From the IMG/VR virus record IMGVR_UViG_2703718787_000017: a DNA stretch of 64,000 nucleotides; one strand, given 5' to 3'. This document shows, piece by piece, positions 1 to 64,000 of the stretch. The DNA is from a virus (lineage: Duplodnaviria > Heunggongvirae > Uroviricota > Caudoviricetes). Position numbers and translations under genes: made by a program. The first letter of the stretch is position 1. Every line of letters begins with the position of its first letter. Below the pieces are notes generated by a model. That model searched no databases and had not been told where the DNA came from. It saw only the letters and a list, made by a program, of their open reading frames with translations.

Positions 1-1
1 T

Positions 2-154
2 AATACGCTGGGGTTACGTAATGCCCTGGCAATTGCTGGCGCGAAAAATGGTATCCGTGAAGCCGAACAGGATCGCCAGATGAACATACTGACGGGGGCT
101 TCTGCACCGGCAAGACAGAAACTGAGTGTTGGCGGACAACTGGTGGCAGCGTAA
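2..154 (+). CDS. 3' end of an upstream gene (partial, continues left of window); hypothetical protein of the same coupled module
   Basis: Open frame from window edge to TAA at 152-154; stop sits 9 nt before the next ATG with a GGAGG RBS in between. Confidence 0.4.
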   Translation, partial: NTLGLRNALAIAGAKNGIREAEQDRQMNILTGASAPARQKLSVGGQLVAA

Positions 155-163
155 GGAGGAAAT

Positions 164-415
164 ATGGGGTACGGCTTACTGGATATTGCGAATCAGTCAC
201 GGCGTGAGGCATTACAGGGAATAAGTGACGCAGACCGACGACGTGAAGAAATTGAGGCTGCGAACAAACAGATGGCGGCGCAACAGAAAGCGCAGAACAA
301 GCAGAATATCGGTACGGGCATTGGTACGGGGGCGGCTATTGGCGCATCCGTTGGTGGTCCTGTTGGTGCTGTTGCTGGAGCAGTAATTGGCGGCATTGCT
401 GGTTCTTTGTTTTAA
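164..415 (+). CDS. small protein with glycine-zipper-like Gly/Ala-rich C-terminus (GTGIGTGAAIGASVGGPVGAVAGAVIGGIAG), probably membrane-associated
   Basis: ORF with strong RBS (GGAGGAAAT-ATG); GxxxG-type repeats in translation; tightly coupled to flanking genes. Confidence 0.6.
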   Translation: MGYGLLDIANQSRREALQGISDADRRREEIEAANKQMAAQQKAQNKQNIGTGIGTGAAIGASVGGPVGAVAGAVIGGIAGSLF

Positions 416-425
416 GGAGTGGTGA

Positions 426-1691
426 ATGAGCGGATTTGCACAGGGGTTACTTGCCGGATTCAGCACGGTTGACCAGGCAATGACCCGTCGTAAGGAGCTT
501 GGTCTGCGTGAAGCACAGCTTGCCCGGCAACAGAAAAATAACGAGCGCGATTTTGAGTTTGCGCAGTCTCAGTTTGAACATAATAAAAACGTTGATCAGC
601 GGAACTTTGATTACAGAGCCAAAGTTGACGACCGTAATTATGCACTGAAGGAAAGGGAGTTTAACGCTAACCAGAATTACCGGAATGCGTCGCTGGGTAT
701 GGAGCAGCAGCGACTCCGGATGCAGAAATACAACCAGCGACGGCTTGAGTATAACGATATGCTGGCGCGCGATCAGCCTGTGATGGCGGCGCTTGGAAAG
801 GCTGTGGATGCTGGCGATCGGGATGCAGCAATGCGTCTTTACGGCCAGTTGTCAGAGGGTAATCCGCTGAGGCTGATGGCGAATGATGGCTATGTAGCGA
901 AAGCGGGTCAGGCCGTGAACAACCTGCAAAAAATCTTTGATGACAAGCCAGACAGGGCTATCGCTTCACTTAATACGCCGGAGAATCTTGATGTCCTTTC
1001 CGGGGTGTTTGGCCCGGAACTGCAACAGCGTATTGGCATGCCCGATTCAACCGGGAAAAAGACGATAAAAGAGGCCAGGATTGGCAGTATAGTACCGGCA
1101 CAGCAGGAAGGGTACATACTTATCGGCCTTGATCTCACATACAGTGATGGCTCTACAGCACATAAACCTGTAACAGAATACGGCAGTGCGCACCCTGATG
1201 ATCAAACCGTGCTGGCGATACCCGTTGATAAGGCTATCGCTCAGGTCAGGGATCGCAGCAAATTTGCAGAGATATCGAAAAATTATGGTTATTTTATGCC
1301 GAAGCAGCAGGGACTTTCTCTGAAAGAGCTTCAGAAGGGGGCCAGCAACGTCGCGGCGGACGCGATCAAGAATGGCGGTAATGCACAGGCTGCGGTGGAT
1401 GAATATTATGCTGCGACTGGTTCACAACCGCATCAACAGAAAATTCAGCAACAAAAACTTCAGCAACAGGTTATCAACTGGGCGGGAGATGATCCTGATA
1501 AGCTGTCATTTGCCAGAAATGTAGCGGCCCGTCAGCCTGAAATGCTGGAGCCTCAGAATCAGAAATTGCTGGAGAACGGGTATGCGAATTTTCTCCGTAT
1601 TCAAAAGGCCAGGGGGGAACAGGCCAGAGATGAAAGTGCTTCATCTGCATCTCAGTTTATCCGTGGACTGAAACAGAATTACGCCCAGTAA
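426..1691 (+). CDS. hypothetical Gln/Asn/Arg-rich, probably coiled-coil protein (421 aa)
   Basis: ORF with RBS (AAGGAG 7 nt upstream); begins 10 nt after previous stop; no family recognised. Confidence 0.6.
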   Translation: MSGFAQGLLAGFSTVDQAMTRRKELGLREAQLARQQKNNERDFEFAQSQFEHNKNVDQRNFDYRAKVDDRNYALKEREFNANQNYRNASLGMEQQRLRMQKYNQRRLEYNDMLARDQPVMAALGKAVDAGDRDAAMRLYGQLSEGNPLRLMANDGYVAKAGQAVNNLQKIFDDKPDRAIASLNTPENLDVLSGVFGPELQQRIGMPDSTGKKTIKEARIGSIVPAQQEGYILIGLDLTYSDGSTAHKPVTEYGSAHPDDQTVLAIPVDKAIAQVRDRSKFAEISKNYGYFMPKQQGLSLKELQKGASNVAADAIKNGGNAQAAVDEYYAATGSQPHQQKIQQQKLQQQVINWAGDDPDKLSFARNVAARQPEMLEPQNQKLLENGYANFLRIQKARGEQARDESASSASQFIRGLKQNYAQ

Positions 1692-1724
1692 TTCACGATA
1701 TTCCATTAATACCATTTCCTGATG

Positions 1725-1749
1725 CCCGGCCATTGTGCCGGGTTTTTTT
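1725..1749 (+). terminator. rho-independent terminator-like hairpin (CCCGGC-cattgt-GCCGGG followed by T7 run)
   Basis: GC stem plus U-run between the 421-aa gene and the giant gene; may act as attenuator. Confidence 0.5.
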
Positions 1750-1760
1750 ATGGAGTCTGT

Positions 1761-4700
1761 ATGGCCTATTCAGAGGAACAGCGTCCTGAGGCGCAACTCG
1801 GTAACCAGAATCGTAACAGCCTGAACATTCAGCAACCCGGCGAAACTGACAGCTATGAAGCATTTTTCTCTGATCCGAATCGCTGGAAGGATAACAGTAC
1901 GTCGTTCAGCCTGGGCGATGTATTGCCAACAATGGGTAAAGGTTTCGCCCAGTCCGTCCGGGGAACAGGGGAAATGGCCCGTGGACTCGGTGATGCGATG
2001 ATTCAGAGCCCGGTAAAAACAGGGGCGCGTATTTTAAATGAGTTCAGCCGTATGGGGCTGCCGGGTGTCGCAACTGTGCAGGATATTTTTGCCGGTGGCA
2101 GCAGGGGGGCTGATGAGGTCATCGATACCCTGCCTGATGGCAAAAACGCGGTTACTGATACTGTCGGTAAAGGTCTGAAGGCAACCGGTAAGGCTGTCAG
2201 TGATGGTGCTGAAGCCACTGATGAATGGCTGACCGGTAAGATGTCGCCGGGTGCAGTTCGTGCGCTGAATACGCCGATGACCGAAGGCTATGATGATTCT
2301 GCGGTCTGGGTGGCGAAGGGTGTAAACCTGATTGGTGCGCTTGTACCTGATATGGTTGCTGGCGGTGTGGCTAAAAAGGTGGGTGATGTCACACTGCGAA
2401 AAATGCTGACCGCCGGGCTGGAGAAAAAATACATCGCGGCAGGGATGCAGCCGGAAAGAGCCACGGCACTGGCAGCAGAAGCTGTCGATAAAAAAATGCC
2501 GGATTTATTCCAGGCGGGCCTGATCACCCATTCCACAGCCAGTGCACAGGGGCAGAGTGCAATGGCGGCAGCAGATGCTGTTCTTAATGCGGATTACTCT
2601 GAGCTGGCGCAGTCACCGAAATTTCAGCAGACGTTTTTGTCCATTGACGCCGACCCGCAGCACGCACAGCTTACTGATCGCCAGAAAATGGATCTGGCAA
2701 AAGAGCGTGTTGCCGATGAGGTGCGCGCGCAGCTGGCAACCGATCCTGAATTGCTGGCTGTGAATGCCATGGCGGCAAAACTGGGTGACGCACAACTGTT
2801 TAATCTGGTGACACGAGGCACAGCGAAGACCGTTAAAAGCGGCATTGTCAGAAATGCCACGGAACAGGGGGCGATTAATGCGGCGCAGGGCGGCTATTCA
2901 CGCTATCAGGAAAACACGGCATTGCGTGAGACCGCCGGAATGGATGTGTCACCGTGGGAGGGCGTGGCTGACGCAACGATCGAAGGTGCAGCCTTTGGTG
3001 CTGCGATGGGGGCTCCATCCGGTGCGGTTGCCGGATATCGTGGCAGACGTCAGGCCGCAGAAGAAGCAGCCATGCGTGATGCTGAAACCGTGCAGCAGGA
3101 CGACGCAGCCCCGCAACCAGAATCTGTTGATCCGGTGGCGCAGCATCGTGAATCCATGCAGGGGATGAATCGCGAGCAGCTTCTGGAGCAGTATGCTGAT
3201 GCGGATATGGCAACAGAGGGGGACGCATCCGCAGCTCATCGCCGGGAAGCTGCCAGCCAGTTGTTGAATGAACTGGACGAACAGGCGAAGCGACAGGCTG
3301 TGATGAATGAGCTGAAGGCGAAGCCGCGTTCTGAACTGCTTGAGGAATACCGCAGACTCAGCCAGAAAGAGGAGCGCACCGAGACTGAAGAACAACAGTT
3401 TCAGGCAATACGAGAAGTCATTCGCCCACAACAGGAAGTGACGCCGGAAGCACAGTCACAGCCTGAAAATGCGGAGGATGGTAACGGGAGCATTTACCCG
3501 ACGGTGCGGTTCCGGGACCCGAATGAAGTCCGCATTGAAATTAACGGGAATGGTGCGTCCAGACCAGCGGAACGCATTGAAAAGGTGCGCCCGGACAACC
3601 GTTATTTCACGGATGAGAAAAGCGCCATGGGGAGTGATGTTTTCCGTAATGCCGCCGCCACCGGCCTGAAACCGTCCGTAGTGAAGAAAGGCGAGACTCA
3701 ATATGCTGTTGAAATGGATAATCCTGCGTTCTCTGAAGATGTGGCAACGGAAACCATTAACACCCTGGCTGACGGAGAGCGTATTGCTGATGCTGACCCG
3801 ATGGAGCAGCCCGCGTTCATGCGTGACCCACGATTCCGTGGTTTCACGGGGGATGATACGGAGGTACAGGCCCGCCTTGCCCGTGGCAACGTGCCGACGG
3901 CAGAGGAGCTTGTACGTTCACAGATGGCTGAAGGTGATGCCGGTCCGACAGCACAGGAGTTAACTGAGCGTCCACGCCTGCCCGCTCCCGGCGATATTCA
4001 TCCCGGACAGGGATATCCGTTACCGGGAGAGGTGGCGCGTACGCCGGATGAGAATCAGGCAGGACGTGGTGGTCGTTTTACCACAACCGGTGAGGTTAAG
4101 GGCCAGAGTTTCCAGAAAGGACAAGCTCTGGCACCGGAAAACGCCGCTGGTCGCCAGGGGGAAACACTCGAGGGTGAAATGGTTCGTCGTGGTCTGCCGT
4201 CACCGGATGCGCAGAACGCGACAGCACCGGTACGTGAAGGGCTACCGGCTCCGGACATTACACACAATGTCCGTATGCCTCAGCCTGATCAGCTTCCCCG
4301 AACTGTTCGTAACTCATTGCCTGAGCTCGCACAGCAGGCAGAAGTACGTCGACAGGCCGGAGGAAATCGTGACATCCCGCAGCCTGAGACAATCGCACCT
4401 GAATCTGAAACAACAGTCGCTACTGACAGGGAAGCTACCGTGCGCGGAGGTGAAGTCAGGGGCAAAAAAATTGAAGACTTTGGTGAAGAAATTAAGGGCG
4501 CGGCAAAACACCGTTATGCACAGCTTGCTGAAACACTGGGTAAAACGCTGGAAGACAGGGATTATGTCACGCAACCGCTGAGCAAACTGTTCCCGAAACC
4601 GGACTACGCAAAACTGGCGAGCGAAGGGGCTGATGCTGACACCCTGGCAATGATAGCGCTGTATCGTAGCGATATTCCGGTGAAGACGAAACACAATACG

Positions 4701-7700
4701 GCAGGCTGGGGGGAGAGCGTAAAAAAAGTACGACACAGTGTATCGGAAATGCTGAACGGAACGGTCAGCGCGAAACGCCTCGCAGAATGGATGGAAGGCA
4801 GAATGCCCTCCCGTTACGCGGACACCTGGCAACTGTTACGCACTCTGCCACCCTCACAGATGGACAAGGCTTCTGCTTATCGGGTGGTATCGGGTGTGTA
4901 TCAGGCGGCAGGAGGGAAGCGTTACGATCCGCCACAGAAACTTTATTCACTGCGCAATAAGGACAATAAGGGGAGTAACCTCTTTTTCTCGGAAAGCAGG
5001 GATGAATTACTGGCAAAGGCGAAAGTCTGGTTTGCAGAGCAGGAGGAAAAATCACAGGCGAAAGGTGATGAAAAAACAGCACCGTCTCCGGATGACAAAA
5101 TCCGCTTTGACGTTTACCGGAATACCCGCAGTGGCGATATTTTTATCGCTTACGGTAAAAACAAAATGCGGGTGAGAGGTGGCTTTAAGTCAGCCAGTGA
5201 TGCGCGTAAGTACATTGATTTACATCGTGATGAGCTTGTTCGTCATGTGAAGGAGATGCGGGAGATTTCGCGTGAGGAGCAGCGCAACGCCACCAACCGC
5301 GACCGTACCGGACCAGAACGCCGCAAGGGGGATGTTTCACCGGAGCAGTTCAGTGATGCGTTTGGTTTTCGTGGTGTGCAGTTTGGTAATTATGTGGAAA
5401 GTCCGCGTCGTCAGGCTGATTTGAACCGGGCTTATGACTCGCTGCATGACCTGGCTGACGTGCTGAATGTACCGACAAAAGCGCTTTCTCTGAACGGTCG
5501 TCTTGGGCTTGCTTTTGGTGCCCGTGGTAAGGGTAAGGCGGCGGCACACTATGAGTCAGGTGAGGTGGCAATCAACCTGACAAAAGGTAACGGACCGGGT
5601 GCGCTGGCGCACGAATGGTTCCATTCTCTGGATAATTATTTTGGTCGTTATGACGTTTCCAGTGACGGGAAAATTACGTCAGGTGGCGACTTTATGACGG
5701 AAGCACAGCGTGTCAGGCGCATATTTAAAGACGGCAGGTATGTTGATGCTGAATATCCGGTACGTCAGGAGGTTTACGACGCTTTTAAAGGTGTGATTCA
5801 GGCCATTAAAAACAGTGACATGCCGCGTCGTTCAGCGCTTCTTGATGAGGTGCGCTCAAAACCGTACTGGTCAACGGATGTTGAAATGGCGGCACGTGCC
5901 TTTGAGCGTTATGTTCAGGATAAGGCGCGTATGGCTGGCGTGGAGAATGATTATCTGGTCAATATCCGTAAGGCACCTGAGCACAACACAGATAACACCT
6001 ACGCTTATCCGACGAATGCGGAACTGGATGGCGGTATTCGTGAGGCATTCGATCACCTGTTCCGCACCCTGAAAACCCGTGAGACGGACAAGGGCGTTGC
6101 GTTTTATTCCCGTAAGGGCATGACCCGCACACCTGAAGGTAATCTCATTTCGGATGTTAACCGTAGTGCGGAAGCCAAAGGCAGCCCGGTCCCGCAGGTT
6201 GAAGCGGTTGCCCGTGGCGTGATGAGCGGCATTAAGGACAGTGACCTGACGGTCCGTGTGGTGAAGTCACAGAAAGAGGCTGAAGCGCTGGCGGGTGAAT
6301 CGTTCGACGGTTACGGCAGGGTGCACGCATTCTATCGTCCGGATAAACGAGAAATTGTCCTGGTGGCGGATAACATCCCTGACGGGCAGACCGTACGCGA
6401 GAAGTTGCGTCACGAGATTATCCACCATGCCATGGAGCATGTTGTCACGCCAGCGGAATATCAGACGATTATCAAAACCGTGCTGAAAACCCGCGACAGT
6501 GATAACGCCACCATCCGTGAAGCCTGGCGTAAGGTTGATGCGTCCTATGGTAAGGAATCACCGGAAGTACAGGCGGGTGAATTTCTGGCACATATGGCGG
6601 AGAAACAGCCGAATAAATTCGTGGCGGCATGGGAGCGTGTTGTTGCCCTGGTCAAAGGGGTACTGCGTCGTACGGGGTTACTGAAGCCGACGGAACTGAA
6701 CGATATCAGACTTGTTCGCGAGACCATCCGTACGTTAGGCCAGCGTGTGCGGGAAGGTTACACGCCGCGTGAGGATGGCGTGGGCGCATCGTCTCAGTAC
6801 TCCCGTAGTGGTAAGCCTGATCCGTTCAAAGTGCCGGAAGGTGAGGGTGAACGTTATCGCGATGACCTTGCCAGAATGATGAAATCTCTGCGTACCACAG
6901 ATTTAACGGTAAACATCGGGCGTACGCCGCCGGTATTGCGTCACCTTGGTGCACCGGATTTGCCGCTGGTTATTTCCCGCGATACTGTGCGGAAGGCCAC
7001 CAATGGTGTGAAACATGTGGTGCCGATGGATGTTATCGAGAGACTACCGGAACTGATGCACGATCCGGATGCAATTTACCGCTCAGCGACAGAAAGAAAT
7101 GCGGTTGTGATGCTGCTTGATGCCGTGGATAAAAATGGTGATCCGGTAGTGTCTGCGGTGCATATGAAGGCAACCCAAAAACTTCTGGAAGTTAACCGTA
7201 TTGCTTCTGTTTACGGAACGGAAAACGGGAAAAAACTGAAGAGTATGGAAACGGCTGGCTTAACATTATACAGGAGAGAAAAACTAAACCCTGATGGTTC
7301 TCTGTACAGAGGGCTCCAATTGCCCAAAGATGAGCACTCCCGTCAGGGTTCTGCGGATAAAATACTCTATCCTGAAGATATTCGCAAGGGGCCGTATTAC
7401 TCCCGTACCAGCAGTCTGACACCGGAAGAGACAATTGCATCGCGTTTTGTGCGCCAGATGCAGGATAAATTCCAGGTGCTGAAAGCTGTTCAGGAGAATA
7501 TCCGTAAAACTGGTGGAAAAATAGACGACAGTAACAACGCTTATATGGCGGAAGAACTCTTCCACGGGAAGGCGGAAAACGACCTGAACGTGATGAAGGA
7601 GCGCTACGTTCAGCCACTGGCTAAATTACTGGCGGACTACAAAATTGCGCAGGCCGATCTGGATGAGTACCTCTACGCCCGTCACGCGCCGGAACGTAAC

Positions 7701-10142
7701 GCGCATATCGCGAAAATCAACCCGAAAATGCCGGACGGCGGTTCGGGGATGACCAACGCGGAGGCGGCGGAAATCATGCAGCGTGTACGTAACAGCGGCA
7801 AACAGGCACAGTATGACCGTCTGGCAGGGATTGTTGACGATATGCTGGCCCGTCGCCGTGAGCTTATCCGTGAGGCAGGACTGGAAGAGAGCGGCGTGGT
7901 GGATGCCTGGCAGAAAGCCTACCGTTACTACGTTCCCCTGAAAGGGCAGGATGTTGACGGTGTGGTGTCACTGCCACGTACAGGCAAGGGATTCACCATC
8001 GGCGGGCGTGAAAGTAAGCAGGCCATGGGGCGCGCATCCCGCGCACAGTCTCCTTCCACTCAGGCGATACAGGATTTGAGCGAATCACTGATCCGCAATC
8101 GCAAAAATGAAGTGGGTAACGCCTTCCTGAAACTGGTACAGGATAATCCCGACAAGGATTACTGGCAGGTATTCACCGATGACAGACCGGATACCATGCG
8201 GACGATTGCAGAGCGCAAGGACAAGGAAACTGGTGAAACCATTCGCGAAGTTGTCGAACGCCCTGTACCGATGGCAATGATGGCAGACCGGTACTTCACC
8301 ACCAAAAAGAACGGCAAAACGTACTACATCAAACTCCATGATCCGCGCCTGATGCGTGCGATGAAGAATATGGGACCGGAAACCAGTAACGCCGTAATCC
8401 GCACGCTGGGGAAAGTTAACCGCTTCCTGGCAACGGTGAACACGTCGTATAACCCGGAATTCCTGGTCAGTAACTTCATCCGTGACGTACAGACGGCGGT
8501 GATGAACCTGAAGGCGGAGCAGGGAAGGAGCGACGGCAAACTGAAAGGGCTGGATAACTTATCCGCACTGGCTGTGGTGAAAGACAGTCGGTCTGCCATG
8601 TCTGCCGTATACGCCAGTCTGCGTGGTAAAACCCTCACGGGCAACGGTGCGCAGTGGCAGAAGGTGTGGAAAGAGTTTGTTGAGGACGGAGGTAAAACCG
8701 GCTGGTTTAACATGGGTGACCTTGAAGGCCAGCAGAAGGAAATGGATCGCCTTGTATCGCTGGCGAAGGGAGGATGGAAAGGCCAGAGTATCGGTGCATG
8801 GAATTCGTTCCTTAACCTTGTCGAGGATGCCAACGGGGCGGTTGAAAACGCTCTGCGTCTTTCTGCCTATAAACACGCCCGTGATGCCGGTTTGTCACGC
8901 CAGCAGGCGGCGTCTCTTGCCAAAAACATGACGGTGAACTTTAACCGTCGTGGTGAGCAGGGGGCGCTGATGAACTCGCTGTACATGTTCGCCAACGCCA
9001 GTATTCAGGGAACGGCAAATCTGGTGAGAACGCTCGGACATCTTAATGGTGAGGGACCTTTACTGGAGCGCCTTCGCTGGAAGAATCTGAATGTTCCGCA
9101 GAAAATCGCGCTTGCCGCTGTGGGAGCGGGTTATCTGCTTGGCTCGCTTAACCGCAGCGTGGCGGGTGAGGATGATGACGGGGTTAACTGGTATGACAAA
9201 GTACCGTCTCATGTGAAAGAGCGTAACCTCGTCATTATGAAATCGGTGTTCGGGGGCAAGGCCGGAGAGTACTGGAGTATTCCTCTGCCTTACGGGTACA
9301 ACGTTTTCTTCCTGCTTGGTCACACAGCCGAAGGGGTGGCAGCGGGCGACCTGACCGCTTCACGTGCTGCCGGTAATGTTGTTGGTGGTGTGCTTGGGGC
9401 ATTCAGTCCTGTGGGCAGTGAAACGTCGGAAACACTGTCCGGGGCATTGCTGAAAAATGCAGCGCCGACCATTCTGCGTCCGTTTGCGAACCTTGCCATG
9501 AATGAAAACTTCATGGGGGCGCAGATTTACCAGGAGAACATGCCGTTTGGTACACCAAAACCTGACAGCCAGCTGGGAAGACGTTCAACGCCAGAAGCGT
9601 ACAAGGCGTTTGCATCCTGGCTGAATGCGTTCTCAGGTGGCAGCCAGTACCGTCCCGGCGCGGTGGATATCACACCGGAATCGCTGAAATTCTGGATTGA
9701 CTATATCTCCGGAGGGACAGGGCGCTTCATTTCCAAAACCACGGATGCGGCGGTGAAATCGCTGAATGGTATTGATATACCGGAACAGCAGGTGCCCTTC
9801 CTGGGGAAAATTTCGGGGGAGGTGATGCCGTATGCAGACCAGCAGAAGATGTACGACCGGATGACAGAGATTGCGCAGTATCACGCAGAGCTGAAGAGTC
9901 TGACCGGTGCAGAAAGAACGGCGTTCATTGACGAGAACAACGGAAAATTGTCGATGAACGGGCTTATGCAGGATACCCGGAAGAGACTGAAGGATTTGCG
10001 TAAACAGCGTGATGCCATTTATGCCGACAGTTCTCTCAGTCTGGCGCAGCAGGCGGCGATAGTGAAATCGGTAGAGCGGGATATGAAGGTTGCCGTGGAT
10101 CGCTTTAACCGCGAGTACAACAAAAAAGTGGGAGTGGATTAA
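1761..10142 (+). CDS. giant multidomain 'polyvalent-type' protein (about 2793 aa) with HExxH zincin-like motif (HEWFH at 5610-5624), second H-E-x-x-H-H motif near 6411, Pro/Glu-rich low-complexity linker and Gly/Ala-rich N- and C-terminal segments
   Basis: Single uninterrupted 8.4-kb frame; start ATG at 1761 preceded by GGAG; HExxH motif read directly; domain architecture otherwise unresolved without profile search. Confidence 0.8.
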   Translation: MAYSEEQRPEAQLGNQNRNSLNIQQPGETDSYEAFFSDPNRWKDNSTSFSLGDVLPTMGKGFAQSVRGTGEMARGLGDAMIQSPVKTGARILNEFSRMGLPGVATVQDIFAGGSRGADEVIDTLPDGKNAVTDTVGKGLKATGKAVSDGAEATDEWLTGKMSPGAVRALNTPMTEGYDDSAVWVAKGVNLIGALVPDMVAGGVAKKVGDVTLRKMLTAGLEKKYIAAGMQPERATALAAEAVDKKMPDLFQAGLITHSTASAQGQSAMAAADAVLNADYSELAQSPKFQQTFLSIDADPQHAQLTDRQKMDLAKERVADEVRAQLATDPELLAVNAMAAKLGDAQLFNLVTRGTAKTVKSGIVRNATEQGAINAAQGGYSRYQENTALRETAGMDVSPWEGVADATIEGAAFGAAMGAPSGAVAGYRGRRQAAEEAAMRDAETVQQDDAAPQPESVDPVAQHRESMQGMNREQLLEQYADADMATEGDASAAHRREAASQLLNELDEQAKRQAVMNELKAKPRSELLEEYRRLSQKEERTETEEQQFQAIREVIRPQQEVTPEAQSQPENAEDGNGSIYPTVRFRDPNEVRIEINGNGASRPAERIEKVRPDNRYFTDEKSAMGSDVFRNAAATGLKPSVVKKGETQYAVEMDNPAFSEDVATETINTLADGERIADADPMEQPAFMRDPRFRGFTGDDTEVQARLARGNVPTAEELVRSQMAEGDAGPTAQELTERPRLPAPGDIHPGQGYPLPGEVARTPDENQAGRGGRFTTTGEVKGQSFQKGQALAPENAAGRQGETLEGEMVRRGLPSPDAQNATAPVREGLPAPDITHNVRMPQPDQLPRTVRNSLPELAQQAEVRRQAGGNRDIPQPETIAPESETTVATDREATVRGGEVRGKKIEDFGEEIKGAAKHRYAQLAETLGKTLEDRDYVTQPLSKLFPKPDYAKLASEGADADTLAMIALYRSDIPVKTKHNTAGWGESVKKVRHSVSEMLNGTVSAKRLAEWMEGRMPSRYADTWQLLRTLPPSQMDKASAYRVVSGVYQAAGGKRYDPPQKLYSLRNKDNKGSNLFFSESRDELLAKAKVWFAEQEEKSQAKGDEKTAPSPDDKIRFDVYRNTRSGDIFIAYGKNKMRVRGGFKSASDARKYIDLHRDELVRHVKEMREISREEQRNATNRDRTGPERRKGDVSPEQFSDAFGFRGVQFGNYVESPRRQADLNRAYDSLHDLADVLNVPTKALSLNGRLGLAFGARGKGKAAAHYESGEVAINLTKGNGPGALAHEWFHSLDNYFGRYDVSSDGKITSGGDFMTEAQRVRRIFKDGRYVDAEYPVRQEVYDAFKGVIQAIKNSDMPRRSALLDEVRSKPYWSTDVEMAARAFERYVQDKARMAGVENDYLVNIRKAPEHNTDNTYAYPTNAELDGGIREAFDHLFRTLKTRETDKGVAFYSRKGMTRTPEGNLISDVNRSAEAKGSPVPQVEAVARGVMSGIKDSDLTVRVVKSQKEAEALAGESFDGYGRVHAFYRPDKREIVLVADNIPDGQTVREKLRHEIIHHAMEHVVTPAEYQTIIKTVLKTRDSDNATIREAWRKVDASYGKESPEVQAGEFLAHMAEKQPNKFVAAWERVVALVKGVLRRTGLLKPTELNDIRLVRETIRTLGQRVREGYTPREDGVGASSQYSRSGKPDPFKVPEGEGERYRDDLARMMKSLRTTDLTVNIGRTPPVLRHLGAPDLPLVISRDTVRKATNGVKHVVPMDVIERLPELMHDPDAIYRSATERNAVVMLLDAVDKNGDPVVSAVHMKATQKLLEVNRIASVYGTENGKKLKSMETAGLTLYRREKLNPDGSLYRGLQLPKDEHSRQGSADKILYPEDIRKGPYYSRTSSLTPEETIASRFVRQMQDKFQVLKAVQENIRKTGGKIDDSNNAYMAEELFHGKAENDLNVMKERYVQPLAKLLADYKIAQADLDEYLYARHAPERNAHIAKINPKMPDGGSGMTNAEAAEIMQRVRNSGKQAQYDRLAGIVDDMLARRRELIREAGLEESGVVDAWQKAYRYYVPLKGQDVDGVVSLPRTGKGFTIGGRESKQAMGRASRAQSPSTQAIQDLSESLIRNRKNEVGNAFLKLVQDNPDKDYWQVFTDDRPDTMRTIAERKDKETGETIREVVERPVPMAMMADRYFTTKKNGKTYYIKLHDPRLMRAMKNMGPETSNAVIRTLGKVNRFLATVNTSYNPEFLVSNFIRDVQTAVMNLKAEQGRSDGKLKGLDNLSALAVVKDSRSAMSAVYASLRGKTLTGNGAQWQKVWKEFVEDGGKTGWFNMGDLEGQQKEMDRLVSLAKGGWKGQSIGAWNSFLNLVEDANGAVENALRLSAYKHARDAGLSRQQAASLAKNMTVNFNRRGEQGALMNSLYMFANASIQGTANLVRTLGHLNGEGPLLERLRWKNLNVPQKIALAAVGAGYLLGSLNRSVAGEDDDGVNWYDKVPSHVKERNLVIMKSVFGGKAGEYWSIPLPYGYNVFFLLGHTAEGVAAGDLTASRAAGNVVGGVLGAFSPVGSETSETLSGALLKNAAPTILRPFANLAMNENFMGAQIYQENMPFGTPKPDSQLGRRSTPEAYKAFASWLNAFSGGSQYRPGAVDITPESLKFWIDYISGGTGRFISKTTDAAVKSLNGIDIPEQQVPFLGKISGEVMPYADQQKMYDRMTEIAQYHAELKSLTGAERTAFIDENNGKLSMNGLMQDTRKRLKDLRKQRDAIYADSSLSLAQQAAIVKSVERDMKVAVDRFNREYNKKVGVD

Positions 10143-10265
10143 CAGAAATGGCCCCGTACGGAAGTGCGGGGCTGATTAAGGAATAAACACACATTAACCT
10201 GTAATAACCGGAGCTATTAACATATAGTCAGAAAGAGTATTTCATGTGAGACAGAGAGCCGATTT

Positions 10266-10457
10266 ATGTTTAATGAAGAAAAAGTTGCGCAAATGGCAGC
10301 GTATTTGCTGAAAAAGCATGGCGGATCTATGCGTTTCATTAAGCTGATGAAGCTGATGTATCTCTCTGACCGCAAAGCAATGGAGTCTTTAACCGGGAAG
10401 GGGAGAGGTTTGAATGCTCCCCCACAATTCCCCGGCATCAAATCTCCATGCAGGTGA
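10266..10457 (+). pseudogene. possible N-terminal remnant of a DUF4065/Panacea-like gene
   Basis: 63-aa ORF; motif MAAYLLKK...IKLMKLMYLSDRKAME resembles the N-terminus of that family from memory; frame then collapses; weak RBS. Confidence 0.25.
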
Positions 10458-10543
10458 ACTATTTTACCCCCAGCGGCAAATCGCAAAAACAATCAGTGCG
10501 ATCGAAATGGCAGCCACTACAATTGCAAATGCTTCAGGCTAGG

Positions 10544-11470
10544 TCATTGGCTTACCTCCTTCGGCGGTTCTGGTAGCGGCATCCAGTGGGTTACTTCTTT
10601 GAGATGCAGGTCTTCGCCATCACCGTCATCCCAAGTGGGATTGCCATCATTAAACCAGTCGCCATATACGCCGACCTGAGTGTTGGGGATGCTTGGTGGG
10701 TAGTTGTTTTTAAAGTCAGCTGCTAACACATAGTATTGTCGCTCTCCCATTTCTGGCATTCGATCACTACAGCTTATCCAACCATCCGGAGTTACCGGAA
10801 CTGGCGGAACGGCTGTTTGCTCTCGAACGTCATTAGTCGCTATCGGTTCTGCTGCCAACTGACTGGCATATTTGTTAATGGTAACGATAAGCTCTTGCTC
10901 AGCCTCATCCAGACAATCACCGATACCTCGCCTGTCACCGTCAAAATCATCGAAATCGGCACGAATCTTGGCAACCTTCTGGATTGCGGACAACACCTCA
11001 CTAGGAATTACCGGATAGTTGGTTGACGTTTCCGCGATTTCCCGAAAATTATTGGTTGACGAATTCTTGTTTTCCCGAAAGTTTCCGGACTGAAGCATGG
11101 CGGCGCGGCAGGCATTCCAGCCTCTTACCTCTGCAATAGCGGCAACCGCATCAACCGCGTACATGCTAAGAGGATTAGGCATTGGTTTTTCTTCCGGTAC
11201 TACTGGTGCTGGAGGGGCGGCGTAAATGCCCTCTATCACTAAATGTTTGCGCTCAAAATCATCTGGCTCTCGATGATATACGTAACTCCAATCACCAAGG
11301 TTATCATTGCGCCTGCAACGGAAACCTATCGGCTCGGCTTCCAGCGCTGCCAGAGCAATTCGTGCCAGTTCTTCCGCTTCTTCTGCTGGCAGTACAACGT
11401 TGCTACCAGGTCCGTATGTTTCGCGCCACTGCTTGATTGTCAGTAGTCGCTCTTTGGTAATAGTGATCAT
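10544..11470 (-). CDS. lambdoid early-region protein with C-terminal DUF551-like segment (…HWMPLPEPP)
   Basis: 308-aa ORF; C-terminal motif typical of phage DUF551 proteins; start overlaps upstream gene stop (coupling). Confidence 0.7.
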   Translation of the reverse strand: MITITKERLLTIKQWRETYGPGSNVVLPAEEAEELARIALAALEAEPIGFRCRRNDNLGDWSYVYHREPDDFERKHLVIEGIYAAPPAPVVPEEKPMPNPLSMYAVDAVAAIAEVRGWNACRAAMLQSGNFRENKNSSTNNFREIAETSTNYPVIPSEVLSAIQKVAKIRADFDDFDGDRRGIGDCLDEAEQELIVTINKYASQLAAEPIATNDVREQTAVPPVPVTPDGWISCSDRMPEMGERQYYVLAADFKNNYPPSIPNTQVGVYGDWFNDGNPTWDDGDGEDLHLKEVTHWMPLPEPPKEVSQ

Positions 11471-11982
11471 GCCGCGTTTCCTTCTTTCTTATTAACAATT
11501 ACACCGTCATATATTTCATTAAGGTGCCCTCTCAACTCCATGCGCCTTAATGCAGATAACATGTAATCGCATTCAACCTGCTTATTCCCAATAAAAGGTT
11601 TATCTTCAGGGTTACCCCAACAGCAATTCCCCTTGGGCCATCCATGTACTTTCCGTACTCTTCCGTTAACAACGTGAAGTAATCCCCAGCCAGGTGGTAA
11701 ATCCTCAATTGAAATAATTCCCGGCTCACTAATAAAGAATCGCCAGTCGCCCATTCCAAGAGACGGATTTTTACGAAAACGCTTTTTTCTATCTGCCAAC
11801 AAGTCAGCACGAGAACATTTCGCCTCTATCAGGCATGATGCTGAATTTCTGAATCCCATAGCATCTGGCTGTTCTCCGGTACTGGTTACAGCTATAAAGC
11901 GGTCATGAAAACAAACCTTGAACCCGCTGCGCTTAAGGAACTTGTACGCAATCTGACAGAGTTCGCGGTGTGTTAACGCCAT
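11467..11982 (-). CDS. hypothetical phage protein (about 171 aa)
   Basis: ORF in operon with flanking minus-strand genes; start ATG 1 nt after upstream stop. Confidence 0.55.
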   Translation of the reverse strand: MALTHRELCQIAYKFLKRSGFKVCFHDRFIAVTSTGEQPDAMGFRNSASCLIEAKCSRADLLADRKKRFRKNPSLGMGDWRFFISEPGIISIEDLPPGWGLLHVVNGRVRKVHGWPKGNCCWGNPEDKPFIGNKQVECDYMLSALRRMELRGHLNEIYDGVIVNKKEGNAA

Positions 11983-11983
11983 A

Positions 11984-12934
11984 TCACTCTCCTTTGATGC
12001 GAATGCCAGCAAGCCAGTTTCTTATGCCGATATATTCAGCGTTCCGGAAACCGCTTTTTACATATATAAATGGCAAGCGAAGATTGTGACCATTGACTGC
12101 CAGGTAGTCTTTACAACCCTGTTCGGTGAAACAGCAGGTAACGAATTCATCAATATCTTTCACAGCAACGCGCCGCCATTTTTCTGGTGGCTCTCGAAAG
12201 TTTTCATGAAGTAGCTCGAGACGACGACTATGGCGTTTATTGGCTTCATTGCCATCTTCGTCAACCCAGACAATCCGGTCATGGTCATAATCAGCATCAA
12301 CAACGATTTCGCGCTTTTGATACACACAAAACATGGGATCTGACGTTATTCGATTGTCCTGTGTTCGAATATTTTCACCGATGATGCCAAACGAATCTGG
12401 TGCAGATTTTGTCTGCATCTCTTCGATACGTTCAGCCATCGCAGCACACTCTTCAAAGTTGCTTAATGCTTTTCGCTCCCATTCGGCGCATTGTTTTTCC
12501 AGTTCTGCTATGCGCTTACTTCCATCCGCGATTACTCCCTCGTAATATTCACGCTGCTCGTTGAGTTTTGATTTTGCTGTTTCAAGCTCAACGCGCAGCT
12601 TCCCTACCGTAAGCGCAATATCCTCGTTCTCCTGGTCGCGGCGTTTGATGTATTGCTGGTTTCTTTCCCGTTCATCCAGCAGTGCCAGCACGGTAGCCGG
12701 ATTGGCTGCGGCGATGAATTCAGCATTGGCCTGCTGTTCCATTTGGAAATCTTCATCGAAACCGCTTTCAGGATGTGCTCCTTCAATTCTGCAAATGGGA
12801 ATATATCCAGCAGCCTCGCGATGAATTAGTGCATCATCACCATCAAATCGGTTCTCTCCATATTCGAGCGACCACTCACCACGCGTTGCTTTTTCTGCCT
12901 TTTCACGCAGTACCTGATAGTTAATCTCGCTCAT
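11984..12934 (-). CDS. Ea22-like lambdoid early protein (coiled-coil; N-terminus MSEINYQ…ATRGEWS)
   Basis: N-terminal sequence resembles lambda Ea22-family proteins from memory; GGAG upstream of ATG at 12934. Confidence 0.65.
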   Translation of the reverse strand: MSEINYQVLREKAEKATRGEWSLEYGENRFDGDDALIHREAAGYIPICRIEGAHPESGFDEDFQMEQQANAEFIAAANPATVLALLDERERNQQYIKRRDQENEDIALTVGKLRVELETAKSKLNEQREYYEGVIADGSKRIAELEKQCAEWERKALSNFEECAAMAERIEEMQTKSAPDSFGIIGENIRTQDNRITSDPMFCVYQKREIVVDADYDHDRIVWVDEDGNEANKRHSRRLELLHENFREPPEKWRRVAVKDIDEFVTCCFTEQGCKDYLAVNGHNLRLPFIYVKSGFRNAEYIGIRNWLAGIRIKGE

Positions 12935-13205
12935 TTTTCTCTTCGCTCCGGTATACAAGAATTACAACGTCACCTCTGCTAATTACGCGAGCTGGATCTC
13001 CTGGCTCCATGCTGTCAATCCCGAAGGCTTCGGAAAACGCATTCATTGCCTTCTGGCGTTGATCCTGCTTACGGCATTTATTCCATTTTTTCAGTAACAA
13101 CAGCGATAGCCACCGCCCGGCGCAGAACATAATGTAAAAATAACCAAGAAGCGCCAGACCTGTGTTGAGGGCCGTATCGATCGTTATAGTGGTGTCTATG
13201 CTCAC
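12921..13205 (-). CDS. small hypothetical protein with one hydrophobic helix
   Basis: 94-aa ORF overlapping neighbours by a few nt in an operon-like arrangement. Confidence 0.45.
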   Translation of the reverse strand: MSIDTTITIDTALNTGLALLGYFYIMFCAGRWLSLLLLKKWNKCRKQDQRQKAMNAFSEAFGIDSMEPGDPARVISRGDVVILVYRSEEKNERD

Positions 13206-13423
13206 TTCACACCTCTCTGTTTGTTGATAAGTTCAATATCCTGCTGGCAACTGGCGCAAGTTCGGCATCCGCGAACAGCCTGGCGTCGCCGCTCATCTAT
13301 CGGATCGCCACACTCGCAACAATGAGTAGCAGATGGGGCATTACTTTCGGATTTGTATTTTTGCAGGGAGAGATTGCGCTGCAATTCTTCGATTTCAGCG
13401 GCATTGTCGATGATATCTGCCAT
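13202..13423 (-). CDS. TraR/DksA-family C4 zinc-finger protein
   Basis: 73 aa with CxxC…CxxC (CCECG…CRTCASC) pattern typical of phage TraR-like proteins. Confidence 0.7.
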   Translation of the reverse strand: MADIIDNAAEIEELQRNLSLQKYKSESNAPSATHCCECGDPIDERRRQAVRGCRTCASCQQDIELINKQRGVK

Positions 13424-13470
13424 TTTCCTTTCCTTCAGGCATGAAAAAAGGAGCCGAAGCTCCTTTGGTA

Positions 13471-14094
13471 TCAGAATTCAAATTGTCTTGCTCTTAGTTG
13501 CGCTAGCATACTTCTGGCCCTATGCACCATATAGTTGGCGGGATCAAGTTTTGCTGCTTCGCGGAGCAATGTGTCGCGAGTCCGGTTGGTTATATGACGA
13601 GTCTCGTAGGCCAGATCAAACAGTTTCCCGTAGTAATCAGAATTCAGTTCTCTCATGACGGGGTATAGCTGCTTACTGAGTTGTTGTGCTTTTTCCATCC
13701 AGAGTTGAACGTAGCAGAGCAGGATGATGTCTTCTGCTGTGAATTGCTGCTCAGTTTGTACTGGCTGAATGTTGCGAAGTTTCTTTTCGCACTCGATGAA
13801 GTATCGGCGTATCTGGCGGCCTTTTTCGTTACGTTCAACCATCGCAAGCTCTTTGGCTGTGTCGAGGGTGAGGTGGTAATCCTTGCGGCGGCGGCCTGGA
13901 GTTTTCGCCAAATTTGGCGAAAATAGAATGTAGTCTAAATTTTCTACGAATCCATACTCGTTTAGCTTGGCCCGTATCCAGTTAGAAAAATCTTTACCTA
14001 CCTCTAAAAATCCATGCAAATCACGCGCGTTCACCAGAAGCGTAGGTTCATTTGAGATTGTACCTTCAAACACAGGGATGAGTTGAGTGGTCAT
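13471..14094 (-). CDS. phage antirepressor (AntA-type N-terminal domain plus C-terminal domain)
   Basis: MTTQLIPVF…ARDLH…YHLTLDTAKE motif set; strong RBS AAAGGAGG; upstream in-frame extension rejected. Confidence 0.8.
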   Translation of the reverse strand: MTTQLIPVFEGTISNEPTLLVNARDLHGFLEVGKDFSNWIRAKLNEYGFVENLDYILFSPNLAKTPGRRRKDYHLTLDTAKELAMVERNEKGRQIRRYFIECEKKLRNIQPVQTEQQFTAEDIILLCYVQLWMEKAQQLSKQLYPVMRELNSDYYGKLFDLAYETRHITNRTRDTLLREAAKLDPANYMVHRARSMLAQLRARQFEF

Positions 14095-14343
14095 GATGAC
14101 CTCCTTTGGCTTTTTTCGAGAAATGCCACCACAAAATGTGGTGCCGGGAGGCTCGAAACGGCCCAAAAGATACCGCGGACTTATTCCCCTTGCGGGTGTT
14201 GTATTCGTCGCCCTCCCGACATTGATCGGGGATGTGACCGCACACTGTGCTATCACTGAATAACAGGCATAAAAAATCCAACACTGACGGGGTTGGTTTA
14301 ATCCGCTTTTGGGAGGTTTTCGAGGCCTCGGCGCGGAGTATAG

Positions 14344-14631
14344 TCAGTATTGGACGCAGTCGTCAACCATCGCCGTTTCTTTGGCTGTGTCGAGGGTGAG
14401 GTGGTAATCCTTGCGGTTGTGACCGCCTCTACCAGATGTTTGCTTTCCCAAATTGGAAAGCAAAATATAGTCTTGATTTTCAATGAATTCGTATTCTGAA
14501 ATGCGATTTGTAATCCATGCCGCAAACACCTTTTTCACGCCTAAAAAAGCATGCAGATCGCGGGCATTGCAGAGTAGGGCTGTTTCGTTGTCGATAGTGC
14601 CGTTGAATACGGGGATGAGTTGATTAGCCAT
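14344..14631 (-). CDS. truncated antirepressor paralog (AntA-type N-domain only, 95 aa)
   Basis: MANQLIPVF…YHLTLDTAKE; shares a near-identical 40-nt stretch with the downstream ant gene; RBS AGGAG. Confidence 0.65.
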   Translation of the reverse strand: MANQLIPVFNGTIDNETALLCNARDLHAFLGVKKVFAAWITNRISEYEFIENQDYILLSNLGKQTSGRGGHNRKDYHLTLDTAKETAMVDDCVQY

Positions 14632-14957
14632 AATTATGACTCCTGACGTTTTAGTATTGACTGCCACCTTAGTGGGGTGGCGGGCTTCAACTACCGCGTC
14701 AGACGGCGGAGCGTATTTCCCGAAAGGGTATTGTATTAGGCTCTCTCGACCCGCCATTGATATGGCGATACCTGTAAACAGGCATAAAAAAGCCGCAAAG
14801 CTATCGGGTGCGGTTGACCGCTGACGTTGTAGTGCAGTCAGTATGCGATAGCTCTGGCAGATTTGTCAAATCGTGCAGTAACATCCTTTTCTTCCTTGCC
14901 ATTTCTCAATGATGACAAAGGGTGGATTCGGATTGGTATTGGGACAAAAGTGAGACA

Positions 14958-14992
14958 CACAAAGCTTTGCATCGGCTTACAAAGCTTTGCAT
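14958..14992. promoter_or_regulatory. two copies of ACAAAGCTTTGCAT (each containing the perfect 10-bp palindrome CAAAGCTTTG) spaced 20 bp centre to centre; putative operator pair upstream of the antirepressor genes
   Basis: Exact repeat and palindrome read from sequence; two-helical-turn spacing. Confidence 0.35.
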
Positions 14993-15036
14993 GTTTTTCA
15001 ATGTTGGGACGTGTGAGCGCAGAAATGACGGGCTAT

Positions 15037-15150
15037 CTAATTGATTTTAAACGATACGTAACCAACTTTAAAATCTTTGCACGCCAGTTCGCAGGTTTTA
15101 CAGCCAGTACAGCGGCTGGAATCGATAAAAAATCCATATTGTGTGGTCAT
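15037..15150 (-). pseudogene. ynfG: ynfG 5' fragment: first ~28 codons (MTTQYGFFIDSSRCTGCKTCELACKD…) then out-of-family sequence and stop
   Basis: N-terminal 4Fe-4S ferredoxin-type motif CxxCxxC matches YnfG start; RBS GGAG 10 nt after ynfF stop; ORF ends after 37 codons instead of about 205. Confidence 0.7.
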
Positions 15151-15160
15151 GGGCTACTCC

Positions 15161-17587
15161 TTAAACCTTTTCGATCTGGACAAGATTGCTGTGCGACGGG
15201 TTTCCCTTTGCCAGCGGTGAAGGGCGGTGAGAGGTCAGAATATTGATACTGCCGCCGTGATCGACCCGGTCACCAAACATATCCGCTTTAAGCCACGCAC
15301 CTTGCCCGATGGCGGTAACGCCAGGCAGAATACGCGGAGTCACTTTTGCGGCAATCAGCATTTCTCCATTATTGTTAAATACCCGCACGGTATCGCCATG
15401 ACGGATACCGCGTGCCTGAGCATCAATGGGGTTGATCCACACCTCTTGTGGGCAGGCCTGCTGTAACACATCAATATTGCCGTAGCTGGAGTGGGTACGC
15501 GCTTTGTAGTGGAAGCCCGTTAACTGCAGTGGATAGGTTTTCCGCAGGGGATCGTCCCAGCCATCAAAACCTGGGGTATACGCAGGAAGGGGATGAATAA
15601 TTTCATCTTTTTTCAATTCCCAGGTATCTGCAATCTTCGCCAGTCGTTCAGAATAAATTTCGATTTTCCCCGAAGGTGTTTTCAACGGGTTTGCCTGTGG
15701 ATCTTCACGGAATGCGCGGAAAGCGACGTAGTGTTCTTCCGGGCATTTTTTCTTAAAGATCCCGGTCGTTTTCATCTCCTCGTAGTCGGGCATCTCAGGG
15801 TTACGTTCCTTCGTTTTCGCATGGAGATATTTGATCCATTCATGCTGACTGCGACCTTCAGTAAAGGTTTGATAAACGTCTGGTCCTAAGCGTTTGGCGA
15901 CTTCACTCAGCATCCAGTAGATGGGTTTGCGTTCAAATTTTGCTGAGGTTGCGGGTTGGGCGAGGATCACATAGCCCATATTCCCTGCAGATTCATGAGA
16001 GATAAGGTCTTCTTGCTCTGTTGGCATCAGGTCGGGCAACAGGATATCGCAATACTTAGCCGAGGCCGTCATGAAGTGGTCAATGCCAACAATCATCTCG
16101 CACTTGCTGTCATCCTGAAGCACCTCATGGGTGTGATTGATGTCGCCATGTTGATTGATCAATGTGTTACTGGCGTAGCACCATAAAAACTTGATGGGGA
16201 CATCCAGTTTTTCTTTTCCACGAACACCATCACGGGTCGCGGTCATTTCCGTACCATGGTCGATGGCATCTGTCCATGTAAAGACGGAAATCTGCGTTTT
16301 AACAGGATTCTCAAGCATCGGGAACCATTCTACCCCCAGATCCCAGCTACCTTCGCGTACACCTGAGTTGCCGCCGTTTATGCCGACGTTACCGGTGAGA
16401 ACGGAAAGCATGGCAATAGCGCGGGACGTTTGCTCGCCGTTGGAATGTCGTTGTGGCCCCCAACCCTGACAAATATAAGCAGGTTTTGCTGAACCGATCT
16501 CTCGTGCCAACTGGATAATTTTTTCTGCCGGGATGCTGGTGATTTTTGCTGCCCATTCCGGCGTTTTAGCTATGCCGTCAGGCCCTTCGCCCAGAATATA
16601 GGCTTTATAATGCGCGTTACGTGGTGCGTTGGCGGGCAGCGTTTTTTCATCGTAACCAACACAATATTTGTCGAGAAATGGCTGATCGACCATGTTTTCA
16701 GTAATCAGTACCCAGGCAATCGCACAGGCCAGTGCGCCATCGGTGCCAGGGCGAATGGGCAGCCATTCATCTTCACGCCCGGCAGCAGTGTCGTTATAAC
16801 ATGGATCGATGACGATCATGCGTGCGTTTGAACGTTCGCGGGCTTGCTCGACGTAGTAAGTGACACCACCGCCGCTCATCCGCGTTTCTGCCGGGTTATT
16901 TCCGAACATAACGACCAGTTTCGTATTGGCGATATCATCCGGGCTGTTGCCATCATTGGCACCGAACATATAACTCATTGCGGCACTGATCTGTGCGGTA
17001 CTGTAGCTGCCATAGCGACTGAGAAAACCACCGCAAGAGTTCATCAGACGGTACGGGACGTTTGAGTTGGTGATGTTTCCGCCATCTACGCCTGTTCCGT
17101 ACAGGACATGTACAGCCTCATTGCCGTAATCTTTCAGGATCCGCCGAAGATTATCACTGATGGTATCCAGGGCTTCGTCCCAACTTATCCGTTCAAATTT
17201 ACCTTCACCGCGCTTGCCGACGCGCTTCATGGGATATTTCAACCTATCAGGATGATTCATCCGTCGGCGGATAGAGCGCCCGCGTAAACACGCTCGAACC
17301 TGATGGTTACCGTAGACGTCGTCACCTGTCGTATCAGACTCCACCCAGTACACGGTGTCATCTTTCACATGCAAACGTAACAGACAGCGGCTCCCGCAGT
17401 TAACGGTGCAGGAACTCCAGACCGCTTTCTCTTCTACCGGAGCCTCTGCCGCCCGGACCATTTGGGAAAATGGCAGAGTGAAAGCACTGCTTGCCAGCGC
17501 AAGACTGCCAAGTGCGGAGGTTTTCATCAGACTTCTACGGCTGATTTCAGCCTTCATGAGCGCCTCTGTGGTATGGATTTTCATCAT
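15161..17587 (-). CDS. ynfF: DMSO-reductase-family molybdoenzyme catalytic subunit YnfF, with twin-arginine signal (SRRSLMK)
   Basis: 808-aa ORF; Tat motif; CTVNCGSRC Fe-S motif; paralogous to the split ynfE. Confidence 0.95.
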   Translation of the reverse strand: MMKIHTTEALMKAEISRRSLMKTSALGSLALASSAFTLPFSQMVRAAEAPVEEKAVWSSCTVNCGSRCLLRLHVKDDTVYWVESDTTGDDVYGNHQVRACLRGRSIRRRMNHPDRLKYPMKRVGKRGEGKFERISWDEALDTISDNLRRILKDYGNEAVHVLYGTGVDGGNITNSNVPYRLMNSCGGFLSRYGSYSTAQISAAMSYMFGANDGNSPDDIANTKLVVMFGNNPAETRMSGGGVTYYVEQARERSNARMIVIDPCYNDTAAGREDEWLPIRPGTDGALACAIAWVLITENMVDQPFLDKYCVGYDEKTLPANAPRNAHYKAYILGEGPDGIAKTPEWAAKITSIPAEKIIQLAREIGSAKPAYICQGWGPQRHSNGEQTSRAIAMLSVLTGNVGINGGNSGVREGSWDLGVEWFPMLENPVKTQISVFTWTDAIDHGTEMTATRDGVRGKEKLDVPIKFLWCYASNTLINQHGDINHTHEVLQDDSKCEMIVGIDHFMTASAKYCDILLPDLMPTEQEDLISHESAGNMGYVILAQPATSAKFERKPIYWMLSEVAKRLGPDVYQTFTEGRSQHEWIKYLHAKTKERNPEMPDYEEMKTTGIFKKKCPEEHYVAFRAFREDPQANPLKTPSGKIEIYSERLAKIADTWELKKDEIIHPLPAYTPGFDGWDDPLRKTYPLQLTGFHYKARTHSSYGNIDVLQQACPQEVWINPIDAQARGIRHGDTVRVFNNNGEMLIAAKVTPRILPGVTAIGQGAWLKADMFGDRVDHGGSINILTSHRPSPLAKGNPSHSNLVQIEKV

Positions 17588-17644
17588 TACTCACTTATTG
17601 CTTTTCAAACAAAATGTCATGCCAGAATTTATGATTGTCGTGGG

Positions 17645-18675
17645 TTATATTTTTTCGATCTCGACCAGATTAGTGTGCTGCGGGTTTCCCTTCGCCAGTG
17701 GTGAAGGGCGCAGAGTGGTTAGCGTATTCACACAGCCGCCATGGTCGATTTTATCGCCAGACATATTGGCCTCGTGCCAGGCTCCCTGGCCCATAGCGCT
17801 AACTCCAGGGAGAATACGTGGTGTTACTTTGGCTGGTAGCCGAACTTCGCCACGATGGTTAAACACCCGCACCATATCGCCGTTGGCAATCCCACGTTTC
17901 TGCGCATCTATAGGGTTGATCCACACCTCCTGACGGCAGGCAGCCTTCAGGAGATCAATATTGCCGTAGGTCGAGTGAGTACGGGATTTGTAATGGAAAC
18001 CAAACAGTTGCAGTGGGAAGGTTCTACGTTCAGGGGAGTCCCAGCCTTCAAAGGTAGAGGCATAAACTGGCAGTGGGCTTATCACTTCATCTTTTTCCAG
18101 TTCCCAGGTACGGGCAATTTCCGCCAGCTTGCTGGAATAAATTTCAATCTTACCGGAAGGTGTTTTAAGTGGATTTGCCTCGGGGTCGTCACGAAATGCT
18201 TTGTAGGCGACAAAATGACCATTGGGATCTTTACGCTTATAGATACCCATTTTTTTCAGTTCGTCGTAAGACGGTAACGCCGGATCTTTGGCAAGCATTT
18301 TGGCGTACAGATGTTGTAACCATTGTTCCTGCGTGCGACCTTCAGTGAACTTTTGATAGACGTCAGGTCCAAGACGTTTCGCGACTTCACTCAGGATCCA
18401 GTAAATCGGTTTGCGTTCGAATTTTTCGCTGGTGACAGGCTGGAGGAAAATGAGATATCCCATGTTACCGGCGTAGTCGTTAGGAATAATATCTTCCTGC
18501 TCAACGGTCATCAGGTCTGGCAGCAGAATGTCGGCATATTTTGCCGATGAGGTCATAAAGTTTTCGATGACCACAATCATTTCGCATTTCGATTCGTCCT
18601 GCAGAATTTCATGCGTTTTGTTGATGTCAGAATGCTGATTAACGAGGGTATTTCCCGCGTAGTTCCAGATGAACT
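17645..18675 (-). pseudogene. ynfE: ynfE 3' portion (C-terminal about 340 codons) separated from its 5' portion by the island
   Basis: Translation parallels YnfF C-terminus; native frame begins at …IKFIWNYAGNTLVNQ; upstream part of the ORF is island sequence. Confidence 0.85.
18661..18675 (+). repeat. left copy of 15-bp direct repeat AGTTCCAGATGAACT (att core / target duplication)
   Basis: Exact match to 25258-25272. Confidence 0.8.
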
Positions 18676-18736
18676 CCATTGTCAGACGGATGGATGGACT
18701 TGAAGTAGTTGACTCAATGCTACTTAAGGTCCTGAT

Positions 18737-20341
18737 ATGACTGACATTAACCATGATAATACTGTATGTCCATCCAGTTCTTTCTCTGGGTCTCCCTATC
18801 TGTATCAGCAAGTCTGCACCTCAAGTCCTGACACAAGGCTGACACAAATCAATATACTCAGCGTAGCTAAGCCTCAGTTAGTCCGTAGAGCCAATGGTCG
18901 ATATACTATCCGCTTCAGACTCAAGGGACAGACCATCCCGTTTCTTTCAGTATCGACCCGAAGCACAGACAGGAGAGTAGCCACAATGCGTCAGAGAGAG
19001 CTTGCAGCCACAGCTAAGACATTCCTACTAGACAAGCCTGAAGTTTCGCTACAGGAGCTTACAGAGCACCTCCGGTCTATGGCTGAGCAGTTCCTGACAG
19101 ACGCCAGTGATGACTACTGGAATGGACTTGAGGTCGCTACTCTGGTGGACGAGAAGTCCAACCTGAAGGAGCTAGCCGCTACGCAAGCCTTGAGTCTGGA
19201 CCAGCAGAAGGGCATAAGGTTAGCGCTTGAAGTCCTGACCGCAGCACAGCAGAGGGTAGACACTGGTGATGCCTCTGGTCTGATTAAGCTGATTGATGAT
19301 AATAACCATACTGATTACTCAACTATAGGCGACTATACGTCCATTCTGAAGAATGAGCAGGGGGATAGACCAGCAGTTTTCACACAGGTTACTGCTCCTT
19401 GCAGTCACAGCGAGCGTCAGCCATCTGTGGTTTTTTCAAGCCTAGTGTCCTCGCTGCTGGCTGAGAAGGTCCAGACCCTGAAGTCCTCCAGCTACAAGGA
19501 CCTGTCGTCCTCACTGAATACCGTCTCTCGGTTCTTACCTGAAGACATGGACCTGATGTCCCGCTCTGAGTGGCTGGCTGTCAGGGACTCTATGCTTGCT
19601 TCTGAGGTGAGACCATCGACAATCAACAAGCTGCTGACCAAAGCGAAGATGTGTCTCGATTATGGCCTGATGAATGGGCAACTTGAGGGCCGCAACCCTA
19701 TTGAACGGATGAAGCTGACCAAGGATATCGACTCCAAGCGCAGAGCGTTCACAGACGAGGAGCTGGATGGACTTCTTGTCCGGGTAGAGGCTGAGTATCA
19801 GTTCACACGACATACCGCTCACACGACCTCTGAGGCTCGCAGGTGGGCGACTCTGGTCTCTGTGGTCACTGGCGCTCGGTCTGCTGAGGTCTGCCACCTG
19901 ACTAAACGTGACATTGTAACCTTGGACAATGGACTGGTCTGTATCGACATCAATGAAGATGGGGGCGGGAAGTCCGTAAAGAACAAGCATTCAGTCCGAC
20001 TTGTACCGCTGACCGATGGCGCTTATGGGTTTGACCTGAAGTCCTTCCTCGAATGGGTAGACATGCAGCCTGACGAGGGTCCTCTCTTCGGGATGACTCC
20101 AAGCGCATACTCTAGCTGGTTTAACTCAAGGGTCCTCACAGAGGCTCTCCCAGACGCTGAGAACGTCTCTCTACACAGTCTGAGACATTGGCTGGCGACC
20201 CGGATGAAAGAGCGTGGAGTCAATCTGGTGGACGCTCAGGGCATCTTAGGTCACAGCAGTCAGTCCATTACGTATGACCTGTACGGGAAAGGACATGCAG
20301 TTGGTAGGCTGGCTGATGTGCTGAAGACAGCTTTACTTTAA
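18737..20341 (+). CDS. tyrosine recombinase (integrase), 534 aa with extended N-terminal region
   Basis: C-terminal catalytic pattern: …GARSAEVCHL… (Arg), HSLRHWLATR (His-x-x-Arg), ITYDLYGK (Tyr); gene sits just inside the left repeat. Confidence 0.85.
   Translation: MTDINHDNTVCPSSSFSGSPYLYQQVCTSSPDTRLTQINILSVAKPQLVRRANGRYTIRFRLKGQTIPFLSVSTRSTDRRVATMRQRELAATAKTFLLDKPEVSLQELTEHLRSMAEQFLTDASDDYWNGLEVATLVDEKSNLKELAATQALSLDQQKGIRLALEVLTAAQQRVDTGDASGLIKLIDDNNHTDYSTIGDYTSILKNEQGDRPAVFTQVTAPCSHSERQPSVVFSSLVSSLLAEKVQTLKSSSYKDLSSSLNTVSRFLPEDMDLMSRSEWLAVRDSMLASEVRPSTINKLLTKAKMCLDYGLMNGQLEGRNPIERMKLTKDIDSKRRAFTDEELDGLLVRVEAEYQFTRHTAHTTSEARRWATLVSVVTGARSAEVCHLTKRDIVTLDNGLVCIDINEDGGGKSVKNKHSVRLVPLTDGAYGFDLKSFLEWVDMQPDEGPLFGMTPSAYSSWFNSRVLTEALPDAENVSLHSLRHWLATRMKERGVNLVDAQGILGHSSQSITYDLYGKGHAVGRLADVLKTALL
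18829..18850. repeat. two direct copies of TGACACAA (putative integrase arm-type sites, left end)
   Basis: CTGACACAAGGCTGACACAAAT; same motif appears three times near the right end. Confidence 0.45.
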
Positions 20342-20554
20342 GTAGGAAGACCCAAGGTGTAGACCATATACGGCTTGATGGTTGAACCTTGGGTCGCTGA
20401 AGTCTGACTGAAGTTAGGGAGGGTGATAATAATCATAATCCCTCCTGACTATAGGCCCACTGGTTCGCCTTCGGCTGTCCGACTCTAAGTCTGTATGTGG
20501 TCTTATTTAAACTGGTTCCCTAACTCCAGTACTCCAAATTCCTATGGTCTCCTC

Positions 20555-20760
20555 TTGACATTCCTGTTTAACTGTGAGTCGCCTCTGGTCTCTCTTTATA
20601 TATACTTCCTTAATTCCTGAGGCGTCTTTAGTCCTTGACATTCGGTCCAACCTGTGAGTCACATCCGGTCCTCCCTCTATATATATACTTCCTTAATTCC
20701 TAGGGTCGCCTTAATCCTTGACATCCAGTCCAACCTGTGAGTCACATCCTGTCGCTAGCA
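20555..20760 (+). repeat. about 80-bp tandem repeat, 3 units, each with TTGACA, inverted repeat TGTGA-G-TCACA and a TATATATA block; candidate host-RNAP promoter/operator array
   Basis: TTGACA at 20555, 20635, 20718; units align over most of their length; third unit diverges at its 3' end. Confidence 0.6.
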
Positions 20761-20799
20761 AGCTAGCTGTCGCGCTACTGTATGCATCACCAGTGGTGG

Positions 20800-20822
20800 A
20801 CTTGATTATCACTATAGGGGAA
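20800..20822 (+). promoter_or_regulatory. T7-group single-subunit RNAP promoter-like 23-mer ACTTGATTATCACTATAGGGGAA (predicted +1 at G 20817)
   Basis: Positions -8 to +3 identical to T7 consensus TCACTATAGGG; upstream -17 to -9 differs from T7/T3/SP6; lies 30 nt upstream of an RBS and ATG. Confidence 0.5.
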
Positions 20823-20851
20823 CCAACTAATTCAACTACAGGAGATACTCT

Positions 20852-21220
20852 ATGGCACGACCAATCGCAACTCACGACAACACGTTCACCAAAGCCTACT
20901 TGCAGCAGCACTGCGGGGACCTGCTGTCATTCGATGGTCAGGGCGACCTGAGTGGTTGGCTGGATGATGTCCTTACTGGTGCTGGTCGCCTGAACGAATC
21001 AATGGCAAGCAATACCAAGCCTGTCAGCCCATACTTGATTCTGACCCAACTACTAACGCACGACACATTAACTGTAAGCGCTGTGCAGGAGTCCCTGAGC
21101 CGTAAGCGTGTCGCCTTGGGTGAACCTATGGTTTCAACTCGCTACGCTCGCTACGTCTATGCTACCGTCGTCAGCGCCAGTAAATCCGTCCAGTACCACG
21201 CCAGTAAAGCTGGTTCATGA
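20852..21220 (+). CDS. hypothetical protein (122 aa), first gene downstream of promoter-like site 1
   Basis: ORF with AGGAG 8 nt upstream of ATG; no family recognised. Confidence 0.6.
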   Translation: MARPIATHDNTFTKAYLQQHCGDLLSFDGQGDLSGWLDDVLTGAGRLNESMASNTKPVSPYLILTQLLTHDTLTVSAVQESLSRKRVALGEPMVSTRYARYVYATVVSASKSVQYHASKAGS

Positions 21221-21228
21221 TTACGGAC

Positions 21229-21251
21229 CCTAAACTATCACTATAGGGAAG
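21229..21251 (+). promoter_or_regulatory. second T7-group RNAP promoter-like 23-mer CCTAAACTATCACTATAGGGAAG (predicted +1 at G 21246)
   Basis: Shares ATCACTATAGGG with site 1; same -8 to +3 core as T7 consensus. Confidence 0.5.
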
Positions 21252-21781
21252 AGCAGCCTCCACCTCTGGTCTTGATGCGTCAAGTTATGCGGAAGCTCTC
21301 CCGACATTAAGTATCTCTCCTAAGCAATCAAGGTCTGTGACCGCCTCTGTCATTCCTGCATCCCGTGAGTGTTCTTCTGTCGTCTCGGTTAGTAGCTCGT
21401 CTACTCACTACACTGACTTAAGTCTATCAGCACCTACCAGATGCACGCCTGACATGCGGTCCCGCCTTATATGCACATGGAGAACATGGTCCAAATGTAG
21501 CCTACGAAATTTTCGTAAGCTTCGGGCAGGACCAAGGCTGGTAGAAGTCTAACCAACCCAGAAAACGGGTTTGTTAAAAAGATTAACATGGGTCACTTAG
21601 GGCAGGACGCTTCTCTACCGTCCCGCCTTTATTGACACCTGCAGGAAATCATGGTCATCCCCGACCAATCAAATCAACCCTATTCACTTTCGTAAGCACT
21701 TTCGGCGGCTCCATTTGGTAGCGCTGAATAGGTGTGGAGACCCGCAGGGGAACGAGAGTGCTTTCTAAAGGAGCTACCTTA
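21252..21781 (+). other. 530-nt apparently untranslated leader with internal repeats (TCCCGCCTT x2; TTCGTAAGC-N-CTTCGG x2); possible structured RNA, processing sites or replication origin
   Basis: No convincing ORF with RBS (the 71-aa ORF at 21337 is Ser-rich with no SD); repeats read directly. Confidence 0.3.
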
Positions 21782-22873
21782 ATGAACATCCATAAATTCA
21801 TCGACATGAACGAAGTCATCGCCAGCAATCATCCTCTTGCCAAAGGTACCACTGACAGCGTAACGCAGGTCATCGTGTCACACCTGAAGTCCGGCGATGC
21901 AGGTATCGACATCCTGAATGCGCCTAAGGCCGCTAGCGATATGTCTGCCAGCTTCCTGAATGACTTGAAGAGCAAGTATCGTGTCGTGGCTGGTCATAAC
22001 TCTGAGGGTCACATTGATGCATGGCTGGCGCATAAGCACAGCGGACGCCGGGTGACGACTAAAAGCAATGACAAGGGTTATCGCGCTGTGAGCGTGAATG
22101 GTCGCCCGTATCAGGAGCACCGCCTTATCGTGGCCCTGTTCTATGATGTGGCACTGCCGGGCTGGGTGGTAGTTAATCACGCTGTGTCCTGCACCATTTG
22201 GAACGAAGGCAAATCAAACCATCCGTTCAACCTCCGATTAACGACATCATATGGTAACCAGCTTGATAAGAAGGTCCGCGAAGGTGTTCGCAATAAGTTC
22301 ACCGGGTACTACTTCGATGAATATCGTGGCAAGTGGCGCGTCCAGATGAAGCGGCCTTTCGCTGGTGGTCCGCAGCATTTCGGCATGTACGACACCGAAG
22401 CTGAGGCCTACATTGTCCGCTGCGCTGTCCTCCACCAGCATCTTGGTGCGTTCTGGGCGATGACCACCGGGGAATCCGGTCTCGTGCCCCGAGTCAAACC
22501 TGACGGTTCTCTGGTACTGCCTACTGAGCATGGTTACGATTGGGCGGAAAACCTGCCTTATCCTGAGGACTGGGACGACGAGTTCAAGGCCCGGCTGGAG
22601 GAGATGAAGCTGTACTGGGACGCATATCATGTGTTCGGTATTGAAGACGAAGAATACTTCGGCGACTGTGTGTCAGGGCTTGATGTGAACGCAGTAGTGT
22701 TCAACGGCGTGCCTGCCATTATCGACATCACAGAAGGACTTCCGGTGTCATATGCTCACTGGTTCGGACCAAGCCAACGCTTCGAGTTCACCAACTACTA
22801 CCAGCGCTGCATTCACGCCTGTGACCTTGATGCGGAACCTGAAGAGGAAGACTGGATGGAGAACGATTTCTGA
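21782..22873 (+). CDS. HNH endonuclease with AP2-type DNA-binding domain (homing-endonuclease-like)
   Basis: YQEHRLIVALFYD…VVNH motif (HNH) followed by RLTTSYGN…YYFDEYRGKWRVQM…FGMYDTEAEA (AP2-like); RBS AAAGGAG. Confidence 0.75.
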   Translation: MNIHKFIDMNEVIASNHPLAKGTTDSVTQVIVSHLKSGDAGIDILNAPKAASDMSASFLNDLKSKYRVVAGHNSEGHIDAWLAHKHSGRRVTTKSNDKGYRAVSVNGRPYQEHRLIVALFYDVALPGWVVVNHAVSCTIWNEGKSNHPFNLRLTTSYGNQLDKKVREGVRNKFTGYYFDEYRGKWRVQMKRPFAGGPQHFGMYDTEAEAYIVRCAVLHQHLGAFWAMTTGESGLVPRVKPDGSLVLPTEHGYDWAENLPYPEDWDDEFKARLEEMKLYWDAYHVFGIEDEEYFGDCVSGLDVNAVVFNGVPAIIDITEGLPVSYAHWFGPSQRFEFTNYYQRCIHACDLDAEPEEEDWMENDF

Positions 22874-23085
22874 TGACAATTAAACAGCATATCGACCCTC
22901 GCACCGATATCGGCAGGGCAACACTTCGTTATCGTGGTCTGCCTACTCGTCATCTTCTGTCAATGCTGGGGATGGGTACTGATTCATCCGAGCGCCCTTA
23001 CTACAATCGAGACGAGCTGATAGCAATGCTGGTGGACCGTGATTTGAATAATCAGTTGCGTCGAGCCTTTGCTAAGCAGTCCTGA
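22873..23085 (+). CDS. hypothetical protein (70 aa)
   Basis: ATG overlaps stop of upstream gene (TGATG coupling). Confidence 0.5.
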   Translation: MTIKQHIDPRTDIGRATLRYRGLPTRHLLSMLGMGTDSSERPYYNRDELIAMLVDRDLNNQLRRAFAKQS

Positions 23086-23208
23086 CCATACCACCTTAAT
23101 TTAAACACCTTTTGAGAATGACCGATGCGGGGAGACCGTAGGCATAACTGTGTCTGCGATACCGATAGTTCTCACCTTCTCAAGAGGAGTAATTACTATG
23201 TCTAGCAA

Positions 23209-23707
23209 AGCTAGTGCGTTATTCAACAACAACGACTGGAAACTGTCTGTCACCGACATCAATCTCTATGAAAATACTGTGAATCTGGATGGGCAGTCCT
23301 ACCCGTTGTCTCTGGCTATCAAGACCCTCATTCCGGGCTACCTGTCAGGCTTACCGTCCACCAGCAGCGCGGCGATGGAGCTGTTAGAGGCTCTGGCTGA
23401 AGCTGGTGTAGCTATTGGCAACTTCTTCAGTAATGACCTGATGACCGCCTATGGTCGCCGCCAGCAGAACAAGCGAGCTGAGGCTGAGCGTATCGCTAAA
23501 GAGCAGCGCATTCAGGCCGAGCGCATGCGTGAAGAGAACATGACTGATGCAGAGTGGCAGAAAGAGCTACAGCGCCGCGAACAGGTCAAAGCTGAACGCC
23601 GGACCTATGGTGAGAACCTCCGCAGTGCTACCCATTCCGCTGGTCGCTCCCGTGCCGCTATTGTCGCTGACATTGAGTCAGGCGGTAACTGGATGGACAG
23701 CCTCTAA
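23209..23707 (+). CDS. hypothetical protein (166 aa) with charged coiled-coil C-terminal half
   Basis: RBS AGAGGAG 9 nt upstream of ATG; no family recognised; scaffold-like composition is speculation. Confidence 0.6.
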
Positions 23708-23781
23708 GACAGACACACAAGTGGTCCTGACCTGATGTCGGGACCCACAGTATCTAAAACTAATTTAGGAGATTGATTATT

Positions 23782-24771
23782 ATGACCATGATTAAAGATA
23801 GCTATCAGTTCGGCATTGAGCCAGTACGTATCACCGACACCGACAACATTCAGGTAAACGAAGGTCTTCCGACTAACGCCGACCCTCAGGTCTATGCCTT
23901 CCAGTTAGCTAAGCTGGTGAAGACCATGCTCAATTCTGTACTTAAAGACGCTCAGGATAACATTCCGTTCCCTGTAGAAGTCCTGCCAGCTCGCAACAGC
24001 TTACCGACGCCAATCATTGCTCACACTCTGGCTGACCGCTCTGTGGTCGTTCCTGTCCGTGGTGGTAAACGACCTGAAGTCGTGACCGCTCCGTCTGGTA
24101 CTGAAATCACCGTTGAGCCGATTGAGCAAGCTATCCTCGTGTCCCACCAAACCAAGCTATGGGACGCTAAGTCATCCACCGGATTCACTCAGGGCACACT
24201 TCAGCAGGACGCTATGAACATCTGTGAGAATGTGGTCCGTACCATCAACGCTCGCATGGTCGACGTTCTGGAGTCCTCCAAACTGTTGAAGACCGTAGAG
24301 CTTCCTGTCCTGACTGGTAGCCTGACCGCTAAGGCAGACGATATCATGGACGCTCTGTATGACAACACCGAGTCCTCTTTCGGCTCTGAAGTGTCTGATT
24401 ATGGCATCATCGCCCATGAGTCCCAACTGAAAGCGCTGTCCCGTCTGGCTGCTAAACAGGGCTTCTCTGGTGAAGACGCTATCGTGGATATGCTGGGAAC
24501 AGACATCGCCTACTACAACGGTGAAGACAAGGGTGTGTTCATGCTGGCTAAACGCTTCACGGCCCTGAGCTTCGGTTGCTTCCGTCATGATGGCGAGAAC
24601 ATTACCGTGGTCTTATCCCGGGATGGTGACTCTCAGTCTAACTCTCTGGAAATCCTCGGCAAGGTCTTCGTGGTTGCTGAAGCTGCTACGACAATCAAGA
24701 TGGGTACTGGTAGTGCTACTGCTGTCCTGCCTGTAGTCAAACGCCTGAAGTTCACCAAGACCGAAGCGTAA
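23782..24771 (+). CDS. hypothetical protein (329 aa); structural (capsid-like) role possible but unverified
   Basis: RBS TTAGGAG upstream; largest non-enzymatic ORF of the island. Confidence 0.65.
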   Translation: MTMIKDSYQFGIEPVRITDTDNIQVNEGLPTNADPQVYAFQLAKLVKTMLNSVLKDAQDNIPFPVEVLPARNSLPTPIIAHTLADRSVVVPVRGGKRPEVVTAPSGTEITVEPIEQAILVSHQTKLWDAKSSTGFTQGTLQQDAMNICENVVRTINARMVDVLESSKLLKTVELPVLTGSLTAKADDIMDALYDNTESSFGSEVSDYGIIAHESQLKALSRLAAKQGFSGEDAIVDMLGTDIAYYNGEDKGVFMLAKRFTALSFGCFRHDGENITVVLSRDGDSQSNSLEILGKVFVVAEAATTIKMGTGSATAVLPVVKRLKFTKTEA

Positions 24772-24934
24772 GACCATGAGCAGAGGTAAGTCTGGACTGA
24801 ATATCAGCAGGACTTCAGGTGGTGGATTATCAATGTAATTAATAACTATGGTCTGGACTTCGGTCTGGACCTTATTAGCGAAGTTATCCACAGCTTAATA
24901 ACATATACAACTTTATTCACATTAAGGAGGACGC

Positions 24935-25018
24935 ATGGACCTGCATAAAGTCTATCTTATCGTCTTCCTGTTGAAGCTGGTGCTGGTGGTCGTGCTTACA
25001 GTCAGGGTACGGCTGTGA
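24935..25018 (+). CDS. small hydrophobic peptide (27 aa, MDLHKVYLIVFLLKLVLVVVLTVRVRL)
   Basis: Strong RBS TAAGGAGG 5 nt upstream; single predicted TM helix; too short to be in the ORF track. Confidence 0.3.
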   Translation: MDLHKVYLIVFLLKLVLVVVLTVRVRL

Positions 25019-25128
25019 GCTGGCGAGCAGCTAACGATGAGTTTTGGACCAAAAGTTAGAGACCTGATTCAATACAATTAAGACACCAATGTTCCCCGGT
25101 GCCACCCTGAGTCCAGACCGAGGCCACC

Positions 25129-25140
25129 GGGGGGGGGGGG
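25129..25140. repeat. homopolymeric G12 tract
   Basis: Twelve consecutive G read directly, near the island right end. Confidence 0.9.
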
Positions 25141-25170
25141 CTGACCAGCCGTCTAGACATCCCGTCTAAT

Positions 25171-25204
25171 GACACAAGGCTGACACAAAGCCTGACACAA
25201 AGTC
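25171..25204. repeat. three direct copies of TGACACAA(G/A) (putative integrase arm-type sites, right end)
   Basis: ATGACACAAGGCTGACACAAAGCCTGACACAAAG; mirrors the two copies at 18829-18850. Confidence 0.5.
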
Positions 25205-25257
25205 CTTGACTCAATGCAGGACCTCAGGCCTACTAAGGGTCCGCTTCAAGTCCTTGA

Positions 25258-25272
25258 AGTTCCAGATGAACT
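25258..25272 (+). repeat. right copy of 15-bp direct repeat AGTTCCAGATGAACT
   Basis: Exact match to 18661-18675. Confidence 0.8.
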
Positions 25273-26668
25273 TAATGGGCACATCCAGTTTATCTTTGCC
25301 GCGGACGCCGTCGCGGATTGCCGTCATTTGCGGACCATGATCGATAGCATCTGTCCAGCTGAAGCAGGAGATTGACATTTTGACCGGATTATCCAGCACC
25401 GGCAGGCGTTCTATGGTAATGGTATAGGTCGATTCACGCGCGCCACTATTTCCGCCGCTGATGCCGACATTGCCCGTCAAAATAGGTAACATAGCAATAG
25501 CGCGTGCAGTCAGTTCGCCGTTTGCCTGGCGTTGCGGCCCCCAGCCCTGGCAGATATAAGCGGGTTTTGCTGTGCCAATTTCACGCGCCAGTTTGATGAT
25601 ACGGTCTACCGGGATACCGGTAATTTGCGAAGCCCACTGCGGCGTTTTCGCTGTGTTATCATCACCTTCACCAAGAATATAGGCTTTATAGTGACTATTT
25701 TTGGGTGCATCTGCGGGTAAGGTTTTTTCGTCATAGCCGACGCAGTATTTATCGAGAAAAGGTTGATCAACGAGATTTTCGTTAATCAATACCCAGGCAA
25801 TACCCGCAACCAGCGCGGCATCGGTGCCCGGGCGAATAGGGAGCCATTCATCTTCACGACCAGCAGCCGTATCGGTATATCGCGGATCGATAGCAATCAT
25901 TTTGGCGTTCGATTTCTCGCGCGCTTTTTCAAGAAGATAAGTGATGCCACCGCCGCTCATGCGGGTTTCTGCCGGGTTGTTACCAAACATCACGACCAGC
26001 TTGCTGTTTTCAATATCCGTGGTGCTGTTGCCATCATTACTGCCGTAGGTGTAGGGCATGGCACAGGAAATTTGCGCGGTGCTGTAGGAGCCATACTGAT
26101 TGAGTGAACCGCCGTAGCAGTTCATCAGGCGTTTGACCGCCGAGGCTGATGGCGAAGAGCGGGTCATATTGCCGCCAACGATCCCCGAAGAGTACTGAAT
26201 ATATACAGCCTCATTGCCATATTGTTCGACGGTTTTCTTCAGGCTACTGGCGATAGTATCCAGGGCTTCATCCCAGCTAATCCGTTCGAATTTGCCTTCG
26301 CCGCGTTTGCCCACGCGTTTCATTGGGTAATTCAAGCGATCGGGATGATTAATACGCCGACGGATGGATCGACCACGCAAACAGGCGCGTACTTGATGAT
26401 TGCCATACTCGTCGCTGCCGGTGTTGTCAGTTTCCACCCAGGTGACTTCATTATCTTTAACATGTAGACGAAGTGCACAGCGGCTACCACAGTTGACGGA
26501 ACAGGCACCCCAGATCACTTTTTCGCTGGCCTGTTGTACCGCTGCCGCTGCACTGCGCAGGGTGAACGGTAAAGAAAAACCGCCTGCAGCCAGCGCCAGA
26601 GAACCTATCGCGGTTGATTTAACGAGTGTTCTGCGGCTGATGCCCACCATTCGGTCATTTTTGGACAT
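25273..26668 (-). pseudogene. ynfE: ynfE 5' portion (N-terminal about 465 codons incl. Tat signal), interrupted by the island
   Basis: MSKNDRMVGISRRTLVK… Tat motif and CSVNCGSRC; native frame ends at …PIKFIWN then reads into island sequence. Confidence 0.85.
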
Positions 26669-26866
26669 AACTCACTCCCTGTTCTTTATCGTTATATAAA
26701 TGTTTATATATTGAATATTTAGCGCGCTAACAATAGAGGGAGTCTACCCATTTTGGGTTAAGAATTATTAATCCATATCAATAGAAGGGTATGAGTAATA
26801 AGGTGGGATTATGTTGTATGTTCAAATCGCCGGATGTGTCGTATCCGGCGTTCAGTCGATAATGTA

Positions 26867-27172
26867 TTACTGCGGTTCGGCAGGCGCGCCATCCTGGGTA
26901 GACTGCGCGGGAGCAGAGACGTTACCGCTGGTGGTGCGGGTATAGAGAATTTTATGCGTATCATTAGCGCAATGGCCGACGACCTGGGAATCAGGCTGAT
27001 CAACCTGGTCATTGGGTACAATACTTAACGTGAAGCTGCTTTCGGGTACGCCATTATTGATAATGCGCTGTGATATATCGCTCTGTATGCGCTCACAGGA
27101 TCCCGGCGCGGCGAGTACCGCGGGTGAGGCGAGGGCGAGCAGAAGCGCGGCACAGCAGGTTGAGAGTTTCAT
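26867..27172 (-). CDS. ynfD: small secreted protein YnfD (DUF1161-type)
   Basis: Signal peptide MKLSTCCAALLLALASPAVLA; position between ynfE and ynfC. Confidence 0.8.
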   Translation of the reverse strand: MKLSTCCAALLLALASPAVLAAPGSCERIQSDISQRIINNGVPESSFTLSIVPNDQVDQPDSQVVGHCANDTHKILYTRTTSGNVSAPAQSTQDGAPAEPQ

Positions 27173-27279
27173 CATAAGCTCCTTACGCGAAGATAACTTC
27201 TTTAAGCATAGCATTTAACGTGTAAAGTACTGTATTTGCTACTATGATTGAGAATCATCTCTACTCTCTGGTGACTGTT

Positions 27280-27990
27280 GTGAAATACAAATTACTACCA
27301 TGCTTACTCGCGATATTCCTCACAGGATGTGACCGCACAGAGGTAACACTTTCATTTACCCCTGAGATGGCCAGTTTCTCTAATGAATTCGATTTTGATC
27401 CGCTGCGTGGTCCGGTAAAAGATTTCACTCAGACATTAATGGATGAGCAAGGTGAAGTGACGAAACGTGTTTCTGGGACTTTGTCGGAAGAAGGCTGTTT
27501 TGATTCACTCGAATTACTGGATCTGGAAAATAATACCGTGGTCGCTCTGGTACTGGACGCCAATTATTACCGTGATGCCGAGACGCTGGAGAAGAGAGTA
27601 CGTTTACAGGGAAAATGCCAGCTAGCAGAATTACCTTCTGCCGGGGTGAGTTGGGAAACCGATGATAATGGCTTCGTGATTAAAGCCAGCAGCAAACAAA
27701 TGCAGATGGAATATCGCTATGATGATCAGGGTTATCCACTGGGTAAAACCACGAAAAGTAACGACAAAACATTATCTGTCAGCGCCACGCCATCAACGGA
27801 CCCGATCAAAAAATTAGATTACACAGCGGTTACTTTACTGAATAATCAACGAGTTGGTAATGTAAAACAGAGCTGTGAATATGACAGTCACGCCAATCCG
27901 GTGGACTGTCAGCTGATCATTGTTGATGAAGGAGTAAAACCCGCCGTCGAAAGGGTTTACACCATCAAAAATACGATCGATTATTATTAA
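27280..27990 (+). CDS. ynfC: lipoprotein YnfC (GTG start, lipobox LTGC)
   Basis: VKYKLLPCLLAIFLTGC…; 236 aa from GTG at 27280. Confidence 0.9.
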   Translation: MKYKLLPCLLAIFLTGCDRTEVTLSFTPEMASFSNEFDFDPLRGPVKDFTQTLMDEQGEVTKRVSGTLSEEGCFDSLELLDLENNTVVALVLDANYYRDAETLEKRVRLQGKCQLAELPSAGVSWETDDNGFVIKASSKQMQMEYRYDDQGYPLGKTTKSNDKTLSVSATPSTDPIKKLDYTAVTLLNNQRVGNVKQSCEYDSHANPVDCQLIIVDEGVKPAVERVYTIKNTIDYY

Positions 27991-27992
27991 TG

Positions 27993-28553
27993 CTATTGTG
28001 CGGTCGGCTTCAGGAGAGTCTGACCCGGTGTTTTGTGCTCTGCCAGATACTGATGCTGGAATATACACATGCGAATGGCATTACGATATTGACCATTAAT
28101 AAAGAACTCGTGCATCAATTCACCTTCAACCGTAAAGCCAAGCTTGCGGTAAATGTGAATCGCTTTTTCATTCTCTTTATCGACGATCAGATACAGCTTA
28201 TAGAGATTGAGAACGGTGAAGCCATAGTCCATTGCTAATTTGGCGGCACGGGTTGCCAGACCTTTCCCCTGATACTCCGGGGAGATAATTATCTGAAATT
28301 CTGCCCGGCGATGTACATGGTTAATTTCCACCAGCTCCACCAGACCGGCTTTTTCGCCGTCACATTCCACCACAAAGCGTCGTTCGCTCTGATCGTGAAT
28401 ATGCTTATCATACAGATCAGAGAGTTCAACAAAGGCTTCGTAGGGTTCCTCAAACCAGTAACGCATCACACTGGCGTTATTGTCGAGTTGATGTACATAG
28501 CGTAAATCTTCACGCTCCAGCGGGCGTAGCTTAACACTGTGGGCGCTTGGCAT
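27993..28553 (-). CDS. speG: spermidine N-acetyltransferase
   Basis: 186-aa GNAT protein [17 protein letters not shown]… recognised as SpeG. Confidence 0.95.
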
Positions 28554-28587
28554 AACGTGTCCTTACATTCCTTAAATCAATAACAGG

Positions 28588-28929
28588 TTAGGGGGTAATA
28601 ACGCGGCCAGTTCGACGGTCCAGGCAGCGCAAAGTATTTGGCTCCCAGTAGGCATTGATGTTGGCGCTTTGCTCACATTTATCGCGGTTATCAAAAGCGG
28701 CGTCGGCTTTATCCCACTCTTTTTCAGTGCGTTTATTCACTTTCTGACGCAGATTGCGCGTGTCATTCCATTGCTCTTTTTCCATAGCGGCGTGCTGGCG
28801 GCTTTGTGCACTGTCGCCAGACTCAATCACCAGTTTGTTAGTTTCGGCATGAACAGTTGTGCTCAGTGCCAGTGCGCAAGGCAGCAGAAAAGCGAGCAGG
28901 CCGATTCGTTTGCTGAGAGTGATTTTCAT
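28588..28929 (-). CDS. ynfB: secreted protein YnfB
   Basis: 113 aa with signal peptide; conserved position next to speG. Confidence 0.85.
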
Positions 28930-29063
28930 AATTCATTCCCTGTATGAATGATTAAAGGAGATTCTACACCATCCACTGCGAACGCAAAACGTACCAGGAG
29001 GGTGTTTATATTGATGATATTATGTCGCCCTATAACTATACATGATGTCAATAAGTGACAAAG

Positions 29064-29390
29064 ATGATTAAAGCAACGTTACTATTTTTTGCTACTGCGC
29101 TGTGTGAAATTATTGGATGCTTTCTGCCCTGGTTGTGGTTAAAACGAAACGCCAGTATCTGGCTGTTGCTTCCGGCGGGGATTTCACTGGCGCTGTTTGT
29201 CTGGTTGTTAACGTTGCATCCAGCGGCGAGTGGGCGTGTTTACGCGGCTTATGGTGGCGTTTATGTCTGCACGGCGTTGATGTGGCTGCGCGTTGTGGAT
29301 GGCGTGAAACTGACTCTTTATGACTGGACGGGTGCGTTGATTGCGCTTTGCGGCATGTTGATCATTGTTGCGGGCTGGGGGCGCACGTAG
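29064..29390 (+). CDS. ynfA: inner-membrane protein YnfA
   Basis: 108-aa hydrophobic protein [18 protein letters not shown]…. Confidence 0.9.
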
Positions 29391-29595
29391 GAACATAAAT
29401 CCATTTTATCAATAAGATAAGAGGAAGTGTCAGCTGACAAAAGGTATTCTATTTCATCTTTTGTCAACCATTCACAGCGCTAATATACGCCTTTTTTTGT
29501 GATCACTCCGGCTTTTTTCGATCTTTATACTTGTATGGTAGTAGCTCAGTTGCGTAGATTTCATGCATCACGACAAGCGATGCAAGGAATCGAAC

Positions 29596-30810
29596 ATGAA
29601 GATCGTAAAGGCTGAAGTTTTTGTTACCTGTCCGGGGCGTAATTTCGTCACATTAAAAATCACCACTGAGGACGGTATTACGGGCCTTGGGGATGCCACC
29701 CTCAATGGACGTGAGCTTTCCGTGGCCTCTTATTTGCAGGATCACCTTTGTCCGCAGCTTATTGGTCGCGATGCGCACCGTATCGAAGATATCTGGCAGT
29801 TTTTCTATAAAGGTGCTTACTGGCGTCGCGGTCCGGTTACGATGTCGGCCATTTCAGCGGTTGATATGGCGCTGTGGGATATTAAAGCCAAAGCTGCCAA
29901 CATGCCGCTTTACCAGTTACTCGGCGGCGCGTCTCGTGAAGGGGTGATGGTTTATTGCCATACCACCGGTCACAGTATTGATGAAGCTCTGGATGATTAT
30001 GCCCGTCATCAGGAGCTGGGATTCAAAGCCATCCGCGTGCAGTGCGGAATCCCTGGTATGAAAACCACCTACGGCATGTCGAAAGGTAAAGGTCTGGCTT
30101 ATGAACCCGCAACCAAAGGACAGTGGCCGGAAGAGCAGTTGTGGTCGACGGAGAAATACCTCGATTTCATGCCGAAATTGTTTGACGCGGTACGTAACAA
30201 GTTTGGTTTTAATGAACATTTGCTGCATGACATGCACCATCGCTTAACGCCTATTGAAGCGGCGCGCTTTGGTAAAAGCATTGAAGATTATCGCATGTTC
30301 TGGATGGAAGACCCGACGCTTGCAGAAAACCAGGAATGCTTCCGTCTCATTCGCCAACATACCGTCACACCCATCGCAGTGGGTGAAGTCTTCAACAGCA
30401 TCTGGGACTGCAAACAACTGATTGAAGAGCAACTCATCGATTATATCCGCACCACGCTGACCCATGCAGGCGGAATTACCGGTATGCGCCGGATTGCCGA
30501 TTTTGCTTCGCTGTATCAGGTACGTACTGGCTCACACGGTCCTTCCGATTTGTCACCAGTCTGCATGGCTGCAGCGCTGCACTTTGATCTGTGGGTCCCC
30601 AATTTCGGTGTCCAGGAATACATGGGTTATTCCGAACAAATGCTCGAAGTCTTCCCGCACAACTGGACTTTCGATAACGGCTATATGCATCCGGGAGACA
30701 AACCGGGTCTTGGCATCGAATTCGATGAAAAGCTGGCGGCGAAATATCCCTATGAACCTGCTTATCTACCAGTCGCACGTCTGGAAGATGGCACGCTGTG
30801 GAACTGGTAA
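29596..30810 (+). CDS. rspA: starvation-sensing protein RspA (enolase-superfamily dehydratase)
   Basis: [40 protein letters not shown]…; 404 aa. Confidence 0.95.
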
Positions 30811-30821
30811 GGAGTAAGATA

Positions 30822-31841
30822 ATGAAAAGCATATTAATTGAAAAACCGAATCAACTGGCGATTGTCGAACGTGAAATACCCACCCCGTCAGCGGGTGAAG
30901 TACGAGTAAAAGTGAAACTTGCCGGAATTTGTGGTTCAGATAGCCATATTTATCGTGGGCATAATCCTTTTGCGAAATATCCGCGCGTCATTGGACATGA
31001 ATTCTTTGGCGTCATTGATGCGGTGGGTGACGGCGTGGAAAGCGCCAGAGTCGGTGAACGTGTTGCTGTCGATCCGGTGGTCAGCTGTGGGCATTGCTAT
31101 CCGTGCTCTATAGGTAAACCGAACGTTTGTACGACACTTGCTGTATTAGGTGTGCACGCTGACGGTGGTTTCAGTGAATATGCCGTGGTTCCGGCAAAAA
31201 ATGCGTGGAAAATTCCTGAAGCAGTGGCCGATCAATATGCGGTGATGATCGAACCTTTTACCATTGCGGCTAACGTAACCGGACATGGTCAACCGACTGA
31301 AAATGATACCGTTCTGGTTTATGGTGCCGGTCCAATCGGCCTGACGATCGTTCAGGTATTAAAAGGCGTCTATAACGTTAAAAATGTGATTGTTGCCGAT
31401 CGCATTGATGAACGACTGGAAAAAGCGAAAGAGAGCGGGGCAGACAGGGCGATTAATAACAGCCAGACACCGCTTGGCGAGATTTTCGCTGAAAAAGGCA
31501 TCAAGCCGACATTAATTATCGATGCGGCTTGTCATCCTTCTATCCTGAAAGAGGCCGTTACGCTGGCTTCTCCAGCGGCACGTATTGTATTGATGGGCTT
31601 CTCCAGTGAACCGTCTGAAGTGATTCAGCAAGGAATTACCGGAAAAGAACTCTCTATTTTCTCTTCACGCTTAAATGCAAATAAATTTCCGGTTGTTATC
31701 GACTGGTTAAGTAAAGGGTTAATTAAACCAGAAAAATTAATTACCCATACGTTTGATTTCCAGCATGTTGCTGATGCCATTAGTTTATTTGAACAGGATC
31801 AAAAACATTGCTGCAAAGTCTTACTCACTTTTTCTGAATAA
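30822..31841 (+). CDS. rspB: starvation-sensing protein RspB (Zn-dependent alcohol dehydrogenase family)
   Basis: MKSILIEKPNQL…GICGSDSHIY…GHEF…CGHCYPC; 339 aa. Confidence 0.95.
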   Translation: MKSILIEKPNQLAIVEREIPTPSAGEVRVKVKLAGICGSDSHIYRGHNPFAKYPRVIGHEFFGVIDAVGDGVESARVGERVAVDPVVSCGHCYPCSIGKPNVCTTLAVLGVHADGGFSEYAVVPAKNAWKIPEAVADQYAVMIEPFTIAANVTGHGQPTENDTVLVYGAGPIGLTIVQVLKGVYNVKNVIVADRIDERLEKAKESGADRAINNSQTPLGEIFAEKGIKPTLIIDAACHPSILKEAVTLASPAARIVLMGFSSEPSEVIQQGITGKELSIFSSRLNANKFPVVIDWLSKGLIKPEKLITHTFDFQHVADAISLFEQDQKHCCKVLLTFSE

Positions 31842-31898
31842 TACCAATAACGGCGAGTAAGTAGTACGCATCTTACCTCTTTTTTAGAGATAACCATT

Positions 31899-32009
31899 AT
31901 GACAATAGAAAAACATGAAAGAAGCACTAAGGATTTGGTGAAAGCAGCAGTATCGGGATGGCTGGGCACTGCGCTTGAATTTATGGATTTCAAGAGTCAT
32001 GCGTGTTAA
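31899..32009 (+). pseudogene. 36-codon ORF between rspB and the prophage integrase; possibly the 5' fragment of a host gene split by prophage integration (att region)
   Basis: ATG at 31899; hydrophobic transporter-like start; assignment to a specific host gene is inferred from E. coli K-12 gene order only. Confidence 0.3.
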
Positions 32010-32028
32010 CTATTTGATAAATATTAAA

Positions 32029-33324
32029 TTAATTTTTCATTGATTCGTTATGGGGCATGGTTGGGGCAAACTCGCTTAACTGTGTATTTAACAAAGCTAC
32101 CTGTGCATTATTGTTTTCAGACATCCATTTTCCGTATACCTGAAATACCATTTGCGCATCTGCATGGCCCATCTGGTTTGCTATAAATGCCGGGTTAGCA
32201 CCAGCTGTCAGCGACCAGCAGGCATAAGTATGTCTCGACTGATATGATTTTCGATGGCGGAGTCCGGCACGTTTTATCGCTGCGTCCCACATCTGCCTTA
32301 TTGAGTCAACGGTAAAATGGTCACCATAATTTTTTACTCTCGCTGACACTTCAGGTTGAAAAACAAAGGTGCATTTTTGTTTTTCTGTTCTGCCATACTC
32401 TCTGAGGTGAACATCAATGATATGCTCTTTGCTCAGTCTCGTTAATGTCATCTGACTCCGGAGAGCGTCGATTGCTGGCTTAATAAGATGAATGGCCCGA
32501 TTGGTTCCCGCCTGTGTTTTTGGTACCGTGAAACGGTCTTTTGCTAAATTTCTCCTGATCATCATTGTTCCATTTTTCAGATCTATGTCCTCCCATCCAA
32601 GTGCACACAGCTCACCAGGGCGAACGCCAGTATAAACAGAAACACACCATAAATTTTTTGCTTGCTGATTTCTGCACGCATCGATAAGACGGATAAATTC
32701 CTCCCGCGAAAGAGGATCCGGAATGGTTCTTGATTCCTTTAATGGCGAGATCCCCTTAAACGGATTATCTGCCAGGTAACCGTTATCAACACCAAACTGG
32801 AACACGGCGTTAAGATTTGTCATGTAATTATTTACAGTTACAGCCGATCTCCCTGGTTGTGTAACAATATAGTTACTTTTGGGGATCTGGTATCCAGTCA
32901 GTAGCTCTTTACGAACCTCCAGTAATTTTTCTTTATTAATCGATGAGGCAAGATTTTTTTCACCGATTATGCTCAGGATATTTTTGATGACGGCACGGTA
33001 TGTGTTGAGTGATGTTTTGGCGACTTCAGTTTCTTTCAGTGCCAGAAATTTTTCAGCCAGTTCTTTTATGGTTAAATCTTGTCGGGCCTCACCAAATTTT
33101 TCCAGATTGCGTGAGGAGGGAAACTGTTTTGCATAGTCGAAAACACCAGTTTTTATTGCGTAACAAACAGAGGAGCGTAGTTCACCTGCAACGCGCCTGT
33201 TTTTTGCTGTGTCAGGAACCCCCAGATTTTCCCTGACTCTTACGCCTTTATAAACAAACCAGATACGTAATTTCCCTCCATGGTTTTCCACGCCTGTCGG
33301 ATATTTCATTTCAACTTCTCTCAT
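32029..33324 (-). CDS. prophage tyrosine integrase (intact IntQ-like)
   Basis: N-terminal arm-binding-type region …GGKLRIWFVYKGVRV… and C-terminal HRKSYQSRH…VFQVYGKW (His-x-x-Arg … Tyr). Confidence 0.9.
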   Translation of the reverse strand: MREVEMKYPTGVENHGGKLRIWFVYKGVRVRENLGVPDTAKNRRVAGELRSSVCYAIKTGVFDYAKQFPSSRNLEKFGEARQDLTIKELAEKFLALKETEVAKTSLNTYRAVIKNILSIIGEKNLASSINKEKLLEVRKELLTGYQIPKSNYIVTQPGRSAVTVNNYMTNLNAVFQFGVDNGYLADNPFKGISPLKESRTIPDPLSREEFIRLIDACRNQQAKNLWCVSVYTGVRPGELCALGWEDIDLKNGTMMIRRNLAKDRFTVPKTQAGTNRAIHLIKPAIDALRSQMTLTRLSKEHIIDVHLREYGRTEKQKCTFVFQPEVSARVKNYGDHFTVDSIRQMWDAAIKRAGLRHRKSYQSRHTYACWSLTAGANPAFIANQMGHADAQMVFQVYGKWMSENNNAQVALLNTQLSEFAPTMPHNESMKN

Positions 33325-33343
33325 TAGTTAGTGTGGCTTTTAG

Positions 33344-33595
33344 TCAAGTAAGATGACATCTTGGTCTCGCTGATGCTTGGCGCTCAATCCAGCGATCAAT
33401 TTCTTCCAGGTTGTAAAAGCATGGACTGTTATCCCATGGCATACCGTCATGAGCGACATGCTTATATTCCCTTCCTTCCATAAACGATTTTTCCCGAGCC
33501 TTTTTTAACGTACCTTTTTTTATTCCTTTCAGCGCAATTAACTGCTCTTCGGATACCCATTTGCCGGGAGAGACAATCATGATTACTTCGCTCAT
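33344..33595 (-). CDS. small DNA-binding protein, excisionase-like (AlpA/Xis-type), immediately upstream of int
   Basis: 83 aa; position and size typical of xis; family not verified. Confidence 0.55.
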   Translation of the reverse strand: MSEVIMIVSPGKWVSEEQLIALKGIKKGTLKKAREKSFMEGREYKHVAHDGMPWDNSPCFYNLEEIDRWIERQASARPRCHLT

Positions 33596-33667
33596 CGATT
33601 TCTTTATCTCTTACATCAGACGAGCGCCGGTTGCAGAATACCAGTCACAACCGGCGACAGTTGAACA

Positions 33668-36139
33668 TTAAGAATCAGCCTGACTCGGGATCAGTTTTTG
33701 CCAGATAACTGAAACGTATTTTGCCTGGTAACGGGCGTCATCAAGTGCATTATGGCGCTCACCTTCGAATGGAATAGCCGTTCTGGCATCGAAGTCTATG
33801 GCTTTCCCCAGCTCAACGATTGTGCGTACATCGCGATCGTTGTAGTAACGCCACGGGCAGGGGATCCCCTGCCGTTCATATGAACGGCGCAAAATCGTGT
33901 TGTCGAAGTTGGCTCCATTTCCCCAAACCTGAACAAAAAATTCACCGGAGTTTTCGTCGATAAATTCCCGCAATTGTAACAGTGCATCATCTAACGGGAT
34001 TTCATCGGTCATAATGGCAGATTGCGCTTCGCGTGATTGCTTAAGCCACCATTTAATGGTGTCCCGATCAATGACTCCGCCAGCAGTTTCCAGATCGATA
34101 GTCTTACTAAATTCCGGTCCCATATCTCCGGTTTGCGGATCGAAAAATATTGCACCTATTGAGATGATCGGGGCATCAGGATTTTTTCCCATGGTTTCAA
34201 GGTCGATCATTAGATGGTCACACGTCCTGCTGGTGGATGTGATTTCGTGATGACCGTTCACCTTAATTGGGTGATCTGCCGTCTCGCCAGTTTCATTATC
34301 GCTATTGTGATGCTGATTGCCGCCAGTGTTCTCCTTGTGTGGATGTTCAGCGCCTTCCATTTCCTCCGGATCATCTTCCTGAACTTCAACCTGATACTCT
34401 TCATCGAATGTTTCTTGGTATGTTGCGTCGCCCATCACCGCGCCACAATCAGGGCAGTTGCCGCCGCCGGTCTGACCGCAGGCGGTGCAGACCTTTTCCA
34501 CTTCCTGTTGCGCCACTGGTTCAGGCTGTTTCGTTTCTGGCTCGTTTTGTAACGCATTTGGACTGTTTTGTTCCGCTTTTTGGTAGTTCCGTTCCGATTC
34601 ATGCTGGTTCTGGTTCACAGAATCGCGGGTCTGGATCCCCTTAACCCATTTCGGATCATTCGGGTCACTAATCCCTTCAACAAATTCACCACGTGATGCA
34701 GCAAGCAACTTATCGGCGTCAGGCTGGCTGATATTGGCTGCCTGCATAATTTTGTTTACTTCGTCAGCGGTAACTTTTATCGGCTCTGGTTGTTCTGAAT
34801 CTTCAGCGGTATCTACATTTTGCGGTAAGCCCGTGTATGTGCCATTTTTTCGGGCAAAATATTCTTCTTTTGTGATTTCAGTGGCGCCAGCAGCCAGTGC
34901 CTTATCCAGACCAGAAAGTTTGTTTGCGCGACCGTATTTTTCTCCGTCCTTATCTGCGAAGAGGAAATAGAACGGCCCCTCACGCTCTACAGATGGTTCA
35001 GCTTCCGGCGCGGTTTCATTTTTTGGGATATCAGATACCTCAGTTTCCACTGCATCAGTTTGTGTTTCTGATGACTGGAGAACATCAACAGTGCCCAGGT
35101 CTGTTTCTTCATTCTCAAACACGCCCTTTGTCGTCAGGTATTCGCAGATATATTTGTTCAGTGCTACGGGATCTTTGTGAATGTCGATCGGACGCTCACG
35201 GACAAGGCCAAAAATAGTTTGGCGGTCGTAGCGAAGGGCATCAGGCTGTTTGCGCATTGATGCCGAGATACGCTTCCAGTCTTCGCGGTCGTTGTCGATA
35301 ACTTCTTTTTTTGCCCAGCGATGGATGCTGCCGTCAATGTTTCCGGCATCCACATCACCAGGCCAGAGAGCGTAGGCCAGTTCGTCATCCAGTGTTTTCC
35401 ATGTCTGCTTGTATTCGCGATGAATGGCAGCAATGACCGGGCTGATTTTTCCTGTTGAATTTTCAGTGTACTGTTGATTGGCTCTGGCGCGGGCGAGATC
35501 AACAACAGACGTGTATTTTCCGGTTTCCTTGCGTTCACCTTCGCGACGTTTTTTCCAGATGCGCATCTCTGCCTGAATTTCGGGCCATTTAGCACCAGGA
35601 ATACATTTATGCTTAACCCACCCAATGGCGTGCAACTTAAGCTCCGGATACATGGCGTTAACTTCTGGCATTTTCATCAACGCTTCAACGATATGTCCGT
35701 CGAATGTTGCCATGTCTTCCTGCAACAATTCCTGTGCGCTAATAACCATATCAACGGTGATGTTTTCACATGTGTCGAACTTAACCATGACAGCGTTCTG
35801 TACTTCAGGGGCCAGCTTGTCAAAAGTGACGTTCATCGGATCGGATTCAGTCTCAACCGGGACAAAAGAAGCAGACTCCTCATCCCAGCGGTTTTCCTGC
35901 ATATATTCAGCATCCCATGAATCGAGGGCAGGGCGGGGTATGCCAGGTTTATCCTCGCAGACAATAAATTTATAAGCGCAGTCCTGAGCAGCCGGATAAT
36001 GTTCCAGGAATTGCCAGTGAAATTTTGCTCGAGCACGGCGTTCGTCGCCAGCTTCAATGGCTGTGGCTACAGCCACAGCGCCTTCTTCCCTTGTTGCCAG
36101 TTCGTCAGGAATAGCGGCGCAAATAAAGACTTTACTCAT
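33668..36139 (-). CDS. 823-aa protein with C-terminal DnaQ-like (DEDDh) 3'-5' exonuclease domain; full-length counterpart of the K-12 ydfE remnant position
   Basis: C-terminal motifs DLETMG…(Exo I) and HNALDDARY (Exo III, His-type); long acidic N-terminal region. Confidence 0.8.
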   Translation of the reverse strand: MSKVFICAAIPDELATREEGAVAVATAIEAGDERRARAKFHWQFLEHYPAAQDCAYKFIVCEDKPGIPRPALDSWDAEYMQENRWDEESASFVPVETESDPMNVTFDKLAPEVQNAVMVKFDTCENITVDMVISAQELLQEDMATFDGHIVEALMKMPEVNAMYPELKLHAIGWVKHKCIPGAKWPEIQAEMRIWKKRREGERKETGKYTSVVDLARARANQQYTENSTGKISPVIAAIHREYKQTWKTLDDELAYALWPGDVDAGNIDGSIHRWAKKEVIDNDREDWKRISASMRKQPDALRYDRQTIFGLVRERPIDIHKDPVALNKYICEYLTTKGVFENEETDLGTVDVLQSSETQTDAVETEVSDIPKNETAPEAEPSVEREGPFYFLFADKDGEKYGRANKLSGLDKALAAGATEITKEEYFARKNGTYTGLPQNVDTAEDSEQPEPIKVTADEVNKIMQAANISQPDADKLLAASRGEFVEGISDPNDPKWVKGIQTRDSVNQNQHESERNYQKAEQNSPNALQNEPETKQPEPVAQQEVEKVCTACGQTGGGNCPDCGAVMGDATYQETFDEEYQVEVQEDDPEEMEGAEHPHKENTGGNQHHNSDNETGETADHPIKVNGHHEITSTSRTCDHLMIDLETMGKNPDAPIISIGAIFFDPQTGDMGPEFSKTIDLETAGGVIDRDTIKWWLKQSREAQSAIMTDEIPLDDALLQLREFIDENSGEFFVQVWGNGANFDNTILRRSYERQGIPCPWRYYNDRDVRTIVELGKAIDFDARTAIPFEGERHNALDDARYQAKYVSVIWQKLIPSQADS

Positions 36140-36232
36140 TTTGTTTTAACCTCATGACAGATTTAAGGATGAACAAATCCCTGCCATTGCTGGCATATAA
36201 GAATGAAACCGGATATTTATTACGGAACTGTT

Positions 36233-36424
36233 TTAAAGACCTGCCGGGATTTCGATATTATCCTGGTGAATAACTTTATCGACCGGGTAACAGTTACCGG
36301 GAATTTTCTGTTCGGTTGCTGCAGTCATACACTCCTGCATTGTCCTGTGAACACTGACTGCAATATCAACTGGCACTCCGGAAACAAGAAAAACTGTCAG
36401 AACAAGCGCAAATGCTGAATTCAT
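36233..36424 (-). CDS. ydfD: Qin-type small lysis-associated protein YdfD
   Basis: 63 aa MNSAFALVLTVFLVSG…VDKVIHQDNIEIPAGL; start overlaps dicB stop. Confidence 0.8.
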   Translation of the reverse strand: MNSAFALVLTVFLVSGVPVDIAVSVHRTMQECMTAATEQKIPGNCYPVDKVIHQDNIEIPAGL

Positions 36425-36609
36425 TGTGCACATCCTTTTGGCATCAGACGTAAACGAGCCAGCATTGAAACAATGCATATTTTATTTAATAGCTCCCGTT
36501 CTTGTTTTCTCTTGTTAATGGCATCTTCAGTAAATACAGGGTTACTGATAGTGACACCAATTTCAAAACAACCTTCAGACGTATTAACGTTTGGTAATAA
36601 CGTTTTCAT
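36421..36609 (-). CDS. dicB: cell-division inhibitor DicB
   Basis: 62 aa MKTLLPNVNTSEGCFEIGVTISNPVF… recognised as DicB. Confidence 0.85.
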   Translation of the reverse strand: MKTLLPNVNTSEGCFEIGVTISNPVFTEDAINKRKQERELLNKICIVSMLARLRLMPKGCAQ

Positions 36610-36783
36610 TATCGCGTCCTCAACAATGAATTTTGTGATGCAGTGCCTGGTGCCTCCAGGTGACGTTAACCAGTTAACAATTAACGTCGGATACAGAGAA
36701 TCCACCCATAACACTGTTTTTGGTTTTAACTGTTCCGCGTGCGCTTAGCCGCATTCACCGCATCACAAAATTCACTTTAAAAA

Positions 36784-36836
36784 CGGCGGCAGAGCAGTCA
36801 CGGAGTAAAACTGATACCGCCAAACGTCACCAGAAA
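36784..36836 (-). ncRNA. dicF: DicF small RNA (ftsZ-targeting Hfq-dependent sRNA)
   Basis: Minus-strand sequence TTTCTGGTGACGTTTGGCGGTATCAGTTTTACTCCGTGACTGCTCTGCCGCC matches remembered DicF; 175 nt upstream of dicB as in K-12. Confidence 0.8.
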
Positions 36837-37113
36837 ATTGATAACAGAGGGCGTTGCAGCGGGGTTGTCACTTAAGCGTATGGTCAACCTGACAACTCGG
36901 TGTCCTCAACGGGGAAGGAATAACCCCGCCATACTTACCGCCGCGCCATTTTGCGGGTTGCCACAACCGGAAGCGCACGGTCGAATTAAATTTAACGACA
37001 CCGTACAGCGAGACGAACTTCGCCGTGCGCTTTCGTGTTGTGTGCCTGCTTTTAACCACGTCAGGCGAGGTGGTATCCTTAAAATCACCACAGTTTTAAG
37101 GATTCATTAAGCA

Positions 37114-37434
37114 ATGTCGCAACCACCAATAAATCCGCTTAAGAACATGAAAATTGATTACTGGTATAAAGCGCTTACAGTTGTTGGCGCTGCGTTGTTT
37201 GTCTTTAATGGAACGTCTTTTTTTGACAGATATCCCGTTGTTCCATTGGGTTTTTTGTCCTCCGGCATCTTTTTTATTGGTTTGGGGGAGTGGATTAATC
37301 ACCCTCTCAAAGTGAGATTTATTGGTCCTGGAGTTTGGACTCGTGGATATAATAGTTCTTCGTGCGCACTCGGTATCATCTTCGACATACTTGGTTGTTT
37401 CCTGATTGTTACAGGAGTCGTCAAGTTCTTCTGA
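37114..37434 (+). CDS. putative small membrane protein with three predicted TM helices, antisense to the dicA-dicB operon
   Basis: 106-aa ORF with three clean hydrophobic segments; RBS weak (GGA 12 nt upstream); conflicts with a minus-strand ORF at 37299-37547. Confidence 0.45.
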   Translation: MSQPPINPLKNMKIDYWYKALTVVGAALFVFNGTSFFDRYPVVPLGFLSSGIFFIGLGEWINHPLKVRFIGPGVWTRGYNSSSCALGIIFDILGCFLIVTGVVKFF

Positions 37435-37482
37435 TGTAAAACCGCAAATGGGGCACGTAACGGGAATTTTGAAAAGCGTTTC

Positions 37483-37671
37483 TCAGGGTTCCAGAACAAA
37501 ATTTTCTGCGGTCTGATTTTGCTTCTCATATTTGTGCTCCGCGTCATTGTGAGAGCACATTCTTATTCTGAGTGCCTGTTTAAACTCACTGAAGCTGAGA
37601 GCTTCTTCGCCTTCGGCAAGGCCTTCGAAGTATTCTTCGTAAGCCTTTTCCATGATTGTGTCGAAATCCAT
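37483..37671 (-). CDS. small acidic protein, YdfB-like
   Basis: MDFDTIMEKAYEEYFEGL…; start 1 nt after ydfA stop. Confidence 0.55.
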   Translation of the reverse strand: MDFDTIMEKAYEEYFEGLAEGEEALSFSEFKQALRIRMCSHNDAEHKYEKQNQTAENFVLEP

Positions 37672-37672
37672 A

Positions 37673-37828
37673 TCACTCACCTGAGTTTCTTTCCAGCCAG
37701 CGACGGGCACCATTTTCGGTTTTAAACGTTTTGCTTTTGGTATACGTCATCGCGGTGAACGTACCGTCCTGGTTGGGGAATACGCCACATACCAGAGATT
37801 CGTTGTTGCCAAGATCGATAGTATCCAT
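37673..37828 (-). CDS. ydfA: small protein YdfA
   Basis: 51 aa MDTIDLGNNESLVCGVFPNQDGTFTAMTY…. Confidence 0.7.
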   Translation of the reverse strand: MDTIDLGNNESLVCGVFPNQDGTFTAMTYTKSKTFKTENGARRWLERNSGE

Positions 37829-38020
37829 GCTGACCTCATTTCCCCTTAACGCCGGGGTAGCGGAACTGTTTGCTGAGAACACCGTGCGGTGTCTTGATGG
37901 AGGTAATTTAGTTTTCTCATTGTTTTTCGTCAAGGTTTTTTGATGAGAAAACTCAAGTATTGGCGCAAGATAAAGCCAATACATTGAAATGTAAGGCTTT
38001 AAAATTTTGTGAAGGGATGA

Positions 38021-38428
38021 TTATTGATGCTTGTTGCGTTTGCGAGCCTCTAATAGCTCGGTGAACAGGCGATTAAAATTCTCAACGCGGGCGCGGAGTT
38101 CGCTGAGTTGTGCTTGTTGCTCTGATTTAGGAAGTGCGCGATACAAACGCAGCATCTCTAACTCATCTTCCGATAAGTCTAAGGCACTATCGAGTGAAAC
38201 AGGGGGAGCTGGTGTTTTGTCCTCGTCGCCAAACAGTATCCAGGTTGGTGAACATTGCAATACCTCGGCGAGGCGATGCAAATTTTGCCCGCGCGGGGCT
38301 GTATGGTCACTTTCCCATAATGAAATTGATGAGCCAGATACGCCAGCAGCTTTGCTTAAACCGTTTTGACTTAAGCCTACCTGCTTACGTCTTTCTCTAA
38401 TGCGTTGACCTAAAGTTTTCTCGTTCAT
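38021..38428 (-). CDS. dicA: DicA-like XRE-family HTH repressor (135 aa)
   Basis: HTH region QRIRERRKQVGLSQNGLSKAAGVSGSSISLWE; C-terminus …LQCSPTWILFGDEDK… as in DicA; divergent from dicC. Confidence 0.85.
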   Translation of the reverse strand: MNEKTLGQRIRERRKQVGLSQNGLSKAAGVSGSSISLWESDHTAPRGQNLHRLAEVLQCSPTWILFGDEDKTPAPPVSLDSALDLSEDELEMLRLYRALPKSEQQAQLSELRARVENFNRLFTELLEARKRNKHQ

Positions 38429-38505
38429 ATTTAGATATCTTAATAACCCTTGACTTGAGATTCCTTGAGTGATTAGCATTGAGAAAACTCAATATTGGAG
38501 GTGCG

Positions 38506-38733
38506 ATGTTTAAATCAGACGTAATTAATTTTTACGGTACGAAAGCCAAAGTAGCGAAAGCTGCTGGCGTTGACCCATCTGCTGTTTCTCAATGGCAAGA
38601 GCTGGTTCCTGAAGGTCGCGCGATGCGTCTACAGGAGGCATCTGGCGGCGAGCTTCAGTATGATCCCAAGGTTTATGACGAATATCGTAAGACGAAGCGG
38701 GCGGGGCGGTTGAACAATGAAAATCACTCCTGA
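38506..38733 (+). CDS. dicC: DicC-like Cro-type regulator
   Basis: …GRAMRLQEASGGELQYDPKVYDEYRKTKRAGRLNNENHS matches remembered DicC C-terminus. Confidence 0.8.
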   Translation: MFKSDVINFYGTKAKVAKAAGVDPSAVSQWQELVPEGRAMRLQEASGGELQYDPKVYDEYRKTKRAGRLNNENHS

Positions 38734-39238
38734 ACAGGCTCGTGAGGCTCTGGATGCCTGGATATGTCGACCAGGAATGACACAGGAGCAGGCGACGATA
38801 TTAATCACTGAAGCATTCTGGGCTTTGAAAGAGCGCCCGAACATCGATGTTCAGCGTGTCACAGATGAAGGTGGCGCGGTTGATCAGCGAGCGCTTGGCG
38901 TTAATCGAGTGAAGATATTCGAACGCTGGAAGGCTATCGACACCAGGGATAAGCGTGAAAAGTTCACGGCGCTAGTGCCTGCAATTATGGAGGCTATCCG
39001 GATTAATGATTTCAGGTTGTATCGTGAAATTAGTGACGGAAAAAGCATCACGTACATGATCGCCGGGTTAAACAAAGAATATGGCGATGTGGTGGAGTCC
39101 GGACTGCTTTTTGCTGATCCTGCCGTAGTGGATCGTGAAACTGACGAACTTATAGAAAAAGCAATTGCTTTCAAACTTGCGTATCGACAGCAATACCAAC
39201 AAAAAGCTGGATGGAATTATGAGCCTTCTTTTTGCTGA
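38717..39238 (+). CDS. hypothetical early-region protein (CII/YdaT-like position), 173 aa
   Basis: ORF overlapping dicC end; family assignment by position only. Confidence 0.5.
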   Translation: MKITPEQAREALDAWICRPGMTQEQATILITEAFWALKERPNIDVQRVTDEGGAVDQRALGVNRVKIFERWKAIDTRDKREKFTALVPAIMEAIRINDFRLYREISDGKSITYMIAGLNKEYGDVVESGLLFADPAVVDRETDELIEKAIAFKLAYRQQYQQKAGWNYEPSFC

Positions 39239-40184
39239 ACGCCCACTGGTTATAAACACACAGCTTGCGATGAAGATTGGCTTAAATGAAGCCATTGTGT
39301 TGCAGCAGTTGCATTACTGGTTGAGAGATACCAATTCCGGTATGGAATGTGATGGTGTTCGCTGGATTTACAACACAACGGAACAATGGCTGGAACAGTT
39401 CCCATTCTGGTCAGAGTCAACGTTAAAGCGCGCGTTTGCAAGTCTGAAAACGCTGGGGCTTTTGCGTTGTGAAAAGCTCAATAAATCAAAGCGCGATATG
39501 ACCAATTTCTACACGATCAACTACGGGAGCGAGCTTTTAGATGATGGCAAATTGAGCGAATCCATCGGTTCAAAATGCGCCGCTCCATCAGGTCAAAATG
39601 ACACGATGGAAGAGGTCAAAATGAAACGCTCCATTGGTTCAAAACGATCCAATGTCATCGGGTCAAAATGGCCTGATGATCTTACAGAGAATACAACAGA
39701 GATTACTACAGAGAATAAAAACACTTTTCGTCCGGAAGCTTCGCAACCGGACCCGCAGACGACTGAACAGGATTTTTTAACCCGGAACTCCGACGCGGTT
39801 GTGTTTAGTGCGAAAAAACGCCAGTGGGGTAGCAGGGAGGATTTGGCGTGTGCGCAGTGGATCTGGGGGCGGATCGTGGGCCTCTACGAACAGGCAGCCA
39901 GTGATGATGGCGAGATCATGAGACCAAAAGAGCCTAACTGGACTGTCTGGGCCAATGACGTGCGCACAATGCGGATGCTGGATGGCAGAAGCCACAGACA
40001 AATTTGCGAAATGTTTGGTCGGGTTCAGCGAGATCCATTCTGGGTAAAAAACATCATGAGCCCGTCAAAGCTCCGCGAAAAATGGGACGAACTGGTCATC
40101 CGCCTGGGACGTTCACCTGTACAGCGTTGTGTTAATCATATTTCTGAACCGGATACAGAAATTCCGCCTGGTTTCAGAGGATAA
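39219..40184 (+). CDS. phage replication initiation protein (lambda O-like N-terminal domain) with internal origin iterons
   Basis: N-terminus …LVINTQLAMKIGLNEAIVLQQLHYWL…; five GGT(T)CAAAATG iterons inside the coding region. Confidence 0.8.
   Translation: MSLLFAERPLVINTQLAMKIGLNEAIVLQQLHYWLRDTNSGMECDGVRWIYNTTEQWLEQFPFWSESTLKRAFASLKTLGLLRCEKLNKSKRDMTNFYTINYGSELLDDGKLSESIGSKCAAPSGQNDTMEEVKMKRSIGSKRSNVIGSKWPDDLTENTTEITTENKNTFRPEASQPDPQTTEQDFLTRNSDAVVFSAKKRQWGSREDLACAQWIWGRIVGLYEQAASDDGEIMRPKEPNWTVWANDVRTMRMLDGRSHRQICEMFGRVQRDPFWVKNIMSPSKLREKWDELVIRLGRSPVQRCVNHISEPDTEIPPGFRG
39566..39670 (+). repeat. five direct iterons (consensus GGTCAAAATG) inside the O-like gene; putative replication origin
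   Basis: Repeats at about 39566, 39591, 39614, 39636, 39661. Confidence 0.6.
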
Positions 40185-40224
40185 GTGTTGATTTCAGGTC
40201 ATGAGGTAATTTTAAGGGGGACTT

Positions 40225-40647
40225 GTGGCAAAAGTTTTTACACAAGAAGAGCGGGAAAAAATTAAAGGGCAGGTGGTGGAACTCGTGCGCCAGAGCGGTC
40301 GTGAGACGTTACGGCAACTGGAAGCTAAAACAGGTGCGACTAGATATCTGATGAGCGTTCTTGCCAGAGAGCAGGTAGCCAGTGGCGATGTATACAACTC
40401 CGGCTACGGGTTATTCCCGTCTGAACAGGCGCGTAAGGACTGGCAAAACGCCCGCAAAAAACTCTCGAGGGCAAAGGTGAAGAAACCTGCTGTGGTTGAT
40501 CCGGACCTTATCTGGTCATTACCTGACGGAGAAATACGCCGCTACGACAGTCGTCTAAACATAATCTGTCGCGAGTGCCGGAAGAGCGAAGTTATGCAGC
40601 GTGTTCTGACGTTTTATCAGGGGAATTATCGGGAGGTGATGCTGTGA
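40225..40647 (+). CDS. hypothetical protein (140 aa, GTG start) downstream of the O-like gene
   Basis: RBS AAGGGGGA; occupies the position of a helicase loader but no similarity recognised. Confidence 0.55.
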   Translation: MAKVFTQEEREKIKGQVVELVRQSGRETLRQLEAKTGATRYLMSVLAREQVASGDVYNSGYGLFPSEQARKDWQNARKKLSRAKVKKPAVVDPDLIWSLPDGEIRRYDSRLNIICRECRKSEVMQRVLTFYQGNYREVML

Positions 40648-40877
40648 GTACATCGGCTACCATTCTCGACATGTGCTGTGGCAGTCGCATGCTCTGGTTC
40701 GATAAGAATGACGAATGGTCGATATTTAGCGATATCAGGAAAGAGGAACATTCGCTATGTGATGGACGTCACCCGATTATTAATCCCGACATTATCGCTG
40801 ATTTTCGTGCGCTGCCGTGGTTGTCTGCTTTGCATCAAAAGCAGACATTACCAGATTTAGACATCTGTTTCCGATAG
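40644..40877 (+). pseudogene. 78-codon ORF resembling the N-terminus of a class I methyltransferase (LDMCCGSRM…SIFSDIR…), apparently truncated
   Basis: GTG start with GGAGG RBS; motif-I-like sequence; frame ends early and overlaps the next gene region. Confidence 0.3.
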
Positions 40878-40930
40878 CCCGTTCTGATGCTACACTTTTT
40901 GCTATTTTCATGAACCTCATAAACACATTT

Positions 40931-41596
40931 ATGACTGTTGCTGATTTCAAACGCCCCAAATTGGAGCTCCCAAACGGGGCAAAAAAACTATTACTGCACT
41001 CTTGCTGTGCTCCATGTTCCGGTGAAGTGATGGAGGCGCTTCAGGCCTCGGGAATCGACTACACCATCTTTTTCTACAACCCGAACATTCATCCTCAGAA
41101 AGAGTATTTAATTCGTAAGGATGAGAATATTCGCTTTGCTAAACAACACGGCGTGCCATTTATTGATGCTGATTACGACACAGACAACTGGTTTGAGCGA
41201 GCCAAAGGAATGGAATGGGAGCCTGAACGAGGGATCCGTTGTACCATGTGTTTTGACATGCGTTTTGAGCGGACTGCACTGTATGCCGCTGAAAATGGTT
41301 TCAGTGTGATCAGTAGCTCACTGGGCATTTCACGCTGGAAAAATATGCAGCAGGTTAACGACTGTGGACGGCGAGCCGTCGCGCATTATCCGGGCATGGT
41401 GTACTGGGATTATAACTGGCGAAAACAGGGCGGCTCTTCCCGCATGATTGAAATCAGCAAGCGCGAACAATTCTATCAGCAGGAATATTGTGGCTGCGTG
41501 TATTCACTGCGCGATACCAATCTACACCGCAAATCTCAGGGACGCCCTCTAATCAAAATTGGTCAACTGCACTACGGTAAGGAAGGACAGGAATGA
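40931..41596 (+). CDS. DUF208/QueH-like protein (putative epoxyqueuosine reductase family), 221 aa
   Basis: N-terminal …[13 protein letters not shown]… signature plus later Cys residues recalled as the QueH hallmark; start codon uncertain (no clear SD). Confidence 0.55.
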
Positions 41597-42208
41597 TTTT
41601 ATATTATGCCAACGGAGCGTAGCAGTGTTTCTATATATAGTACGCCTACCTTAATTTTCAAATAATCATGATTAATGAGCAGGTCATCAGTGCAAGCAAT
41701 GACCTGCTCATCTTGTTGAAATTAGAGGAAATCTTGCAGCCATGATATGGCTTAAAATAACGTTTGATTATTTTACCTGCTGTTTGTCCCTGGTTTAAAG
41801 TCGGTTGTCTGATTTGATTACGCGCAACTGACGCTTACGTATTGAAGTAACGAGCACGAAGACACATATTTATCAGTGCCTGTATACGTCAAGAGCAGGA
41901 GATTTATGTGCTGGTTCTCAAATGCACGCTGGCTATTGTGGCTGTAATGGCAATTTATTGTCTTGTTATTGTTCTTATGGATCACCTTTCTGATTGATTT
42001 CATATTGGCGAGGTAACGGTAGTTAAGTAGAATGGCTGCGGGTGCTTGAGGCTATCTGCCTCGGGCATGAACACCAACGGCAGATAGAGAAAAGCCCCAG
42101 TTAACATTACGCGTCCTGCAAGACGCTTAACATTAATCTGAGGCCAATTTCATGCTAGACACATGTAGGTTAGCCTCTTACGTGCCGAAAGGCAAGGAGA
42201 AGCAGGCT

Positions 42209-42364
42209 ATGAAGCAGCAAAAGGCGATGTTAATCGCCCTGATCGTCATCTGTTTAACCGTCATAGTGACGGCACTGGTAACGAGGAAAGACCTCTGCGA
42301 GGTACGAATCCGAACCGGCCAGACGGAGGTCGCTGTCTTCACAGCTTACGAACCTGAGGAGTAA
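42209..42364 (+). CDS. hokD: Hok-family type I toxin HokD (RelF)
   Basis: 51 aa MKQQKAMLIALIVICLTVIVTALVTRKDLCEVRIRTGQTEVAVFTAYEPEE. Confidence 0.85.
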   Translation: MKQQKAMLIALIVICLTVIVTALVTRKDLCEVRIRTGQTEVAVFTAYEPEE

Positions 42365-42432
42365 GAGACCCGGCGAGGGAGAAATCCCTCGCCACCTCTG
42401 ATGTGGCAGGCATCCTCAACGCACCCGCACTT

Positions 42433-42456
42433 AACCCGCTTCGGCGGGTTTTTGTT
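42433..42456 (+). terminator. rho-independent terminator downstream of hokD
   Basis: CCCGC-ttcg-GCGGG hairpin followed by TTTTTGTTTTT. Confidence 0.6.
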
Positions 42457-42580
42457 TTTATTTTCAACGCGTTTGAAGTTCTGGACGGTGCCGGAATAGA
42501 ATCAAAAATACTTAAGTAGCGCGCAGGGATAAGAGGGATGGTCCCTTAAAGGGGAGAGCTAATTATCCGGAAGGATTCTG

Positions 42581-42832
42581 ATGATGAACATCGAAGAACT
42601 GCGTAAAATTTTTTGTGAAGATGGCCTCTATGCTGTGTGCGTTGAAAATGGAAACATTGTTAGTCATTACCGCATTCTGTGTTTGCGAAAGAATGGGGCT
42701 GCGTTAATTAATTTTGTGGATGCTCGGGTCACGGACGGATTTATCTTGCGCGAAGGTGAGTTTGTCACTTCATTACAGGCACTGAAAGAGATCGGAATAA
42801 AAGCAGGCTTTTCAGCTTTTGCAGAAGAATAA
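42581..42832 (+). CDS. rem: Qin prophage protein Rem
   Basis: 83 aa MMNIEELRKIFCEDGLYAVCVENGN…. Confidence 0.8.
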   Translation: MMNIEELRKIFCEDGLYAVCVENGNIVSHYRILCLRKNGAALINFVDARVTDGFILREGEFVTSLQALKEIGIKAGFSAFAEE

Positions 42833-42898
42833 ACTCATCTACAATCTTGCGCGGGGCTGAACTCCCGCTGAGTAACACCGTGCCACCGGAGAAAACCG

Positions 42899-43177
42899 AT
42901 GGCACGCAACGTAAAATATTACAATTCTGATAATTCGCCCGTTCTTGTCTGCACGCACGAGCGGTATTCTCACGCATTCAAGTCTGAATGGTTCCAACAC
43001 CCTCCATGCACTGAAGAGCAGGCTGAATGGATAATTCAGTGTTACCGCAGGCGCGGATACGAGGTTAAGAAAGCCCTTAGCCTCGACTACCGTCACTGGA
43101 TAATCTCAGTCAGATTGCCTTACTCCGAACGCCCACCACGTGCGTCCCGCACTTTCCAGCAACGGATCTGGAGGTAA
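42899..43177 (+). CDS. hypothetical protein (92 aa), stop 1 nt before the ydfU-like GTG start
   Basis: ORF with translational coupling geometry; no family recognised. Confidence 0.4.
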   Translation: MARNVKYYNSDNSPVLVCTHERYSHAFKSEWFQHPPCTEEQAEWIIQCYRRRGYEVKKALSLDYRHWIISVRLPYSERPPRASRTFQQRIWR

Positions 43178-43178
43178 C

Positions 43179-44228
43179 GTGCGGGTATTACTTAGACCTG
43201 TTCTGGTGCCTGAGCTTGGGCTGGTGGTCCTTAAGCCGGGCCGTGAATCCATACAGATATTTCATAATCCTCGAGTGCTGGTGGAACCGGAACCAAAAAG
43301 CATGCGTAATCTGCCATCCGGAGTCGTTCCTGCCGTTCGCCAGCCGCTGGCGGAAGACAAAACATTGCTGCCGTTTTTTAGTAACGAACGGGTGATTCGT
43401 GCTGCTGGCGGCGTTGGCGCATTGTCTGACTGGCTATTACGTCATGTTACATCCTGCCAGTGGCCTAATGGCGATTACCATCACTCTGAAACAGTCATTC
43501 ACCGTTATGGTACCGGCGCAATGGTGTTGTGTTGGCACTGCGACAACCAACTGCGTGACCAGACATCGGAATCACTGGATCTGCTTGCTCAACAAAATCT
43601 GACAGCATGGGTGATTGACGTCATCCGTCACGCAATAAGCGGTACGCAGGAACGTGAATTATCTCTGGCTGAATTATCCTGGTGGGCGGTCCGCAATCAG
43701 GTGGCGGACGCGCTACCGGAAGCGGTATTACGTCGTTCGCTGGGATTACCAGCGGAAAAAATCTGCTCGGTGTACCGCGAGAGCGACATCGTACCGGGAG
43801 AGCAGACCGCCACCAGCATATTGAAACAACGCACAAAAAATCTTGCACCGTTGCCTTACGCCCACCAGCAACAAAAACTACCACAGGAAAAGACGGTGGT
43901 AAGCATCACCGTTGATCCAGAGTCTCCGGAATCTTTCATGAAGCTGCCTAAACGTCGCCGCTGGGTTAAGGAGAAATACACACGTTGGGTTAAGACACAG
44001 CCGTGTGCTTGCTGCGGTATGCCAGCCGACGATCCGCATCATCTGATTGGTCACGGGCAGGGCGGAATGGGAACAAAAGCACATGATCTCTTTGTGTTGC
44101 CTTTGTGCAGAAAGCATCACAACGAGCTGCATAGGGATACAGTGGCATTTGAAGAGAAGTATGGCTCCCAACTGGAGCTGATATTTCGTTTTATCGATCG
44201 CGCGCTGGCAATTGGCGTACTGGCGTAA
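43179..44228 (+). CDS. ydfU: YdfU-like protein (DUF968-type) with C-terminal HNH-like Cys/His cluster
   Basis: GTG start with GGAGG RBS; 349 aa; C-terminus …CACCGMPADDPHHLIGHG…CRKHHNELH. Confidence 0.75.
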   Translation: MRVLLRPVLVPELGLVVLKPGRESIQIFHNPRVLVEPEPKSMRNLPSGVVPAVRQPLAEDKTLLPFFSNERVIRAAGGVGALSDWLLRHVTSCQWPNGDYHHSETVIHRYGTGAMVLCWHCDNQLRDQTSESLDLLAQQNLTAWVIDVIRHAISGTQERELSLAELSWWAVRNQVADALPEAVLRRSLGLPAEKICSVYRESDIVPGEQTATSILKQRTKNLAPLPYAHQQQKLPQEKTVVSITVDPESPESFMKLPKRRRWVKEKYTRWVKTQPCACCGMPADDPHHLIGHGQGGMGTKAHDLFVLPLCRKHHNELHRDTVAFEEKYGSQLELIFRFIDRALAIGVLA

Positions 44229-44241
44229 GTGGAGAACGAGC

Positions 44242-44994
44242 ATGAACCTTGAAGCCTTACCAAAATATTACTCCCCAAAATCTCCAAAATTGAGCGATGA
44301 CTCTCCAGCGACAGGCACCGGTTGTTTAACAATTACGGATGTAATGGCAGCGCAGGGGATGGTGCAGTCGAAAGCACCACTTGGGTTGGCCTTATTTCTG
44401 GCAAAAGTTGGTGTTCAGGACCCTCAGTTTGCGATTGAAGGCCTGCTAAATTACGCGATGGCACTGGATAACCCGACATTGAACAAATTGAGTGAAGAAA
44501 TCCGGTTACAGATTATTCCTTACCTCGTGAGTTTTGCCTTTGCTGATTACTCCAGGTCTGCGGCAAGTAAGGCTCGCTGTGAGCATTGTTCAGGTACGGG
44601 ATTTTATAATGTATTGCGCGAAGTGGTGAAACACTACAGACGCGGGGAATCTGTAATCAAGGAAGAATGGGTGAAGGAACTATGTCAGCATTGCCATGGT
44701 AAGGGCGAAGTCAGCACAGCGTGCAGAGGGTGTAAGGGTAAAGGGATTGTTCTGGATGAAAAAAGAACCCGGTTTCATGGCGTACCGGTATATAAGATTT
44801 GTGGGCGTTGTAATGGAAACCGGTTTAGTCGTTTACCGACCACGCTGGCACGACGTCATGTCCAGAAGCTGGTACCAGACCTGACCGATTATCAGTGGTA
44901 TAAGGGGTATGCGGACGTCATTGATAAACTGGTAACAAAGTGCTGGCAGGAAGAAGCATACGCGGAAGCGCAATTGAGGAAGGTGACGAGATAA
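44242..44994 (+). CDS. quuQ: late-gene antiterminator Q homologue (QuuQ)
   Basis: 250 aa with Cys-rich zinc-binding region (CEHCSGTG…CQHCHGKG…CRGCKGKG); GGAG RBS. Confidence 0.85.
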
Positions 44995-45101
44995 ATGATT
45001 TTTGCTGAAGATGGCGACATGATGTTTGCATTTTTCAAAAAACATGGATAAGATTTTCTCAACGATGGGCTTTGTGTATCCGACGTTTAGAAAAAAGTAG
45101 A

Positions 45102-45127
45102 AAACCCGCTGATAAGCGGGTTTTTGT
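45102..45127 (+). terminator. rho-independent terminator about 110 nt after quuQ (tR'-like)
   Basis: AAACCCGC-tgataa-GCGGGTTT followed by TTGTG. Confidence 0.6.
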
Positions 45128-45669
45128 GCTTTAAATGGGGCAATAGAGATATTGAATCTCATCCCGGGATAAACATTGGGAGTTGAAGGTCCACGCGAAC
45201 CATTTATCCGGCAAAATTCCACGCGTAATCCTGTGGTAATTTCTTCTGCATCTCGAAGATTGAGAGCTGAAACGTGAAGCTGGGCATCGATACGCCATCG
45301 GATGGGAATATAAGACCTTTGCTGCTTTTGTAGTCAAAGTTTTTGACAATTCCTGTCATTTTAGGGGACAGAAAAACTCCTTAATACTGATAACCTGGTG
45401 CACCATACACACGTTCCTGGAGAAAACTACTTTGTTGATAGGGTTGAAGGTGTCTGGATGTCTAAAATAAACATTGCTTCATATGTTCAACTATGAGTTA
45501 ATGACTGCGTCGGTTTGAAGAACAGACGATATACGAAGTAGTTTACTAAAGCAGTTCTCATTTCAGGTGTTATTCACTTATTCCTTCTTTGAGTCTCTCC
45601 AATTAAGTACGAAGTCGTTTCTGTTATGCAAACCATTTATGCCGAAAGGCTCAAGTTAAGGAATGTAGA

Positions 45670-45885
45670 ATGTCAAATAAAATGACTGGTTTAGTAAAAT
45701 GGTTTAACGCTGATAAAGGTTTCGGCTTTATTTCTCCTGTTGATGGTAGTAAAGATGTGTTTGTGCATTTTTCTGCGATTCAGAATGATAATTATCGAAC
45801 CTTATTTGAAGGTCAAAAGGTTACCTTCTCTATAGAGAGTGGTGCTAAAGGTCCTGCAGCAGTAAATGTCATCATTACTGATTAA
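45670..45885 (+). CDS. cspB: cold-shock protein CspB-like
   Basis: [38 protein letters not shown]… CSD with RNP motifs; long AT-rich 5' leader. Confidence 0.9.
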
Positions 45886-46166
45886 AATTCATCGCTCGTC
45901 TGTATACGATAACGAAGAAGGCTGATGCCTGAGTAGAGATACGGACAGAGTAGTGAATATTGGATTTCTTTAATAAAAATTAAGGAGGTCCAATACATGA
46001 AACAATGGCCAGCATATTTGGCAAAATCTTAATCAGGAAAAGTATGCTAACCATTGTGGTGAAGTGCAGGTTTGCTGCATGAATAGTTTTACAGCAGAAG
46101 CTAACTGCTGGCATGGCAAAACAAAGTGCGTAAGTGGATGACTCCCACAAAAAGCACCACAATCTC

Positions 46167-46189
46167 AAACCCGCTCAGGCGGGTTTTTT
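46167..46189 (+). terminator. rho-independent terminator after cspB
   Basis: AAACCCGC-tcag-GCGGGTTT followed by TTTT. Confidence 0.6.
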
Positions 46190-46247
46190 ATTATCTGCTT
46201 TAAATATATTATTAAAATATAAAAATACTTGTTACTAATAAAATCAA

Positions 46248-46418
46248 TCAGGCTACAGCTTTAAGATTTGTCTGGAATACTTTGTTGCAATGAGGGCAGA
46301 TCAAAAGGGCACCTTTTTGTACTCTTGAAAAACTGTGTTCTGACTCTTGGGTGCAGTTTGGGCAGGAACATTTAACGAGATAATTACGGCGTGATTTTGA
46401 GTCTTTACGTTCTGACAT
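46248..46418 (-). CDS. small zinc-ribbon protein (CSCPNC…CPHCNK)
   Basis: 56 aa; RBS AGGAAAAGCC-ATG on minus strand. Confidence 0.5.
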   Translation of the reverse strand: MSERKDSKSRRNYLVKCSCPNCTQESEHSFSRVQKGALLICPHCNKVFQTNLKAVA

Positions 46419-46637
46419 AGGCTTTTCCTGTATAAATGGCCGTATACAGTACACTAAATATGAAAACATTTCTCGTATTATTATTTTATATATGACTTTC
46501 TTTCAAAATAATTACTCACATTTTTAATGTGTATGTTTCTTTAGCGCCGTTGAGAACAACGTGTGCTGTCAAAACTACCCCGTAGACTCCGATCTTTTCA
46601 AACATATTGCACCATCCGTGTACATCGGGGTGAGGAT

Positions 46638-46853
46638 ATGAAATCAATGGATAAGTTAACAACAGGTGTTGCCTATGGCACATCGGCGGGTAATGCTGGT
46701 TTCTGGGCATTGCAGTTACTCGATAAAGTAACTCCGTCACAGTGGGCTGCAATCGGTGTGCTGGGTAGCCTGGTTTTTGGCCTGCTGACGTATCTGACAA
46801 ATCTTTATTTCAAGATTAAAGAAGACAGGCGTAAGGCTGCGAGAGGAGAGTAA
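46638..46853 (+). CDS. essQ: phage 21-type class II holin (S21-like), dual-start motif MKSMDK
   Basis: 71 aa [18 protein letters not shown]…[36 protein letters not shown]. Confidence 0.85.
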
Positions 46854-46857
46854 TCCA

Positions 46858-47165
46858 ATGACTCAAGACTATGAACTGGTTGTGAAAGGAGTCCGTAATT
46901 TTGAGAATAAAGTTACGGTAACTGTAGCCTTACAGGACAAAGAACGCTTTGACGGTGAAATTTTTGGCCTGGATGTCGCCATGGACCGTGTTGAAGGAGC
47001 TGCGCTGGAGTTTTATGAGGCAGCAGCCAGAAGGAGCGTCCGGCAAGTCTTCCTGGAAGTAGCAGAAAAATTGTCAGAAAAAGTTGAGTCTTATCTGCAG
47101 CATCAGTACTCCTTTAAGATTGAAAATCCTGCCAATAAGCACGAGCGTCCTCATCATAAATATAT

Positions 47166-47169
<4 letters not shown>
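46858..47169 (+). CDS. ydfR: Qin prophage protein YdfR (DUF1327-type)
   Basis: 103 aa between holin and endolysin. Confidence 0.75.
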
Positions 47170-48193
<1,024 letters not shown>

Positions 48194-48554
48194 GGTAATA
48201 TTAAATCGGAACATTTACATCGCGGAATGTAAAATTTAAATAAAAAGGACTCTTCCATGAGCCAAAATTCCTGAAATCTTAAGGGTAAGATAAAAGGTCT
48301 TAATCAGAATGACACGTTTTATTAATAAATAAAGCTATTCTTTCATTGCTGTGTTTTTCTTTACAAAAGTAATCCTTGCTATGGGTGGTTAATCATGCGT
48401 TAATGGTGTTCTGGTTTGTTACAAATTTATCTGAAGCAGTCATTGTTATAATTTTATTATTTGTACCTCTTGAGATTTCCTTGTTGGTTTTTCTCTCTGA
48501 TATTTTTTTCGGACCATTCTGCCCAAGGGCTAATTTCTTCAAAAGGTAATAATT

Positions 48555-48767
48555 ATGTCTAACAAAATGACTGGTTTAGTGAAATGGTTTAACCCTGAAA
48601 AAGGTTTTGGTTTCATCACGCCGAAAGATGGCAGCAAAGATGTGTTTGTCCATTTCTCAGCAATTCAGAGCAACGATTTCAAAACATTAACTGAGAATCA
48701 GGAAGTTGAATTTGGTATTGAGAACGGACCTAAAGGTCCTGCCGCTGTTCATGTAGTGGCGCTTTGA
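48555..48767 (+). CDS. cspI: cold-shock protein CspI-like
   Basis: [38 protein letters not shown]…. Confidence 0.9.
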
Positions 48768-49038
48768 GGTAGACAATATTACAAACCATATTCACTTTAG
48801 ATGCCCGTGTTGTCATGGTTCCCAGTATAGAACATCATCTTTTGATGTTTCTGACATGAATCCTTTCGGGGCAAAATGTATCTTTTGTAAATCAATGATG
48901 ATTACATTTGATAATATTTCACAATACTTAAATGCCAGCCGTCTGTCGTTGGATTTAAAAAAGTGAAAATGAAGGCTCCTTCGGGAGCTTTTTTGCTTGG
49001 TGTCTATTCGATGGATACTCACATACTACGGTAACATC

Positions 49039-49269
49039 ATGAAAAAAATCATAGTTTTTTTTAACTCTGAACCAGCAGTGGTAGTGCCAGCGATGACTGG
49101 AGTTAACACCATCATGCGTGAATATCCAAATGGCGAAAAAACACACCTTACTGTAATGGCCGCAGGGTTTCCATCTCTGACCGGAGATCATAAAGTCATT
49201 TATGTAGCCGCGGATCGACATGTCACTTCAGAAGAAATTCTGGAAGCAGCAATAAGGCTCTTGAGTTGA
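49039..49269 (+). CDS. hypothetical protein (76 aa)
   Basis: ORF MKKIIVFFNSEPAVVVPAMTG…; no clear RBS. Confidence 0.4.
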   Translation: MKKIIVFFNSEPAVVVPAMTGVNTIMREYPNGEKTHLTVMAAGFPSLTGDHKVIYVAADRHVTSEEILEAAIRLLS

Positions 49270-49440
49270 TTTGATGCTATTGCATTGATAATTCAGGAAA
49301 ATTCTCTTTGTCTGTTTGTGTAAAATTTAGACTATCGTATGTTGATTATTGCGATGTTTCATCTTATCTTTTACACGTTTGCACCATATAATCGACTTAC
49401 TGTGTAACTGGAAAGTCATAACAGACTAAAAGAGGAAATG

Positions 49441-49614
49441 ATGAATATTGAAGACTTAAAAACAAAAGCAGAAGCAGATATTTCTGAATATATAACAAAA
49501 AAAATTATTGAACTTAAGAAAAAGACCGGGAAAGAAGTTACCAGTATTCAGTTTACCGCACGGGAAAAAATGACGGGTCTTGAAAGCTATGATGTCAAGA
49601 TTAATTTAATCTGA
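49441..49614 (+). CDS. gnsB: GnsB (Gns-family small protein)
   Basis: 57 aa MNIEDLKTKAEADISEYITKKIIELKKKTGKEVTSIQFTAREKMTGLESYDVKINLI; RBS AAGAGGAAATG; below the ORF-track length cut-off. Confidence 0.8.
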   Translation: MNIEDLKTKAEADISEYITKKIIELKKKTGKEVTSIQFTAREKMTGLESYDVKINLI

Positions 49615-49765
49615 TGTATTCAATAATAAAATTTATCCATAAACCTCGTTTTTACGGGGTTTTGTTATATTTGAATGGTTCCGAATATCTAAATCACAAT
49701 TGTTGATGGTTTTTATTAAACCAATGCAGTCCGGCTCAGGAGTGAGAGAAGCCGGACGTTATGGT

Positions 49766-50176
49766 TTAGCGTGGTAAGATCTGTGTAGTTTTCTGGATGC
49801 TTTCAGTAAATAGTAATGAGTTATCAAAGGCATAGTAATATCTTTGGTGTTCCTGGATATTTGTAACCCATCGGAAAACTCCTGCTTTAGCAAGATTTTC
49901 CCTGTATTGTTGAAATGTGATTTCTTTTGATTTCAACTTATTATAGGAGGTCTCTATAAGATGTTTGTTTCTGGAGAATTTAACATTTACAACCTTTTTG
50001 AGTCCTTTTACTAACACTATGTTGTCGTTTTCTAACACAATGTGAATATTATCTGTGGCTAAATAGTAAATATAAAGTGAGACATTGTGACGTTTTAGCT
50101 CAGAATAAAATAATTCACAGTTTAAATCTTTACGCACTTGATCGAATATTTCTTTAAAAATGGCAGCCTGAGCCAT
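49766..50176 (-). CDS. ydfO: YdfO-like protein (DUF1398-type)
   Basis: 136 aa from [24 protein letters not shown]…. Confidence 0.7.
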
Positions 50177-50476
50177 TGGTAAACCTTCCATGTGATACGA
50201 TAGCGCGTAGTTTGCATTATCGTGTTTATTGTTTCAATCTGGTCTGACCTCTTTGTGTTTTGTTGATGATTTATGTCAAATATTAAGCCTGTTTTTAATG
50301 AATAGTGTTGATTGCGTAACAAAGTTGAGCCTTGCTGGCATCCAGGAGGGATATGCAACCGACAGATGTATGTAAGGTCGATGTACTCAAACTTTCATAC
50401 TTTTCCTCTTTTATGCAGAAAGATTTGAAGTAATATTTTAACCGCTAGATGACGAGCAAACGCATGGAGCGACAAA

Positions 50477-50683
50477 ATGAATAAAGAACAATCTGCTGAT
50501 GAACTCTCGTTGGATCTGATTCGTGTAAAAAATATGCTTAATAGCACCATTTCTATGAGTTACCCGGATGTTGTAATTGCATGTATAGAACATCAGGTGT
50601 CTCTGGAAGCATTCAGGGCAATTGAGGCAGCGTTGGTGAAGCACGATAAGAATTCGAAGGATTATTCCCTGGTGGTTGACTGA
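50477..50683 (+). CDS. hypothetical protein (68 aa)
   Basis: ORF upstream of cos/terminase; no family recognised. Confidence 0.45.
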
Positions 50684-51039
50684 GCACCATAACTGCTAAT
50701 CATTCAAACTATTTCACCTGTGACAGAGTCAATGTCGCATTCTGTCACTGTCATGCTAATACAGAGCTGCAATTCAACTACTGCAATGTCCTCGTAATTA
50801 GGTGAATTTACAATATCGTCCTGTTCGGATGCCGGCTGCATTGCTGAAGATGAGGCATTTATGGTTCGCATATTTTCCCCTCATGCTCGTCAGTCCTGTG
50901 CGTAGGAAGAAACAGGACACTCACACTAATTTGTGTGGGCATGCTGTGATGTCCTTCTGAATTATTCCTATGCCATTATGTAAAGCGCTGTATCAGATGC
51001 TCGTCACGGCTGTCAGGCTGTCGGGTCCTCCCGGTGGGG

Positions 51040-51110
51040 CCCCTGCCACGGGGCGGGAGCGTCGCGGAAAAAGGCTAGTTTTTGAAATTTTATTCGTCAT
51101 CACCACTACT
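51040..51110 (+). other. lambda-like cos region (cosN-like GGGGCGGGAGCGTCGCGG followed by AT-rich terminase-binding region)
   Basis: CACGGGGCGGGAGCGTCGCGGAAAAAGG…TTTTATTCGTCATCAC parallels lambda ACGGGGCGGCGACCTCGCGGGTTTTCGC…TTCGTCATAAC. Confidence 0.55.
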
Positions 51111-51236
51111 GTAATTGATTGATATTACAGTTGTTTTATTTTTATGGTGTCGATTCTGATTGTTTTTTGTTCATCACTAACACCGTTTGCCTAAAGTTGT
51201 TCGCAAGATGCATGTTTAAAACATTCTGGAGCGGGT

Positions 51237-51731
51237 ATGGATCGAGAGTTAAAAAATCTGACGCTGAATATCAGTCAACTGGCGGCATTGTCAGGTGTAC
51301 ATCGCCAGACTGCTGCGGCAAGGCTGCAAAATCTACCCGTTGCAGGGGGGCATGAAAGCAACCTCAAGCTTTATCGGGTGGTTGATATTGTGTCGGCATT
51401 TCTGGCATTACCACCGCCGGTTGCAGAAGGCGAAATGGACGCGCATGAGCGCAAAGCCTGGTATCAGTCTGAACGTGAGCGTCTTAAGTTCGAACAGGAA
51501 ACGGCACAACTCATTCCGGCCAGTGATGTCAGACGGGAGTTTGCCATCTGGGCAAAAGCGGTCGTGCAGGTGCTGGAGACATTACCGGATATTCTTGAAC
51601 GTGACTGCGGTCTGCAGCCTGCCGCTGTGAGCCGTGTTCAGTCCATTATTGATGATCTGCGCGATCAGATAGCCCTGCGGGTGACTGAAGCAGGTGCGGA
51701 TGATGAGGAGGAATTACAGCAGGAGGAGTAA
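51237..51731 (+). CDS. nohA: terminase small subunit (Nu1-like)
   Basis: HTH-type N-terminus MDRELKNLTLNISQLAALSGVHRQT; overlaps large-subunit start. Confidence 0.85.
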   Translation: MDRELKNLTLNISQLAALSGVHRQTAAARLQNLPVAGGHESNLKLYRVVDIVSAFLALPPPVAEGEMDAHERKAWYQSERERLKFEQETAQLIPASDVRREFAIWAKAVVQVLETLPDILERDCGLQPAAVSRVQSIIDDLRDQIALRVTEAGADDEEELQQEE

Positions 51732-53833
51732 TGCTGAATCAGGAAACCGCAAAGGCAGCACGAACCGATTCAGGTTATATCCTTCGCGCACCGAGACGAA
51801 TGCGGGTTGCTGATGCCGTTGCTCAGTATATGCGGGTGCCCATGGGGGCAGGGAACTCAGTCCCGTGGGATCCGCTGGTGGCACCGTATGTTATTGAGCC
51901 TATGAACTGCCTGGCCTCGCGTGAATACGACGCAGTGATATTTGTTGGCCCGGCACGAACCGGCAAGACTATCGGCCTGATTGACGGCTGGGTGATTTAC
52001 AACGTGATTTGCGATCCTGCTGATATGCTGATCATTCAGATGACGGAGGAAAAAGCCCGCGAACACTCCAAAAAACGACTCGCCAGAACGTTTCGCGTCA
52101 GCCCGGAAGTGGTCAGTCGCCTGAGTCCGAACAAAAATGACAACAACGTTTATGACAGAACATTCCTTGCTGGCAACTACCTGAAAATCGGCTGGCCGTC
52201 AGTCAATATCATGTCTTCATCAGATTATAAATGCGTGGCGCTGACGGATTATGACCGTTTTCCGGAAGATATTGATGGTGAGGGGGATGCCTTCTCTCTT
52301 GCCTCAAAACGTACCACCACATTTATGTCCAGTGGTATGACGCTGGTGGAGAGTTCCCCCGGCAGGGATGTGAAGGATGTGAAATGGCGACGGACTTCAC
52401 CGCATGAGGCTCCACCAACCACGGGGATCCTGTCGCTCTATAACCGTGGCGATCGCCGTCGCTGGTACTGGCCCTGTCCACACTGTGGTGAGTATTTTCA
52501 GCCCTGCGGCGATGTGGTTGCTGGTTTCCGTGATATTGCCGATCCTGTGCTGGCAAGTGAGGCGGCTTATATTCAGTGTCCTTCCTGTTCAGGACGGATT
52601 TTGCCTGAACAAAAACGCGAGCTGAACGGACGTGGGGTCTGGTTACGGGATGGTGAATCCATCAATGCAGATGGCAGTCGTTATGGTGATCCCCGGCGTT
52701 CACGTATTGCGTCATTCTGGATGGAGGGGCCGGCAGCTGCTTATCAGACACTCTCGCAACTCGTTTACAAACTGCTTACTGCAGAACAGGAATACGAGAC
52801 AACCGGAAGTGAAGAGACACTCAAGACGGTTATCAATACCGACTGGGGATTACCTTATCTTCCCCGCGCCAGCATGGAGCAACGAAAAAGTGAATTGCTT
52901 GAGCAGCGGGCAGAGCCAGTTCCTTCCCGCAGTGTGCCGGATGGCGTTAATTTCCTTGTGGCGACAGTGGATGTGCAGGCGGGACGTCATCGCCGTTTTG
53001 TGGTTCAGGTAACGGGCTATGGCAGCCGTGGCGAACGCTGGATTATTGATCGTTACAACATCACGCAGTCATTGCGCGGTGACAGCGACGGGGAGAGCCA
53101 GCGAATTGATCCGGCCAGCTATCCGGAAGACTGGGATGTCCTGCTGACGGATGTTTTTCATAAAAGCTGGCCGCTGGCCTCCGATCCTTCTCAACAAATG
53201 CGACTGATGGCAATGGCGGTGGACTCCGGCGGTGAAGACGGGGTCACTGATAATGCCTATAAATTCTGGCGTCGTTGCCGTCGTGATGGCCTTGGTAAAC
53301 GTATTTACCTGTTTAAGGGCGACAGCATCCGGCGCGCAAAACTGATCACCCGTACATTCCCTGATAACACCGGACGAACGGGCCGACGGGCGCAGGCCGC
53401 AGGTGATGTACCGCTCTGGCTTCTTCAGACGGATGCCCTGAAAGACCGGGTGAATAACGCGTTATGGCGTGACTCGCCAGGTCCCGGCTATGTGCATTTC
53501 CCTGACTGGCTGGGGAGCTGGTTTTACGACGAACTGACGTATGAAGAGCGGAGCAGTGACGGGAAATGGAGTAAGCCGGGTCGCGGTGCCAACGAAGCTT
53601 TTGACCTGATGGTGTATGCCGAGGCTCTGGTCATTCTGCATGGATACGAAAAGATCCGCTGGCCGGATGCACCGGAGTGGGCGAGCCGGGAAACCTGGCT
53701 GGAGTGTGTCCCGGACAGTACCGAACCGTCACCCACACCGGAACCGGTATCCACGCCTGTTAAAAAACAAAAACGGAAGAAAACAGTAACTGACGATGTT
53801 AACCCCTGGCTGACTTCCGGAGGATGGTTATGA
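51731..53833 (+). CDS. terminase large subunit (lambda gpA-like), 700 aa
   Basis: Size, position after Nu1-like gene, Walker-A-like VIFVGPARTGKT. Confidence 0.9.
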   Translation: MLNQETAKAARTDSGYILRAPRRMRVADAVAQYMRVPMGAGNSVPWDPLVAPYVIEPMNCLASREYDAVIFVGPARTGKTIGLIDGWVIYNVICDPADMLIIQMTEEKAREHSKKRLARTFRVSPEVVSRLSPNKNDNNVYDRTFLAGNYLKIGWPSVNIMSSSDYKCVALTDYDRFPEDIDGEGDAFSLASKRTTTFMSSGMTLVESSPGRDVKDVKWRRTSPHEAPPTTGILSLYNRGDRRRWYWPCPHCGEYFQPCGDVVAGFRDIADPVLASEAAYIQCPSCSGRILPEQKRELNGRGVWLRDGESINADGSRYGDPRRSRIASFWMEGPAAAYQTLSQLVYKLLTAEQEYETTGSEETLKTVINTDWGLPYLPRASMEQRKSELLEQRAEPVPSRSVPDGVNFLVATVDVQAGRHRRFVVQVTGYGSRGERWIIDRYNITQSLRGDSDGESQRIDPASYPEDWDVLLTDVFHKSWPLASDPSQQMRLMAMAVDSGGEDGVTDNAYKFWRRCRRDGLGKRIYLFKGDSIRRAKLITRTFPDNTGRTGRRAQAAGDVPLWLLQTDALKDRVNNALWRDSPGPGYVHFPDWLGSWFYDELTYEERSSDGKWSKPGRGANEAFDLMVYAEALVILHGYEKIRWPDAPEWASRETWLECVPDSTEPSPTPEPVSTPVKKQKRKKTVTDDVNPWLTSGGWL

Positions 53834-54042
53834 ATCAGAATGATATTGAAGCCATGATTCAGCGTTATACGGAAGCTGAAATGGCAGTGCTGGACGGAAA
53901 ATCCGTCACTTTTAATGGTCAGCAGATGACCATGGAAAACTTATCTGAGATCCGGCAGGGGCGGCAGGAGTGGGAGCGCCGCCTTGCGGCTCTGATTACA
54001 CGACGACGGGGGCATCCCGGGTACCGGCTGGCGAGGTTCTGA
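53824..54042 (+). CDS. head-tail joining protein (gpW-like)
   Basis: 72 aa between terminase and portal; TGATG overlap with portal start. Confidence 0.6.
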   Translation: MVMNQNDIEAMIQRYTEAEMAVLDGKSVTFNGQQMTMENLSEIRQGRQEWERRLAALITRRRGHPGYRLARF

Positions 54043-55550
54043 TGGCAATTCTTGATGATGTGATTGGCGTTTTTTCACCAGGATGGAAAGCGGCAAGGCT
54101 GCGTTCCCGAGCGGTGATCCAAGCTTATGAGGCCGTAAAAACGACGCGGACACACAAAGCCCGACGGGAGAACCGAACTGCCGACCAGTTAAGCCAGTAC
54201 GGGGCCGTGTCGTTACGTGAGCAGGCCCGTTACCTTGATAACAACCACGATCTGGTCATTGGTGTATTTGACAAGCTGGAAGAACGGGTGGTGGGGAAAA
54301 ACGGGATTATTGTCGAGCCACATCCGGTATTACGCAATGGTGCCATTGCCCGTGACCTGGCAGCGGAGATACGTACCCGATGGAGTGAATGGTCTGTCAG
54401 TCCGGAAGTCACCGGGCAGTTTACCCGTCCGATGCTGGAACGTCTGATGCTGCGTACCTGGCTGCGCGATGGTGAGGTGTTTGCCCAGATGGTTTCCGGG
54501 CGCATAAACAGCCTGACGCCTTCTGCCGGTGTTCATTTCTGGCTGGAGGCGCTCGAGCCGGACTTTATTCCCATGACCAGTGATGAGAGCAACAGGCTGA
54601 ATCAGGGCGTGTTTGTTGATGACTGGGGGCGTCCCGAAAAATATCTGGTGTATAAAAGTCGTCCTGTATCCGGACGGCAGATGGAAACCAAAGAAGTGGA
54701 TGCAGAGCGAATGCTGCATCTTAAATTTGTTCGCCGTCTGCACCAGATGCGCGGGACGTCTTTATTGTCCGGTGTGCTGATCCGCCTCAGCGCCCTGAAA
54801 GAGTATGAAGATTCTGAGCTGACTGCAGCAAGGATCGCCGCTGCTCTGGGGATGTACATCCGGAAAGGCGACGGACAGAGCTATGAAACGGATGGTAATG
54901 ACAGCAAGGAGAATGAACGCGAGCTTACCATTCAGCCAGGCATTATTTACGACGATCTGAAACCCGGCGAAGAAATCGGAATGGTGAAGTCGGATCGTCC
55001 CAATCCTAACCTTGAAACTTTTCGTAATGGTCAGTTGCGTGCCGTGGCGGCGGGCAGTCGTCTGAGTTTTTCCAGTACGGCACGCAACTATAACGGCACT
55101 TACAGCGCCCAGCGTCAGGAACTGGTTGAGTCTACTGATGGCTACCTGATCCTGCAGGACTGGTTTATTGGTGCCGTCACCCGCCCGATGTATCGTGCCT
55201 GGCTGAAACAGGCTGTGGCATCCGGTGTTATCAGGCTACCCCGCGATCTTGACCGTTCTTCACTGTATACCGCGGTGTATTCCGGACCAGTGATGCCGTG
55301 GATTGACCCTGTTAAGGAGGCTGAGGCCTGGAAAATCCAGATTCGTGGTGGAGCGGCGACAGAATCAGACTGGGTACGTGCTGGTGGTCGTAATCCGGAT
55401 GATGTCAAACGTCGGCGCAAGGCCGAAATTGATGAAAACCGCAAGCTGGATCTGGTATTTGATACCGATCCGGCCAGTGATAAAGGAGGCAGCAGTGCCG
55501 CAACGAAACGACAGGAGCCGCAGCACACCGACGACCAGTCCGAAGAATAA
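54042..55550 (+). CDS. portal protein (lambda gpB-like)
   Basis: 502 aa; canonical position; acidic C-terminus. Confidence 0.9.
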   Translation: MAILDDVIGVFSPGWKAARLRSRAVIQAYEAVKTTRTHKARRENRTADQLSQYGAVSLREQARYLDNNHDLVIGVFDKLEERVVGKNGIIVEPHPVLRNGAIARDLAAEIRTRWSEWSVSPEVTGQFTRPMLERLMLRTWLRDGEVFAQMVSGRINSLTPSAGVHFWLEALEPDFIPMTSDESNRLNQGVFVDDWGRPEKYLVYKSRPVSGRQMETKEVDAERMLHLKFVRRLHQMRGTSLLSGVLIRLSALKEYEDSELTAARIAAALGMYIRKGDGQSYETDGNDSKENERELTIQPGIIYDDLKPGEEIGMVKSDRPNPNLETFRNGQLRAVAAGSRLSFSSTARNYNGTYSAQRQELVESTDGYLILQDWFIGAVTRPMYRAWLKQAVASGVIRLPRDLDRSSLYTAVYSGPVMPWIDPVKEAEAWKIQIRGGAATESDWVRAGGRNPDDVKRRRKAEIDENRKLDLVFDTDPASDKGGSSAATKRQEPQHTDDQSEE

Positions 55551-55563
55551 TTCCTGGTTCAGG

Positions 55564-57522
55564 ATGCAGGCTGGTCACCAGAGTGACGCGGATATTTATA
55601 TTTATGACGAGATTGGTTTCTGGGGTGTTACAGCGAAGCAGTTTATCAGTGATCTGAATGCACTGGGCGATATCACCCACATTAATCTCCATATTAATTC
55701 ACCGGGTGGCGATGTCTTTGAAGGCATCGCCATTTTTAATGCGCTGAAAACACATGGTGCGTCCATTACCGTTTATGTCGACGGTGTGGCGGCGTCAATG
55801 GCGTCGGTCATTGCGATGGTGGGAAACCCGGTCATTATGCCGGAAAACACTTTCATGATGATTCATAAACCATTTGGCTTTACGGGCGGTGATGCGGAGG
55901 ACATGCGCACCTATGCCGACCTGCTCGATAAAGTTGAGGCGGTTCTGTTACCCGCTTATGCACAGAAAACCGGGAAAACCACCGATGAAATTGCTGCCAT
56001 GCTGGCGGATGAGACCTGGATGTCCGGTGCCGAATGTCTGGCACATGGATTTGCTGATCAGGTAACGCCAGCCGTTAAGGCAATGGCATGTATTCAGTCA
56101 AAACGTACAGAGGAATTTAAAAAGATGCCGGAATCCATTCGAAACATGATTACTCCGCCACGCAACAGTGCTCCACGCGTACAGGATGATGAACCTGCAG
56201 CCTCCCGGACGCCAGTGCAGGCAGCAGCACCCGTGGTGGATGAAAACAGTATCCGTGCGCAGGTACTGGCAGAGCAAAAAGCGCGTGTAAACGGTATTAA
56301 TGATCTGTTTGCCATGTTTGGCGGGCGTTATCAGACTCTGCAGGCTCAGTGTCTTGCCGATCCTGAATGTTCGCTGGAGCAGGCCCGCGAAAAGCTGTTG
56401 AACGAGATGGGGCGCGAGTCCACGCCATCCAATAAAAATACCCCGGCTCATATTTATGCCGGTAACGGTAATTTTGTGGGGGACGGGATCCGCCAGGCGC
56501 TGATGGCGCGTGCCGGATTTGAAAAAACCGAACGTGATAATGTCTACAACGGGATGACCCTGCGTGAATATGCCCGTATGTCACTGACTGAACGGGGTAT
56601 TGGGGTTTCCAGTTATAACCCGATGCAGATGGTCGGTGCGGCGTTCACACACAGTACGTCTGACTTCGGTAATATTCTGCTGGATGTTGCGAACAAAGCC
56701 ATTCTGCAGGGCTGGGAAGATGCTCCTGAAACCTATGAACAGTGGACGCGGAAAGGTCAGTTGTCTGATTTTAAAATTGCCCATCGTGTGGGTATGGGGG
56801 GCTTCAGTGCTCTGCGTCAGGTGCGTGAAGGGGCGGAATATAAATACGTCACCACCGGAGATAAACAGGCCACTATTGCACTGGCGACCTATGGCGAGCT
56901 GTTCAGTATCACCCGTCAGGCCATTATCAATGATGATCTGAATATGCTGACCGATGTCCCGATGAAGCTGGGCCGTGCGGCGAAATCCACCATTGCCGAT
57001 CTGGTTTATGCCATTCTGACGTCTAACCCGAAAATCTCCACAGATAATGTAAGTCTGTTCGATAAAGCGAAACATGCAAACGTACTGGAGAGCGCTGCAA
57101 TGGACGTGGCATCGCTGGATAAAGCCCGCCAGTTGATGCGCGTTCAGAAAGAGGGGGAGCGTCATCTGAATATTCGTCCTGCGTTCGTACTGGTACCGAC
57201 GGCGATGGAGTCTGTTGCTAACCAGGTCATTCGCTCCTCAAGTGTCAAGGGGGCTGACATTAACGCAGGTATTATTAACCCGGTGAAAGATTTTGCGACC
57301 GTTATTGCAGAGCCTCGTCTTGATGATAACAGCCAGACCACCTTCTACCTGGCTGCGTCCAAAGGCTCCGATACGATTGAAGTGGCTTATCTCAACGGTG
57401 TGGATACGCCATATATTGATCAGATGGAGGGCTTCAGTGTGGATGGCGTGACAACGAAAGTGCGTATTGACGCCGGTGTCGCGCCAGTTGATCACCGCGG
57501 TCTGGTGAAATGTACGGCGTAA
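55564..57522 (+). CDS. prohead protease (ClpP/S49-like) fused to scaffold-like linker and major capsid protein
   Basis: N-terminal …DIYIYDEIGFWGV…INSPGGDVFEGIAIFNAL… ClpP-like serine protease motif; Pro/Ala-rich linker; long C-terminal capsid-like domain. Confidence 0.8.
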   Translation: MQAGHQSDADIYIYDEIGFWGVTAKQFISDLNALGDITHINLHINSPGGDVFEGIAIFNALKTHGASITVYVDGVAASMASVIAMVGNPVIMPENTFMMIHKPFGFTGGDAEDMRTYADLLDKVEAVLLPAYAQKTGKTTDEIAAMLADETWMSGAECLAHGFADQVTPAVKAMACIQSKRTEEFKKMPESIRNMITPPRNSAPRVQDDEPAASRTPVQAAAPVVDENSIRAQVLAEQKARVNGINDLFAMFGGRYQTLQAQCLADPECSLEQAREKLLNEMGRESTPSNKNTPAHIYAGNGNFVGDGIRQALMARAGFEKTERDNVYNGMTLREYARMSLTERGIGVSSYNPMQMVGAAFTHSTSDFGNILLDVANKAILQGWEDAPETYEQWTRKGQLSDFKIAHRVGMGGFSALRQVREGAEYKYVTTGDKQATIALATYGELFSITRQAIINDDLNMLTDVPMKLGRAAKSTIADLVYAILTSNPKISTDNVSLFDKAKHANVLESAAMDVASLDKARQLMRVQKEGERHLNIRPAFVLVPTAMESVANQVIRSSSVKGADINAGIINPVKDFATVIAEPRLDDNSQTTFYLAASKGSDTIEVAYLNGVDTPYIDQMEGFSVDGVTTKVRIDAGVAPVDHRGLVKCTA

Positions 57523-57608
57523 ACGTCGCAGACAACAACTCTGATGGCCCGTAAGGGCTTTTTTTGTACCTGAAATCAGCCTCTGAACGGGGCTGTACGG
57601 AGACAGTT

Positions 57609-57932
57609 ATGGCAAAGAATTTTGTAGAAGAAGGAAAAACGGTGGCGATTGTTGCCAGTGCAGCCATCAGCAGCGGAGATCTGGTGCAGGTGGGTGATGT
57701 TTTTGCGGTGGCGCTGACCGATATTCCACAGGGTGAAACAGGCGACGGCATGACCGAAGGTGTGTTTATCCTGCCTAAACTGAAAACGGATGACATGAAA
57801 ACGGGTAAGAAGGTTTATCTGAAGTCCGGAAAAGTTCAGCTGACTAACAGCGGCTCTGATCCGCTGGTCGGGGTTGTCTGGGCAGATGCCGGAACCAGTG
57901 CAGAAGAAGTGCCGGTAAAACTCAATGTCTGA
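57609..57932 (+). CDS. small head-associated protein (DUF2190-like, decoration/cement candidate)
   Basis: 108 aa; GGAG RBS; position after capsid gene. Confidence 0.6.
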   Translation: MAKNFVEEGKTVAIVASAAISSGDLVQVGDVFAVALTDIPQGETGDGMTEGVFILPKLKTDDMKTGKKVYLKSGKVQLTNSGSDPLVGVVWADAGTSAEEVPVKLNV

Positions 57933-58200
57933 TCCCTTTTCCCGGCTGGCAGCGCGTATGGATGCGATCACGGTCAGAAAGATGGGAAAGACAGCCTCGA
58001 TTAATGATGTCGATATGGCTGTGATCCCGGGCGAAACACTGGCAGAGCTGAATGCTCTGTCCGGACCTGCGGTCTCTCTGGTGGTGTTTTCTTCGGGATA
58101 CCGCCCACGGCGCGGGGATCGCGTTGTTTATGACGGACAACAATGGACGGTCACACGGCATGAACGTTTTAACGGTAAGCCAATGATCTTTATTGAGTAA
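57925..58200 (+). CDS. hypothetical head-tail connector protein (91 aa)
   Basis: Coupled to upstream gene (ATG overlaps stop region). Confidence 0.55.
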   Translation: MSDPFSRLAARMDAITVRKMGKTASINDVDMAVIPGETLAELNALSGPAVSLVVFSSGYRPRRGDRVVYDGQQWTVTRHERFNGKPMIFIE

Positions 58201-58211
58201 AGAGGTGTGGG

Positions 58212-58790
58212 ATGAAGGGGCTTGAGAATGCCATCCGCAATCTGAACAGCCTTGATACCCGTATGGTGCCACAGGCCAGCGCATGGGCGATAAACCGTGT
58301 GGCACAGAAAGCGGTCTCGGTTGCCACCCGGCAGGTTGCCGGGAATACCGTTGCGGGAGATAACCAGGTGAAAGGGATCCCCCTGAAACTGGTACGTCAG
58401 CGTGTCCGGGTGTTTAAAGCCAGTCCGTCAGGAAAAATGACGGCCAGGATCCGCGTTAACCGGGGCAATCTGCCCGCCATTAAGCTGGGGACAGCCCGGG
58501 TCAGACTGGCCCGGCGTGGTGGAAAACTGCAGTACCGTGGCAGTGTGCTGAAGGTGGGTAAATATCTTTTCCGGGATGCGTTTATTCAGCAACTGGCGAA
58601 TGGTCGCTGGCATGTGATGCGGCGTATTGATGGCAAAAATCGTTACCCCATTGATGTGGTGAAAATCCCGCTGTCCGGACCGCTGACACAGGCATTTGAA
58701 GATGCCCGCGACCACATCATTGCTGCGGAAATGCCGAAACAGCTGGGGTATGCACTGAAACAACAACTGAGGTTATGGCTGACCCGATGA
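58212..58790 (+). CDS. tail completion protein (gpZ-like by size and position)
   Basis: 192 aa, same length as lambda Z; order capsid-…-Z-U-V. Confidence 0.6.
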   Translation: MKGLENAIRNLNSLDTRMVPQASAWAINRVAQKAVSVATRQVAGNTVAGDNQVKGIPLKLVRQRVRVFKASPSGKMTARIRVNRGNLPAIKLGTARVRLARRGGKLQYRGSVLKVGKYLFRDAFIQQLANGRWHVMRRIDGKNRYPIDVVKIPLSGPLTQAFEDARDHIIAAEMPKQLGYALKQQLRLWLTR

Positions 58791-59188
58791 ACCGGCATAC
58801 ACAAATCCGCCAGGCCGTACTGGCACGCCTTCGGGAACAGTGTGGAGACAGCGCCACGTTTTTTGACGGGCTTCCGGCATTTATTGATGCGCAGGAACTG
58901 CCTGCCGTGGCGGTGTGGCTGAGTGATGCTCAGTACACCGGAAAAATGACGGATGAAGATGACTGGCAGGCTGTTCTGCATATTGCCGTCTTCATCCGGG
59001 CACAGGCACCGGATTCAGAGCTGGATATGTGGATGGAGAGCACCATTTTCCCTGCCCTGAATGATATACCGGCACTTTCCGGACTCATCGACACCCTGAT
59101 CCCACTCGGTTTTAACTATCAACGTGATAATGAGATGGCCACCTGGGCGATGGCGGAAATCACGTACCAGATCACGTACACGAATTAA
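58775..59188 (+). CDS. tail terminator (gpU-like by size and position)
   Basis: 137 aa immediately upstream of major tail gene. Confidence 0.6.
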   Translation: MADPMNRHTQIRQAVLARLREQCGDSATFFDGLPAFIDAQELPAVAVWLSDAQYTGKMTDEDDWQAVLHIAVFIRAQAPDSELDMWMESTIFPALNDIPALSGLIDTLIPLGFNYQRDNEMATWAMAEITYQITYTN

Positions 59189-59198
59189 GGAGGTGGTA

Positions 59199-59942
59199 AT
59201 GACCACACCAAATCCACTGGCAAAGACGAAAGGTGCGGGGACGACGTTCTGGATGTATACCGGCAACGGCGATGCGTTTGCGAACCCTTTGTCGGACACT
59301 GACTGGCTGCGTCTTGCGATGGTGAAGGATCTGCAACCTGGCGAAATGACCGCTGATGCAGAAGATGACACTTATCTCGATGATGAAGATGCAGACTGGA
59401 AAACGACAACCCAGGGGCAGAAATCCGTTGGTGATACTTCGGCGACGCTGGCCTGGCGTCCGGGTGACAGCGGGCAGAAAAAACTGGTTCAGTTGTTCGA
59501 CTCCGGTGAAGTCTGCGCGTTTCGTATCAAATATCCCAACGGCACTGTTGATGTTTTCCGTGGCTGGCTGAGCTCACTGGGTAAAACCATTGCCTCAAAA
59601 GACGTGATGACCCGCACTGTGAAAATCAGCGGTGTGGGGCGTCCGTATCTGGCAGAGGAAGGCACTGAAACCGTGAGCGTTACCGGGCTGACAGTATCAC
59701 CGGCGTCTGCCAGTGTAAAAGTGGGAGCAACCACCACGCTGACCTTTACAGTAAAACCTGACGGAGCCAGTGACAAAGCGATCAGTGTGCATTCGTCAGA
59801 TCCACAGACTGCCACGGTTACCCTGAACGGACTTGTGGCCACGGTAAAAGGCGTGAAGCAGGGCAGTGTCAGCATTGTGGGCATGACCGCTGACGGGAAT
59901 TTTGTGGCTGTGACTGCGGTGACTGTCAGCGCAGCAGGTTAA
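59199..59942 (+). CDS. major tail protein (gpV-like) with C-terminal Ig-like (Big_2-type) domain
   Basis: 247 aa; strong RBS AAGGAGG; C-terminal …VSVTGLTVSPASASVKVGATTTLTFTVKPDGASD…. Confidence 0.85.
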   Translation: MTTPNPLAKTKGAGTTFWMYTGNGDAFANPLSDTDWLRLAMVKDLQPGEMTADAEDDTYLDDEDADWKTTTQGQKSVGDTSATLAWRPGDSGQKKLVQLFDSGEVCAFRIKYPNGTVDVFRGWLSSLGKTIASKDVMTRTVKISGVGRPYLAEEGTETVSVTGLTVSPASASVKVGATTTLTFTVKPDGASDKAISVHSSDPQTATVTLNGLVATVKGVKQGSVSIVGMTADGNFVAVTAVTVSAAG

Positions 59943-59999
59943 CAGGACGATACTCATCATTTGCCCCGGTTATGCGGGGCTTTTTTGCAGGTGGAGAAC

Positions 60000-60389
60000 A
60001 TGATGTTTCTGAAACAGGACACGTTTAATTATGAAAAACAGTCCGTGGTGCTCAGTGAGCTGTCCGGGCTGCAGAGAATTGAATATCTGACGTTTGTTCA
60101 GCAGCGAACGGCAAAGTTTGATGCCGGGGAGGGAGAACTGCCGGAGGCTGAACGACAGATTGCTTTTCTGCGGATGGGGATGGATATCAATGCCTGGCTG
60201 GTTTCCCGCTCACTGTGGAATGCGGATCAGTCTAAGGATGTAGAGACGCTTTGCGCATCCGTTATTACAACATGGTCGTATGATGCCCTGGGTGCGGGGG
60301 CGGAGATGGTTCTGTCGCTGAGCGGTATGGGGGCCATTGATAATGCCGTGGATGATGAGCATGAGGCGCTGACGCCGGAAAAGTCCTGA
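60000..60389 (+). CDS. tail assembly chaperone (gpG-like)
   Basis: 129 aa upstream of tape measure; GGAG RBS. Confidence 0.75.
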   Translation: MMFLKQDTFNYEKQSVVLSELSGLQRIEYLTFVQQRTAKFDAGEGELPEAERQIAFLRMGMDINAWLVSRSLWNADQSKDVETLCASVITTWSYDALGAGAEMVLSLSGMGAIDNAVDDEHEALTPEKS

Positions 60390-60727
60390 CGCGGGAAATG
60401 CAGTTTGTCATGCGGCTTGCCCGGGAGTTCCGGCGGGCAGACTGGCGGCGGATGCTGTCGGAAATGTCGGCCACTGAGCTTGGTGAGTGGGGCGATTATT
60501 TCCGGATGCAGAGCTTCAGTGATGTGTGGATGGATGCGCAGTTTGCCTCGCTGAAGGCATTGATCGTGAGAATGGTGTCCGGCAGCAGTGATGCTGCGGT
60601 GGCTGATTTCAGCCTTTTACCGGAAGAGAACGGGATACCGGAGCGAACGGACGAAGAACTGATGCATCTTGGGGAAGGTATTTCCGGAGGTGTGCGTTAT
60701 GGACCAGATAGCCAACCTGGTCATTGA
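60365..60727 (+). CDS. gpT-like extension reached by putative -1 programmed frameshift from the G-like gene (G-T fusion)
   Basis: -1 frame opens at 60365 and overlaps the last 8 G codons; A-rich candidate slip site CGGAAAAG at 60376-60383. Confidence 0.45.
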   Translation, partial: GADAGKVLTREMQFVMRLAREFRRADWRRMLSEMSATELGEWGDYFRMQSFSDVWMDAQFASLKALIVRMVSGSSDAAVADFSLLPEENGIPERTDEELMHLGEGISGGVRYGPDSQPGH

Positions 60728-63700
60728 TTTGGGGATTGATGCGGCAGAGTTTAAAAATGAAATTCCCCGTATCAAAAACCTTCTGAATGGTGCAGCCAGC
60801 GATGCAGAACGGTCTTCTGCCCGTATGCAGCGTTTTATGGAGCGTCAGACTCAGGCCGCCCGGCAGACAACGCAGGCAGCTTCTTCGGCTGCAACAGCCG
60901 CATCCGTCCATGCGCAGACGGTGGAGAAGAACGCACAGGCTCATGAACGCATGGCCCGCGAGGTGGAGAAAACCCGCCAGCGCATGGAGGCACTGAGCCA
61001 GAAAATGCGCGAGGAACAGGCGCAGGCCATGGCTCTGGCGGAGGTTCAGGATAAAGCGGCTGCTGCGTTTTATCGTCAGATTGACAGTGTGAAACAGGCC
61101 AGTGCGGGGCTGCAGGAATTACAGCGTATTCAGCAGCAGATCCGACAGGCCAGAAACAGTGGCGGGATTGGTCAGCAGGATTATCTGGCGCTGATTTCTG
61201 AGGTTACTGCGAAAACCCGTGTTCTTACACAGGCTGAGGAAGAGGCTACCCGACAGAAAGTGGCGTTTATCCGTCAGCTTAAAGAGCAGGCAACCCGCCT
61301 GAATCTTTCATCTTCTGAGTTGCTTCGTGCTAAGGCAGCCCAGCTGGGGGTAAGCAGTGCTGCAGAAGTGTATATCCGCAAAATGGAGCAGGCAGGAAAA
61401 GCCACGCATTCGCTGGGTCTGAAAAGTGCATCAGCCCGCCAGGAGATAGGCGTTCTGATAGGTGAACTGGCCCGCGGCAATTTAGGGGCGCTGAGGGGAT
61501 CCGGGATAACGCTGGCTAACCGTGCCGGATGGATAGACACACTGATGTCACCGAAAGGCATGATGCTTGGCGGGGTTATTGGCGGTATTGCCGCGGCCGT
61601 CTATGGTCTGGGTAAAGCCTGGTATGACGGTCAGAAGGAGGGGGAAGAATTTAACCGCCAGTTGTCGCTGACGGGGCATTATGCCGGAGTCACTGCCGGG
61701 CAGCTGTGGACGCTCAGTCGTGCTATTTCCGGGAATGGTATCACGCAACATGCTGCAGCCGGTGCGCTGGCTCAGGTGGTGGGGAGTGGTGCATTTCGTG
61801 GAAACGATATCGGTATGGTGGCGAGAGCTGCCGCACAGATGGAGCGATCGGTTGGCCAGTCGGTCAGCGATACCATAAATCAGTTTAAGCGGCTGAAGGA
61901 TGATCCTGTAAATGCCGCGAAGGCTCTGGACAATGAGCTGCATTTTCTTACTGCCACTCAGCTTGAGCAGATACGCGTCCTTGGGGAGCAGGGGCGGTCC
62001 AGTGATGCTGCACGGATAGCCATGTCTGCACTGGCAGAGGAAACCGGTCGGCGTACTGCGGATATTGATAATAACCTCAATGCGCTTGGCAGTACGCTGA
62101 AGTATCTGTCTGATTTGTGGAGTCGTTTCTGGGATGCGGCCATGAATATTGGTCGTGAAGACTCGCTGGATGAACAGATTGCCGCTTTACAGGAGAAAGT
62201 GTCGCGGGCGAAAAGACTCCCCTGGACGGCATCATCTTCTCAGGTTGAATACGATCAGCAGCGTCTTAACGATCTTCAGGAGAAAAAACGCCAGAAGGAT
62301 TTGCAGGATGCAAAAGAGCAGGCAGAGCGGAATTATCAGGAGCAACAGAAACGCCGTAATGCTGAAAATGCTGCACTGAACCGGATGAATGAAACGGAAG
62401 CAGCACGACATCAGCGTGAAATTGCGCGTATTAATGCCATGCAGTACGCCGATCAGGCTGTCAGGGATGCGGCGATACAACGTGAAAATGAACGTTACGA
62501 GAAAGCCCTGGCATCCGGTAAGAAAAAAACACGCGAAACCCGTAATGATGAGGCCACCCGGTTATTGCTGCAGTACAGTCAGCAACAGGCACAGGTGGAA
62601 GGACAGATTGCTGCTGCCAGACAGTCAGCAGGCATTGCCACGGAAAGGATGACAGAAGCGCATAAACAGCTTCTGGCTCTGCAGCAGCGCATCAGCGACC
62701 TGGACGGGAAAAAACTTACGGCAGATGAAAAGAGTGTGCTGGCCCGTAAAGATGAACTGATTCAGGCACTGACGCTGCTGGATGTAAAACAGCAGGAGCT
62801 TCAGAAACAGACGGCACTCAACGAGCTGAAGAAAAAAACAATTCAGCTGACCAGTCAACTGGCTGAAGAAGAGCGCGCTCAGCGTCAGCAACATGACCTG
62901 GATATCGCCACGGTGGGTATGGGTGATCAGCAGCGACAGCGATATCAGGTACAACTGAGTCTTCGCCAGAAATACCAGCAACAGCTGGAGCAGTTGAGGC
63001 GGGATAGTGAGCAGAAAGGGACATATAACACGGATGACTACAGAAAGGCCGAGCAGGCGCTGACGGAGAGCCTGAACCGACAACTGAATGAGAATCGCCG
63101 TTACTGGCAACAGCTTGAAGTTGTGCAGGGTAACTGGAAAAACGGAGTCCTGCGTGCATTTCAGGATTTTACCGTGGATGCAGATAATACGGCAGAAACA
63201 GCAGAACAGGTGTTCTCGTCAGCCTTCAGCAACATGGGAAATGGCCTGGCAACTTTTGTCACTACCGGCAAACTCAATTTCAAATCCTTCACCTCTTCTG
63301 TGCTGTCAGATATGGCGAAAATCCTGGCGCAGGCAACCATGATGAAATCGATAAAAGGGATTGGCAGTGTACTGGGATTTGATCTCAGCAGCCTTTCCCT
63401 GAATGCCAATGGGGGGATTTATCAGTCTGCTGATTTGAGTCGTTACAGTGGCACGGTGGTTAACCGTCCGACGTTTTTTGCTTTTGCAAAAGGCGCGGGT
63501 GTGATGGGGGAAGCGGGACCTGAAGCCATTCTGCCATTGCGTCGTGGTGCTGACGGTAAGCTGGGGGTTGTGGCGGATATTGGGGGTTCAGGTATGGCGA
63601 TGTTTTCCCCGCAGTACAACATCGAGATCAATAACGATGGCACGAACGGGCAGATAGGTCCGGCTGCCCTGAAGGCGGTTTATGACCTCGGGAAAAAAGC

Positions 63701-63764
63701 GGCAGCGGACTTTATGCAACAGCAGGCCCGTGATGGTGGTCGGTTAAGTGGAGCATATCGGTAA
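60699..63764 (+). CDS. tail tape measure protein (1021 aa)
   Basis: Long coiled-coil Ala/Gln-rich protein after G/T; GGAGG RBS. Confidence 0.9.
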   Translation: MDQIANLVIDLGIDAAEFKNEIPRIKNLLNGAASDAERSSARMQRFMERQTQAARQTTQAASSAATAASVHAQTVEKNAQAHERMAREVEKTRQRMEALSQKMREEQAQAMALAEVQDKAAAAFYRQIDSVKQASAGLQELQRIQQQIRQARNSGGIGQQDYLALISEVTAKTRVLTQAEEEATRQKVAFIRQLKEQATRLNLSSSELLRAKAAQLGVSSAAEVYIRKMEQAGKATHSLGLKSASARQEIGVLIGELARGNLGALRGSGITLANRAGWIDTLMSPKGMMLGGVIGGIAAAVYGLGKAWYDGQKEGEEFNRQLSLTGHYAGVTAGQLWTLSRAISGNGITQHAAAGALAQVVGSGAFRGNDIGMVARAAAQMERSVGQSVSDTINQFKRLKDDPVNAAKALDNELHFLTATQLEQIRVLGEQGRSSDAARIAMSALAEETGRRTADIDNNLNALGSTLKYLSDLWSRFWDAAMNIGREDSLDEQIAALQEKVSRAKRLPWTASSSQVEYDQQRLNDLQEKKRQKDLQDAKEQAERNYQEQQKRRNAENAALNRMNETEAARHQREIARINAMQYADQAVRDAAIQRENERYEKALASGKKKTRETRNDEATRLLLQYSQQQAQVEGQIAAARQSAGIATERMTEAHKQLLALQQRISDLDGKKLTADEKSVLARKDELIQALTLLDVKQQELQKQTALNELKKKTIQLTSQLAEEERAQRQQHDLDIATVGMGDQQRQRYQVQLSLRQKYQQQLEQLRRDSEQKGTYNTDDYRKAEQALTESLNRQLNENRRYWQQLEVVQGNWKNGVLRAFQDFTVDADNTAETAEQVFSSAFSNMGNGLATFVTTGKLNFKSFTSSVLSDMAKILAQATMMKSIKGIGSVLGFDLSSLSLNANGGIYQSADLSRYSGTVVNRPTFFAFAKGAGVMGEAGPEAILPLRRGADGKLGVVADIGGSGMAMFSPQYNIEINNDGTNGQIGPAALKAVYDLGKKAAADFMQQQARDGGRLSGAYR

Positions 63765-64000
63765 TGGAGACGTTTCACTGGAAAGTGCGCCCGGATATGA
63801 ATGTGGTATCAGAGCCGAAAGTGGTGACAGTGAAGCTGGGCGATGGTTATGAACAGCGTCGTGCGGCGGGACTGAATAACCAGTTGTCGACTTACAGCGT
63901 GACGATACGTGTTCGTAAATGTGAACACCCATCTTTAAAAGCCTTTCTGGAACGGCACGGTGGCGTCCGTGCATTTCAGTGGACTGTAGTGGTCAAGTAA
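63764..64000 (+). CDS. minor tail protein (gpM-like)
   Basis: METFHWKVRPDMNVVSEPKVVTVKLGDGYEQRRAAGLN… resembles lambda M N-terminus; ends with a stop at the last window base. Confidence 0.65.
   Translation: METFHWKVRPDMNVVSEPKVVTVKLGDGYEQRRAAGLNNQLSTYSVTIRVRKCEHPSLKAFLERHGGVRAFQWTVVVK

Follow-up and report, generated by a model that had tools for sequence, protein, structure and literature searches.

Gene content of the locus

The window, that is, the whole stretch of DNA analysed here (64,000 nucleotides; IMG/VR record IMGVR_UViG_2703718787_000017), is a Stx-type podophage prophage and is 97-99.7% identical to Stx podophages, with 99.7% identity to Shigella phage 75/02 Stx. Close to its first position lies a giant gene, which is the last of the late operon, after the head and tail genes, and which occupies the same position in Pectobacterium and metagenomic phages. 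The original prediction described it as an 8.4-kb single frame encoding 2793 residues, and we find an uninterrupted gene of 2,793 codons. The following features make up the locus:

2-154, plus strand: 3' end of a 148-aa gene (last 50 codons), homologue of VT2-Sakai orf68; phrog_596, E 3e-24
164-415, plus strand: glycine-zipper protein, 83 aa, 0 Cys; Pfam Gly-zipper_YMGG, E 9e-6, below the gathering score; phrog_594
426-1691, plus strand: 421-aa protein, 0 Cys; phrog_601, E 4e-210
1724-1750, plus strand: intrinsic-terminator-like hairpin, with a 7-bp stem (1724-1743, six G-C pairs) followed by seven T
1761-10142, plus strand: giant gene, 2,793 aa plus stop; phrog_616 match over the full length

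The longest open reading frame extends from 1722 to 10142 (plus strand; 2,806 aa). We consider the ATG at 1761 the likely translation start because GGAG is present at 1751-1754, because a frame opened at ATG 1722, just upstream of the hairpin stem, would run through that stem, and because the 13 extra residues contain two Cys versus none in the remaining 2,793. The length of 2,793 aa recurs in VT2-Sakai and 75/02 Stx. The gene is present in 427 of 5,426 complete E. coli genomes, with a match covering at least 80% of it in 423, and it is annotated as a single CDS in the complete genomes sampled. Given the equal length in these phages and the intact frame in complete genomes, the giant frame is no assembly artefact, which removes the concern that it might be interrupted in better assemblies. 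Compared with the Sakai gene, the copy in the window has 129 synonymous and 71 non-synonymous codon differences, a ratio that points to purifying selection.

The partial frame, the glycine-zipper gene, the gene of the 421-aa, putatively coiled-coil protein and the hairpin that had been predicted upstream are all present. The hairpin had been called attenuator-like; it exists, matches the intrinsic-terminator consensus and lies between two late genes (those of the 421-aa and giant proteins), and it is better called intrinsic-terminator-like. Sites matching this consensus show no excess over shuffles in the region, and the local fold z-score is only -1.4.

The gene order preceding the giant gene is conserved ahead of a related giant gene in a Pectobacterium prophage. 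There, the counterpart of Sakai orf68 (148 aa, 0 Cys) has 126 aa at the matching position, that of the 83-aa protein has 91 aa and that of the 421-aa protein has 436 aa. The 83-aa protein carries the RefSeq label 'bacteriocin' and is a candidate small ejection or membrane-inserting component; a 'bacteriocin homolog' was found in phi24B virions and dismissed by the authors as a contaminant (bioRxiv 2026). By gene order rather than sequence comparison, the 421-aa protein is the positional counterpart of Sp5 ORF79/ECs1241, which is essential for infectivity and whose deletion yields particles that package DNA but are non-infective (Mondal 2016). Sequence searches of the PDB with the upstream 421-aa, 218-aa and 148-aa proteins returned no relatives at E <0.01.

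Identity of the giant gene and published work

The giant gene is the orthologue of Sp5 ORF80/ECs1242, VT2-Sakai orf71, 75/02 Stx gp68 and phi24B gp47, its product being ~97.5% identical to that of Sakai and nearly 100% identical to that of 75/02 Stx, with conserved synteny. It is the same gene, with no material difference, as those of Sp5 (VT2-Sakai) and phi24B, both short-tailed Stx phages (Sepvirinae). The observation is confirmed, and the gene is already described in the literature. What we add concerns its domain architecture, an N-terminal link to N4 gp50, the Cys-free block to which it belongs and the swapping of cargo among its relatives.

Sp5 ORF80/ECs1242 (2,793 aa) is essential for infectivity: the deletion mutant produces wild-type levels of DNase-resistant genomes and normal-looking heads, yet forms neither plaques nor lysogens on E. 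coli K-12 MG1655, and a tail-fibre antibody did not bind its particles, which the authors read as a tail-assembly defect (Mondal 2016). [quoted passage not shown] The data of that preprint include about 36,000 emptied particles.

RefSeq annotates the product as an LPD5/LPD38 domain protein. An earlier label, 'AAA+ ATPase (COG1483)' (Mondal et al. 2016), is rejected: the [AG]xxxxGK[ST] Walker A motif occurs nowhere in the protein, and neither Pfam nor NCBIfam yields a P-loop family match.

Domain architecture

From N- to C-terminus, the protein consists of an N-terminal domain, a Pro/Glu linker, LPD5, a first zincin domain (HEWFH), a second (HEIIHH), MuF_C and a ~910-aa module containing LPD38:

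1761-3170, plus strand: N-terminal domain, aa 1-470, Gly/Ala-rich; aa 260-418 form a core similar to the corresponding domain of the N4 virion RNA polymerase
3171-4880, plus strand: low-complexity linker, aa 471-1040, Pro/Glu/Arg-rich by composition
4911-5360, plus strand: LPD5 domain, aa 1051-1200; Pfam PF18799, E 1e-44
5304-6080, plus strand: zincin domain 1, aa 1182-1440, CLCA_X-like, HEWFH at aa 1284; Pfam LPD1 corresponds to its C-terminal part
6111-6860, plus strand: zincin domain 2, named 'HEx2' here, aa 1451-1700, HEIIHH at aa 1551
7008-7271, plus strand: MuF_C domain, aa 1750-1837
7401-10139, plus strand: C-terminal module, aa 1881-2793, mostly helical; Pfam LPD38 at aa 2476-2681 (nt 9186-9803)

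The compositional outline drawn from the letters alone holds throughout. The N-terminus is Gly/Ala-rich (14-25% Ala and 7-14% Gly over aa 101-500), aa 501-900 form the predicted Pro/Glu-rich low-complexity linker, and the C-terminal part is Gly-rich and mildly hydrophobic at aa 2401-2600. HEWFH lies at aa 1284-1288 (nt 5610-5624) and HEIIHH at aa 1551-1556 (nt 6411-6428), as predicted. No classical TM helix is found; the highest 19-residue Kyte-Doolittle average in the whole protein is 1.38 (aa 181-199). The linker (aa 471-1040) has no Pfam match, and its homologues are detectable only in enterobacteria.

LPD5, LPD1, MuF_C and LPD38 all score well above their Pfam gathering scores. The AF2 model of LPD5 contains two predicted beta-beta-beta-alpha units (pLDDT mostly 82-97), with weak Foldseek matches only. 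Both HExxH domains have a conserved downstream Glu, and their fold neighbours are zincins. No Pfam model covers zincin 2, in which H1551, E1552, H1555, E1607 and E1614 are invariant, and the Pfam MPTase-PolyVal model does not match the giant protein. MuF_C, which Iyer et al. (2017) place among the BECR-fold RNase-like domains of phages, retains H1752 and S1816; the published label 'MuF-C metallopeptidase' is a mislabel, the family being classed as RNase-like and not as a peptidase. Sequence searches of the PDB with the whole protein and with a zincin-2 profile returned nothing at E <0.01, and a Foldseek search of the middle model against the PDB returned nothing at E <0.1. The best PDB sequence match (E 0.036) is an unrelated telomere protein.

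The N-terminal domain and phage N4

An exhaustive HMMER search with the N-terminal domain recovered 98 cluster representatives; in proteins of about 1,500-4,700 aa, the match falls within the first ~500 residues. This domain marks the N-terminus of a giant phage protein family. Its core (aa 260-418) aligns with aa 297-437 of N4 gp50 with an hhalign probability of 93% (P 3.5e-7), whereas six other virion proteins of T7, P22 and N4 used as controls gave 0.2% or less; in hmmsearch the N4 match scores 20.7 bits versus a maximum of 13.8 in 1,999 local shuffles, a modest score for a similarity of about 140 residues in a Gly/Ala-rich region with one N4 sequence as the target. Profile comparison thus points to remote homology between this core and the N-terminal domain of gp50, the virion RNA polymerase that N4 ejects. 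In hhalign comparisons, zincin 2 and the C-terminal module showed no similarity to N4 gp50, every segment of the giant protein was negative against T7 gp13-16, T7 gp6.7/7.3, P22 gp7/14/16/20 and N4 gp51-53, and the small upstream proteins showed no similarity to N4 gp51/gp52.

N4 gp50 is carried inside the capsid and leaves through the tail after gp51 and gp52; an earlier virion reconstruction did not show it. Like the giant protein, it is a giant single chain (3,500 aa) with 0 Cys that is hard to see by cryo-EM, and its smaller Cys-free partners gp51 and gp52 are encoded beside it, as the upstream proteins are beside the giant gene. Downstream of the cargo, gp50 further contains an MPTase domain (Iyer et al. 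2017). Unlike that of N4 gp50, the cargo of the giant protein is no RNA polymerase, and ejection, which is established for gp50, is a proposal for the giant protein.

A Cys-free block at the end of the late operon

Together, the giant protein and the products of the four upstream genes (218, 148, 83 and 421 aa) contain 0 Cys in 3,663 aa, whereas the flanking late genes encode 1-8 Cys each. N4 gp50/51/52, P22 gp7/20/16 and T7 gp15/16/7.3 are likewise devoid of Cys. Taken together, 11 known ejection proteins contain 2 Cys in 8,051 aa versus 102 in 13,690 aa (0.75%) for other proteins of the same phages, a near absence that is an empirical trait of these controls and not an established definition of ejection proteins. 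Among giant relatives, 54 of 59 are Cys-free. The composition is not specific, as it also occurs in scaffolding proteins, the N4 major capsid protein, the P22 needle and Sakai orf58 and orf62. A literature search of limited reach found no report of a lack of cysteine in ejection proteins.

Modularity and membership of the polyvalent class

The giant protein had been likened to the 'polyvalent' proteins, and this assignment is borne out: LPD5, LPD1, MuF_C and LPD38, all matched above gathering scores, were defined on proteins of that class (Iyer, Burroughs, Anand, de Souza, Aravind 2017). Like other members, it joins unrelated, independent domains (LPD5, the CLCA_X/LPD1 zincin, the second zincin, MuF_C and LPD38) in one very large chain, is phage-encoded among late/virion genes and has a zincin-like metallopeptidase hub, here comprising two HExxH domains. 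Unlike other polyvalent proteins, including P1 DarB, it has no recognisable anti-restriction or nucleic-acid-modifying domain except the RNase-like MuF_C, and it is essential rather than accessory. The N6-adenine methylase and SF2 helicase fusion of DarB-like proteins (phage P1) is absent here and present in several relatives that share the N-terminal domain. With MuF/SPP1 gp7 head proteins, it shares MuF_C (classed as PBECR) and the concept of effectors fused to a carrier that is packaged in the head; the difference is that no MuF domain (portal-associated head morphogenesis) is detected and that MuF_C is internal instead of C-terminal.

Relatives sharing the N-terminal domain carry MTase, SNF2/Sbno helicase, ddrB-ParB, ADP-ribosyltransferase, LPD38 or LPD39 domains. 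Cargo is exchanged between relatives around a constant frame of N-terminal domain, zincin 2 and long C-terminal region, zincin 2 being the middle domain most widely retained in the family. The pair LPD5 plus LPD1 also occurs as stand-alone proteins. The C-terminal module occurs behind differing upstream domains, and one phage encodes it separately, in a gene that begins directly behind one whose product ends with zincin 2. In two E. coli genomes, natural in-frame deletion variants join aa 1-496 to 1693-2793 and aa 1-379 to 1383-2793, and both retain the N-terminus and the C-terminal part. The Pectobacterium homologue lacks this module and lies at the prophage edge, and may therefore be truncated. 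A stand-alone LPD38 protein is found at an Amphritea locus (L003) that resembles a prophage remnant and is uninformative on function.

A proposed role in DNA ejection

We propose, with a probability of roughly 0.7, that in short-tailed Stx phages the giant protein resides inside the capsid as a 'pilot' or ejection protein whose plan is that of the polyvalent proteins. Of the proven ejection proteins compared, N4 gp50 is the only one with which it shows homology (aa 260-418), and it contains no Cys (0 in 2,793 aa). In composition, as well as in its apparent place in the life cycle (the Sp5 mutant packages DNA and is non-infective), the protein is similar to the ejection proteins of T7 (gp14, gp15, gp16) and P22 (gp7, gp20, gp16), although the loss of tail-fibre antigen from Sp5 dORF80 is atypical for ejection-protein mutants. 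Classical P22 ejection-protein mutants still make tailed particles. Further points against the proposal are the lack of a clear TM helix, the restriction of the N4 similarity to about 140 residues and the lack of resemblance to the T7 and P22 ejection proteins in sequence.

In this mechanism, the giant protein would be made late and packed inside the head, as proteomics indicates for phi24B gp47 and orthology suggests here. On infection, loosely folded like beads on a string, it would leave the head via the portal and tail channel, either ahead of the DNA or together with it. The N-terminal domain and the four upstream Cys-free proteins (218, 148, 83 [Gly-zipper] and 421 aa) may form, or dock onto, a conduit across the envelope. 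The middle part would bring putative enzymes into the cell, namely two HExxH...E zincin peptidase-like domains and a BECR-type RNase-like domain, and at least one zincin probably cuts the polyprotein into modules. The ~910-aa LPD38 module, whose modularity is evident from the relatives, may act as a self-contained unit with its own function in the virion or in ejection.

A more specific version of this proposal is tentative, and we consider it less likely than not: the five consecutive Cys-free genes (the orf67 and orf68 homologues and those of the 83-aa, 421-aa and giant proteins) could encode an N4-like DNA-ejectosome, in which the N-terminal domain is a widely shared 'ejection handle' for swappable enzymatic cargo. 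If so, an active zincin protease and a BECR-type RNase would be delivered into every newly infected E. coli cell, and near-total absence of Cys would generally identify, from sequence alone, those phage proteins that pass through the tail. The link to N4 gp50 and the Cys-free signature also provide an inexpensive means of flagging putative ejected proteins encoded by further phages.

Among E. coli and Shigella, Shiga-toxin genes are disseminated by short-tailed Stx phages; the giant gene is present in ~8% of complete E. coli genomes and makes up ~14% of the phage genome. If its product is an ejected carrier, it would determine the way these phages traverse the envelope once BamA is bound, as well as the set of enzymes that enter the cell ahead of phage gene expression; both matter for lysogenic conversion and for how new Stx-producing strains arise.

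Alternative roles

A tail-assembly or structural protein (a scaffold, plug or chaperone attaching the tail to filled heads), instead of an ejected carrier, is an unlikely identity in our view. It would account for the DNA-filled heads of Sp5 dORF80 that tail-fibre antibody does not bind, a phenotype shared with dORF70, dORF71 and dORF79, all four genes being classed as tail-formation genes (Mondal 2016), and it would suit a gene at the end of the tail gene block. However, the phi24B cryo-EM model (portal, adaptors, nozzle, needle and fibres) contains no density for gp47 despite its abundance (bioRxiv 2026), tail-fibre, tape-measure and baseplate domains are absent, and ~2,800 residues of enzyme-like and low-complexity domains poorly suit a fixed structural part. 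The tail loss may instead be an indirect effect, as would follow if priming or stabilising the portal vertex required an internal protein.

The original prediction had noted that an ordinary tail-fibre or tape-measure protein would overturn it. A tail-fibre, collagen-like or tape-measure identity is rejected, as no such Pfam, NCBIfam or PHROG family matches the giant protein; a true lambda-type tape measure, encoded at 60669-63764 of the window, is easily recognised.

That the giant protein is mainly an injected anti-defence effector like phage P1 DarB, dispensable without a matching host defence, is improbable. Such a role would fit its membership of the polyvalent class and the presence of the DarB-type methylase-helicase pair, ParB and ADP-ribosyltransferase in relatives with a shared N-terminal domain. 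A PHROG family named 'DarB-like antirestriction' matches its C-terminal region (E 4e-26), but this match falls on the LPD38 region and not on any anti-restriction domain. Among E. coli copies, the middle part is more variable (68-96% identity) than the C-terminal module (93-98%), which favours such a role. However, the methylase, SF2 helicase, ParB and ADP-ribosyltransferase are all absent from the giant protein itself, leaving the predicted function of countering host defences unsupported, and the Sp5 deletion mutant is infertile on MG1655, which points to a core role in infection and not only an accessory anti-defence one.

Digestion of peptidoglycan by a metallopeptidase domain, for a conduit across the periplasm, would be compatible with the two HExxH domains and with the cell-wall hydrolases often carried by podophage ejection proteins (T7 gp16 is annotated 'internal virion protein with endolysin domain'), and it is the proposal stated in the phi24B preprint (bioRxiv 2026), but as the key activity of the giant protein we regard it as very improbable.

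An intact giant gene in a short-tailed Stx prophage

The window contains a single open frame of 2,806 codons (1722-10142, +; ORF listing and translation), in which ATG 1761 is the likely start codon as judged from sequence, giving a protein of 2,793 aa. We prefer this start because GGAG lies at 1751-1754. ATG 1722 is disfavoured because it lies two bases ahead of a hairpin (1724-1743), which a frame from there would cross, and because the 13 added residues carry two Cys compared with none in the other 2,793. The hairpin had been described as attenuator-like; it is present on the + strand, and with its seven T it is terminator-like. Translation and composition confirm the giant ORF, its two HExxH motifs (HEWFH, aa 1284, nt 5610-5624; HEIIHH, aa 1551, nt 6411-6428) and the compositional zones of the original prediction, namely N-terminal 500 residues rich in Gly/Ala, a Pro/Glu-rich linker up to ~aa 1000, and, at aa 2400-2600, a stretch that is Gly-rich and mildly hydrophobic. 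Nowhere does the protein reach the hydrophobicity of a classical TM helix. The partial ORF, 83-aa glycine-zipper protein and 421-aa protein predicted upstream were all found.

By megablast, the first 12 kb of the window belong to the short-tailed Stx phages (398 matching phage records), with 99.7% identity to Shigella phage 75/02 Stx, 97% to POCJ13 and 96.9% to VT2-Sakai and relatives. The giant gene corresponds to orf71 of VT2-Sakai and gp68 of 75/02 Stx, with the annotation 'LPD5 domain-containing protein', and the protein has 2,793 aa in both Sakai and 75/02; codon differences between the window and Sakai number 129 synonymous and 71 non-synonymous. The frame is intact. Among 5,426 complete E. 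coli genomes, 427 carry the gene, and in 423 of these the match spans at least 80% of it; one genome (NZ_CP075852.1) matches at 100%, and sampled E. coli rows annotate it as one CDS. The equal length in Sakai and 75/02, the codon differences and the occurrence in 427 E. coli genomes show that the frame is real and under selection.

The Stx-type prophage ends at ~14.8-15.1 kb, adjoining ynfF. With this end on one side and the integrase gene of a second prophage on the other, ynfF is flanked by two prophages, the second being a long-tailed lambdoid element that fills the remainder of the window (18737-64000).

Features beyond the Stx-type prophage
15161-17587, -, ynfF, intact, next to the Stx-type prophage end
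17645-18811, -, ynfE-like fragment, truncated, immediately past ynfF
18737-20341, +, phage integrase gene, abutting the ynfE-like fragment
51731-57522, +, large ORFs of the second prophage
60669-63764, lambda-type tape-measure gene of the second prophage

In the second prophage, a DUF1398 gene (49766-50191) lies next to a patch of low GC content (36% at 48-50 kb). No tRNA genes were found in the entire window.

Two zincin-like domains and a recurrent C-terminal module

Domain-by-domain HMM searches found four Pfam domains of the kind that Iyer et al. 2017 (PMC5512222) defined on 'polyvalent proteins'. The finding is real, and its assignment to the polyvalent class is right.

Pfam domains of the giant protein
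aa 1051-1200, LPD5
aa 1361-1440, LPD1
aa 1750-1837, MuF_C
aa 2476-2681, LPD38

The NCBIfam CLCA_X model covers aa 1182-1437 (E 6e-44, under its subfamily cut-off), from which we take HEWFH and LPD1 to make one zincin-like domain (zincin 1). No Pfam model covers the HEIIHH region (zincin 2, aa 1451-1700), in which R1550, H1551, E1552, H1555, E1607 and E1614 are invariant among 17 divergent relatives; at the sequence level these residues constitute an HExxH plus downstream Glu signature. Two published labels are corrected here. MuF_C is rejected as a metallopeptidase, both HExxH motifs falling outside it, and the AAA+ label is rejected, with neither a Walker A motif nor a P-loop family match detected. 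The AF2 model of LPD5 (window 4911-5360) contains two beta-beta-beta-alpha units, and its weak Foldseek neighbours (E ~0.3-0.6) include Pur-alpha and NTF2/cystatin-like curved sheets, which may hint at nucleic-acid binding, too weakly to use.

The C-terminal module (aa 1881-2793) recurs as a unit in diverse bacteria and metagenomes (32-58% identity over ~98% of its length), and the domains upstream of it vary among relatives (methyltransferases, ART-PolyVal and others). Two phage contigs have the module as a gene of its own, preceded by one of 2,181 aa or >3,100 aa and ending the structural operon in both, with an integrase adjoining in one. The 2,181-aa upstream gene (locus L007) has zincin 2 at its end, placing a natural gene split just past this domain. 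Two E. coli genome proteins, P0004 and P0266, are in-frame deletion variants that keep the N-terminus and C-terminal part and lack much of the middle: in one, aa 1-496 run straight into 1693-2793 (1,596 aa), and in the other, aa 1-379 into 1383-2793 (1,775 aa). These variants suggest that the middle may be dispensable cargo. Between the window and VT2-Sakai, aa 1801-1900 (window 7161-7460) share 83% identity and every other 100-residue bin 93-100%; the bin overlaps the low-confidence linker joining MuF_C to the C-terminal module.

An N-terminal domain shared with giant phage proteins

Searched exhaustively by HMMER, aa 1-470 gave 98 cluster representatives; in proteins of about 1,500-4,700 aa, the match falls within the first ~500 residues. 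Zincin 2 is present in 46 of 59 giant relatives (single-sequence phmmer) and an LPD38-type C-terminal module in 28 of the 59 (profile search); a Pfam scan of 13 of these 28 assigned LPD38 to six and LPD39 to seven. The middles of the relatives carry a methylase, SNF2/Sbno helicase, ddrB-ParB or LPD5-LPD1.

The N-terminal domain also matches gp50 of phage N4, the best-studied giant ejected protein, at 20.7 bits (hmmsearch; maximum 13.8 in 1,999 locally shuffled copies). With hhalign, aa 260-418 align to gp50 aa 297-437 at 92-93% probability (P 3.5e-7), and the controls T7 gp15/16, P22 gp16/20 and N4 gp51/53 reach 0.2% or less. Given that the similar stretch is short and rich in Gly and Ala, we consider homology to the gp50 N-terminal region probable, not proven. 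N4 gp50 is packaged, was unseen in an earlier virion reconstruction and is ejected later than gp51 and gp52; the authors of that study believe that it travels as beads on a string and that its N-terminal domain anchors it to the ejectosome (PMC13434306).

A cysteine-free block of five genes

The giant protein contains no Cys, nor do 54 of 59 giant relatives. In VT2-Sakai, each of the four genes directly upstream likewise encodes no Cys.

Cys-free genes upstream of the giant gene (0 Cys each)
L001 (reference locus):11049-12154, orf67 homologue (218 aa) and orf68 homologue (148 aa; the partial ORF in the window)
164-415, 83-aa Gly-zipper gene
426-1691, 421-aa gene

The late genes flanking this five-gene block encode 1-8 Cys each, and Pectobacterium homologues show the same Cys-free pattern. 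As a control we counted Cys in three model phages, T7, N4 and P22 (genomes L008, L009 and L010). None occurs in N4 gp50 (3,500 aa), gp51 and gp52, in P22 gp7, gp20 and gp16, or in T7 gp15, gp16 and gp7.3, and T7 gp14 and gp6.7 have one each, so that the known ejection proteins total 2 Cys in 8,051 aa, versus 102 in 13,690 aa (0.75%) in the other tabulated proteins. At 0.75%, ~27 Cys would be expected in the 3,663 residues of the block; with none observed, the block resembles proven ejection proteins in composition, although Cys is also missing from scaffolds and from certain capsid or needle proteins. Unfolded passage through the tail channel and an oxidising periplasm would be a plausible cause. 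A limited literature search found no published report of Cys scarcity in podophage ejection proteins.

A candidate ejection protein

The best-supported reading is that the giant protein is a capsid-internal ejection (pilot) protein on the polyvalent plan. The conserved N-terminal part would be a handle that N4 gp50 has as well. After it would come a flexible linker and an enzymatic middle whose content can be swapped, in this member two zincins plus one RNase-like domain. The third part would be the long C-terminal region, in this member the LPD38 module. Zincin 2 probably processes the polypeptide chain, given its near-universal presence, its position at a natural gene split and the argument of Iyer et al. 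for MPTase hubs. The orthologue phi24B gp47 (same ORF, longer start) is abundant in virions by proteomics, a check that the original prediction had proposed, and is missing from every image and from the atomic model (2026 preprint, 10.64898/2026.04.10.717836).

The chief alternative is that the protein acts in tail assembly, which the Sp5 deletion phenotype favours. Deleting Sp5 late genes singly, Mondal et al. 2016 (PMC5155283) found ORF80/ECs1242, 'an unusually large protein of 2,793 amino-acid residues', to be essential: the mutant packaged DNA and had normal-looking heads, gave no plaques or lysogens and did not bind tail-fibre antibody. They placed ORF80 among the tail-formation genes and assigned it an AAA+ domain (COG1483). 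The phi24B preprint, which lists LPD5, LPD1, LPD38 and a 'MuF-C metallopeptidase' for gp47, suggests that it is an encapsidated ejection protein and digests peptidoglycan with its peptidase (10.64898/2026.04.10.717836); for this member, a peptidoglycan-digesting role has little support, and so has a purely anti-defence role; the original prediction had pointed to the countering of host defences.

The gene, its essentiality, its virion presence and its LPD content are already known from the literature and RefSeq annotation. The original prediction thus rediscovered a known gene and, for the most part, the way in which it is now interpreted. What our analysis adds should be taken as leads: the N4 homology, the Cys-free five-gene block, the conserved core architecture and the two corrected labels.

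Two upstream members of that block may also figure in published work. A 'bacteriocin homolog' detected in phi24B virions and set aside as a contaminant (10.64898/2026.04.10.717836) is probably the 83-aa protein, which may be a true virion component. The Sp5 ORF79 mutant has the same phenotype as that of ORF80 (PMC5155283), and by gene order ORF79 would be the 421-aa gene (426-1691). Within aa 30-90 of the 421-aa protein (in window 426-900), short units of the (D/N)xR(N/D)(F/Y) type can be seen by eye to repeat loosely (ERDFEF, QRNFDY, DRNYAL, EREFNA and NQNYRN).

Follow-up and report, generated by a model that had tools for sequence, protein, structure and literature searches.

The window, a 64,000-nucleotide stretch of Caudoviricetes DNA (IMG/VR record IMGVR_UViG_2703718787_000017), carries on its minus strand, at the attR end of a Shiga-toxin-type (Stx-type) prophage inserted in ynfG, what are probably two adjacent, self-contained antirepressor cassettes of the P1 immI type, each appearing, from its sequence and our computational analysis, to come with an antisense RNA of its own. 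The first cassette contains the longer gene (13471-14094, minus strand), which codes for a 207-aa protein with AntA and P22_AR_C domains and is annotated in RefSeq as 'phage antirepressor Ant'. The second contains a shorter gene (14344-14631, minus strand), which codes for 95 aa of AntA N-domain alone and is recorded by PGAP as a pseudogene without a C-terminus.

Pfam profiles placed AntA (PF08346; gathering score 27 bits) in both genes, at 92.2 bits (E 3e-26) in the long and 86.5 bits (E 2e-24) in the short one, and, with the two genes compared, P22_AR_C in the long gene only (32.3 bits). The N-domains of the two proteins are identical at 59 of 91 residues (65%; BLASTP, E 2e-36). A first-pass annotation of this DNA had proposed that the genes share an AntA-type N-domain and that the second is a paralog reduced to that domain; both proposals are borne out, and the pairwise alignment covers the whole N-domain, not just a short stretch. 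The two features of full-length AntA proteins, the ERNEKGRQIRRYFIECEK segment and a C-terminal domain, are present in the long gene and missing from the short one. In the Stx phage 933W, the Ant gene (ST933Wp80) is the positional counterpart of the long gene: it adjoins attR, with a DksA/TraR-like gene and ea22 beyond it, and in 933W one intact cassette is built like those of the window. Some relatives possess three cassettes, the third of which carries a BRO gene.

Elements of the two cassettes

Read along the minus strand, cassette 1 opens with a promoter-like site at 14337-14366 (TTGACG, 18 nt, TATACT; promoter scan), which overlaps the 3' end of the short ORF; other phages, in their intact cassettes, have TTGAC[GT]-17-TAnnnT placed and spaced in the same way with respect to the a1 hairpin. 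The promoter-like site is followed by a decoy element at 14306-14329, in which a hairpin, GAGG-CCUCGAAAA-CCUC, holds a1 in its loop and precedes b1, CCCAAAAG, and then by a weak terminator-like hairpin at 14264-14296 (CCAAC..GUUGG, a U-run and AUGCCUG). RNA 1, a C4-like structured RNA at 14135-14220 matching RF02221 (cmscan 74.5 bits, E 6e-13), has an outer stem formed by GUCGGGAGG and CCUCCCGGC, an antisense loop, UAUCUUUUGGG, at 14162-14172, a linker, UUUCGAG, at 14152-14158, and a 3' tail, ACCA. Its target sites lie at 14100-14120, with a2 (CUCGAAA) at 14114-14120 and b2 (GCCAAAGGA) at 14102-14110, the latter overlapping the SD, AAGGAGG.

The same parts recur in cassette 2. A promoter-like site at 14840-14869 (minus strand; TTGACA, 18 nt, CATACT; 10/12 matches in the promoter scan) includes GATTTGACAAATC...CATACTGAC, which also heads the first cassette in 933W and in P14437. 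Beyond it lie a1/b1-like decoy sites at 14821-14834 (ACUAC and ACGUCAG), which complement RNA 2 in its linker and hairpin-2 loop, and a weak terminator-like hairpin at 14779-14813 (CCGCA..UGCGG, a U-run and AUGCCUG); hairpin and T-run are collinear with the region upstream of P1 c4, itself a weak match to isrK in Rfam. RNA 2, at 14671-14756, is likewise C4-like and matches RF02221 at 53.0 bits (cmscan, E 8e-8), exactly the gathering score, over 14671-14755; its outer stem is UGGCGGGU/GCCCGCCA, its antisense loop CUGACG (14697-14702) and its linker UAGUUGAA (14686-14693). In the a2/b2-like target region at 14640-14655, ACGUCAG overlaps the SD, GGAG, of the short gene. The cassette terminators were located by eye and by conservation, the terminator scan having missed them (loops longer than 8 nt, or a stem that absorbs the T-run). 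No LexA box (CTGT-N8-ACAG) was found at either promoter with up to one mismatch in 13400-14900, and LexA control as in antirepressors of the Gifsy GfoA/GfhA or 186 Tum type was rejected.

The predicted pairing between RNAs and sites favours the cognate partner in each cassette. As calculated with RNAduplex, the cassette 1 decoy pairs at -18.7 kcal/mol with its cognate RNA and at -12.8 kcal/mol with the RNA of the other cassette, and its target at -19.4 versus -11.5 kcal/mol; the corresponding values for cassette 2 are -23.6 versus -12.0 kcal/mol for the decoy and -14.5 versus -8.2 kcal/mol for the target. Cognate duplexes were thus the stabler in every comparison within the window, whether the RNA or the target site was held fixed. 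RNA 2, whose loop-target match is just 6 nt long, discriminates modestly between the two SD sites (-14.5 kcal/mol for its own, -11.5 kcal/mol for the other). Since the loops differ between the cassettes and each is matched by its own targets, independent control of each cassette would be expected.

Loop-target covariation across the sRNA-Xcc1 family

Both leader elements (~85 nt) are full-length matches that reach the gathering score (53 bits) of RF02221, sRNA-Xcc1. The region 12000-16000 gave no cmscan match to RF01695 (C4, clan CL00128) at E <= 1, the window elements matched neither RF01394 (isrK) nor RF03163 at E <= 1, and P1 c4 did not match RF02221 at E <= 10. Formal membership of the C4, c4-a1b1 or isrK families was therefore rejected. 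The relation to C4 is a resemblance in architecture, since there is no RF01695 match and no icd-like coupling ORF between RNA and ant in either cassette, the start codon lying ~40 nt past the RNA in both.

We then drew on a sample of 88 non-identical RNA instances from viral contigs, with 80 different loops. The hairpin-2 loop proved far more complementary to its own downstream region than to permuted partners (mean longest complement 6.54 versus 4.47 nt; z = 21.8; 0/5000 permutations), in a test in which loops were deduplicated and kinship among loci was not fully removed. Permuted pairings gave z = 20.8 for the loop against its own upstream region, and 13.3 and 15.6 for the linker against its own downstream and upstream regions, respectively, the downstream linker value again being reached in 0/5000 permutations. 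Of the 65 loop targets of at least 6 nt, 56 end 7-11 nt ahead of an ATG and 55 abut an SD-like motif. Roughly 70% of the downstream ORFs (56 of 81) match antirepressor-type N-domains, namely KilA-N (11), Bro-N (11), AntA (10), P22_AR_N (9), Rha (8) and ORF6N (7).

The surroundings of the RNA are conserved as well. RCC follows the 3' arm in 60/88 instances, AUG stands at the 5' edge in 57/88, a T-run occurs within 120 nt upstream in 74/88, and a GAGG-CGUCGAAA-CCUC hairpin is conserved upstream of the RNAs. The stems of hairpins 1 and 2 covary (RNAalifold on a MAFFT alignment of the 88 RNAs), as does the outer stem, for which covariation was taken from explicit stem calls, the MAFFT alignment having put this stem out of register. 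Single-sequence folding z-scores were weak (-1.1 to -1.7) and were left out of the evidence.

Chen and colleagues reportedly wrote in 2011 on sRNA-Xcc1, an integron-cassette sRNA of Xanthomonas campestris. Northern blot and RACE showed the family's type member to be a discrete RNA of 88 nt in Xanthomonas (PMC2996969), and the family has been described as trans-acting, under virulence regulators and of unknown target, and more recently as vesicle-carried sRNAs in Xylella. In the collection of papers searched, none ties sRNA-Xcc1 to c4-type control or to antirepressor-like genes. The complementarity described here points to local targets for the family in these cassettes and would give sRNA-Xcc1, whose targets have been sought genome-wide and even in plant hosts, a concrete and testable local function.

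Comparison with known antirepressor control systems

The immI system of P1 and P7, with its c4 antisense RNA, icd and ant1/ant2, was reportedly set out by Citron and Schuster in 1990, and in these phages the loop sequence sets immunity specificity. Using the P1 annotation NC_005856, we found that P1/P7 immI and the window cassettes share their parts: promoter(s), a1/b1 copies of the target sites ahead of the RNA with a hairpin and T-run after them, an RNA of ~77-88 nt with an outer stem, two hairpins, a single-stranded linker and a CCA-like 3' flank, and two RNA segments complementary to a2/b2 at the downstream ribosome-binding site, where b2 covers the SD of the first ant-operon gene. In alignment, P1 immI is collinear with cassette 2, and the collinear parts take in CCGATA..TTGCGG.TTTTT as well as the AUGG with which the outer stem starts. 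The consensus structures of P1 C4 and sRNA-Xcc1 have the same layout, with hairpin-2 loop and linker as the two antisense segments in both, and RF02221 loops are hypervariable with matched targets. Unlike in P1, the RNAs belong to RF02221 and not RF01695, and they have a shorter outer stem and a long, nearly invariant hairpin 1 (AAUACAAyACCC..GGGrAAU); in place of an icd-like ORF, the target is the SD of ant itself, the antirepressor is of the AntA type and not Ant1/2, no C1-type operator was identified, and the cassettes occur in tandem arrays.

Two further systems are similar in part. In P22 immI (mnt, arc, ant, sar), a small antisense RNA at the ant ribosome-binding site limits the antirepressor, as may be the case here, and the long protein has the P22_AR_C domain in common with P22; sar, however, is read from the opposite strand across the ant ribosome-binding site, whereas the RNAs described here lie upstream on the same strand, and neither an Arc nor a Mnt gene is in the window's ORF list. 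In the Gifsy-1 IsrK/orf45/anrP system, a short terminated RNA likewise comes from the start of an antirepressor-like operon, and the P1 a1b1 and terminator region, to which the decoy and terminator of the window cassettes are equivalent, weakly matches isrK (RF01394). According to Hershko-Shalev and colleagues in 2016, IsrK reportedly activates translation through a coupling ORF; the window cassettes, unlike Gifsy-1, have none. Among Stx phages, phi24B shows less activity from its late promoter after induction when ant is knocked out (Fogg et al. 2011, PMC3064807). The published work on ant of 933W and phi24B describes neither the leader RNA nor the truncated upstream cassette.

A candidate mechanism for antirepressor control

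Taken in order along the minus strand, each cassette would consist of a sigma-70 promoter, an a1/b1 decoy, a weak intrinsic terminator, the ~85-nt RNA and an AntA-family gene. In its predicted architecture the RNA follows P1 C4: outer stem, hairpin 1 (conserved), hairpin 2 (hypervariable), single-stranded linker and RCC(A) tail. The SD region of ant has a2/b2 sites complementary to the hairpin-2 loop and linker. We infer that the RNA, by pairing with a2/b2, may block translation of its own ant gene, acting either in cis as part of the leader or in trans once excised from the longer transcript, with RNase P the probable enzyme, as it is for C4. By either route the antirepressor would be kept off in the lysogen, with the loop sequence as the putative specificity determinant.

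It could instead be that the element works in cis only, the leader toggling between the sRNA-Xcc1 fold and a second one that masks the SD through pairing of loop and linker with a2/b2, so that there is no free trans-acting RNA. The predicted minimum free energy folds of the leaders through the AUG (-41.9 and -37.5 kcal/mol) are of just this second kind in both cassettes. Moreover, RNA and target are on one transcript in most loci. We nevertheless consider this restriction to cis unlikely. The a1/b1 decoy copy, the RCC(A) tail and the AUG|G 5' flank have their parallels in C4, which is processed and acts in trans; in Xanthomonas the family member was detected as a discrete RNA; and in a GC-rich subgroup a promoter-like site between RNA and target points to separate transcripts. 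Cis and trans action are compatible with each other.

Origin and spread of the truncated gene

Sequence comparison identifies the short gene as a deletion derivative of a full-length gene, because a 218-aa full-length ortholog is present in phage HEMP4. Promoter DNA of cassette 1 supplies the last seven codons of the short gene (DDCVQY and the stop), which come after ..AMV, and the junction falls at the -35 of this promoter. The deletion would have fused codon ~88 (..GCGATGG) to the TTGACG -35 of the downstream cassette's promoter at a microhomology, GGTTGA; promoter and RNA would have come through intact, with an N-domain ORF of 95 aa remaining.

We found the identical junction in 22 loci, in combination with at least 9 N-domain alleles and at least 4 different leader RNAs. 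The truncated form comprises at least 18 protein clusters (90% identity) of 92-95 aa, all with open frames, and one of these clusters was seen on 866 contigs. Diverged tails, DDCIQH and DVHIQH, are found among truncated forms, Salmonella included, and one case (P0059) represents an independent fusion to the same promoter DNA. On this distribution, the truncation is old and widespread and not a fresh duplicate. The alleles of the short ORF are mosaic and had probably diverged before it arose. What gene-finders call an 'AntA pseudogene' would be the remnant of a cassette, stable and widespread, whose regulatory RNA is intact. The earlier suggestion of a decaying duplicate is right in so far as the gene has lost its C-terminal part by deletion; of decay we saw no sign, with 0 frameshifts or premature stops in these clusters.

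The same distribution raises the possibility that the 95-aa protein is itself functional and under selection; the first-pass annotation had likewise suggested a decoy or dominant modulator. It might interfere with full-length Ant as a dominant-negative partner, or serve as a decoy for the DNA or protein that Ant targets. In each of the 22 loci, as in the clusters, the frame is open, the gene's SD and regulatory sites are kept, and both the diverged tails and the independent fusion would fit such a role. We think it improbable, however. The tail, coming from promoter DNA, looks like a by-product of the deletion; the protein lacks the family-conserved ERNEKGRQIRRYFIECEK segment, which forms a confident helix (residues 90-109) in an AlphaFold model of the AntA protein (pLDDT 71.6); and the open frames may simply be due to recombination with intact genes that has replaced the N-domain repeatedly, as the mosaic alleles suggest. 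A PDB sequence search with the AntA protein returned nothing relevant, and Foldseek matched its model to no PDB entry at E <= 0.001.

Possible consequences for prophage immunity

It is antirepressors that decide between silence and induction of a Shiga-toxin prophage, and toxin release is driven by induction. If ant is gated by loop-specific antisense RNAs as proposed, Stx phages would hold a second, P1-like layer of immunity, its specificity could be read directly from sequence, and this could account for cross-induction, or for protection, between phages that are co-resident and phages that superinfect. One can go further, to a reading that we put forward as a possibility, if a rather doubtful one: that the truncated cassette persists for its RNA, an orphan immI repressor that silences the cognate antirepressor gene of incoming relatives and so shields the Stx prophage from superinfection induction, and that sRNA-Xcc1 is a very large set of hypervariable immunity-specificity RNAs guarding genes of the KilA-N, Bro-N, AntA, Rha, ORF6N and P22AR types in phages, islands and integron cassettes.

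The shared 54-nt block and leader motif

The near-identical 40-nt stretch noted in the first-pass annotation is an exact run of 39 nt (probability of arising by chance ~1e-8) within a 54-nt direct repeat, whose copies in the short gene (14363-14416, minus strand) and the long gene (13835-13888, minus strand) are 93% identical. The block encodes ..RKDYHLTLDTAKE.AMV, has a DNA sequence conserved across the five aligned ant alleles, and marks a recombination boundary; the rest of the N-domain is 53.5% identical in nucleotide sequence.

The leaders do share a segment, as had been claimed: CAGGCATAAAAAA is present once in each, at 14264-14276 and 14779-14791, and they are alike well beyond it, with a mean column identity of 75% across ~350 nt that include the structured RNA element. 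In each cassette CAGGCATAAAAAA forms the T-run of the weak terminator. The shared segment belongs to a regulatory unit that is conserved and consists of the weak terminator and the C4-like RNA; it is no duplication scar.

That the locus arose by recent local tandem duplication of one antirepressor module, one copy then losing its C-terminal domain and decaying, is therefore hard to sustain, and we regard it as very unlikely. The units are adjacent and co-oriented, have the same order of parts and share the identical run, and PGAP's pseudogene call would agree with decay. The picture of two tandem antirepressor modules stands; that of a simple local duplication is contradicted by the low DNA identity outside the block, by leader RNAs that differ in sub-type, antisense loop and matched target, by the closer similarity of RNA 2 to RNAs of other contigs (L049, L116) than to RNA 1, by the occurrence of the same truncated junction with many other N-domain and RNA alleles, and by the existence of three-cassette relatives. 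Instead, the array looks to have been assembled and reshuffled by recombination between cassettes, because the truncated junction joins such varied N-domain alleles and leader RNAs elsewhere.

Copies of the shared motif were not expected by chance (0 in 100 shuffles). A repeat search suggested a third copy, CACGCCTAAAAAAGC, inside the short gene, which we rejected as a chance match; the real third copy, CAGGCATGAAAAA, lies at 13436-13448, directly past the long gene, in a terminator at 13436-13466 (minus strand) made up of GGAGC-UUCG-GCUCC and U6, followed by the motif in the form CAUGCCUG.

Two antirepressor genes with related N-domains and leaders

The long gene (13471-14094, minus strand) and the short gene (14344-14631, minus strand) both match Pfam AntA, and only the long ORF also matches P22_AR_C. 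The proteins share 65% identity over 91 residues. At the DNA level, the two genes have in common a 54-nt repeat of 93% identity with a 39-nt exact run, which is the near-identical stretch; elsewhere their N-domains are 53.5% identical. CAGGCATAAAAAA is present in both leaders, and a third copy, CAGGCATGAAAAA, lies 3' of the long gene; chance would predict none of these. Together, these results confirm what the first-pass annotation had reported, namely a common AntA-type N-domain, a near-identical stretch and a common leader segment, and the likeness extends well beyond the short stretch. The tandem module described there is real, but on our analysis the locus is better read as a pair of P1-immI-like antirepressor cassettes that differ in specificity and are probably gated by antisense RNA; the first of them (cassette 2, upstream on the minus strand, carrying the short gene) has an ancient and widespread deletion. 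The genes and their Rfam matches are already known; our literature searches found no link between sRNA-Xcc1 and c4-type control, and neither family-wide loop-SD covariation nor the nature of the truncation.

Leader RNAs and their matched targets

An Rfam scan identified a full-length RF02221 (sRNA-Xcc1) match on the gene strand in each leader: RNA 1 in cassette 1, that of the long gene (14220-14135, minus strand, 74.5 bits), and RNA 2 in cassette 2 (14755-14671, minus strand, 53.0 bits, right at the gathering score). The hairpin-2 loop of RNA 1, UAUCUUUUGGG, is complementary to GCCAAAGGA, which overlaps the SD AAGGAGG, and the single-stranded linker UUUCGAG is complementary to CUCGAAA, a few bases upstream of GCCAAAGGA; a further pair of sites complementary to loop and linker, CCCAAAAG and CUCGAAAAC, lies ~90-100 nt upstream of RNA 1. 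In cassette 2, the loop CUGACG is complementary to an ACGUCAG overlapping the SD GGAG, and to a second ACGUCAG upstream. RNAduplex favoured cognate pairing in all comparisons, whether RNA or site was held fixed. RNA 1 scored -19.4 kcal/mol at its own SD site versus -8.2 at that of cassette 2, and -18.7 versus -12.0 at the upstream sites; the corresponding values for RNA 2 were -14.5 versus -11.5 and -23.6 versus -12.8 kcal/mol.

This arrangement resembles P1 immI, in which the annotated order is promoters, a1, b1, a hairpin with T-run, the c4 RNA, and a2 and b2 at the icd SD. The Rfam C4 and sRNA-Xcc1 consensus layouts are alike (AUGG, outer stem, hairpin 1, hairpin 2, single-stranded linker, 3' arm, CCACC), and the segments called b' (hairpin-2 loop) and a' (linker) in P1 are the same two that are complementary to targets in the window cassettes. 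P1 immI is also collinear with cassette 2, the alignment covering CCGATA..TTGCGG.TTTTT.TG.C.GT and the AUGG at the RNA 5' edge, which identifies CAGGCATAAAAAA as the T-run, with its flanking bases, of a weak terminator that separates the decoy sites from the RNA; its P1 counterpart gives a weak Rfam isrK match. The likeness is not one of family membership, as RF01695 (C4) had no match at E <= 1 in the window scan and RF02221 none on P1. The window cassettes also lack an icd-like ORF.

Loop-target matching across the RNA family

A search of viral contigs with the invariant core of hairpin 1 yielded 120 loci. Calling outer stems and dropping identical RNAs reduced these to 88 instances, among which 80 different hairpin-2 loops occur. 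The longest exact complement of the loop in its own 130-nt downstream region averaged 6.54 nt, compared with 4.47 for permuted partners (z = 21.8; 0/5000 permutations as high). The upstream region gave z = 20.8 for the loop, and linker complementarity z = 13.3 downstream and 15.6 upstream. Loop targets of at least 6 nt (n = 65) ended 7-11 nt before an ATG in 56 cases and adjoined an SD-like motif in 55. Covariation was found in the outer, hairpin-1 and hairpin-2 stems; an AUG marked the RNA 5' edge in 57/88, RCC followed the 3' arm in 60/88 and a T-run lay upstream in 74/88. Hairpin 1 (14181-14205 and 14716-14740 in the window), AAUACAAyACCC-N4-GGGrAAU, shows almost no variation across the 88 instances, the remainder of the RNA being freely variable.

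Intact cassette-1-type loci on unrelated contigs share a common upstream design: a promoter (TTGAC[GT]-17-TAnnnT), a hairpin GAGG-CGUCGAAA-CCUC with the decoy copy a1 in its loop, a variable b1, GCGG, the terminator CCAAC..GUUGG-U6 and AUGCCUG. Among 81 first ORFs 3' of the RNAs, Pfam assigned KilA-N (11), Bro-N (11), AntA (10), P22_AR_N (9), Rha (8) and ORF6N (7), N-terminal modules of the shuffled kind that phage antirepressor-like proteins typically carry. The APSE literature notes an sRNA-Xcc1, unexplained, upstream of an ORF6N gene. E. coli FORC_069 (L002) has three cassettes, with a BRO gene, Ant and a truncated AntA; RF02221 RNAs precede the first two, and that ahead of the truncated gene was found by motif. 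Its BRO-family cassette (L002:3544-4307) is inserted between the Ant and TraR/DksA genes, with its own promoter immediately 3' of the Ant stop codon, and its RNA lacks the AAUACAA core used in the motif scan, so the RF02221 family is broader than our 88-instance sample.

In a GC-rich subgroup (viral-contig loci L004, L009, L031, L039, L043, L114 and L118), a promoter-like TTGACG-17-TATTCT and then an ~85-aa ORF without an antirepressor domain come after the RNA, and the loop complement lies immediately 5' of the ATG with no obvious SD. These may be the ~380-bp tandem sXF units reported from Xylella.

Proposed control of the ant genes

By analogy with P1 c4, each RNA would occlude the SD of its own ant gene; the precedent is reportedly that of Citron and Schuster in 1990. 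Control by c4 is summarised in PMC12197685. When each leader was folded through the AUG, loop and linker were predicted to pair in cis with the target sites a2/b2, burying the SD, which makes a cis contribution plausible. An excised RNA that acts in trans as well is favoured by several features: the discrete 88-nt species formed by the sRNA-Xcc1 type member in Xanthomonas (PMC2996969), the tRNA-like flanks, the upstream decoy sites, and the promoter-like site between RNA and target in the GC-rich subgroup. We looked for a LexA box at the cassettes and found none. Phage phi24B lysogens express ant weakly, and deleting ant lowers late-promoter activity after induction to about 30% (PMC3064807), which fits a gated accessory inducer, if phi24B ant is orthologous to the window gene.

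Origin and spread of the truncated gene

Phage HEMP4 carries the same N-domain allele at full length (218 aa), continuing ..AMVERNEKGRQVRRYFIECEKRL into a different C-terminal domain. The short ORF departs from the family consensus directly after GCGATGG and runs into TTGACGACTGCGTCCAATACTGA, the -35 and spacer of the cassette 1 promoter-like site (TTGACG-18-TATACT), whose distance to the a1 hairpin equals that of promoters in intact cassettes. The short gene was thus truncated by a deletion ending at this -35, probably via the microhomology GGTTGA. Across the family the missing segment is strongly conserved, and AlphaFold models it in the long protein as a confident helix (residues 90-109); a search for a structural homolog defining the fold found none.

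A total of 17 viral contigs contain this exact junction. With the window and loci from annotated genomes and phages there are 22 instances, comprising 9 protein alleles and at least 4 leader RNAs, each with its own matched targets and including the P14437/TL-2011c type (CUUCAAAG). In the protein database, at least 18 clusters of 92-95-aa proteins have this tail, one of them on 866 contigs; variants are DDCIQH and DVHIQH, the latter in Salmonella. The truncation is old, and cassette 2 still has all the parts needed for its predicted RNA. The conserved 54-nt block thus behaves as a recombination boundary, on the right-hand side of a promoter-RNA-N-domain segment that can be exchanged. P0059 has an independent fusion to this promoter DNA, read in a different frame. 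In the Stx1a-converting phage Stx1_112808 (L125:1501-1860), the same N-domain allele is cut after DTAKELA and followed by unrelated sequence, a second, independent C-terminal loss within the conserved block. In the RNA 2 3' flank, the C-run at 14678-14680 differs, being GCCCGCCACCCCACU in the window versus GCCCGCCCCCCCCACU and GCCCGCCCCCCCACU in L002 and L003, which have lost the A of the ACC tail.

Genomic setting

The window is E. coli chromosome, with ynfF at 15161-17587 (minus strand). A 5' remnant of ynfG (4Fe-4S subunit; 15037-15150, minus strand) was severed by the inserted prophage; ynfF and ynfE lie farther on and are intact, and the sequence to its left is the end of the prophage. 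Positions 13400-14900 match the right end of Shigella phage POCJ13 at 99.9% identity and have related sequences in many Stx1- and Stx2-converting phages. At the equivalent site beside the attR core, 933W has a single Ant gene, with a DksA/TraR-like gene and then ea22 after it; these genes also lie downstream in the window (TraR/DksA at 13202-13423, DUF4752, Ead/Ea22). Near the prophage/host junction, in the stretch separating the first cassette's promoter from the ynfG remnant, a terminator-like inverted repeat with a 17-bp stem (ACATGCAAAGCTTTGT..GCAAAGCTTTGTGTGT) occupies 14955-14994; a mir-19 match to it is spurious. Convergent with the minus-strand ant / traR / ea22 / DUF551 block is a 2806-aa ORF (1722-10142, plus strand), a RefSeq 'LPD38 domain-containing' (polyvalent) protein. 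Further along lies a second, defective, Qin-like prophage region, and Rfam matches at 36784-36835, 42040-42214, 45509-45932 and 48410-48794 correspond to DicF, sok (a hok/sok-type antitoxin RNA) and two cspA thermoregulator leaders.

Follow-up and report, generated by a model that had tools for sequence, protein, structure and literature searches.

Why ynfG, which begins in its normal place behind an intact ynfF, should leave the expected reading frame after 28 codons and give way to phage DNA is the question raised by this locus. In the window (the whole stretch of 64 000 nucleotides that was analysed, taken from the IMG/VR virus record IMGVR_UViG_2703718787_000017) the ORF at 15037–15150 on the minus strand translates as MTTQYGFFIDSSRCTGCKTCELACKDFKVGYVSFKIN*, i.e. 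37 codons followed by a stop. When its translation was compared with YnfG of Escherichia coli K-12, this ORF proved to be a chimeric remnant: residues 1–28 (MTTQ...ACKDFK) are those of the K-12 protein, which goes on as ...DFKDLGPEVSF..., and the following nine codons are phage-encoded and end at the stop. A preliminary description of this DNA had already placed the cut after codon 28 at a border with phage DNA, and the ATG of ynfG 10 nt past the end of ynfF, and both statements agree with our data (ynfF, 15161–17587; remnant, 15037–15150). Its further statement that the gene stops at codon 37 is correct as to the early stop but not as to the codon number, the stop being codon 38. The comparison with an intact ynf locus that the same description had proposed places the beginning of nucleotide homology to the K-12 locus at window position 15066, from where it extends rightwards, the boundary falling at ynfG nt 79–85.

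Full-length YnfG, a DmsB-type four-cluster ferredoxin subunit, carries its Cys groups (C14–C24, C67–C79, C99–C109 and C126–C145) on one polypeptide of ~205 amino acids. By this criterion the 37-amino-acid ORF falls short of a functional YnfG, as it contains one of the four groups, namely the first (C14/C17/C20/C24). Pfam searches of the remnant returned Fer4-type fragment matches only, and the dicluster domain Fer4_11, detected in K-12 YnfG, was not found in the remnant by the same scan. RefSeq labels the remnant in sister genomes as a '4Fe-4S binding protein, incomplete, missing C-terminus'. As a 5′ piece bearing one Cys group of four, cut off from the remaining three, ynfG is probably inactive in the window's strain.

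The DNA on the other side of the break (1–15065, plus strand) is the right-hand 15 kb of a prophage like POCJ13 and 75/02 Stx (Sepvirinae, Diegovirus), in line with the earlier recognition of phage sequence beyond ynfG. The segment aligns over 100% of its length with nt 47643–62699 of POCJ13 (97.6% identity), the latter position being the last base of that record, and over 95% of its length with 75/02 Stx (99.3% identity). The last 400 phage nucleotides are 99.8% identical to POCJ13 62300–62699. From left to right, the segment encodes a 2806-amino-acid LPD5-domain protein of the late region (1722–10142) and a small ORF, followed by leftward genes for DUF551, ead/Ea22, DUF4752, TraR/DksA, Ant and AntA/B. 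The last phage ORF before the junction (14344–14757, minus strand) belongs to the AntA/AntB antirepressor family (PF08346 AntA, E = 4.7e-24; also RefSeq). We considered whether leftward early-type genes (Ant, TraR, Ea22 and DUF551) adjoining ynfG betray a permuted or rearranged phage, and rejected this idea: these genes are arranged alike at the right end of POCJ13, so leftward accessory genes at the right junction are normal and no sign of rearrangement. Lambda has comparable leftward b-region genes to the left of attP. A separate observation concerns the DUF551 gene (10544–11470, minus strand), which in the window is an uninterrupted ORF of 308 amino acids, the same size as POCJ13 gp74, but is annotated by RefSeq as three fragments or pseudogenes in E. 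coli S19-651 despite 99.98% identity; this could be either an annotation inconsistency or an effect of one of four mismatches.

We consider it highly probable that the break is a phage attachment site, 15066–15072 being the attR core of a lambdoid, short-tailed prophage of the POCJ13/75/02-Stx type that entered ynfG by conservative site-specific recombination through its own tyrosine integrase. The core was defined by aligning the joint in the window (attR) and the far prophage junction in JNEC-KY179 (attL) with the intact ynfG of K-12. It reads CTTTAAA on the plus strand and TTTAAAG in the orientation of ynfG (nt 79–85), and these 7 bp are the sole stretch common to attB, attL, attR and attP; they are presumed to be the overlap within which strands are exchanged. 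The bacterial site attB is TGCAAAGATTTTAAAGATCTTGG, with TTTAAAG at ynfG nt 79–85, and the deduced phage site reads ...CGTAACCAACTTTAAAGTTGTTGCTCACC....

The preliminary description had raised the possibility of a different origin, a deletion or rearrangement joint. On such an account the fusion of phage DNA with ynfG was the outcome of an illegitimate event in which the remainder of the gene was lost, possibly together with ynfH-dmsD, and it draws on the fact that neither a phage integrase nor a repeated att sequence is present in the window. We confirmed both absences, the reason for which is that the left edge of the window falls within the prophage, so that only the right 15 kb of ~63.6 kb are included. 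The position of the break speaks against a deletion, since it coincides with the last base of the prophages deposited as POCJ13 and 75/02 and with a 7-bp core that is shared with attL. The same joint, moreover, is present in 79 genomes.

Further evidence came from the left end of the prophage in near-identical genomes. Apart from a 6.58-kb insertion in ynfE, the window runs collinearly with E. coli S19-651 (NZ_CP075852.1), with 10 mismatches in 57.4 kb (99.98% identity). The left end in both S19-651 and JNEC-KY179 reads dmsD - ynfH - 'ynfG (nt 79–618) - core - integrase, and in S19-651 the dmsD-ynfH-'ynfG(nt 79–618)-int segment occupies 5 106 624–5 108 379. This 3′ piece of ynfG is complete, with 180 of 180 translated positions identical to K-12 in the sister genomes, stop included, and the adjoining tyrosine integrase matches the full Phage_integrase domain (PF00589, E = 1.5e-45). 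The two pieces of ynfG in S19-651 and JNEC-KY179 overlap by the 7-bp core and not one base of the gene is missing, which argues for conservative site-specific recombination and not for deletion. With ynfG nt 79–618 and ynfH-dmsD retained beside int in genomes of 99.98% identity, nothing has been lost, and we regard a deletion joint as extremely unlikely.

From core to core the prophage measures 63 651 bp in S19-651 and 63 642 bp in JNEC-KY179. By extrapolation from these genomes, attL of the window's strain is predicted to lie ~48.6 kb to the left of position 1, 63.65 kb from attR. In these closest genomes the prophage carries stx1a, and in JNEC-KY179 stxA1a/stxB1a are annotated downstream of Q; the window's strain probably shares both this left end and stx1a. 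A new N-terminus supplied by the phage to the 3′ piece of ynfG at attL was considered and rejected: 15 codons ahead of the TTT codon of the core the frame is closed by a TAG, after which only GTG codons occur, and Cys group I would be absent in any case. Two complete-genome records, NZ_CP075852.1 (S19-651) and NZ_CP075652.1, start within the Stx1a prophage, at the gene for the terminase large subunit (L003 1–1707). Since these records are rotated to the terminase gene, the prophage wraps around the record origin, and prophage finders run on the linearised sequences could split or miss it.

The phage site itself could be recovered in contiguous form. The deduced attP sequence is CGATACGTAACCAACTTTAAAGTTGTTGCTCACCAC, and the 14 bp of its core, CAACTTTAAAGTTG, form a perfect palindrome. 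An exact-pattern scan with 36 nt taken from across the predicted attP gave an exact match in one IMG/VR viral contig (L007). On this contig the arm seen in the window (13756–15072) abuts the arm on the integrase side (18505–25115 of L002) with an overlap of exactly the 7-bp core, attP contiguity thus being read from a single contig, whose arm, further upstream, has ~90% identity to the window. Such an independent, uninterrupted attP is again at odds with the deletion joint proposed earlier. No contiguous attP was found among the related records in the 'phages' collection, because these were deposited from attL to attR in prophage coordinates. In agreement with this, a synthetic attP composed of the phage side of the window and the phage side of attL matches opposite ends of the POCJ13, 75/02 Stx, PhiR5_2 and phiSTEC1589-Stx1c records.

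The attP arm retained at attR (14858–15065) is non-coding, and its ~208 bp are unchanged across three phages that are only 90–96% identical upstream. Homology to Stx phages with other integrases ends at ~14869–14884, ~190 bp short of the junction, and so the final ~190 bp belong to the ynfG-specific att/int module. Within the arm, two exact 14-nt direct repeats, ACAAAGCTTTGCAT, occur at 14959–14972 and 14979–14992, and these are plausible candidates for arm-type binding sites of the integrase or of an accessory protein. A third copy, 81% similar, overlaps the core and the attB half-site (15066–15081). Judging from the sequence, the arm repeats resemble the attB half-site TGCAAAGATTTTAAAG, perhaps a sign that sites are recognized in an unusual way.

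In the sequence of events that we propose, the phage tyrosine integrase would recombine attP (core CAACTTTAAAGTTG with its conserved arms) with attB (TTTAAAG, ynfG nt 79–85). Integration would split ynfG in such a way that nt 1–85 stay beside ynfF and read nine codons into the phage, giving the 37-amino-acid ORF, and nt 79–618 stay with ynfH-dmsD, adjoining the integrase at attL ~63.65 kb away. Excision of the phage would be expected to restore ynfG exactly. The ynfG of the window's strain is accordingly to be annotated as a pseudogene, because the joint at which it ends is a prophage attR.

How widespread the two junctions are was assessed in 5426 complete E. coli genomes. The attR junction was present in 79 of them, counted as genomes matching most of a 4-kb query, and the int-'ynfG junction of attL in 89 (about 1.5%); the attR junction was matched at 100% identity in four of the 79. 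The stretch 14000–26000 of the window as a whole was matched by none of the 5426 genomes, the best match covering 97% at 95.7% identity; overall, S19-651 came nearest to the window, but without the island in ynfE. These counts bear on the idea that the contig is chimeric, with phage reads wrongly joined to ynfG during assembly. All that can be said for such an artefact is the general risk at repeated prophage sequence, nothing specific to this joint pointing to it. An identical junction in 79 independently assembled complete genomes, four of them at 100% identity, and its agreement with published phage ends and with published PCR of the integration site (PMC4193171) leave an artefact scarcely conceivable. 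The attR carriers include genomes of the O104:H4 lineage of the 2011 outbreak, in which a prophage with this right end (96.8% identity over 88% of the 4-kb query) is accompanied by the same ynfG′ remnant beside ynfF; related phages therefore use the ynfG site in this lineage too.

A further alternative accepts attR as genuine but holds that the prophage has since been remodelled, through partial deletion, for example, or through recombination or inversion that involved a further lambdoid prophage, so that attR is no longer paired collinearly with attL and stx1a. Exchange between prophages is common in STEC, and three integrated elements share the window, one of them a second lambdoid prophage from ~32 kb; the ynfE island is already one difference between this strain and S19-651. 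Outside that island, however, the window is collinear with S19-651 over 57.4 kb with 10 mismatches, and its 15 kb of phage DNA run without interruption and align at full length with POCJ13. We thus think remodelling very unlikely, and retain an ordinary, still collinear prophage as the preferred reading. The third element just mentioned (~32029–64000) is a Qin-like lambdoid prophage adjoining rspB, with int/xis, dicB, ydfD, cspB/cspI, essD and genes for terminase, portal and tape measure proteins. An IS3-family insertion, mapped from S19-651, lies in a tail gene of this prophage at the very end of the window.

The ynf operon to the right of attR has been struck a second time, as the preliminary description had recognized in speaking of two independent elements. 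The gene next to the remnant, ynfF (15161–17587, minus strand), encodes a paralogue of the selenate/tellurate reductase catalytic subunit and is retained, as had been noted; its ORF is intact, at 99.6% identity to the K-12 locus and in accordance with the annotation of S19-651. Mapping to the intact ynfE of S19-651 (35979–38405) resolves ynfE into a 3′ part (17645–18675, minus strand) and a 5′ part (25258–26668, minus strand), separated by an integrative island of 6582 bp (18676–25257, plus strand) that S19-651 lacks. Direct repeats of 15 bp, AGTTCCAGATGAACT, border the island at 18661–18675 and 25258–25272, of which the intact ynfE of S19-651 has one copy, and the island encodes a tyrosine integrase (18737–20341; PF00589, E = 1.7e-13). 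The five cargo ORFs (20852–21220, 21782–22873, 22873–23085, 23198–23707 and 23782–24771) had no Pfam match, and PADLOC returned none for the four submitted to it (all except 22873–23085); RefSeq labels one cargo ORF as 'AP2 domain-containing'. About 20 further complete E. coli genomes have the island, most of them lacking the ynfG phage, and the two insertions are therefore independent. The ynfE and ynfG elements, each with a tyrosine integrase, are 3.6 kb apart and unrelated.

The ynfEFGH-dmsD operon encodes the membrane-bound selenate reductase (PMC5203670). A functional Ynf enzyme is unlikely in the window's strain, because ynfF lies downstream of the island and is without its Fe-S partner. 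From the arrangement in the sister genomes, ynfH-dmsD would be uncoupled from the ynfE promoter, ~70 kb away and in the same orientation as int. The double insertion (island in ynfE, phage in ynfG) thus predicts loss of the Ynf selenate/tellurate reductase, the physiological consequence of which would be minor. It seems to us highly improbable that the ynf operon is a preferred landing zone whose loss is borne, or even favoured by selection, in certain STEC lineages.

What the joint tells about the strain is more practical: it marks a probable lysogen of a Stx1a-converting phage of the POCJ13/75/02 lineage, a lineage that moves between E. coli and Shigella. Both the Stx1a-phage lineage to which this attR belongs and its integration site were known before, and the joint is as such ordinary; the value of the finding is mostly one of annotation, with no new mechanism or type of element. 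By junction PCR, φPOC-J13 was shown to insert in S1742 of S. flexneri 2457T and in the homologue ynfG in MG1655 lysogens (PMC4193171), the S. sonnei 75/02 Stx phage has the same ynfG integration site (PMC5447701) and for RM10410, an isolate from a crow, the Stx1a prophage is given as ynfG-(62,500 bp)-ynfG (PMC10562709).

One of the closest known systems is POCJ13 itself (φPOC-J13; KJ603229/NC_025434; Sepvirinae, Diegovirus), which is Stx1a-converting and integrates into S1742/ynfG, the same target as that of the window phage. Both share the gene order LPD5 protein, DUF551, Ea22, DUF4752, Ant and AntA/B, and in POCJ13 52 nt separate the integrase from the left end of the record, as at attL of the sister genomes. 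They differ by ~2.4% nucleotide divergence, by host (E. coli here, S. flexneri for POCJ13) and by length, the prophage measuring ~63.65 kb in the sister genomes, compared with 62.7 kb for POCJ13; the stx1a region would lie to the left of the window. Phage 75/02 Stx (KF766125/NC_029120), a Stx1-converting phage of S. sonnei, is likewise integrated at ynfG and shows 100% identity, over its first 399 nt, to the arm on the int side of attL in the sister genomes; it differs in host species and in leaving 5% of the window's phage segment uncovered, in mosaic leftward accessory genes. Other Stx prophages disrupt other targets by means of a different integrase/att module, e.g. wrbA in the case of 933W/Sp5, yehV/btsS-mlrA in the case of Stx1 phage, and ompW or dusA in others. 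The principle is the same in wrbA- and yehV-type Stx prophages as in the window phage, namely tyrosine-integrase recombination of attP with attB inside or beside a host gene, and homology to the O157 Stx1 and Stx2 phages extends to the late regions, with 81% of the window's phage segment aligning at 94.5% identity.

What the first reader, a model, noticed from the sequence alone, without database searches (positions are those of the whole stretch)
18661..25272. Compact integrase island precisely splitting ynfE, flanked by a 15-bp direct repeat
AGTTCCAGATGAACT occurs at 18661-18675 and 25258-25272. Joining the outer flanks with one copy gives a continuous YnfE frame (…LDVPIKFIWNYAGNTLVNQ…) that parallels the intact paralog YnfF. 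The 6.6-kb interior carries a tyrosine recombinase just inside the left repeat and TGACACAA arm-type repeats near both ends. Integration into a protein-coding gene that has a functional paralog is uncommon for integrase elements.
Basis: seen in the sequence. Interest (0 to 1): 0.8.

Follow-up and report, generated by a model that had tools for sequence, protein, structure and literature searches.

The report
Capsid-encoding satellite of T7-like phages in ynfE
The 6.6-kb island that splits ynfE is a real integrase element, and its sequence suggests a previously undescribed parasite of T7-like virulent phages: it carries those phages' RNA-polymerase promoters, a copy of their DNA-packaging junction, and its own capsid-protein gene.

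Summary
AGTTCCAGATGAACT occurs only at 18661-18675 and 25258-25272. Joining the flanks gives a sequence 100% identical to intact ynfE in other E. coli. 149 of 5426 complete E. coli genomes carry the same ynfE::element junction. Disruption of ynfE by integrative elements was already listed by the TIGER survey (PMC7192596).

The content of the element appears to be new.
- The gene before it looks like a scaffolding protein.
- The only two matches in the 64-kb window to the phage K1F RNA-polymerase promoter lie inside the element, each upstream of genes.
- About 190 nt at the right end align with the K1F concatemer junction. A 31-mer within it is shared at 30/31 with 217 T7-like phage genomes.
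- Fifteen relatives keep promoters at the same positions, in different phage-specific versions.

Best reading: a satellite of virulent T7-like phages that is switched on by the phage polymerase and packaged through a mimic of the phage packaging signal, probably into capsids built from its own coat protein. I found no portal, terminase or replication gene among the ORFs of 70 aa or more. No experiment or excised form supports the model yet.

The parts
17645..18675 (-). C-terminal fragment of ynfE (from ...FIWNYAGNTLVNQ... to the stop codon), cut off from its start by the insertion
   Evidence: ORF and translation. Joined flanks are identical to intact ynfE. Relatives are annotated as pseudogene fragments.
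18661..18675 (+). attL core: left copy of the 15-bp direct repeat AGTTCCAGATGAACT, an internal dyad AGTTC/GAACT
18709..18720 (+). TTGACTCAATGC motif, repeated near the right end (25206-25217). Possible accessory-protein site in attP.
   Evidence: Read directly from the sequence. A similar motif is present at both ends of L004.
18737..20341 (+). Tyrosine recombinase / integrase (534 aa as the longest ORF)
   Evidence: Pfam PF00589 E=1.7e-13. phrog_1 integrase E=1.3e-41. 31% identical over its full length to the integrase of the tRNA-Gly sister elements.
18829..18847 (+). Two TGACACAA repeats, candidate arm-type integrase sites (P' arm)
   Evidence: conserved in L001, L002 and L004
20422..20453 (+). 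32-nt patch shared with the right-end non-coding DNA of T7-like phages (32/32 with phage phiYIO1-1; 22/24 with K1F 38985-39008). Contains a GGAGGG...CCCTCC inverted repeat.
   Evidence: The syntenic patch of L004 matches phages IMM-002 and Pisces.
20554..20753 (+). About 2.5 tandem copies of an ~83-bp unit (TTGACAT, TGTGAGTCACA palindrome, TATATATA block). Iteron-like; possibly an origin or a regulatory region.
   Evidence: Conserved in the ynfE-type relatives L001, L002, L005 and L006.
20799..20821 (+). Phage-RNA-polymerase promoter P1 (GACTTGATTATCACTATAGGGGA), 30 nt upstream of the 122-aa gene
   Evidence: K1F promoter matrix score 21.5 bits, one of only 2 hits in the window. 20/22 with the K1F right-end promoter at 38849. 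Exact TATCACTATAGGG, 0 expected. Conserved position in relatives.
20852..21220 (+). 122-aa protein of unknown function (phrog_23123). Accompanies the ynfE-type integrase; DUF4145 takes this position in the tRNA-Gly-type elements. Candidate excision factor (inference only).
21228..21250 (+). Phage-RNA-polymerase promoter P2 (CCCTAAACTATCACTATAGGGAA), heading the operon 21782-24771
   Evidence: 33.9 bits, which is within the range of the 10 genuine K1F promoters (31.5-36.2). Identical 19-21-mers occur at K1F 5552, 19998 and 20998. Conserved in all ynfE-type relatives.
21734..22873 (+). AP2/HNH-endonuclease-like protein (probable start ATG 21782). Occupies the variable slot that holds KilA-N, Rha or Bro-N proteins in relatives.
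   Evidence: phrog_99 HNH endonuclease E=9.5e-17. RefSeq name 'AP2 domain-containing protein' in relatives. Variants.
22873..23085 (+). 70-aa protein of unknown function
   Evidence: ORF. Identical protein WP_264094641.1 annotated in relatives.
23150..23707 (+). Scaffolding-like protein (probable start 23198): N-terminal domain, then a long charged helical stretch, then a conserved C-terminus. Always encoded immediately before the capsid gene.
   Evidence: Alignment A4 spans E. coli to Pseudomonas. 'DUF6971' annotation or faint hit in relatives. No significant Pfam hit here. The function is inferred from position and composition only.
23773..24771 (+). HK97-fold major-capsid-like protein (332 aa)
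24850..24871 (+). 9-bp hairpin with UUCG loop (GGTCTGGAC-TTCG-GTCTGGACC) 80 nt after the capsid gene; possible transcription terminator
   Evidence: Fold. The region as a whole is not more stable than shuffles (z = -1.1), so this is only a candidate.
24935..25018 (+). 27-aa hydrophobic peptide gene (MDLHKVYLIVFLLKLVLVVVLTVRVRL) with a strong AAGGAGG ribosome-binding site
   Evidence: Conserved at protein level with conservative substitutions in 10 relatives of both att types.
24939..25126 (+). Mimic of the T7-like concatemer junction. Aligns with K1F 39390-39587, i.e. the last ~135 nt of unique right-end DNA plus the first ~60 nt of the terminal repeat. Core 25034-25064 ACGATGAGTTTTGGACCAAAAGTTAGAGACC matches 30/31.
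   Evidence: The 31-mer is shared by 217 phage records of ~39-41 kb, in unannotated DNA near the right end. All ynfE-type relatives hit the same K1F coordinates. A variant right end matches the annotated terminal repeat of phage Citrof5.
25129..25140 (+). Run of 12 G (6 G in four relatives, absent in others)
25170..25200 (+). Three TGACACAA repeats, candidate arm-type integrase sites (P arm)
25258..25272 (+). attR core: right copy of the 15-bp direct repeat
25258..26668 (-). N-terminal fragment of ynfE (Tat signal and molybdopterin domains); the ORF as listed runs on into the element and ends at 25211

Best explanation
The element is a 6.6-kb integrative satellite (hyperparasite) of virulent T7-like phages of the K1F/Kayfunavirus group. 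It sits silently in ynfE.

Shown by the analyses:
- It is a site-specific tyrosine-recombinase element. It has a 15-bp att core, and the empty site in other genomes is exact.
- It carries two promoters of the K1F phage RNA polymerase type, both pointing into its genes.
- It carries ~190 nt homologous to the phage's concatemer junction.
- It encodes an HK97-fold capsid protein, preceded by a scaffold-like protein.
- No portal, terminase, tail or replication protein was detected.
- Relatives in other hosts keep this architecture but carry the promoter version of other T7-like phages.

Inferred model:
1. When such a phage infects, its own RNA polymerase transcribes the satellite genes. P1 drives the 122-aa protein, which may be the excision factor. 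P2 drives the AP2/HNH-like protein, the 70-aa protein, the scaffold-like protein and the capsid protein.
2. The element excises through Int.
3. It is copied by the phage replisome. T7-type origins are phage promoters next to AT-rich DNA (own knowledge).
4. The phage terminase recognises the junction mimic.
5. The 6.6-kb DNA is packaged into small shells built from the satellite's own coat and scaffold proteins on the phage's portal, then completed with the phage's tail.
6. In a new cell it integrates into ynfE. This is tolerated because ynfF is a paralogue.
For: Integration:
- Exact 15-bp repeat and exact empty site.
- The ynfE::element junction is present in 149 of 5426 complete E. coli genomes.
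- The window's closest relatives by flank identity have intact ynfE, so this is probably a recent gain.

Capsid gene:
- pLDDT 84.6 model.
- The 50 best Foldseek hits listed are all capsid proteins or encapsulins.
- One distant homologue carries a Big_2 Ig domain, as virion surface proteins often do.

Phage promoters:
- A matrix built from 10 K1F promoters finds only 2 hits of at least 14 bits in 128 kb of searched strand. Both are inside the element, on the coding strand, upstream of ORFs. One scores 33.9 bits, within the range of the real K1F promoters.
- All 15 relatives examined have 2-3 such sites at syntenic positions.

Co-variation of promoter version with phage:
- The C. freundii element L026 carries AAGGAAGGTACACTATAGG. 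That sequence occurs 10 times, all on one strand, in a single 39.6-kb T7-like viral contig whose RNA polymerase is 79% identical to that of K1F. One 36-nt match includes the promoter before that phage's capsid gene.
- The Edwardsiella copies carry a T3-like version.
- L011 and L014 carry two different versions in tandem.

Packaging signal:
- A 31-mer matches at 30/31 the K1F sequence that ends 3 nt before the right terminal repeat. Weaker homology runs over ~190 nt into the repeat.
- The 31-mer is conserved in 217 T7-like phage genomes.
- All ynfE-type relatives align to the same K1F coordinates. Variant right ends match other T7-like phages' terminal repeats.

Missing functions: no portal, terminase, tail, primase or Rep hit among the ORFs.
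Against: - There is no experimental evidence of any kind.
- No excised attP junction was found in IMG/VR or JGI metagenome contigs.
- Every element-sized contig I inspected was an integrated copy with short flanks.
- The capsid and scaffold-like proteins show no sequence similarity to K1F gp10 or gp9. Compatibility with the helper's portal and terminase is therefore unproven.
- The scaffold assignment rests on position and composition only.
- No phage-type promoter was found in front of int, so how excision is triggered is a guess.
- T7-like phages degrade host DNA quickly, and nothing here shows how the element would escape that.
- The Pseudomonas and ENA relatives (L025, L027) showed no recognisable T7-group promoter with my pattern.
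- Many copies carry IS insertions, so a fraction of the family is decaying.
Confidence: 0.68

Rival explanations
1. A phage-triggered defence island rather than a transmissible satellite. The T7-type promoters act as an infection sensor. The capsid-like protein, the nuclease-like protein and the packaging-site mimic poison assembly or titrate the terminase of the infecting phage. The element itself is not packaged, and it spreads by other routes.
For: - The same sensor evidence applies.
- The variable slot holds HNH/AP2, KilA-N, Rha and Bro-N proteins, as in interference modules of other satellites.
- DUF4145 sits next to int in the sister elements.
- No packaged or circular form was found.
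Against: - No PADLOC model matches any protein.
- An integrase, conserved att sites, presence in several genera at orthologous sites, and promoter versions that track different phages all imply repeated horizontal transfer in the company of these phages.
- A ~190-nt junction homologue that runs into the terminal repeat is more than a simple decoy would need.
- Interference and transfer are not exclusive: known satellites do both.
Confidence: 0.17
2. A 'regulated gene integrity' switch, as proposed by the TIGER survey. The element's main role is to turn ynfE off and on by reversible excision under some physiological signal.
For: [quoted passage not shown]
- Integration destroys the reading frame without restoring it.
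- The same site is used in E. coli and C. koseri. The C. freundii relative lies in the same locus, though its junction was not checked.
Against: - Sister elements with the same cargo use a tRNA-Gly 3' end, so the cargo has nothing to do with ynfE.
- The regulatory signals inside the element are phage-polymerase promoters, not host-responsive ones.
- The window has an intact ynfF paralogue.
- In this strain the operon is also broken at ynfG by a prophage.
Confidence: 0.05
3. A mobile encapsulin-like nanocompartment. The HK97-fold protein forms a shell that encloses the upstream protein as cargo, for a cellular function unrelated to DNA packaging.
For: - A gene immediately upstream of the shell gene is the usual position of encapsulin cargo (own knowledge).
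- A preprint argues for transitions between small HK97 viruses and encapsulins (10.1101/2025.06.18.659913).
Against: - There is no encapsulin Pfam hit.
- The upstream protein has no enzyme domain.
- Expression signals and the packaging mimic are those of a lytic phage.
Confidence: 0.04
4. A decayed remnant of a larger prophage or satellite that merely retains an integrase and a few structural genes.
For: Small size; many unknown genes; frequent IS insertions in relatives.
Against: - The same compact gene order, at 6.4-7.3 kb without IS, recurs from E. coli to Rouxiella, Edwardsiella and Citrobacter. The capsid proteins are down to 25% identical, and the repeats at both ends are intact.
- Cis signals are conserved at syntenic positions.
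- T7-like phages are not temperate, so they cannot be the parent.
Confidence: 0.03

Closest known systems
Capsid-forming PICIs (cf-PICIs, e.g. EcCI2)
   Different: cf-PICIs are reported to encode all the proteins needed for capsid production and packaging and to take only tails from temperate helpers (abstract of 10.1101/2022.09.08.507074). Here only a coat and a scaffold-like gene are present and the element is 6.6 kb. The signals are those of virulent T7-like phages. No AlpA, primase-replicase, portal, protease or terminase hit was found.
PICMI and PLE (satellites of virulent phages in Vibrio)
   Same: Small integrated islands that exploit lytic rather than temperate helpers. PICMI is similarly minimal.
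   Different: [quoted passage not shown] PLE remodels the helper's coat with the TcaP scaffold (PMC10002752). This family brings its own coat protein and uses phage-RNA-polymerase promoters. Hosts and helpers differ, and no homologous genes were seen.
Portal-less, tail-less 'mini' HK97 genomes from gut viromes (Aguilar et al. 2025 preprint, 10.1101/2025.06.18.659913)
   Same: Integrase + regulators + scaffold + HK97 coat, with no portal, terminase or tail genes and a size below 11.6 kb. The authors mention a satellite lifestyle as one possibility.
   Different: Those genomes are ~8.9 kb, carry RepA/helicase-type replication genes, and their coat proteins hit encapsulin Pfam domains. The family here is 6.4-7.3 kb, has no Rep gene and no Pfam hit. 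It also has an identifiable candidate helper group through its promoters and packaging-site mimic, which that study does not report.
SaPIbov5 Ccm (satellite-encoded capsid-protein homologue)
   Different: Ccm co-assembles with the helper's coat protein in a cos-type SaPI of a temperate staphylococcal phage. I cannot tell whether the 332-aa protein replaces the helper's coat or mixes with it.
T7 transducing plasmids (Chung and Hinkle 1990; recalled from my own knowledge, not checked here)
   Same: A DNA that carries a T7 promoter/origin plus the T7 concatemer junction is replicated and packaged by T7 during infection. The element carries the natural counterparts of both signals.
   Different: Those were laboratory constructs packaged into normal T7 heads. 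This is a natural, integrating, capsid-encoding element.
ynfE-disrupting integrative elements in the TIGER survey (PMC7192596)
   Same: Probably the same elements: integrase-defined islands that disrupt ynfE without restoring it.
   Different: In the part of the paper I read (the abstract names the gene; its tables were not available), that work reports the site and proposes gene regulation. It does not describe cargo, capsid gene or phage signals.

Membership tests
Site-specific integrative genetic element (tyrosine integrase type) | Encodes a tyrosine recombinase next to one end | tested here: met
   PF00589 E=1.7e-13; phrog_1 E=1.3e-41; gene starts 62 bp from attL
Site-specific integrative genetic element (tyrosine integrase type) | Flanked by a direct repeat equal to the attB core, with an exact empty site in other genomes | tested here: met
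   15-bp repeat. The joined flanks are 100% identical to intact ynfE, and the site is contiguous in 5112 genomes.
Site-specific integrative genetic element (tyrosine integrase type) | Excised circular form (attP) detectable | tested here: not met
   A degenerate 48-nt attP pattern found nothing in IMG/VR or JGI metagenome contigs. This is weak negative evidence, because assemblies rarely capture rare circles.
Phage satellite (general) | Lacks a full set of virion and packaging genes and depends on a helper phage | tested here: inconclusive
   Absence of portal, terminase and tail genes is shown. Dependence on a helper is inferred from promoters and the junction mimic and has not been demonstrated.
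Phage satellite (general) | Induced, replicated and packaged on helper infection | not testable with these tools
   Needs infection experiments
cf-PICI | Own HK97-fold major capsid protein | tested here: met
cf-PICI | Own portal, prohead protease, head-tail connectors and small terminase | tested here: not met
   No such Pfam or PHROG hit in any ORF of 70 aa or more. 6.6 kb leaves no room for them.
PICI (classical) | int, repressor/AlpA regulatory pair, primase-replicase and ori, packaging-redirection genes; about 10-15 kb | tested here: not met
   Only int is present. No AlpA, Pri/Rep, TerS, Ppi or Rpp hits. Size is 6.6 kb.
P4-like satellites | Psu, Sid, Delta, alpha primase-helicase, P2-type cos | tested here: not met
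   No matching families. No similarity to any phage record except the T7-like patches and a short integrase stretch.
PICMI | [quoted passage not shown] | tested here: not met
   Encodes an HK97 coat protein. The host is Enterobacterales.
Encapsulin system | HK97-fold shell protein | tested here: met
Encapsulin system | Shell matches encapsulin sequence families and has an enzymatic cargo with a targeting peptide | tested here: not met
   No Pfam hit for the shell in 33 homologues. The upstream protein has no enzyme domain.
T7-group (Studiervirinae) cis signals | 23-nt promoter matching a phage's own consensus, in the sense orientation upstream of genes | tested here: met
   33.9 and 21.5 bits with the K1F matrix. 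These are the only two hits in the window. The L026 version equals the 10-copy promoter of a specific T7-like contig.
T7-group (Studiervirinae) cis signals | Sequence of the concatemer junction next to the terminal repeat | tested here: met
   30/31 core and ~190-nt alignment with K1F 39390-39587. Conserved in 217 phage records.
T7-group (Studiervirinae) cis signals | Promoters are used by the phage polymerase and the junction is cut by the phage terminase | not testable with these tools
   Needs in vitro transcription and mapping of packaged ends

The most novel reading that the evidence does not exclude
This is the first recognised family of satellites of T7-like (Autographiviridae, Studiervirinae) virulent phages. 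They are 6-7-kb integrative elements spread across Enterobacterales, with a more distant relative in a Pseudomonas genome. They use the infecting phage's single-subunit RNA polymerase as their induction switch and copy its concatemer junction to be packaged. With only a coat and a scaffold gene of their own, they build a miniature HK97 capsid on stolen portal, terminase and tail. That would be the smallest capsid-forming satellite design known.
Probability: 0.5. Interest if true: 0.92.

Novelty: new variant of a known kind. Interest (0 to 1): 0.82.

Why it matters
T7 and its relatives are among the best-studied phages and are widely used in phage therapy and biotechnology. In eight literature searches I found no description of a satellite that exploits them.

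If the model is right, about 3% of complete E. coli genomes carry such an element in ynfE (149 of 5426). About 6% (310 of 5426) carry the scaffold-coat module somewhere, which includes the tRNA-Gly sister elements and IS-disrupted copies. The element would wake on infection by K1F-type phages, probably interfere with them, and move between strains and genera in small particles.

It would show three things:
- a new induction logic, in which the phage polymerase reads satellite promoters directly, with promoter versions that track individual phage lineages and sometimes two versions in tandem;
- a minimal gene set for capsid formation, just coat plus scaffold;
- a natural bridge between tailed-phage capsids and the portal-less 'mini' HK97 entities recently seen in viromes.

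In practice it would affect the host range and efficacy of therapeutic T7-like phages. It could also offer a compact, programmable DNA-delivery chassis. The system is directly testable in E. coli with existing strains and phages.

Tried and rejected
- **Sequence-family searches.** Pfam, PHROGs, PADLOC and NCBIfam gave nothing for the 332-aa, 185-aa, 122-aa and 70-aa proteins. tblastn of the 332-aa protein against 50,697 phage records gave nothing. PDB sequence profiles gave nothing.
- **First structure prediction.** A 14-sequence shallow alignment failed (pLDDT 37). It only worked after I added distant representatives from the exhaustive HMMER search.
- **Profile-based protein searches.** These were saturated by close relatives and added few sequences.
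- **Similarity to the helper's proteins.** BLASTP of the coat and scaffold-like proteins against K1F gp10 and gp9 found no similarity.
- **Non-coding RNA.** Rfam found nothing inside the element. The sigma-70 promoter and terminator scans were at background level.
- **Excised or packaged forms.**
  - The element-sized Logan contigs (L004, L010, L012) are integrated copies with short flanks.
  - L004 has no terminal overlap.
  - The attP pattern was absent from IMG/VR and the JGI metagenomes.
  - The three IMG/VR loci with the coat gene lie on 18-73-kb contigs, much larger than the element.
- **Other promoter versions in IMG/VR.** The L004 version gave four single hits in contigs unrelated to the family. 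The 15-mer for the Edwardsiella version was too short and gave only scattered single hits.
- **Edwardsiella element against the phage collection.** It matched only antirepressor coding sequence.
- **GTGAGTCAC palindrome of the 83-bp repeats.** It is not a family-wide motif.
- **Conjugative mobilisation.** I considered it and set it aside: there is no relaxase and the element gave only one partial plasmid match. An oriT-only hitcher cannot be excluded by sequence alone.

Full report
**1. The observation**

The 15-mer AGTTCCAGATGAACT occurs exactly twice in the window, at 18661-18675 and 25258-25272. Shuffles gave no matches, even with one mismatch allowed. The two copies share nothing beyond those 15 bases. 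The core is itself a dyad (AGTTC CAGAT GAACT), as expected for a tyrosine-recombinase crossover site.

Removing the interval and one copy gives a continuous minus-strand frame (...KDKLDVPIKFIWNYAGNTLVNQHSD...). The 815-bp joined sequence is 100% identical, in one piece, to annotated intact ynfE of many E. coli. 5112 of 5426 complete genomes have the site uninterrupted.

As it stands, ynfE is split into two fragments. The N-terminal fragment runs into 15 foreign codons. The C-terminal fragment has no proper start. Nothing restores the gene. The paralogue ynfF next door is intact.

The five TGACACAA copies are the only ones in the window. They lie two at the left end and three at the right end, all in one orientation, and form part of an exact 20-nt repeat. 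They are conserved in relatives. The raw count alone is not significant.

**2. What was already known**

The TIGER survey of integrative elements names ynfE among genes that integrase elements disrupt without restoring. It proposes 'regulated gene integrity' (PMC7192596). The integration site is therefore not new. In the text I could read, only the abstract names the gene, and nothing describes the element's content.

**3. Anatomy**

All genes are on the + strand. Running from left to right:

| Feature | Coordinates | Basis |
|---|---|---|
| Integrase (PF00589, phrog_1) | 18737-20341 | |
| Non-coding region with ~2.5 copies of an 83-bp unit | ~500 nt, repeats at 20554-20753 | |
| 122-aa protein | 20852-21220 | |
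| Leader | ~500 nt | |
| AP2/HNH-like protein (phrog_99) | 21782-22873 | |
| 70-aa protein | 22873-23085 | |
| Protein with long charged helical region | 23198-23707 | |
| 332-aa protein | 23773-24771 | |
| Right-end non-coding region | ~490 nt | |

No protein matched any PADLOC defence model. Rfam found nothing inside the element.

**4. The family**

The same layout recurs widely: integrase, one small gene, a variable DNA-binding or nuclease-type gene, a small gene, a 145-185-aa protein, and a 330-360-aa protein last. The variable slot holds AP2/HNH, KilA-N, Rha or Bro-N proteins.

- In E. coli the last two genes match in 310 of 5426 genomes, at 398 places, with up to two per genome.
- The exact ynfE junction is present in 149 genomes.
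- The layout also occurs in these hosts:
  - Shigella;
  - Citrobacter koseri, at the same core site of the orthologous gene;
  - C. freundii, in the same locus;
  - Rouxiella;
  - Edwardsiella tarda, two copies in one genome;
  - a Pseudomonas genome, as a larger ~11-kb version.
- A sister group in E. coli, with an integrase 31% identical, uses the 3' end of tRNA-Gly with the 17-bp repeat TCCCTTCGCCCGCTCCA.
- One metagenomic relative uses a similar core, TAGTTCAGATTGAACT, in another gene.
- Intact copies measure 6.4-7.3 kb. Many copies carry IS elements.

The window's own copy is at most 95% identical to any copy in complete E. coli genomes. Strains whose flanks are 100% identical to the window have an empty ynfE. 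This argues for a recent acquisition.

**5. The last gene encodes an HK97-fold capsid protein**

A first AlphaFold2 run with close homologues failed (pLDDT 37). An exhaustive HMMER search found 64 clusters down to 25% identity. With 33 of them the model reached pLDDT 84.6 and pTM 0.79.

- Foldseek against the PDB gave 241 hits at E <= 1e-3. The 50 best listed are all phage major capsid proteins or encapsulins.
- One distant homologue has a C-terminal Big_2 Ig domain, as exposed virion proteins often do.

The protein encoded just upstream is conserved throughout the family. It has the charged, helical character and the gene position of a scaffolding protein.

**6. Signals of T7-like phages**

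A blastn of the element against 50,697 phage records returned only short non-coding matches, plus one short stretch inside int that matched Pseudomonas phage integrase genes. The non-coding matches were to about 170 genomes of ~40 kb, from T7-like phages of Escherichia, Salmonella, Enterobacter, Citrobacter and others.

Comparison with phage K1F (NC_007456) resolved three kinds of match.

*(a) Promoters.* Window 21228-21250 (CCCTAAACTATCACTATAGGGAA) equals the K1F RNA-polymerase promoter consensus. A matrix built from ten K1F promoters scores it at 33.9 bits, against 31.5-36.2 for the genuine sites. The only other hit of at least 14 bits in the 64-kb window is 20799-20821 (21.5 bits; 20/22 with the K1F right-end promoter). 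Both point into the element's genes. The exact 13-mer TATCACTATAGGG has zero expected occurrences.

*(b) Packaging junction.* Window 25034-25064 matches, at 30 of 31 positions, the K1F sequence that ends 3 nt before its 178-bp right terminal repeat. A local alignment extends over about 190 nt, from ~135 nt upstream to ~60 nt inside the repeat. The 31-mer is conserved at 30/31 in 217 phage records of 39-41 kb, in unannotated DNA that lies near the right end wherever records start at the true end.

*(c) Right-end patch.* Window 20422-20453 matches non-coding DNA between the last gene and the terminal repeat of such phages (32/32 with phiYIO1-1).

**7. The signals are conserved, and they co-vary with phage lineage**

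All 15 relatives scanned carry two or three promoter-like sites at the same relative positions and on the same strand. The versions differ:

- K1F type in the E. coli, Rouxiella and C. koseri elements;
- ATTAAATTATCACTATAGGGAA in L004;
- a T3-like AATTAACCCTTACTATAGG in Edwardsiella;
- AAGGAAGGTACACTATAGGGAG, twice, in the C. freundii element;
- two different versions 27 nt apart in L011 and L014.

The C. freundii version was found in IMG/VR in a single 39,651-bp contig, ten times, always on one strand. That contig is a T7-like phage: RNA polymerase 79%, portal 76%, large terminase 80% and coat 83% identical to K1F. The longest match (36 nt, 97%) includes the promoter just upstream of its coat gene.

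The right ends of all ynfE-type relatives align to the same K1F junction coordinates. A variant right end matches the annotated short terminal repeat of Citrobacter phage Citrof5 and the end of Dickeya phage JA10. The L004 patch matches the right end of phages IMM-002 and Pisces.

**8. Most likely mechanism**

What is shown:
- a site-specific integrative element;
- phage-polymerase promoters placed to drive its two transcription units;
- a homologue of the helper's concatemer junction;
- its own HK97 coat gene;
- no detectable portal, terminase, tail or replication gene.

What I infer:
1. On infection by a matching T7-like phage, the phage polymerase transcribes the element.
2. The promoter-proximal 122-aa protein travels with the ynfE-type integrase, while DUF4145 travels with the tRNA-Gly type. 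It may supply excision directionality.
3. The excised circle is replicated by the phage replisome. T7 origins are phage promoters next to AT-rich DNA, and plasmids carrying a T7 origin plus the concatemer junction are packaged by T7. Both points are my own recollection of Chung and Hinkle 1990 and were not checked here.
4. The phage terminase recognises the junction mimic.
5. The coat and scaffold-like proteins build a small shell sized for about 6.6 kb on the phage's portal. By the capacity estimates quoted in 10.1101/2025.06.18.659913, this lies between the ~5 kb and ~10 kb projected for the two largest encapsulin shells.
6. Phage tails complete the particle.

The variable AP2/HNH, KilA-N, Rha or Bro-N gene and the conserved 27-aa hydrophobic peptide may serve interference or lysis.

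My confidence:

| Claim | Confidence |
|---|---|
| It is an integrative element | ~0.98 |
| It is wired to T7-like phages | ~0.8 |
| It forms its own capsids and is transduced | ~0.5 |

**9. Evidence against, and gaps**

- No excised junction was found in IMG/VR or JGI metagenome contigs.
- All element-sized contigs were integrated copies.
- The coat and scaffold-like proteins have no sequence similarity to K1F gp10 or gp9, so fit to the helper's portal is unproven.
- No phage promoter precedes int.
- The Pseudomonas relatives showed no recognisable T7-group promoter.
- Nothing explains how the element would survive host-DNA degradation by the phage.

**10. Rival explanations**

- *Defence island sensing the T7 polymerase, without transfer (0.17).* It shares the trigger evidence. 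It does not explain the integrase-mediated spread across genera or the junction homology that runs into the terminal repeat.
- *Gene-integrity switch for ynfE (0.05).* It is weakened by the sister elements at tRNA-Gly that carry the same cargo, and by the phage-type rather than host-type control signals.
- *Decayed prophage (0.03).* It does not fit the conserved compact architecture.

**11. Comparison with known systems, and novelty**

The element works most like a capsid-forming PICI, because it brings its own coat. It also works like PLE and PICMI, because the helper is virulent. It fails the gene-content definitions of PICI, cf-PICI, P4-like and PICMI (see the membership table).

The closest published concept is the group of portal-less, tail-less 'mini' HK97 genomes from gut viromes (preprint). 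Those are larger, carry Rep genes and encapsulin-type coats, and have no identified helper.

Eight literature searches found no description of a satellite of T7-like phages. The library is incomplete, so absence there is not proof. I rate the element a new variant of a known kind, that is, a new satellite family. The ynfE integration itself is already known.

Noticed in passing
window 11467-15160 (left of the ynfF stop at 15161): ynfG does not follow ynfF. Instead there are phage genes (Ant and AntA/AntB antirepressors, a TraR/DksA-type protein) and, in relatives, a '4Fe-4S binding protein' remnant. 52 complete E. coli genomes, mostly STEC isolates, share this junction. So the ynf operon of this strain is broken twice: a prophage at ynfG and the satellite in ynfE. 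The strains sharing the prophage junction have an intact ynfE.
   Followed up: partly
window 14135-14220 and 14671-14755 (- strand): Two Rfam sRNA-Xcc1 matches (74.5 and 53 bits) lie just upstream of, or overlapping, the 5' ends of the two antirepressor genes of that prophage.
   Followed up: no
window 24935-25018: A 27-aa very hydrophobic peptide gene with a strong Shine-Dalgarno sequence lies between the capsid gene and the packaging-junction mimic. It is conserved, with conservative substitutions, in 10 relatives of both att types. It could be a small membrane toxin or a holin-like or exclusion peptide.
   Followed up: partly
window 25129-25140: A run of 12 G. Four relatives have 6 G at the corresponding place and others have none. 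It could be slippage-prone, or a sequencing or assembly artefact.
   Followed up: partly
window 20554-20753: About 2.5 tandem copies of an ~83-bp unit, each with TTGACAT, the palindrome TGTGAGTCACA and a TATATATA block. Conserved in ynfE-type relatives. Part of the unit resembles K1F terminal-repeat positions 80-99 in inverted orientation (18/20). Edwardsiella copies have a different AT-rich tandem repeat that also contains GTGAGTCAC. Function unknown: origin, operator array or terminase-binding sites.
   Followed up: partly
L011 6641-6690 and L014 4344-4393: Two phage-polymerase promoters of different specificity sit 27 nt apart: ATACACCCTCACTATAGGGA, which is T7/T3-like, followed by the K1F type. 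This suggests that one satellite can respond to two different helper lineages.
   Followed up: no
L007 and L008 (Edwardsiella tarda CP184643.1, 1.61 and 1.79 Mb): Two copies of a divergent family member (identical coat protein, 25% identical to the window's) lie at two different chromosomal sites of one genome.
   Followed up: no
Enterobacter hormaechei plasmid NZ_CP126871.1, 20676-22325: The scaffold-like and coat gene pair occurs at 76.8% DNA identity on a 58.7-kb plasmid typed as non-mobilisable. This is the only plasmid match.
   Followed up: no
RefSeq annotations of relatives (e.g. H42, H47, H49, H71-H74): In several genomes a gene under the scaffold-like/coat match, and adjacent to it, is annotated 'peptidase M16 family protein', and elsewhere 'hypothetical protein'. 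Neither the scaffold-like protein nor the HK97-fold protein has a peptidase hit here, so the name looks like a mis-annotation.
   Followed up: no
window 36784-36835, 42040-42214, 45509-45932, 48410-48794: DicF RNA, a sok antitoxin RNA and two cspA-type thermoregulator leaders. This is a Qin/Kim-type cryptic prophage region downstream of the ynf locus, as in E. coli K-12.
   Followed up: no
relatives H7-H9, H11, H15, H28, L016, L018, L026: Many family members are interrupted by IS elements (IS100, IS3 family, IS66/ISCro1) at different positions. A sizeable fraction of chromosomal copies is therefore probably inactive.
   Followed up: no
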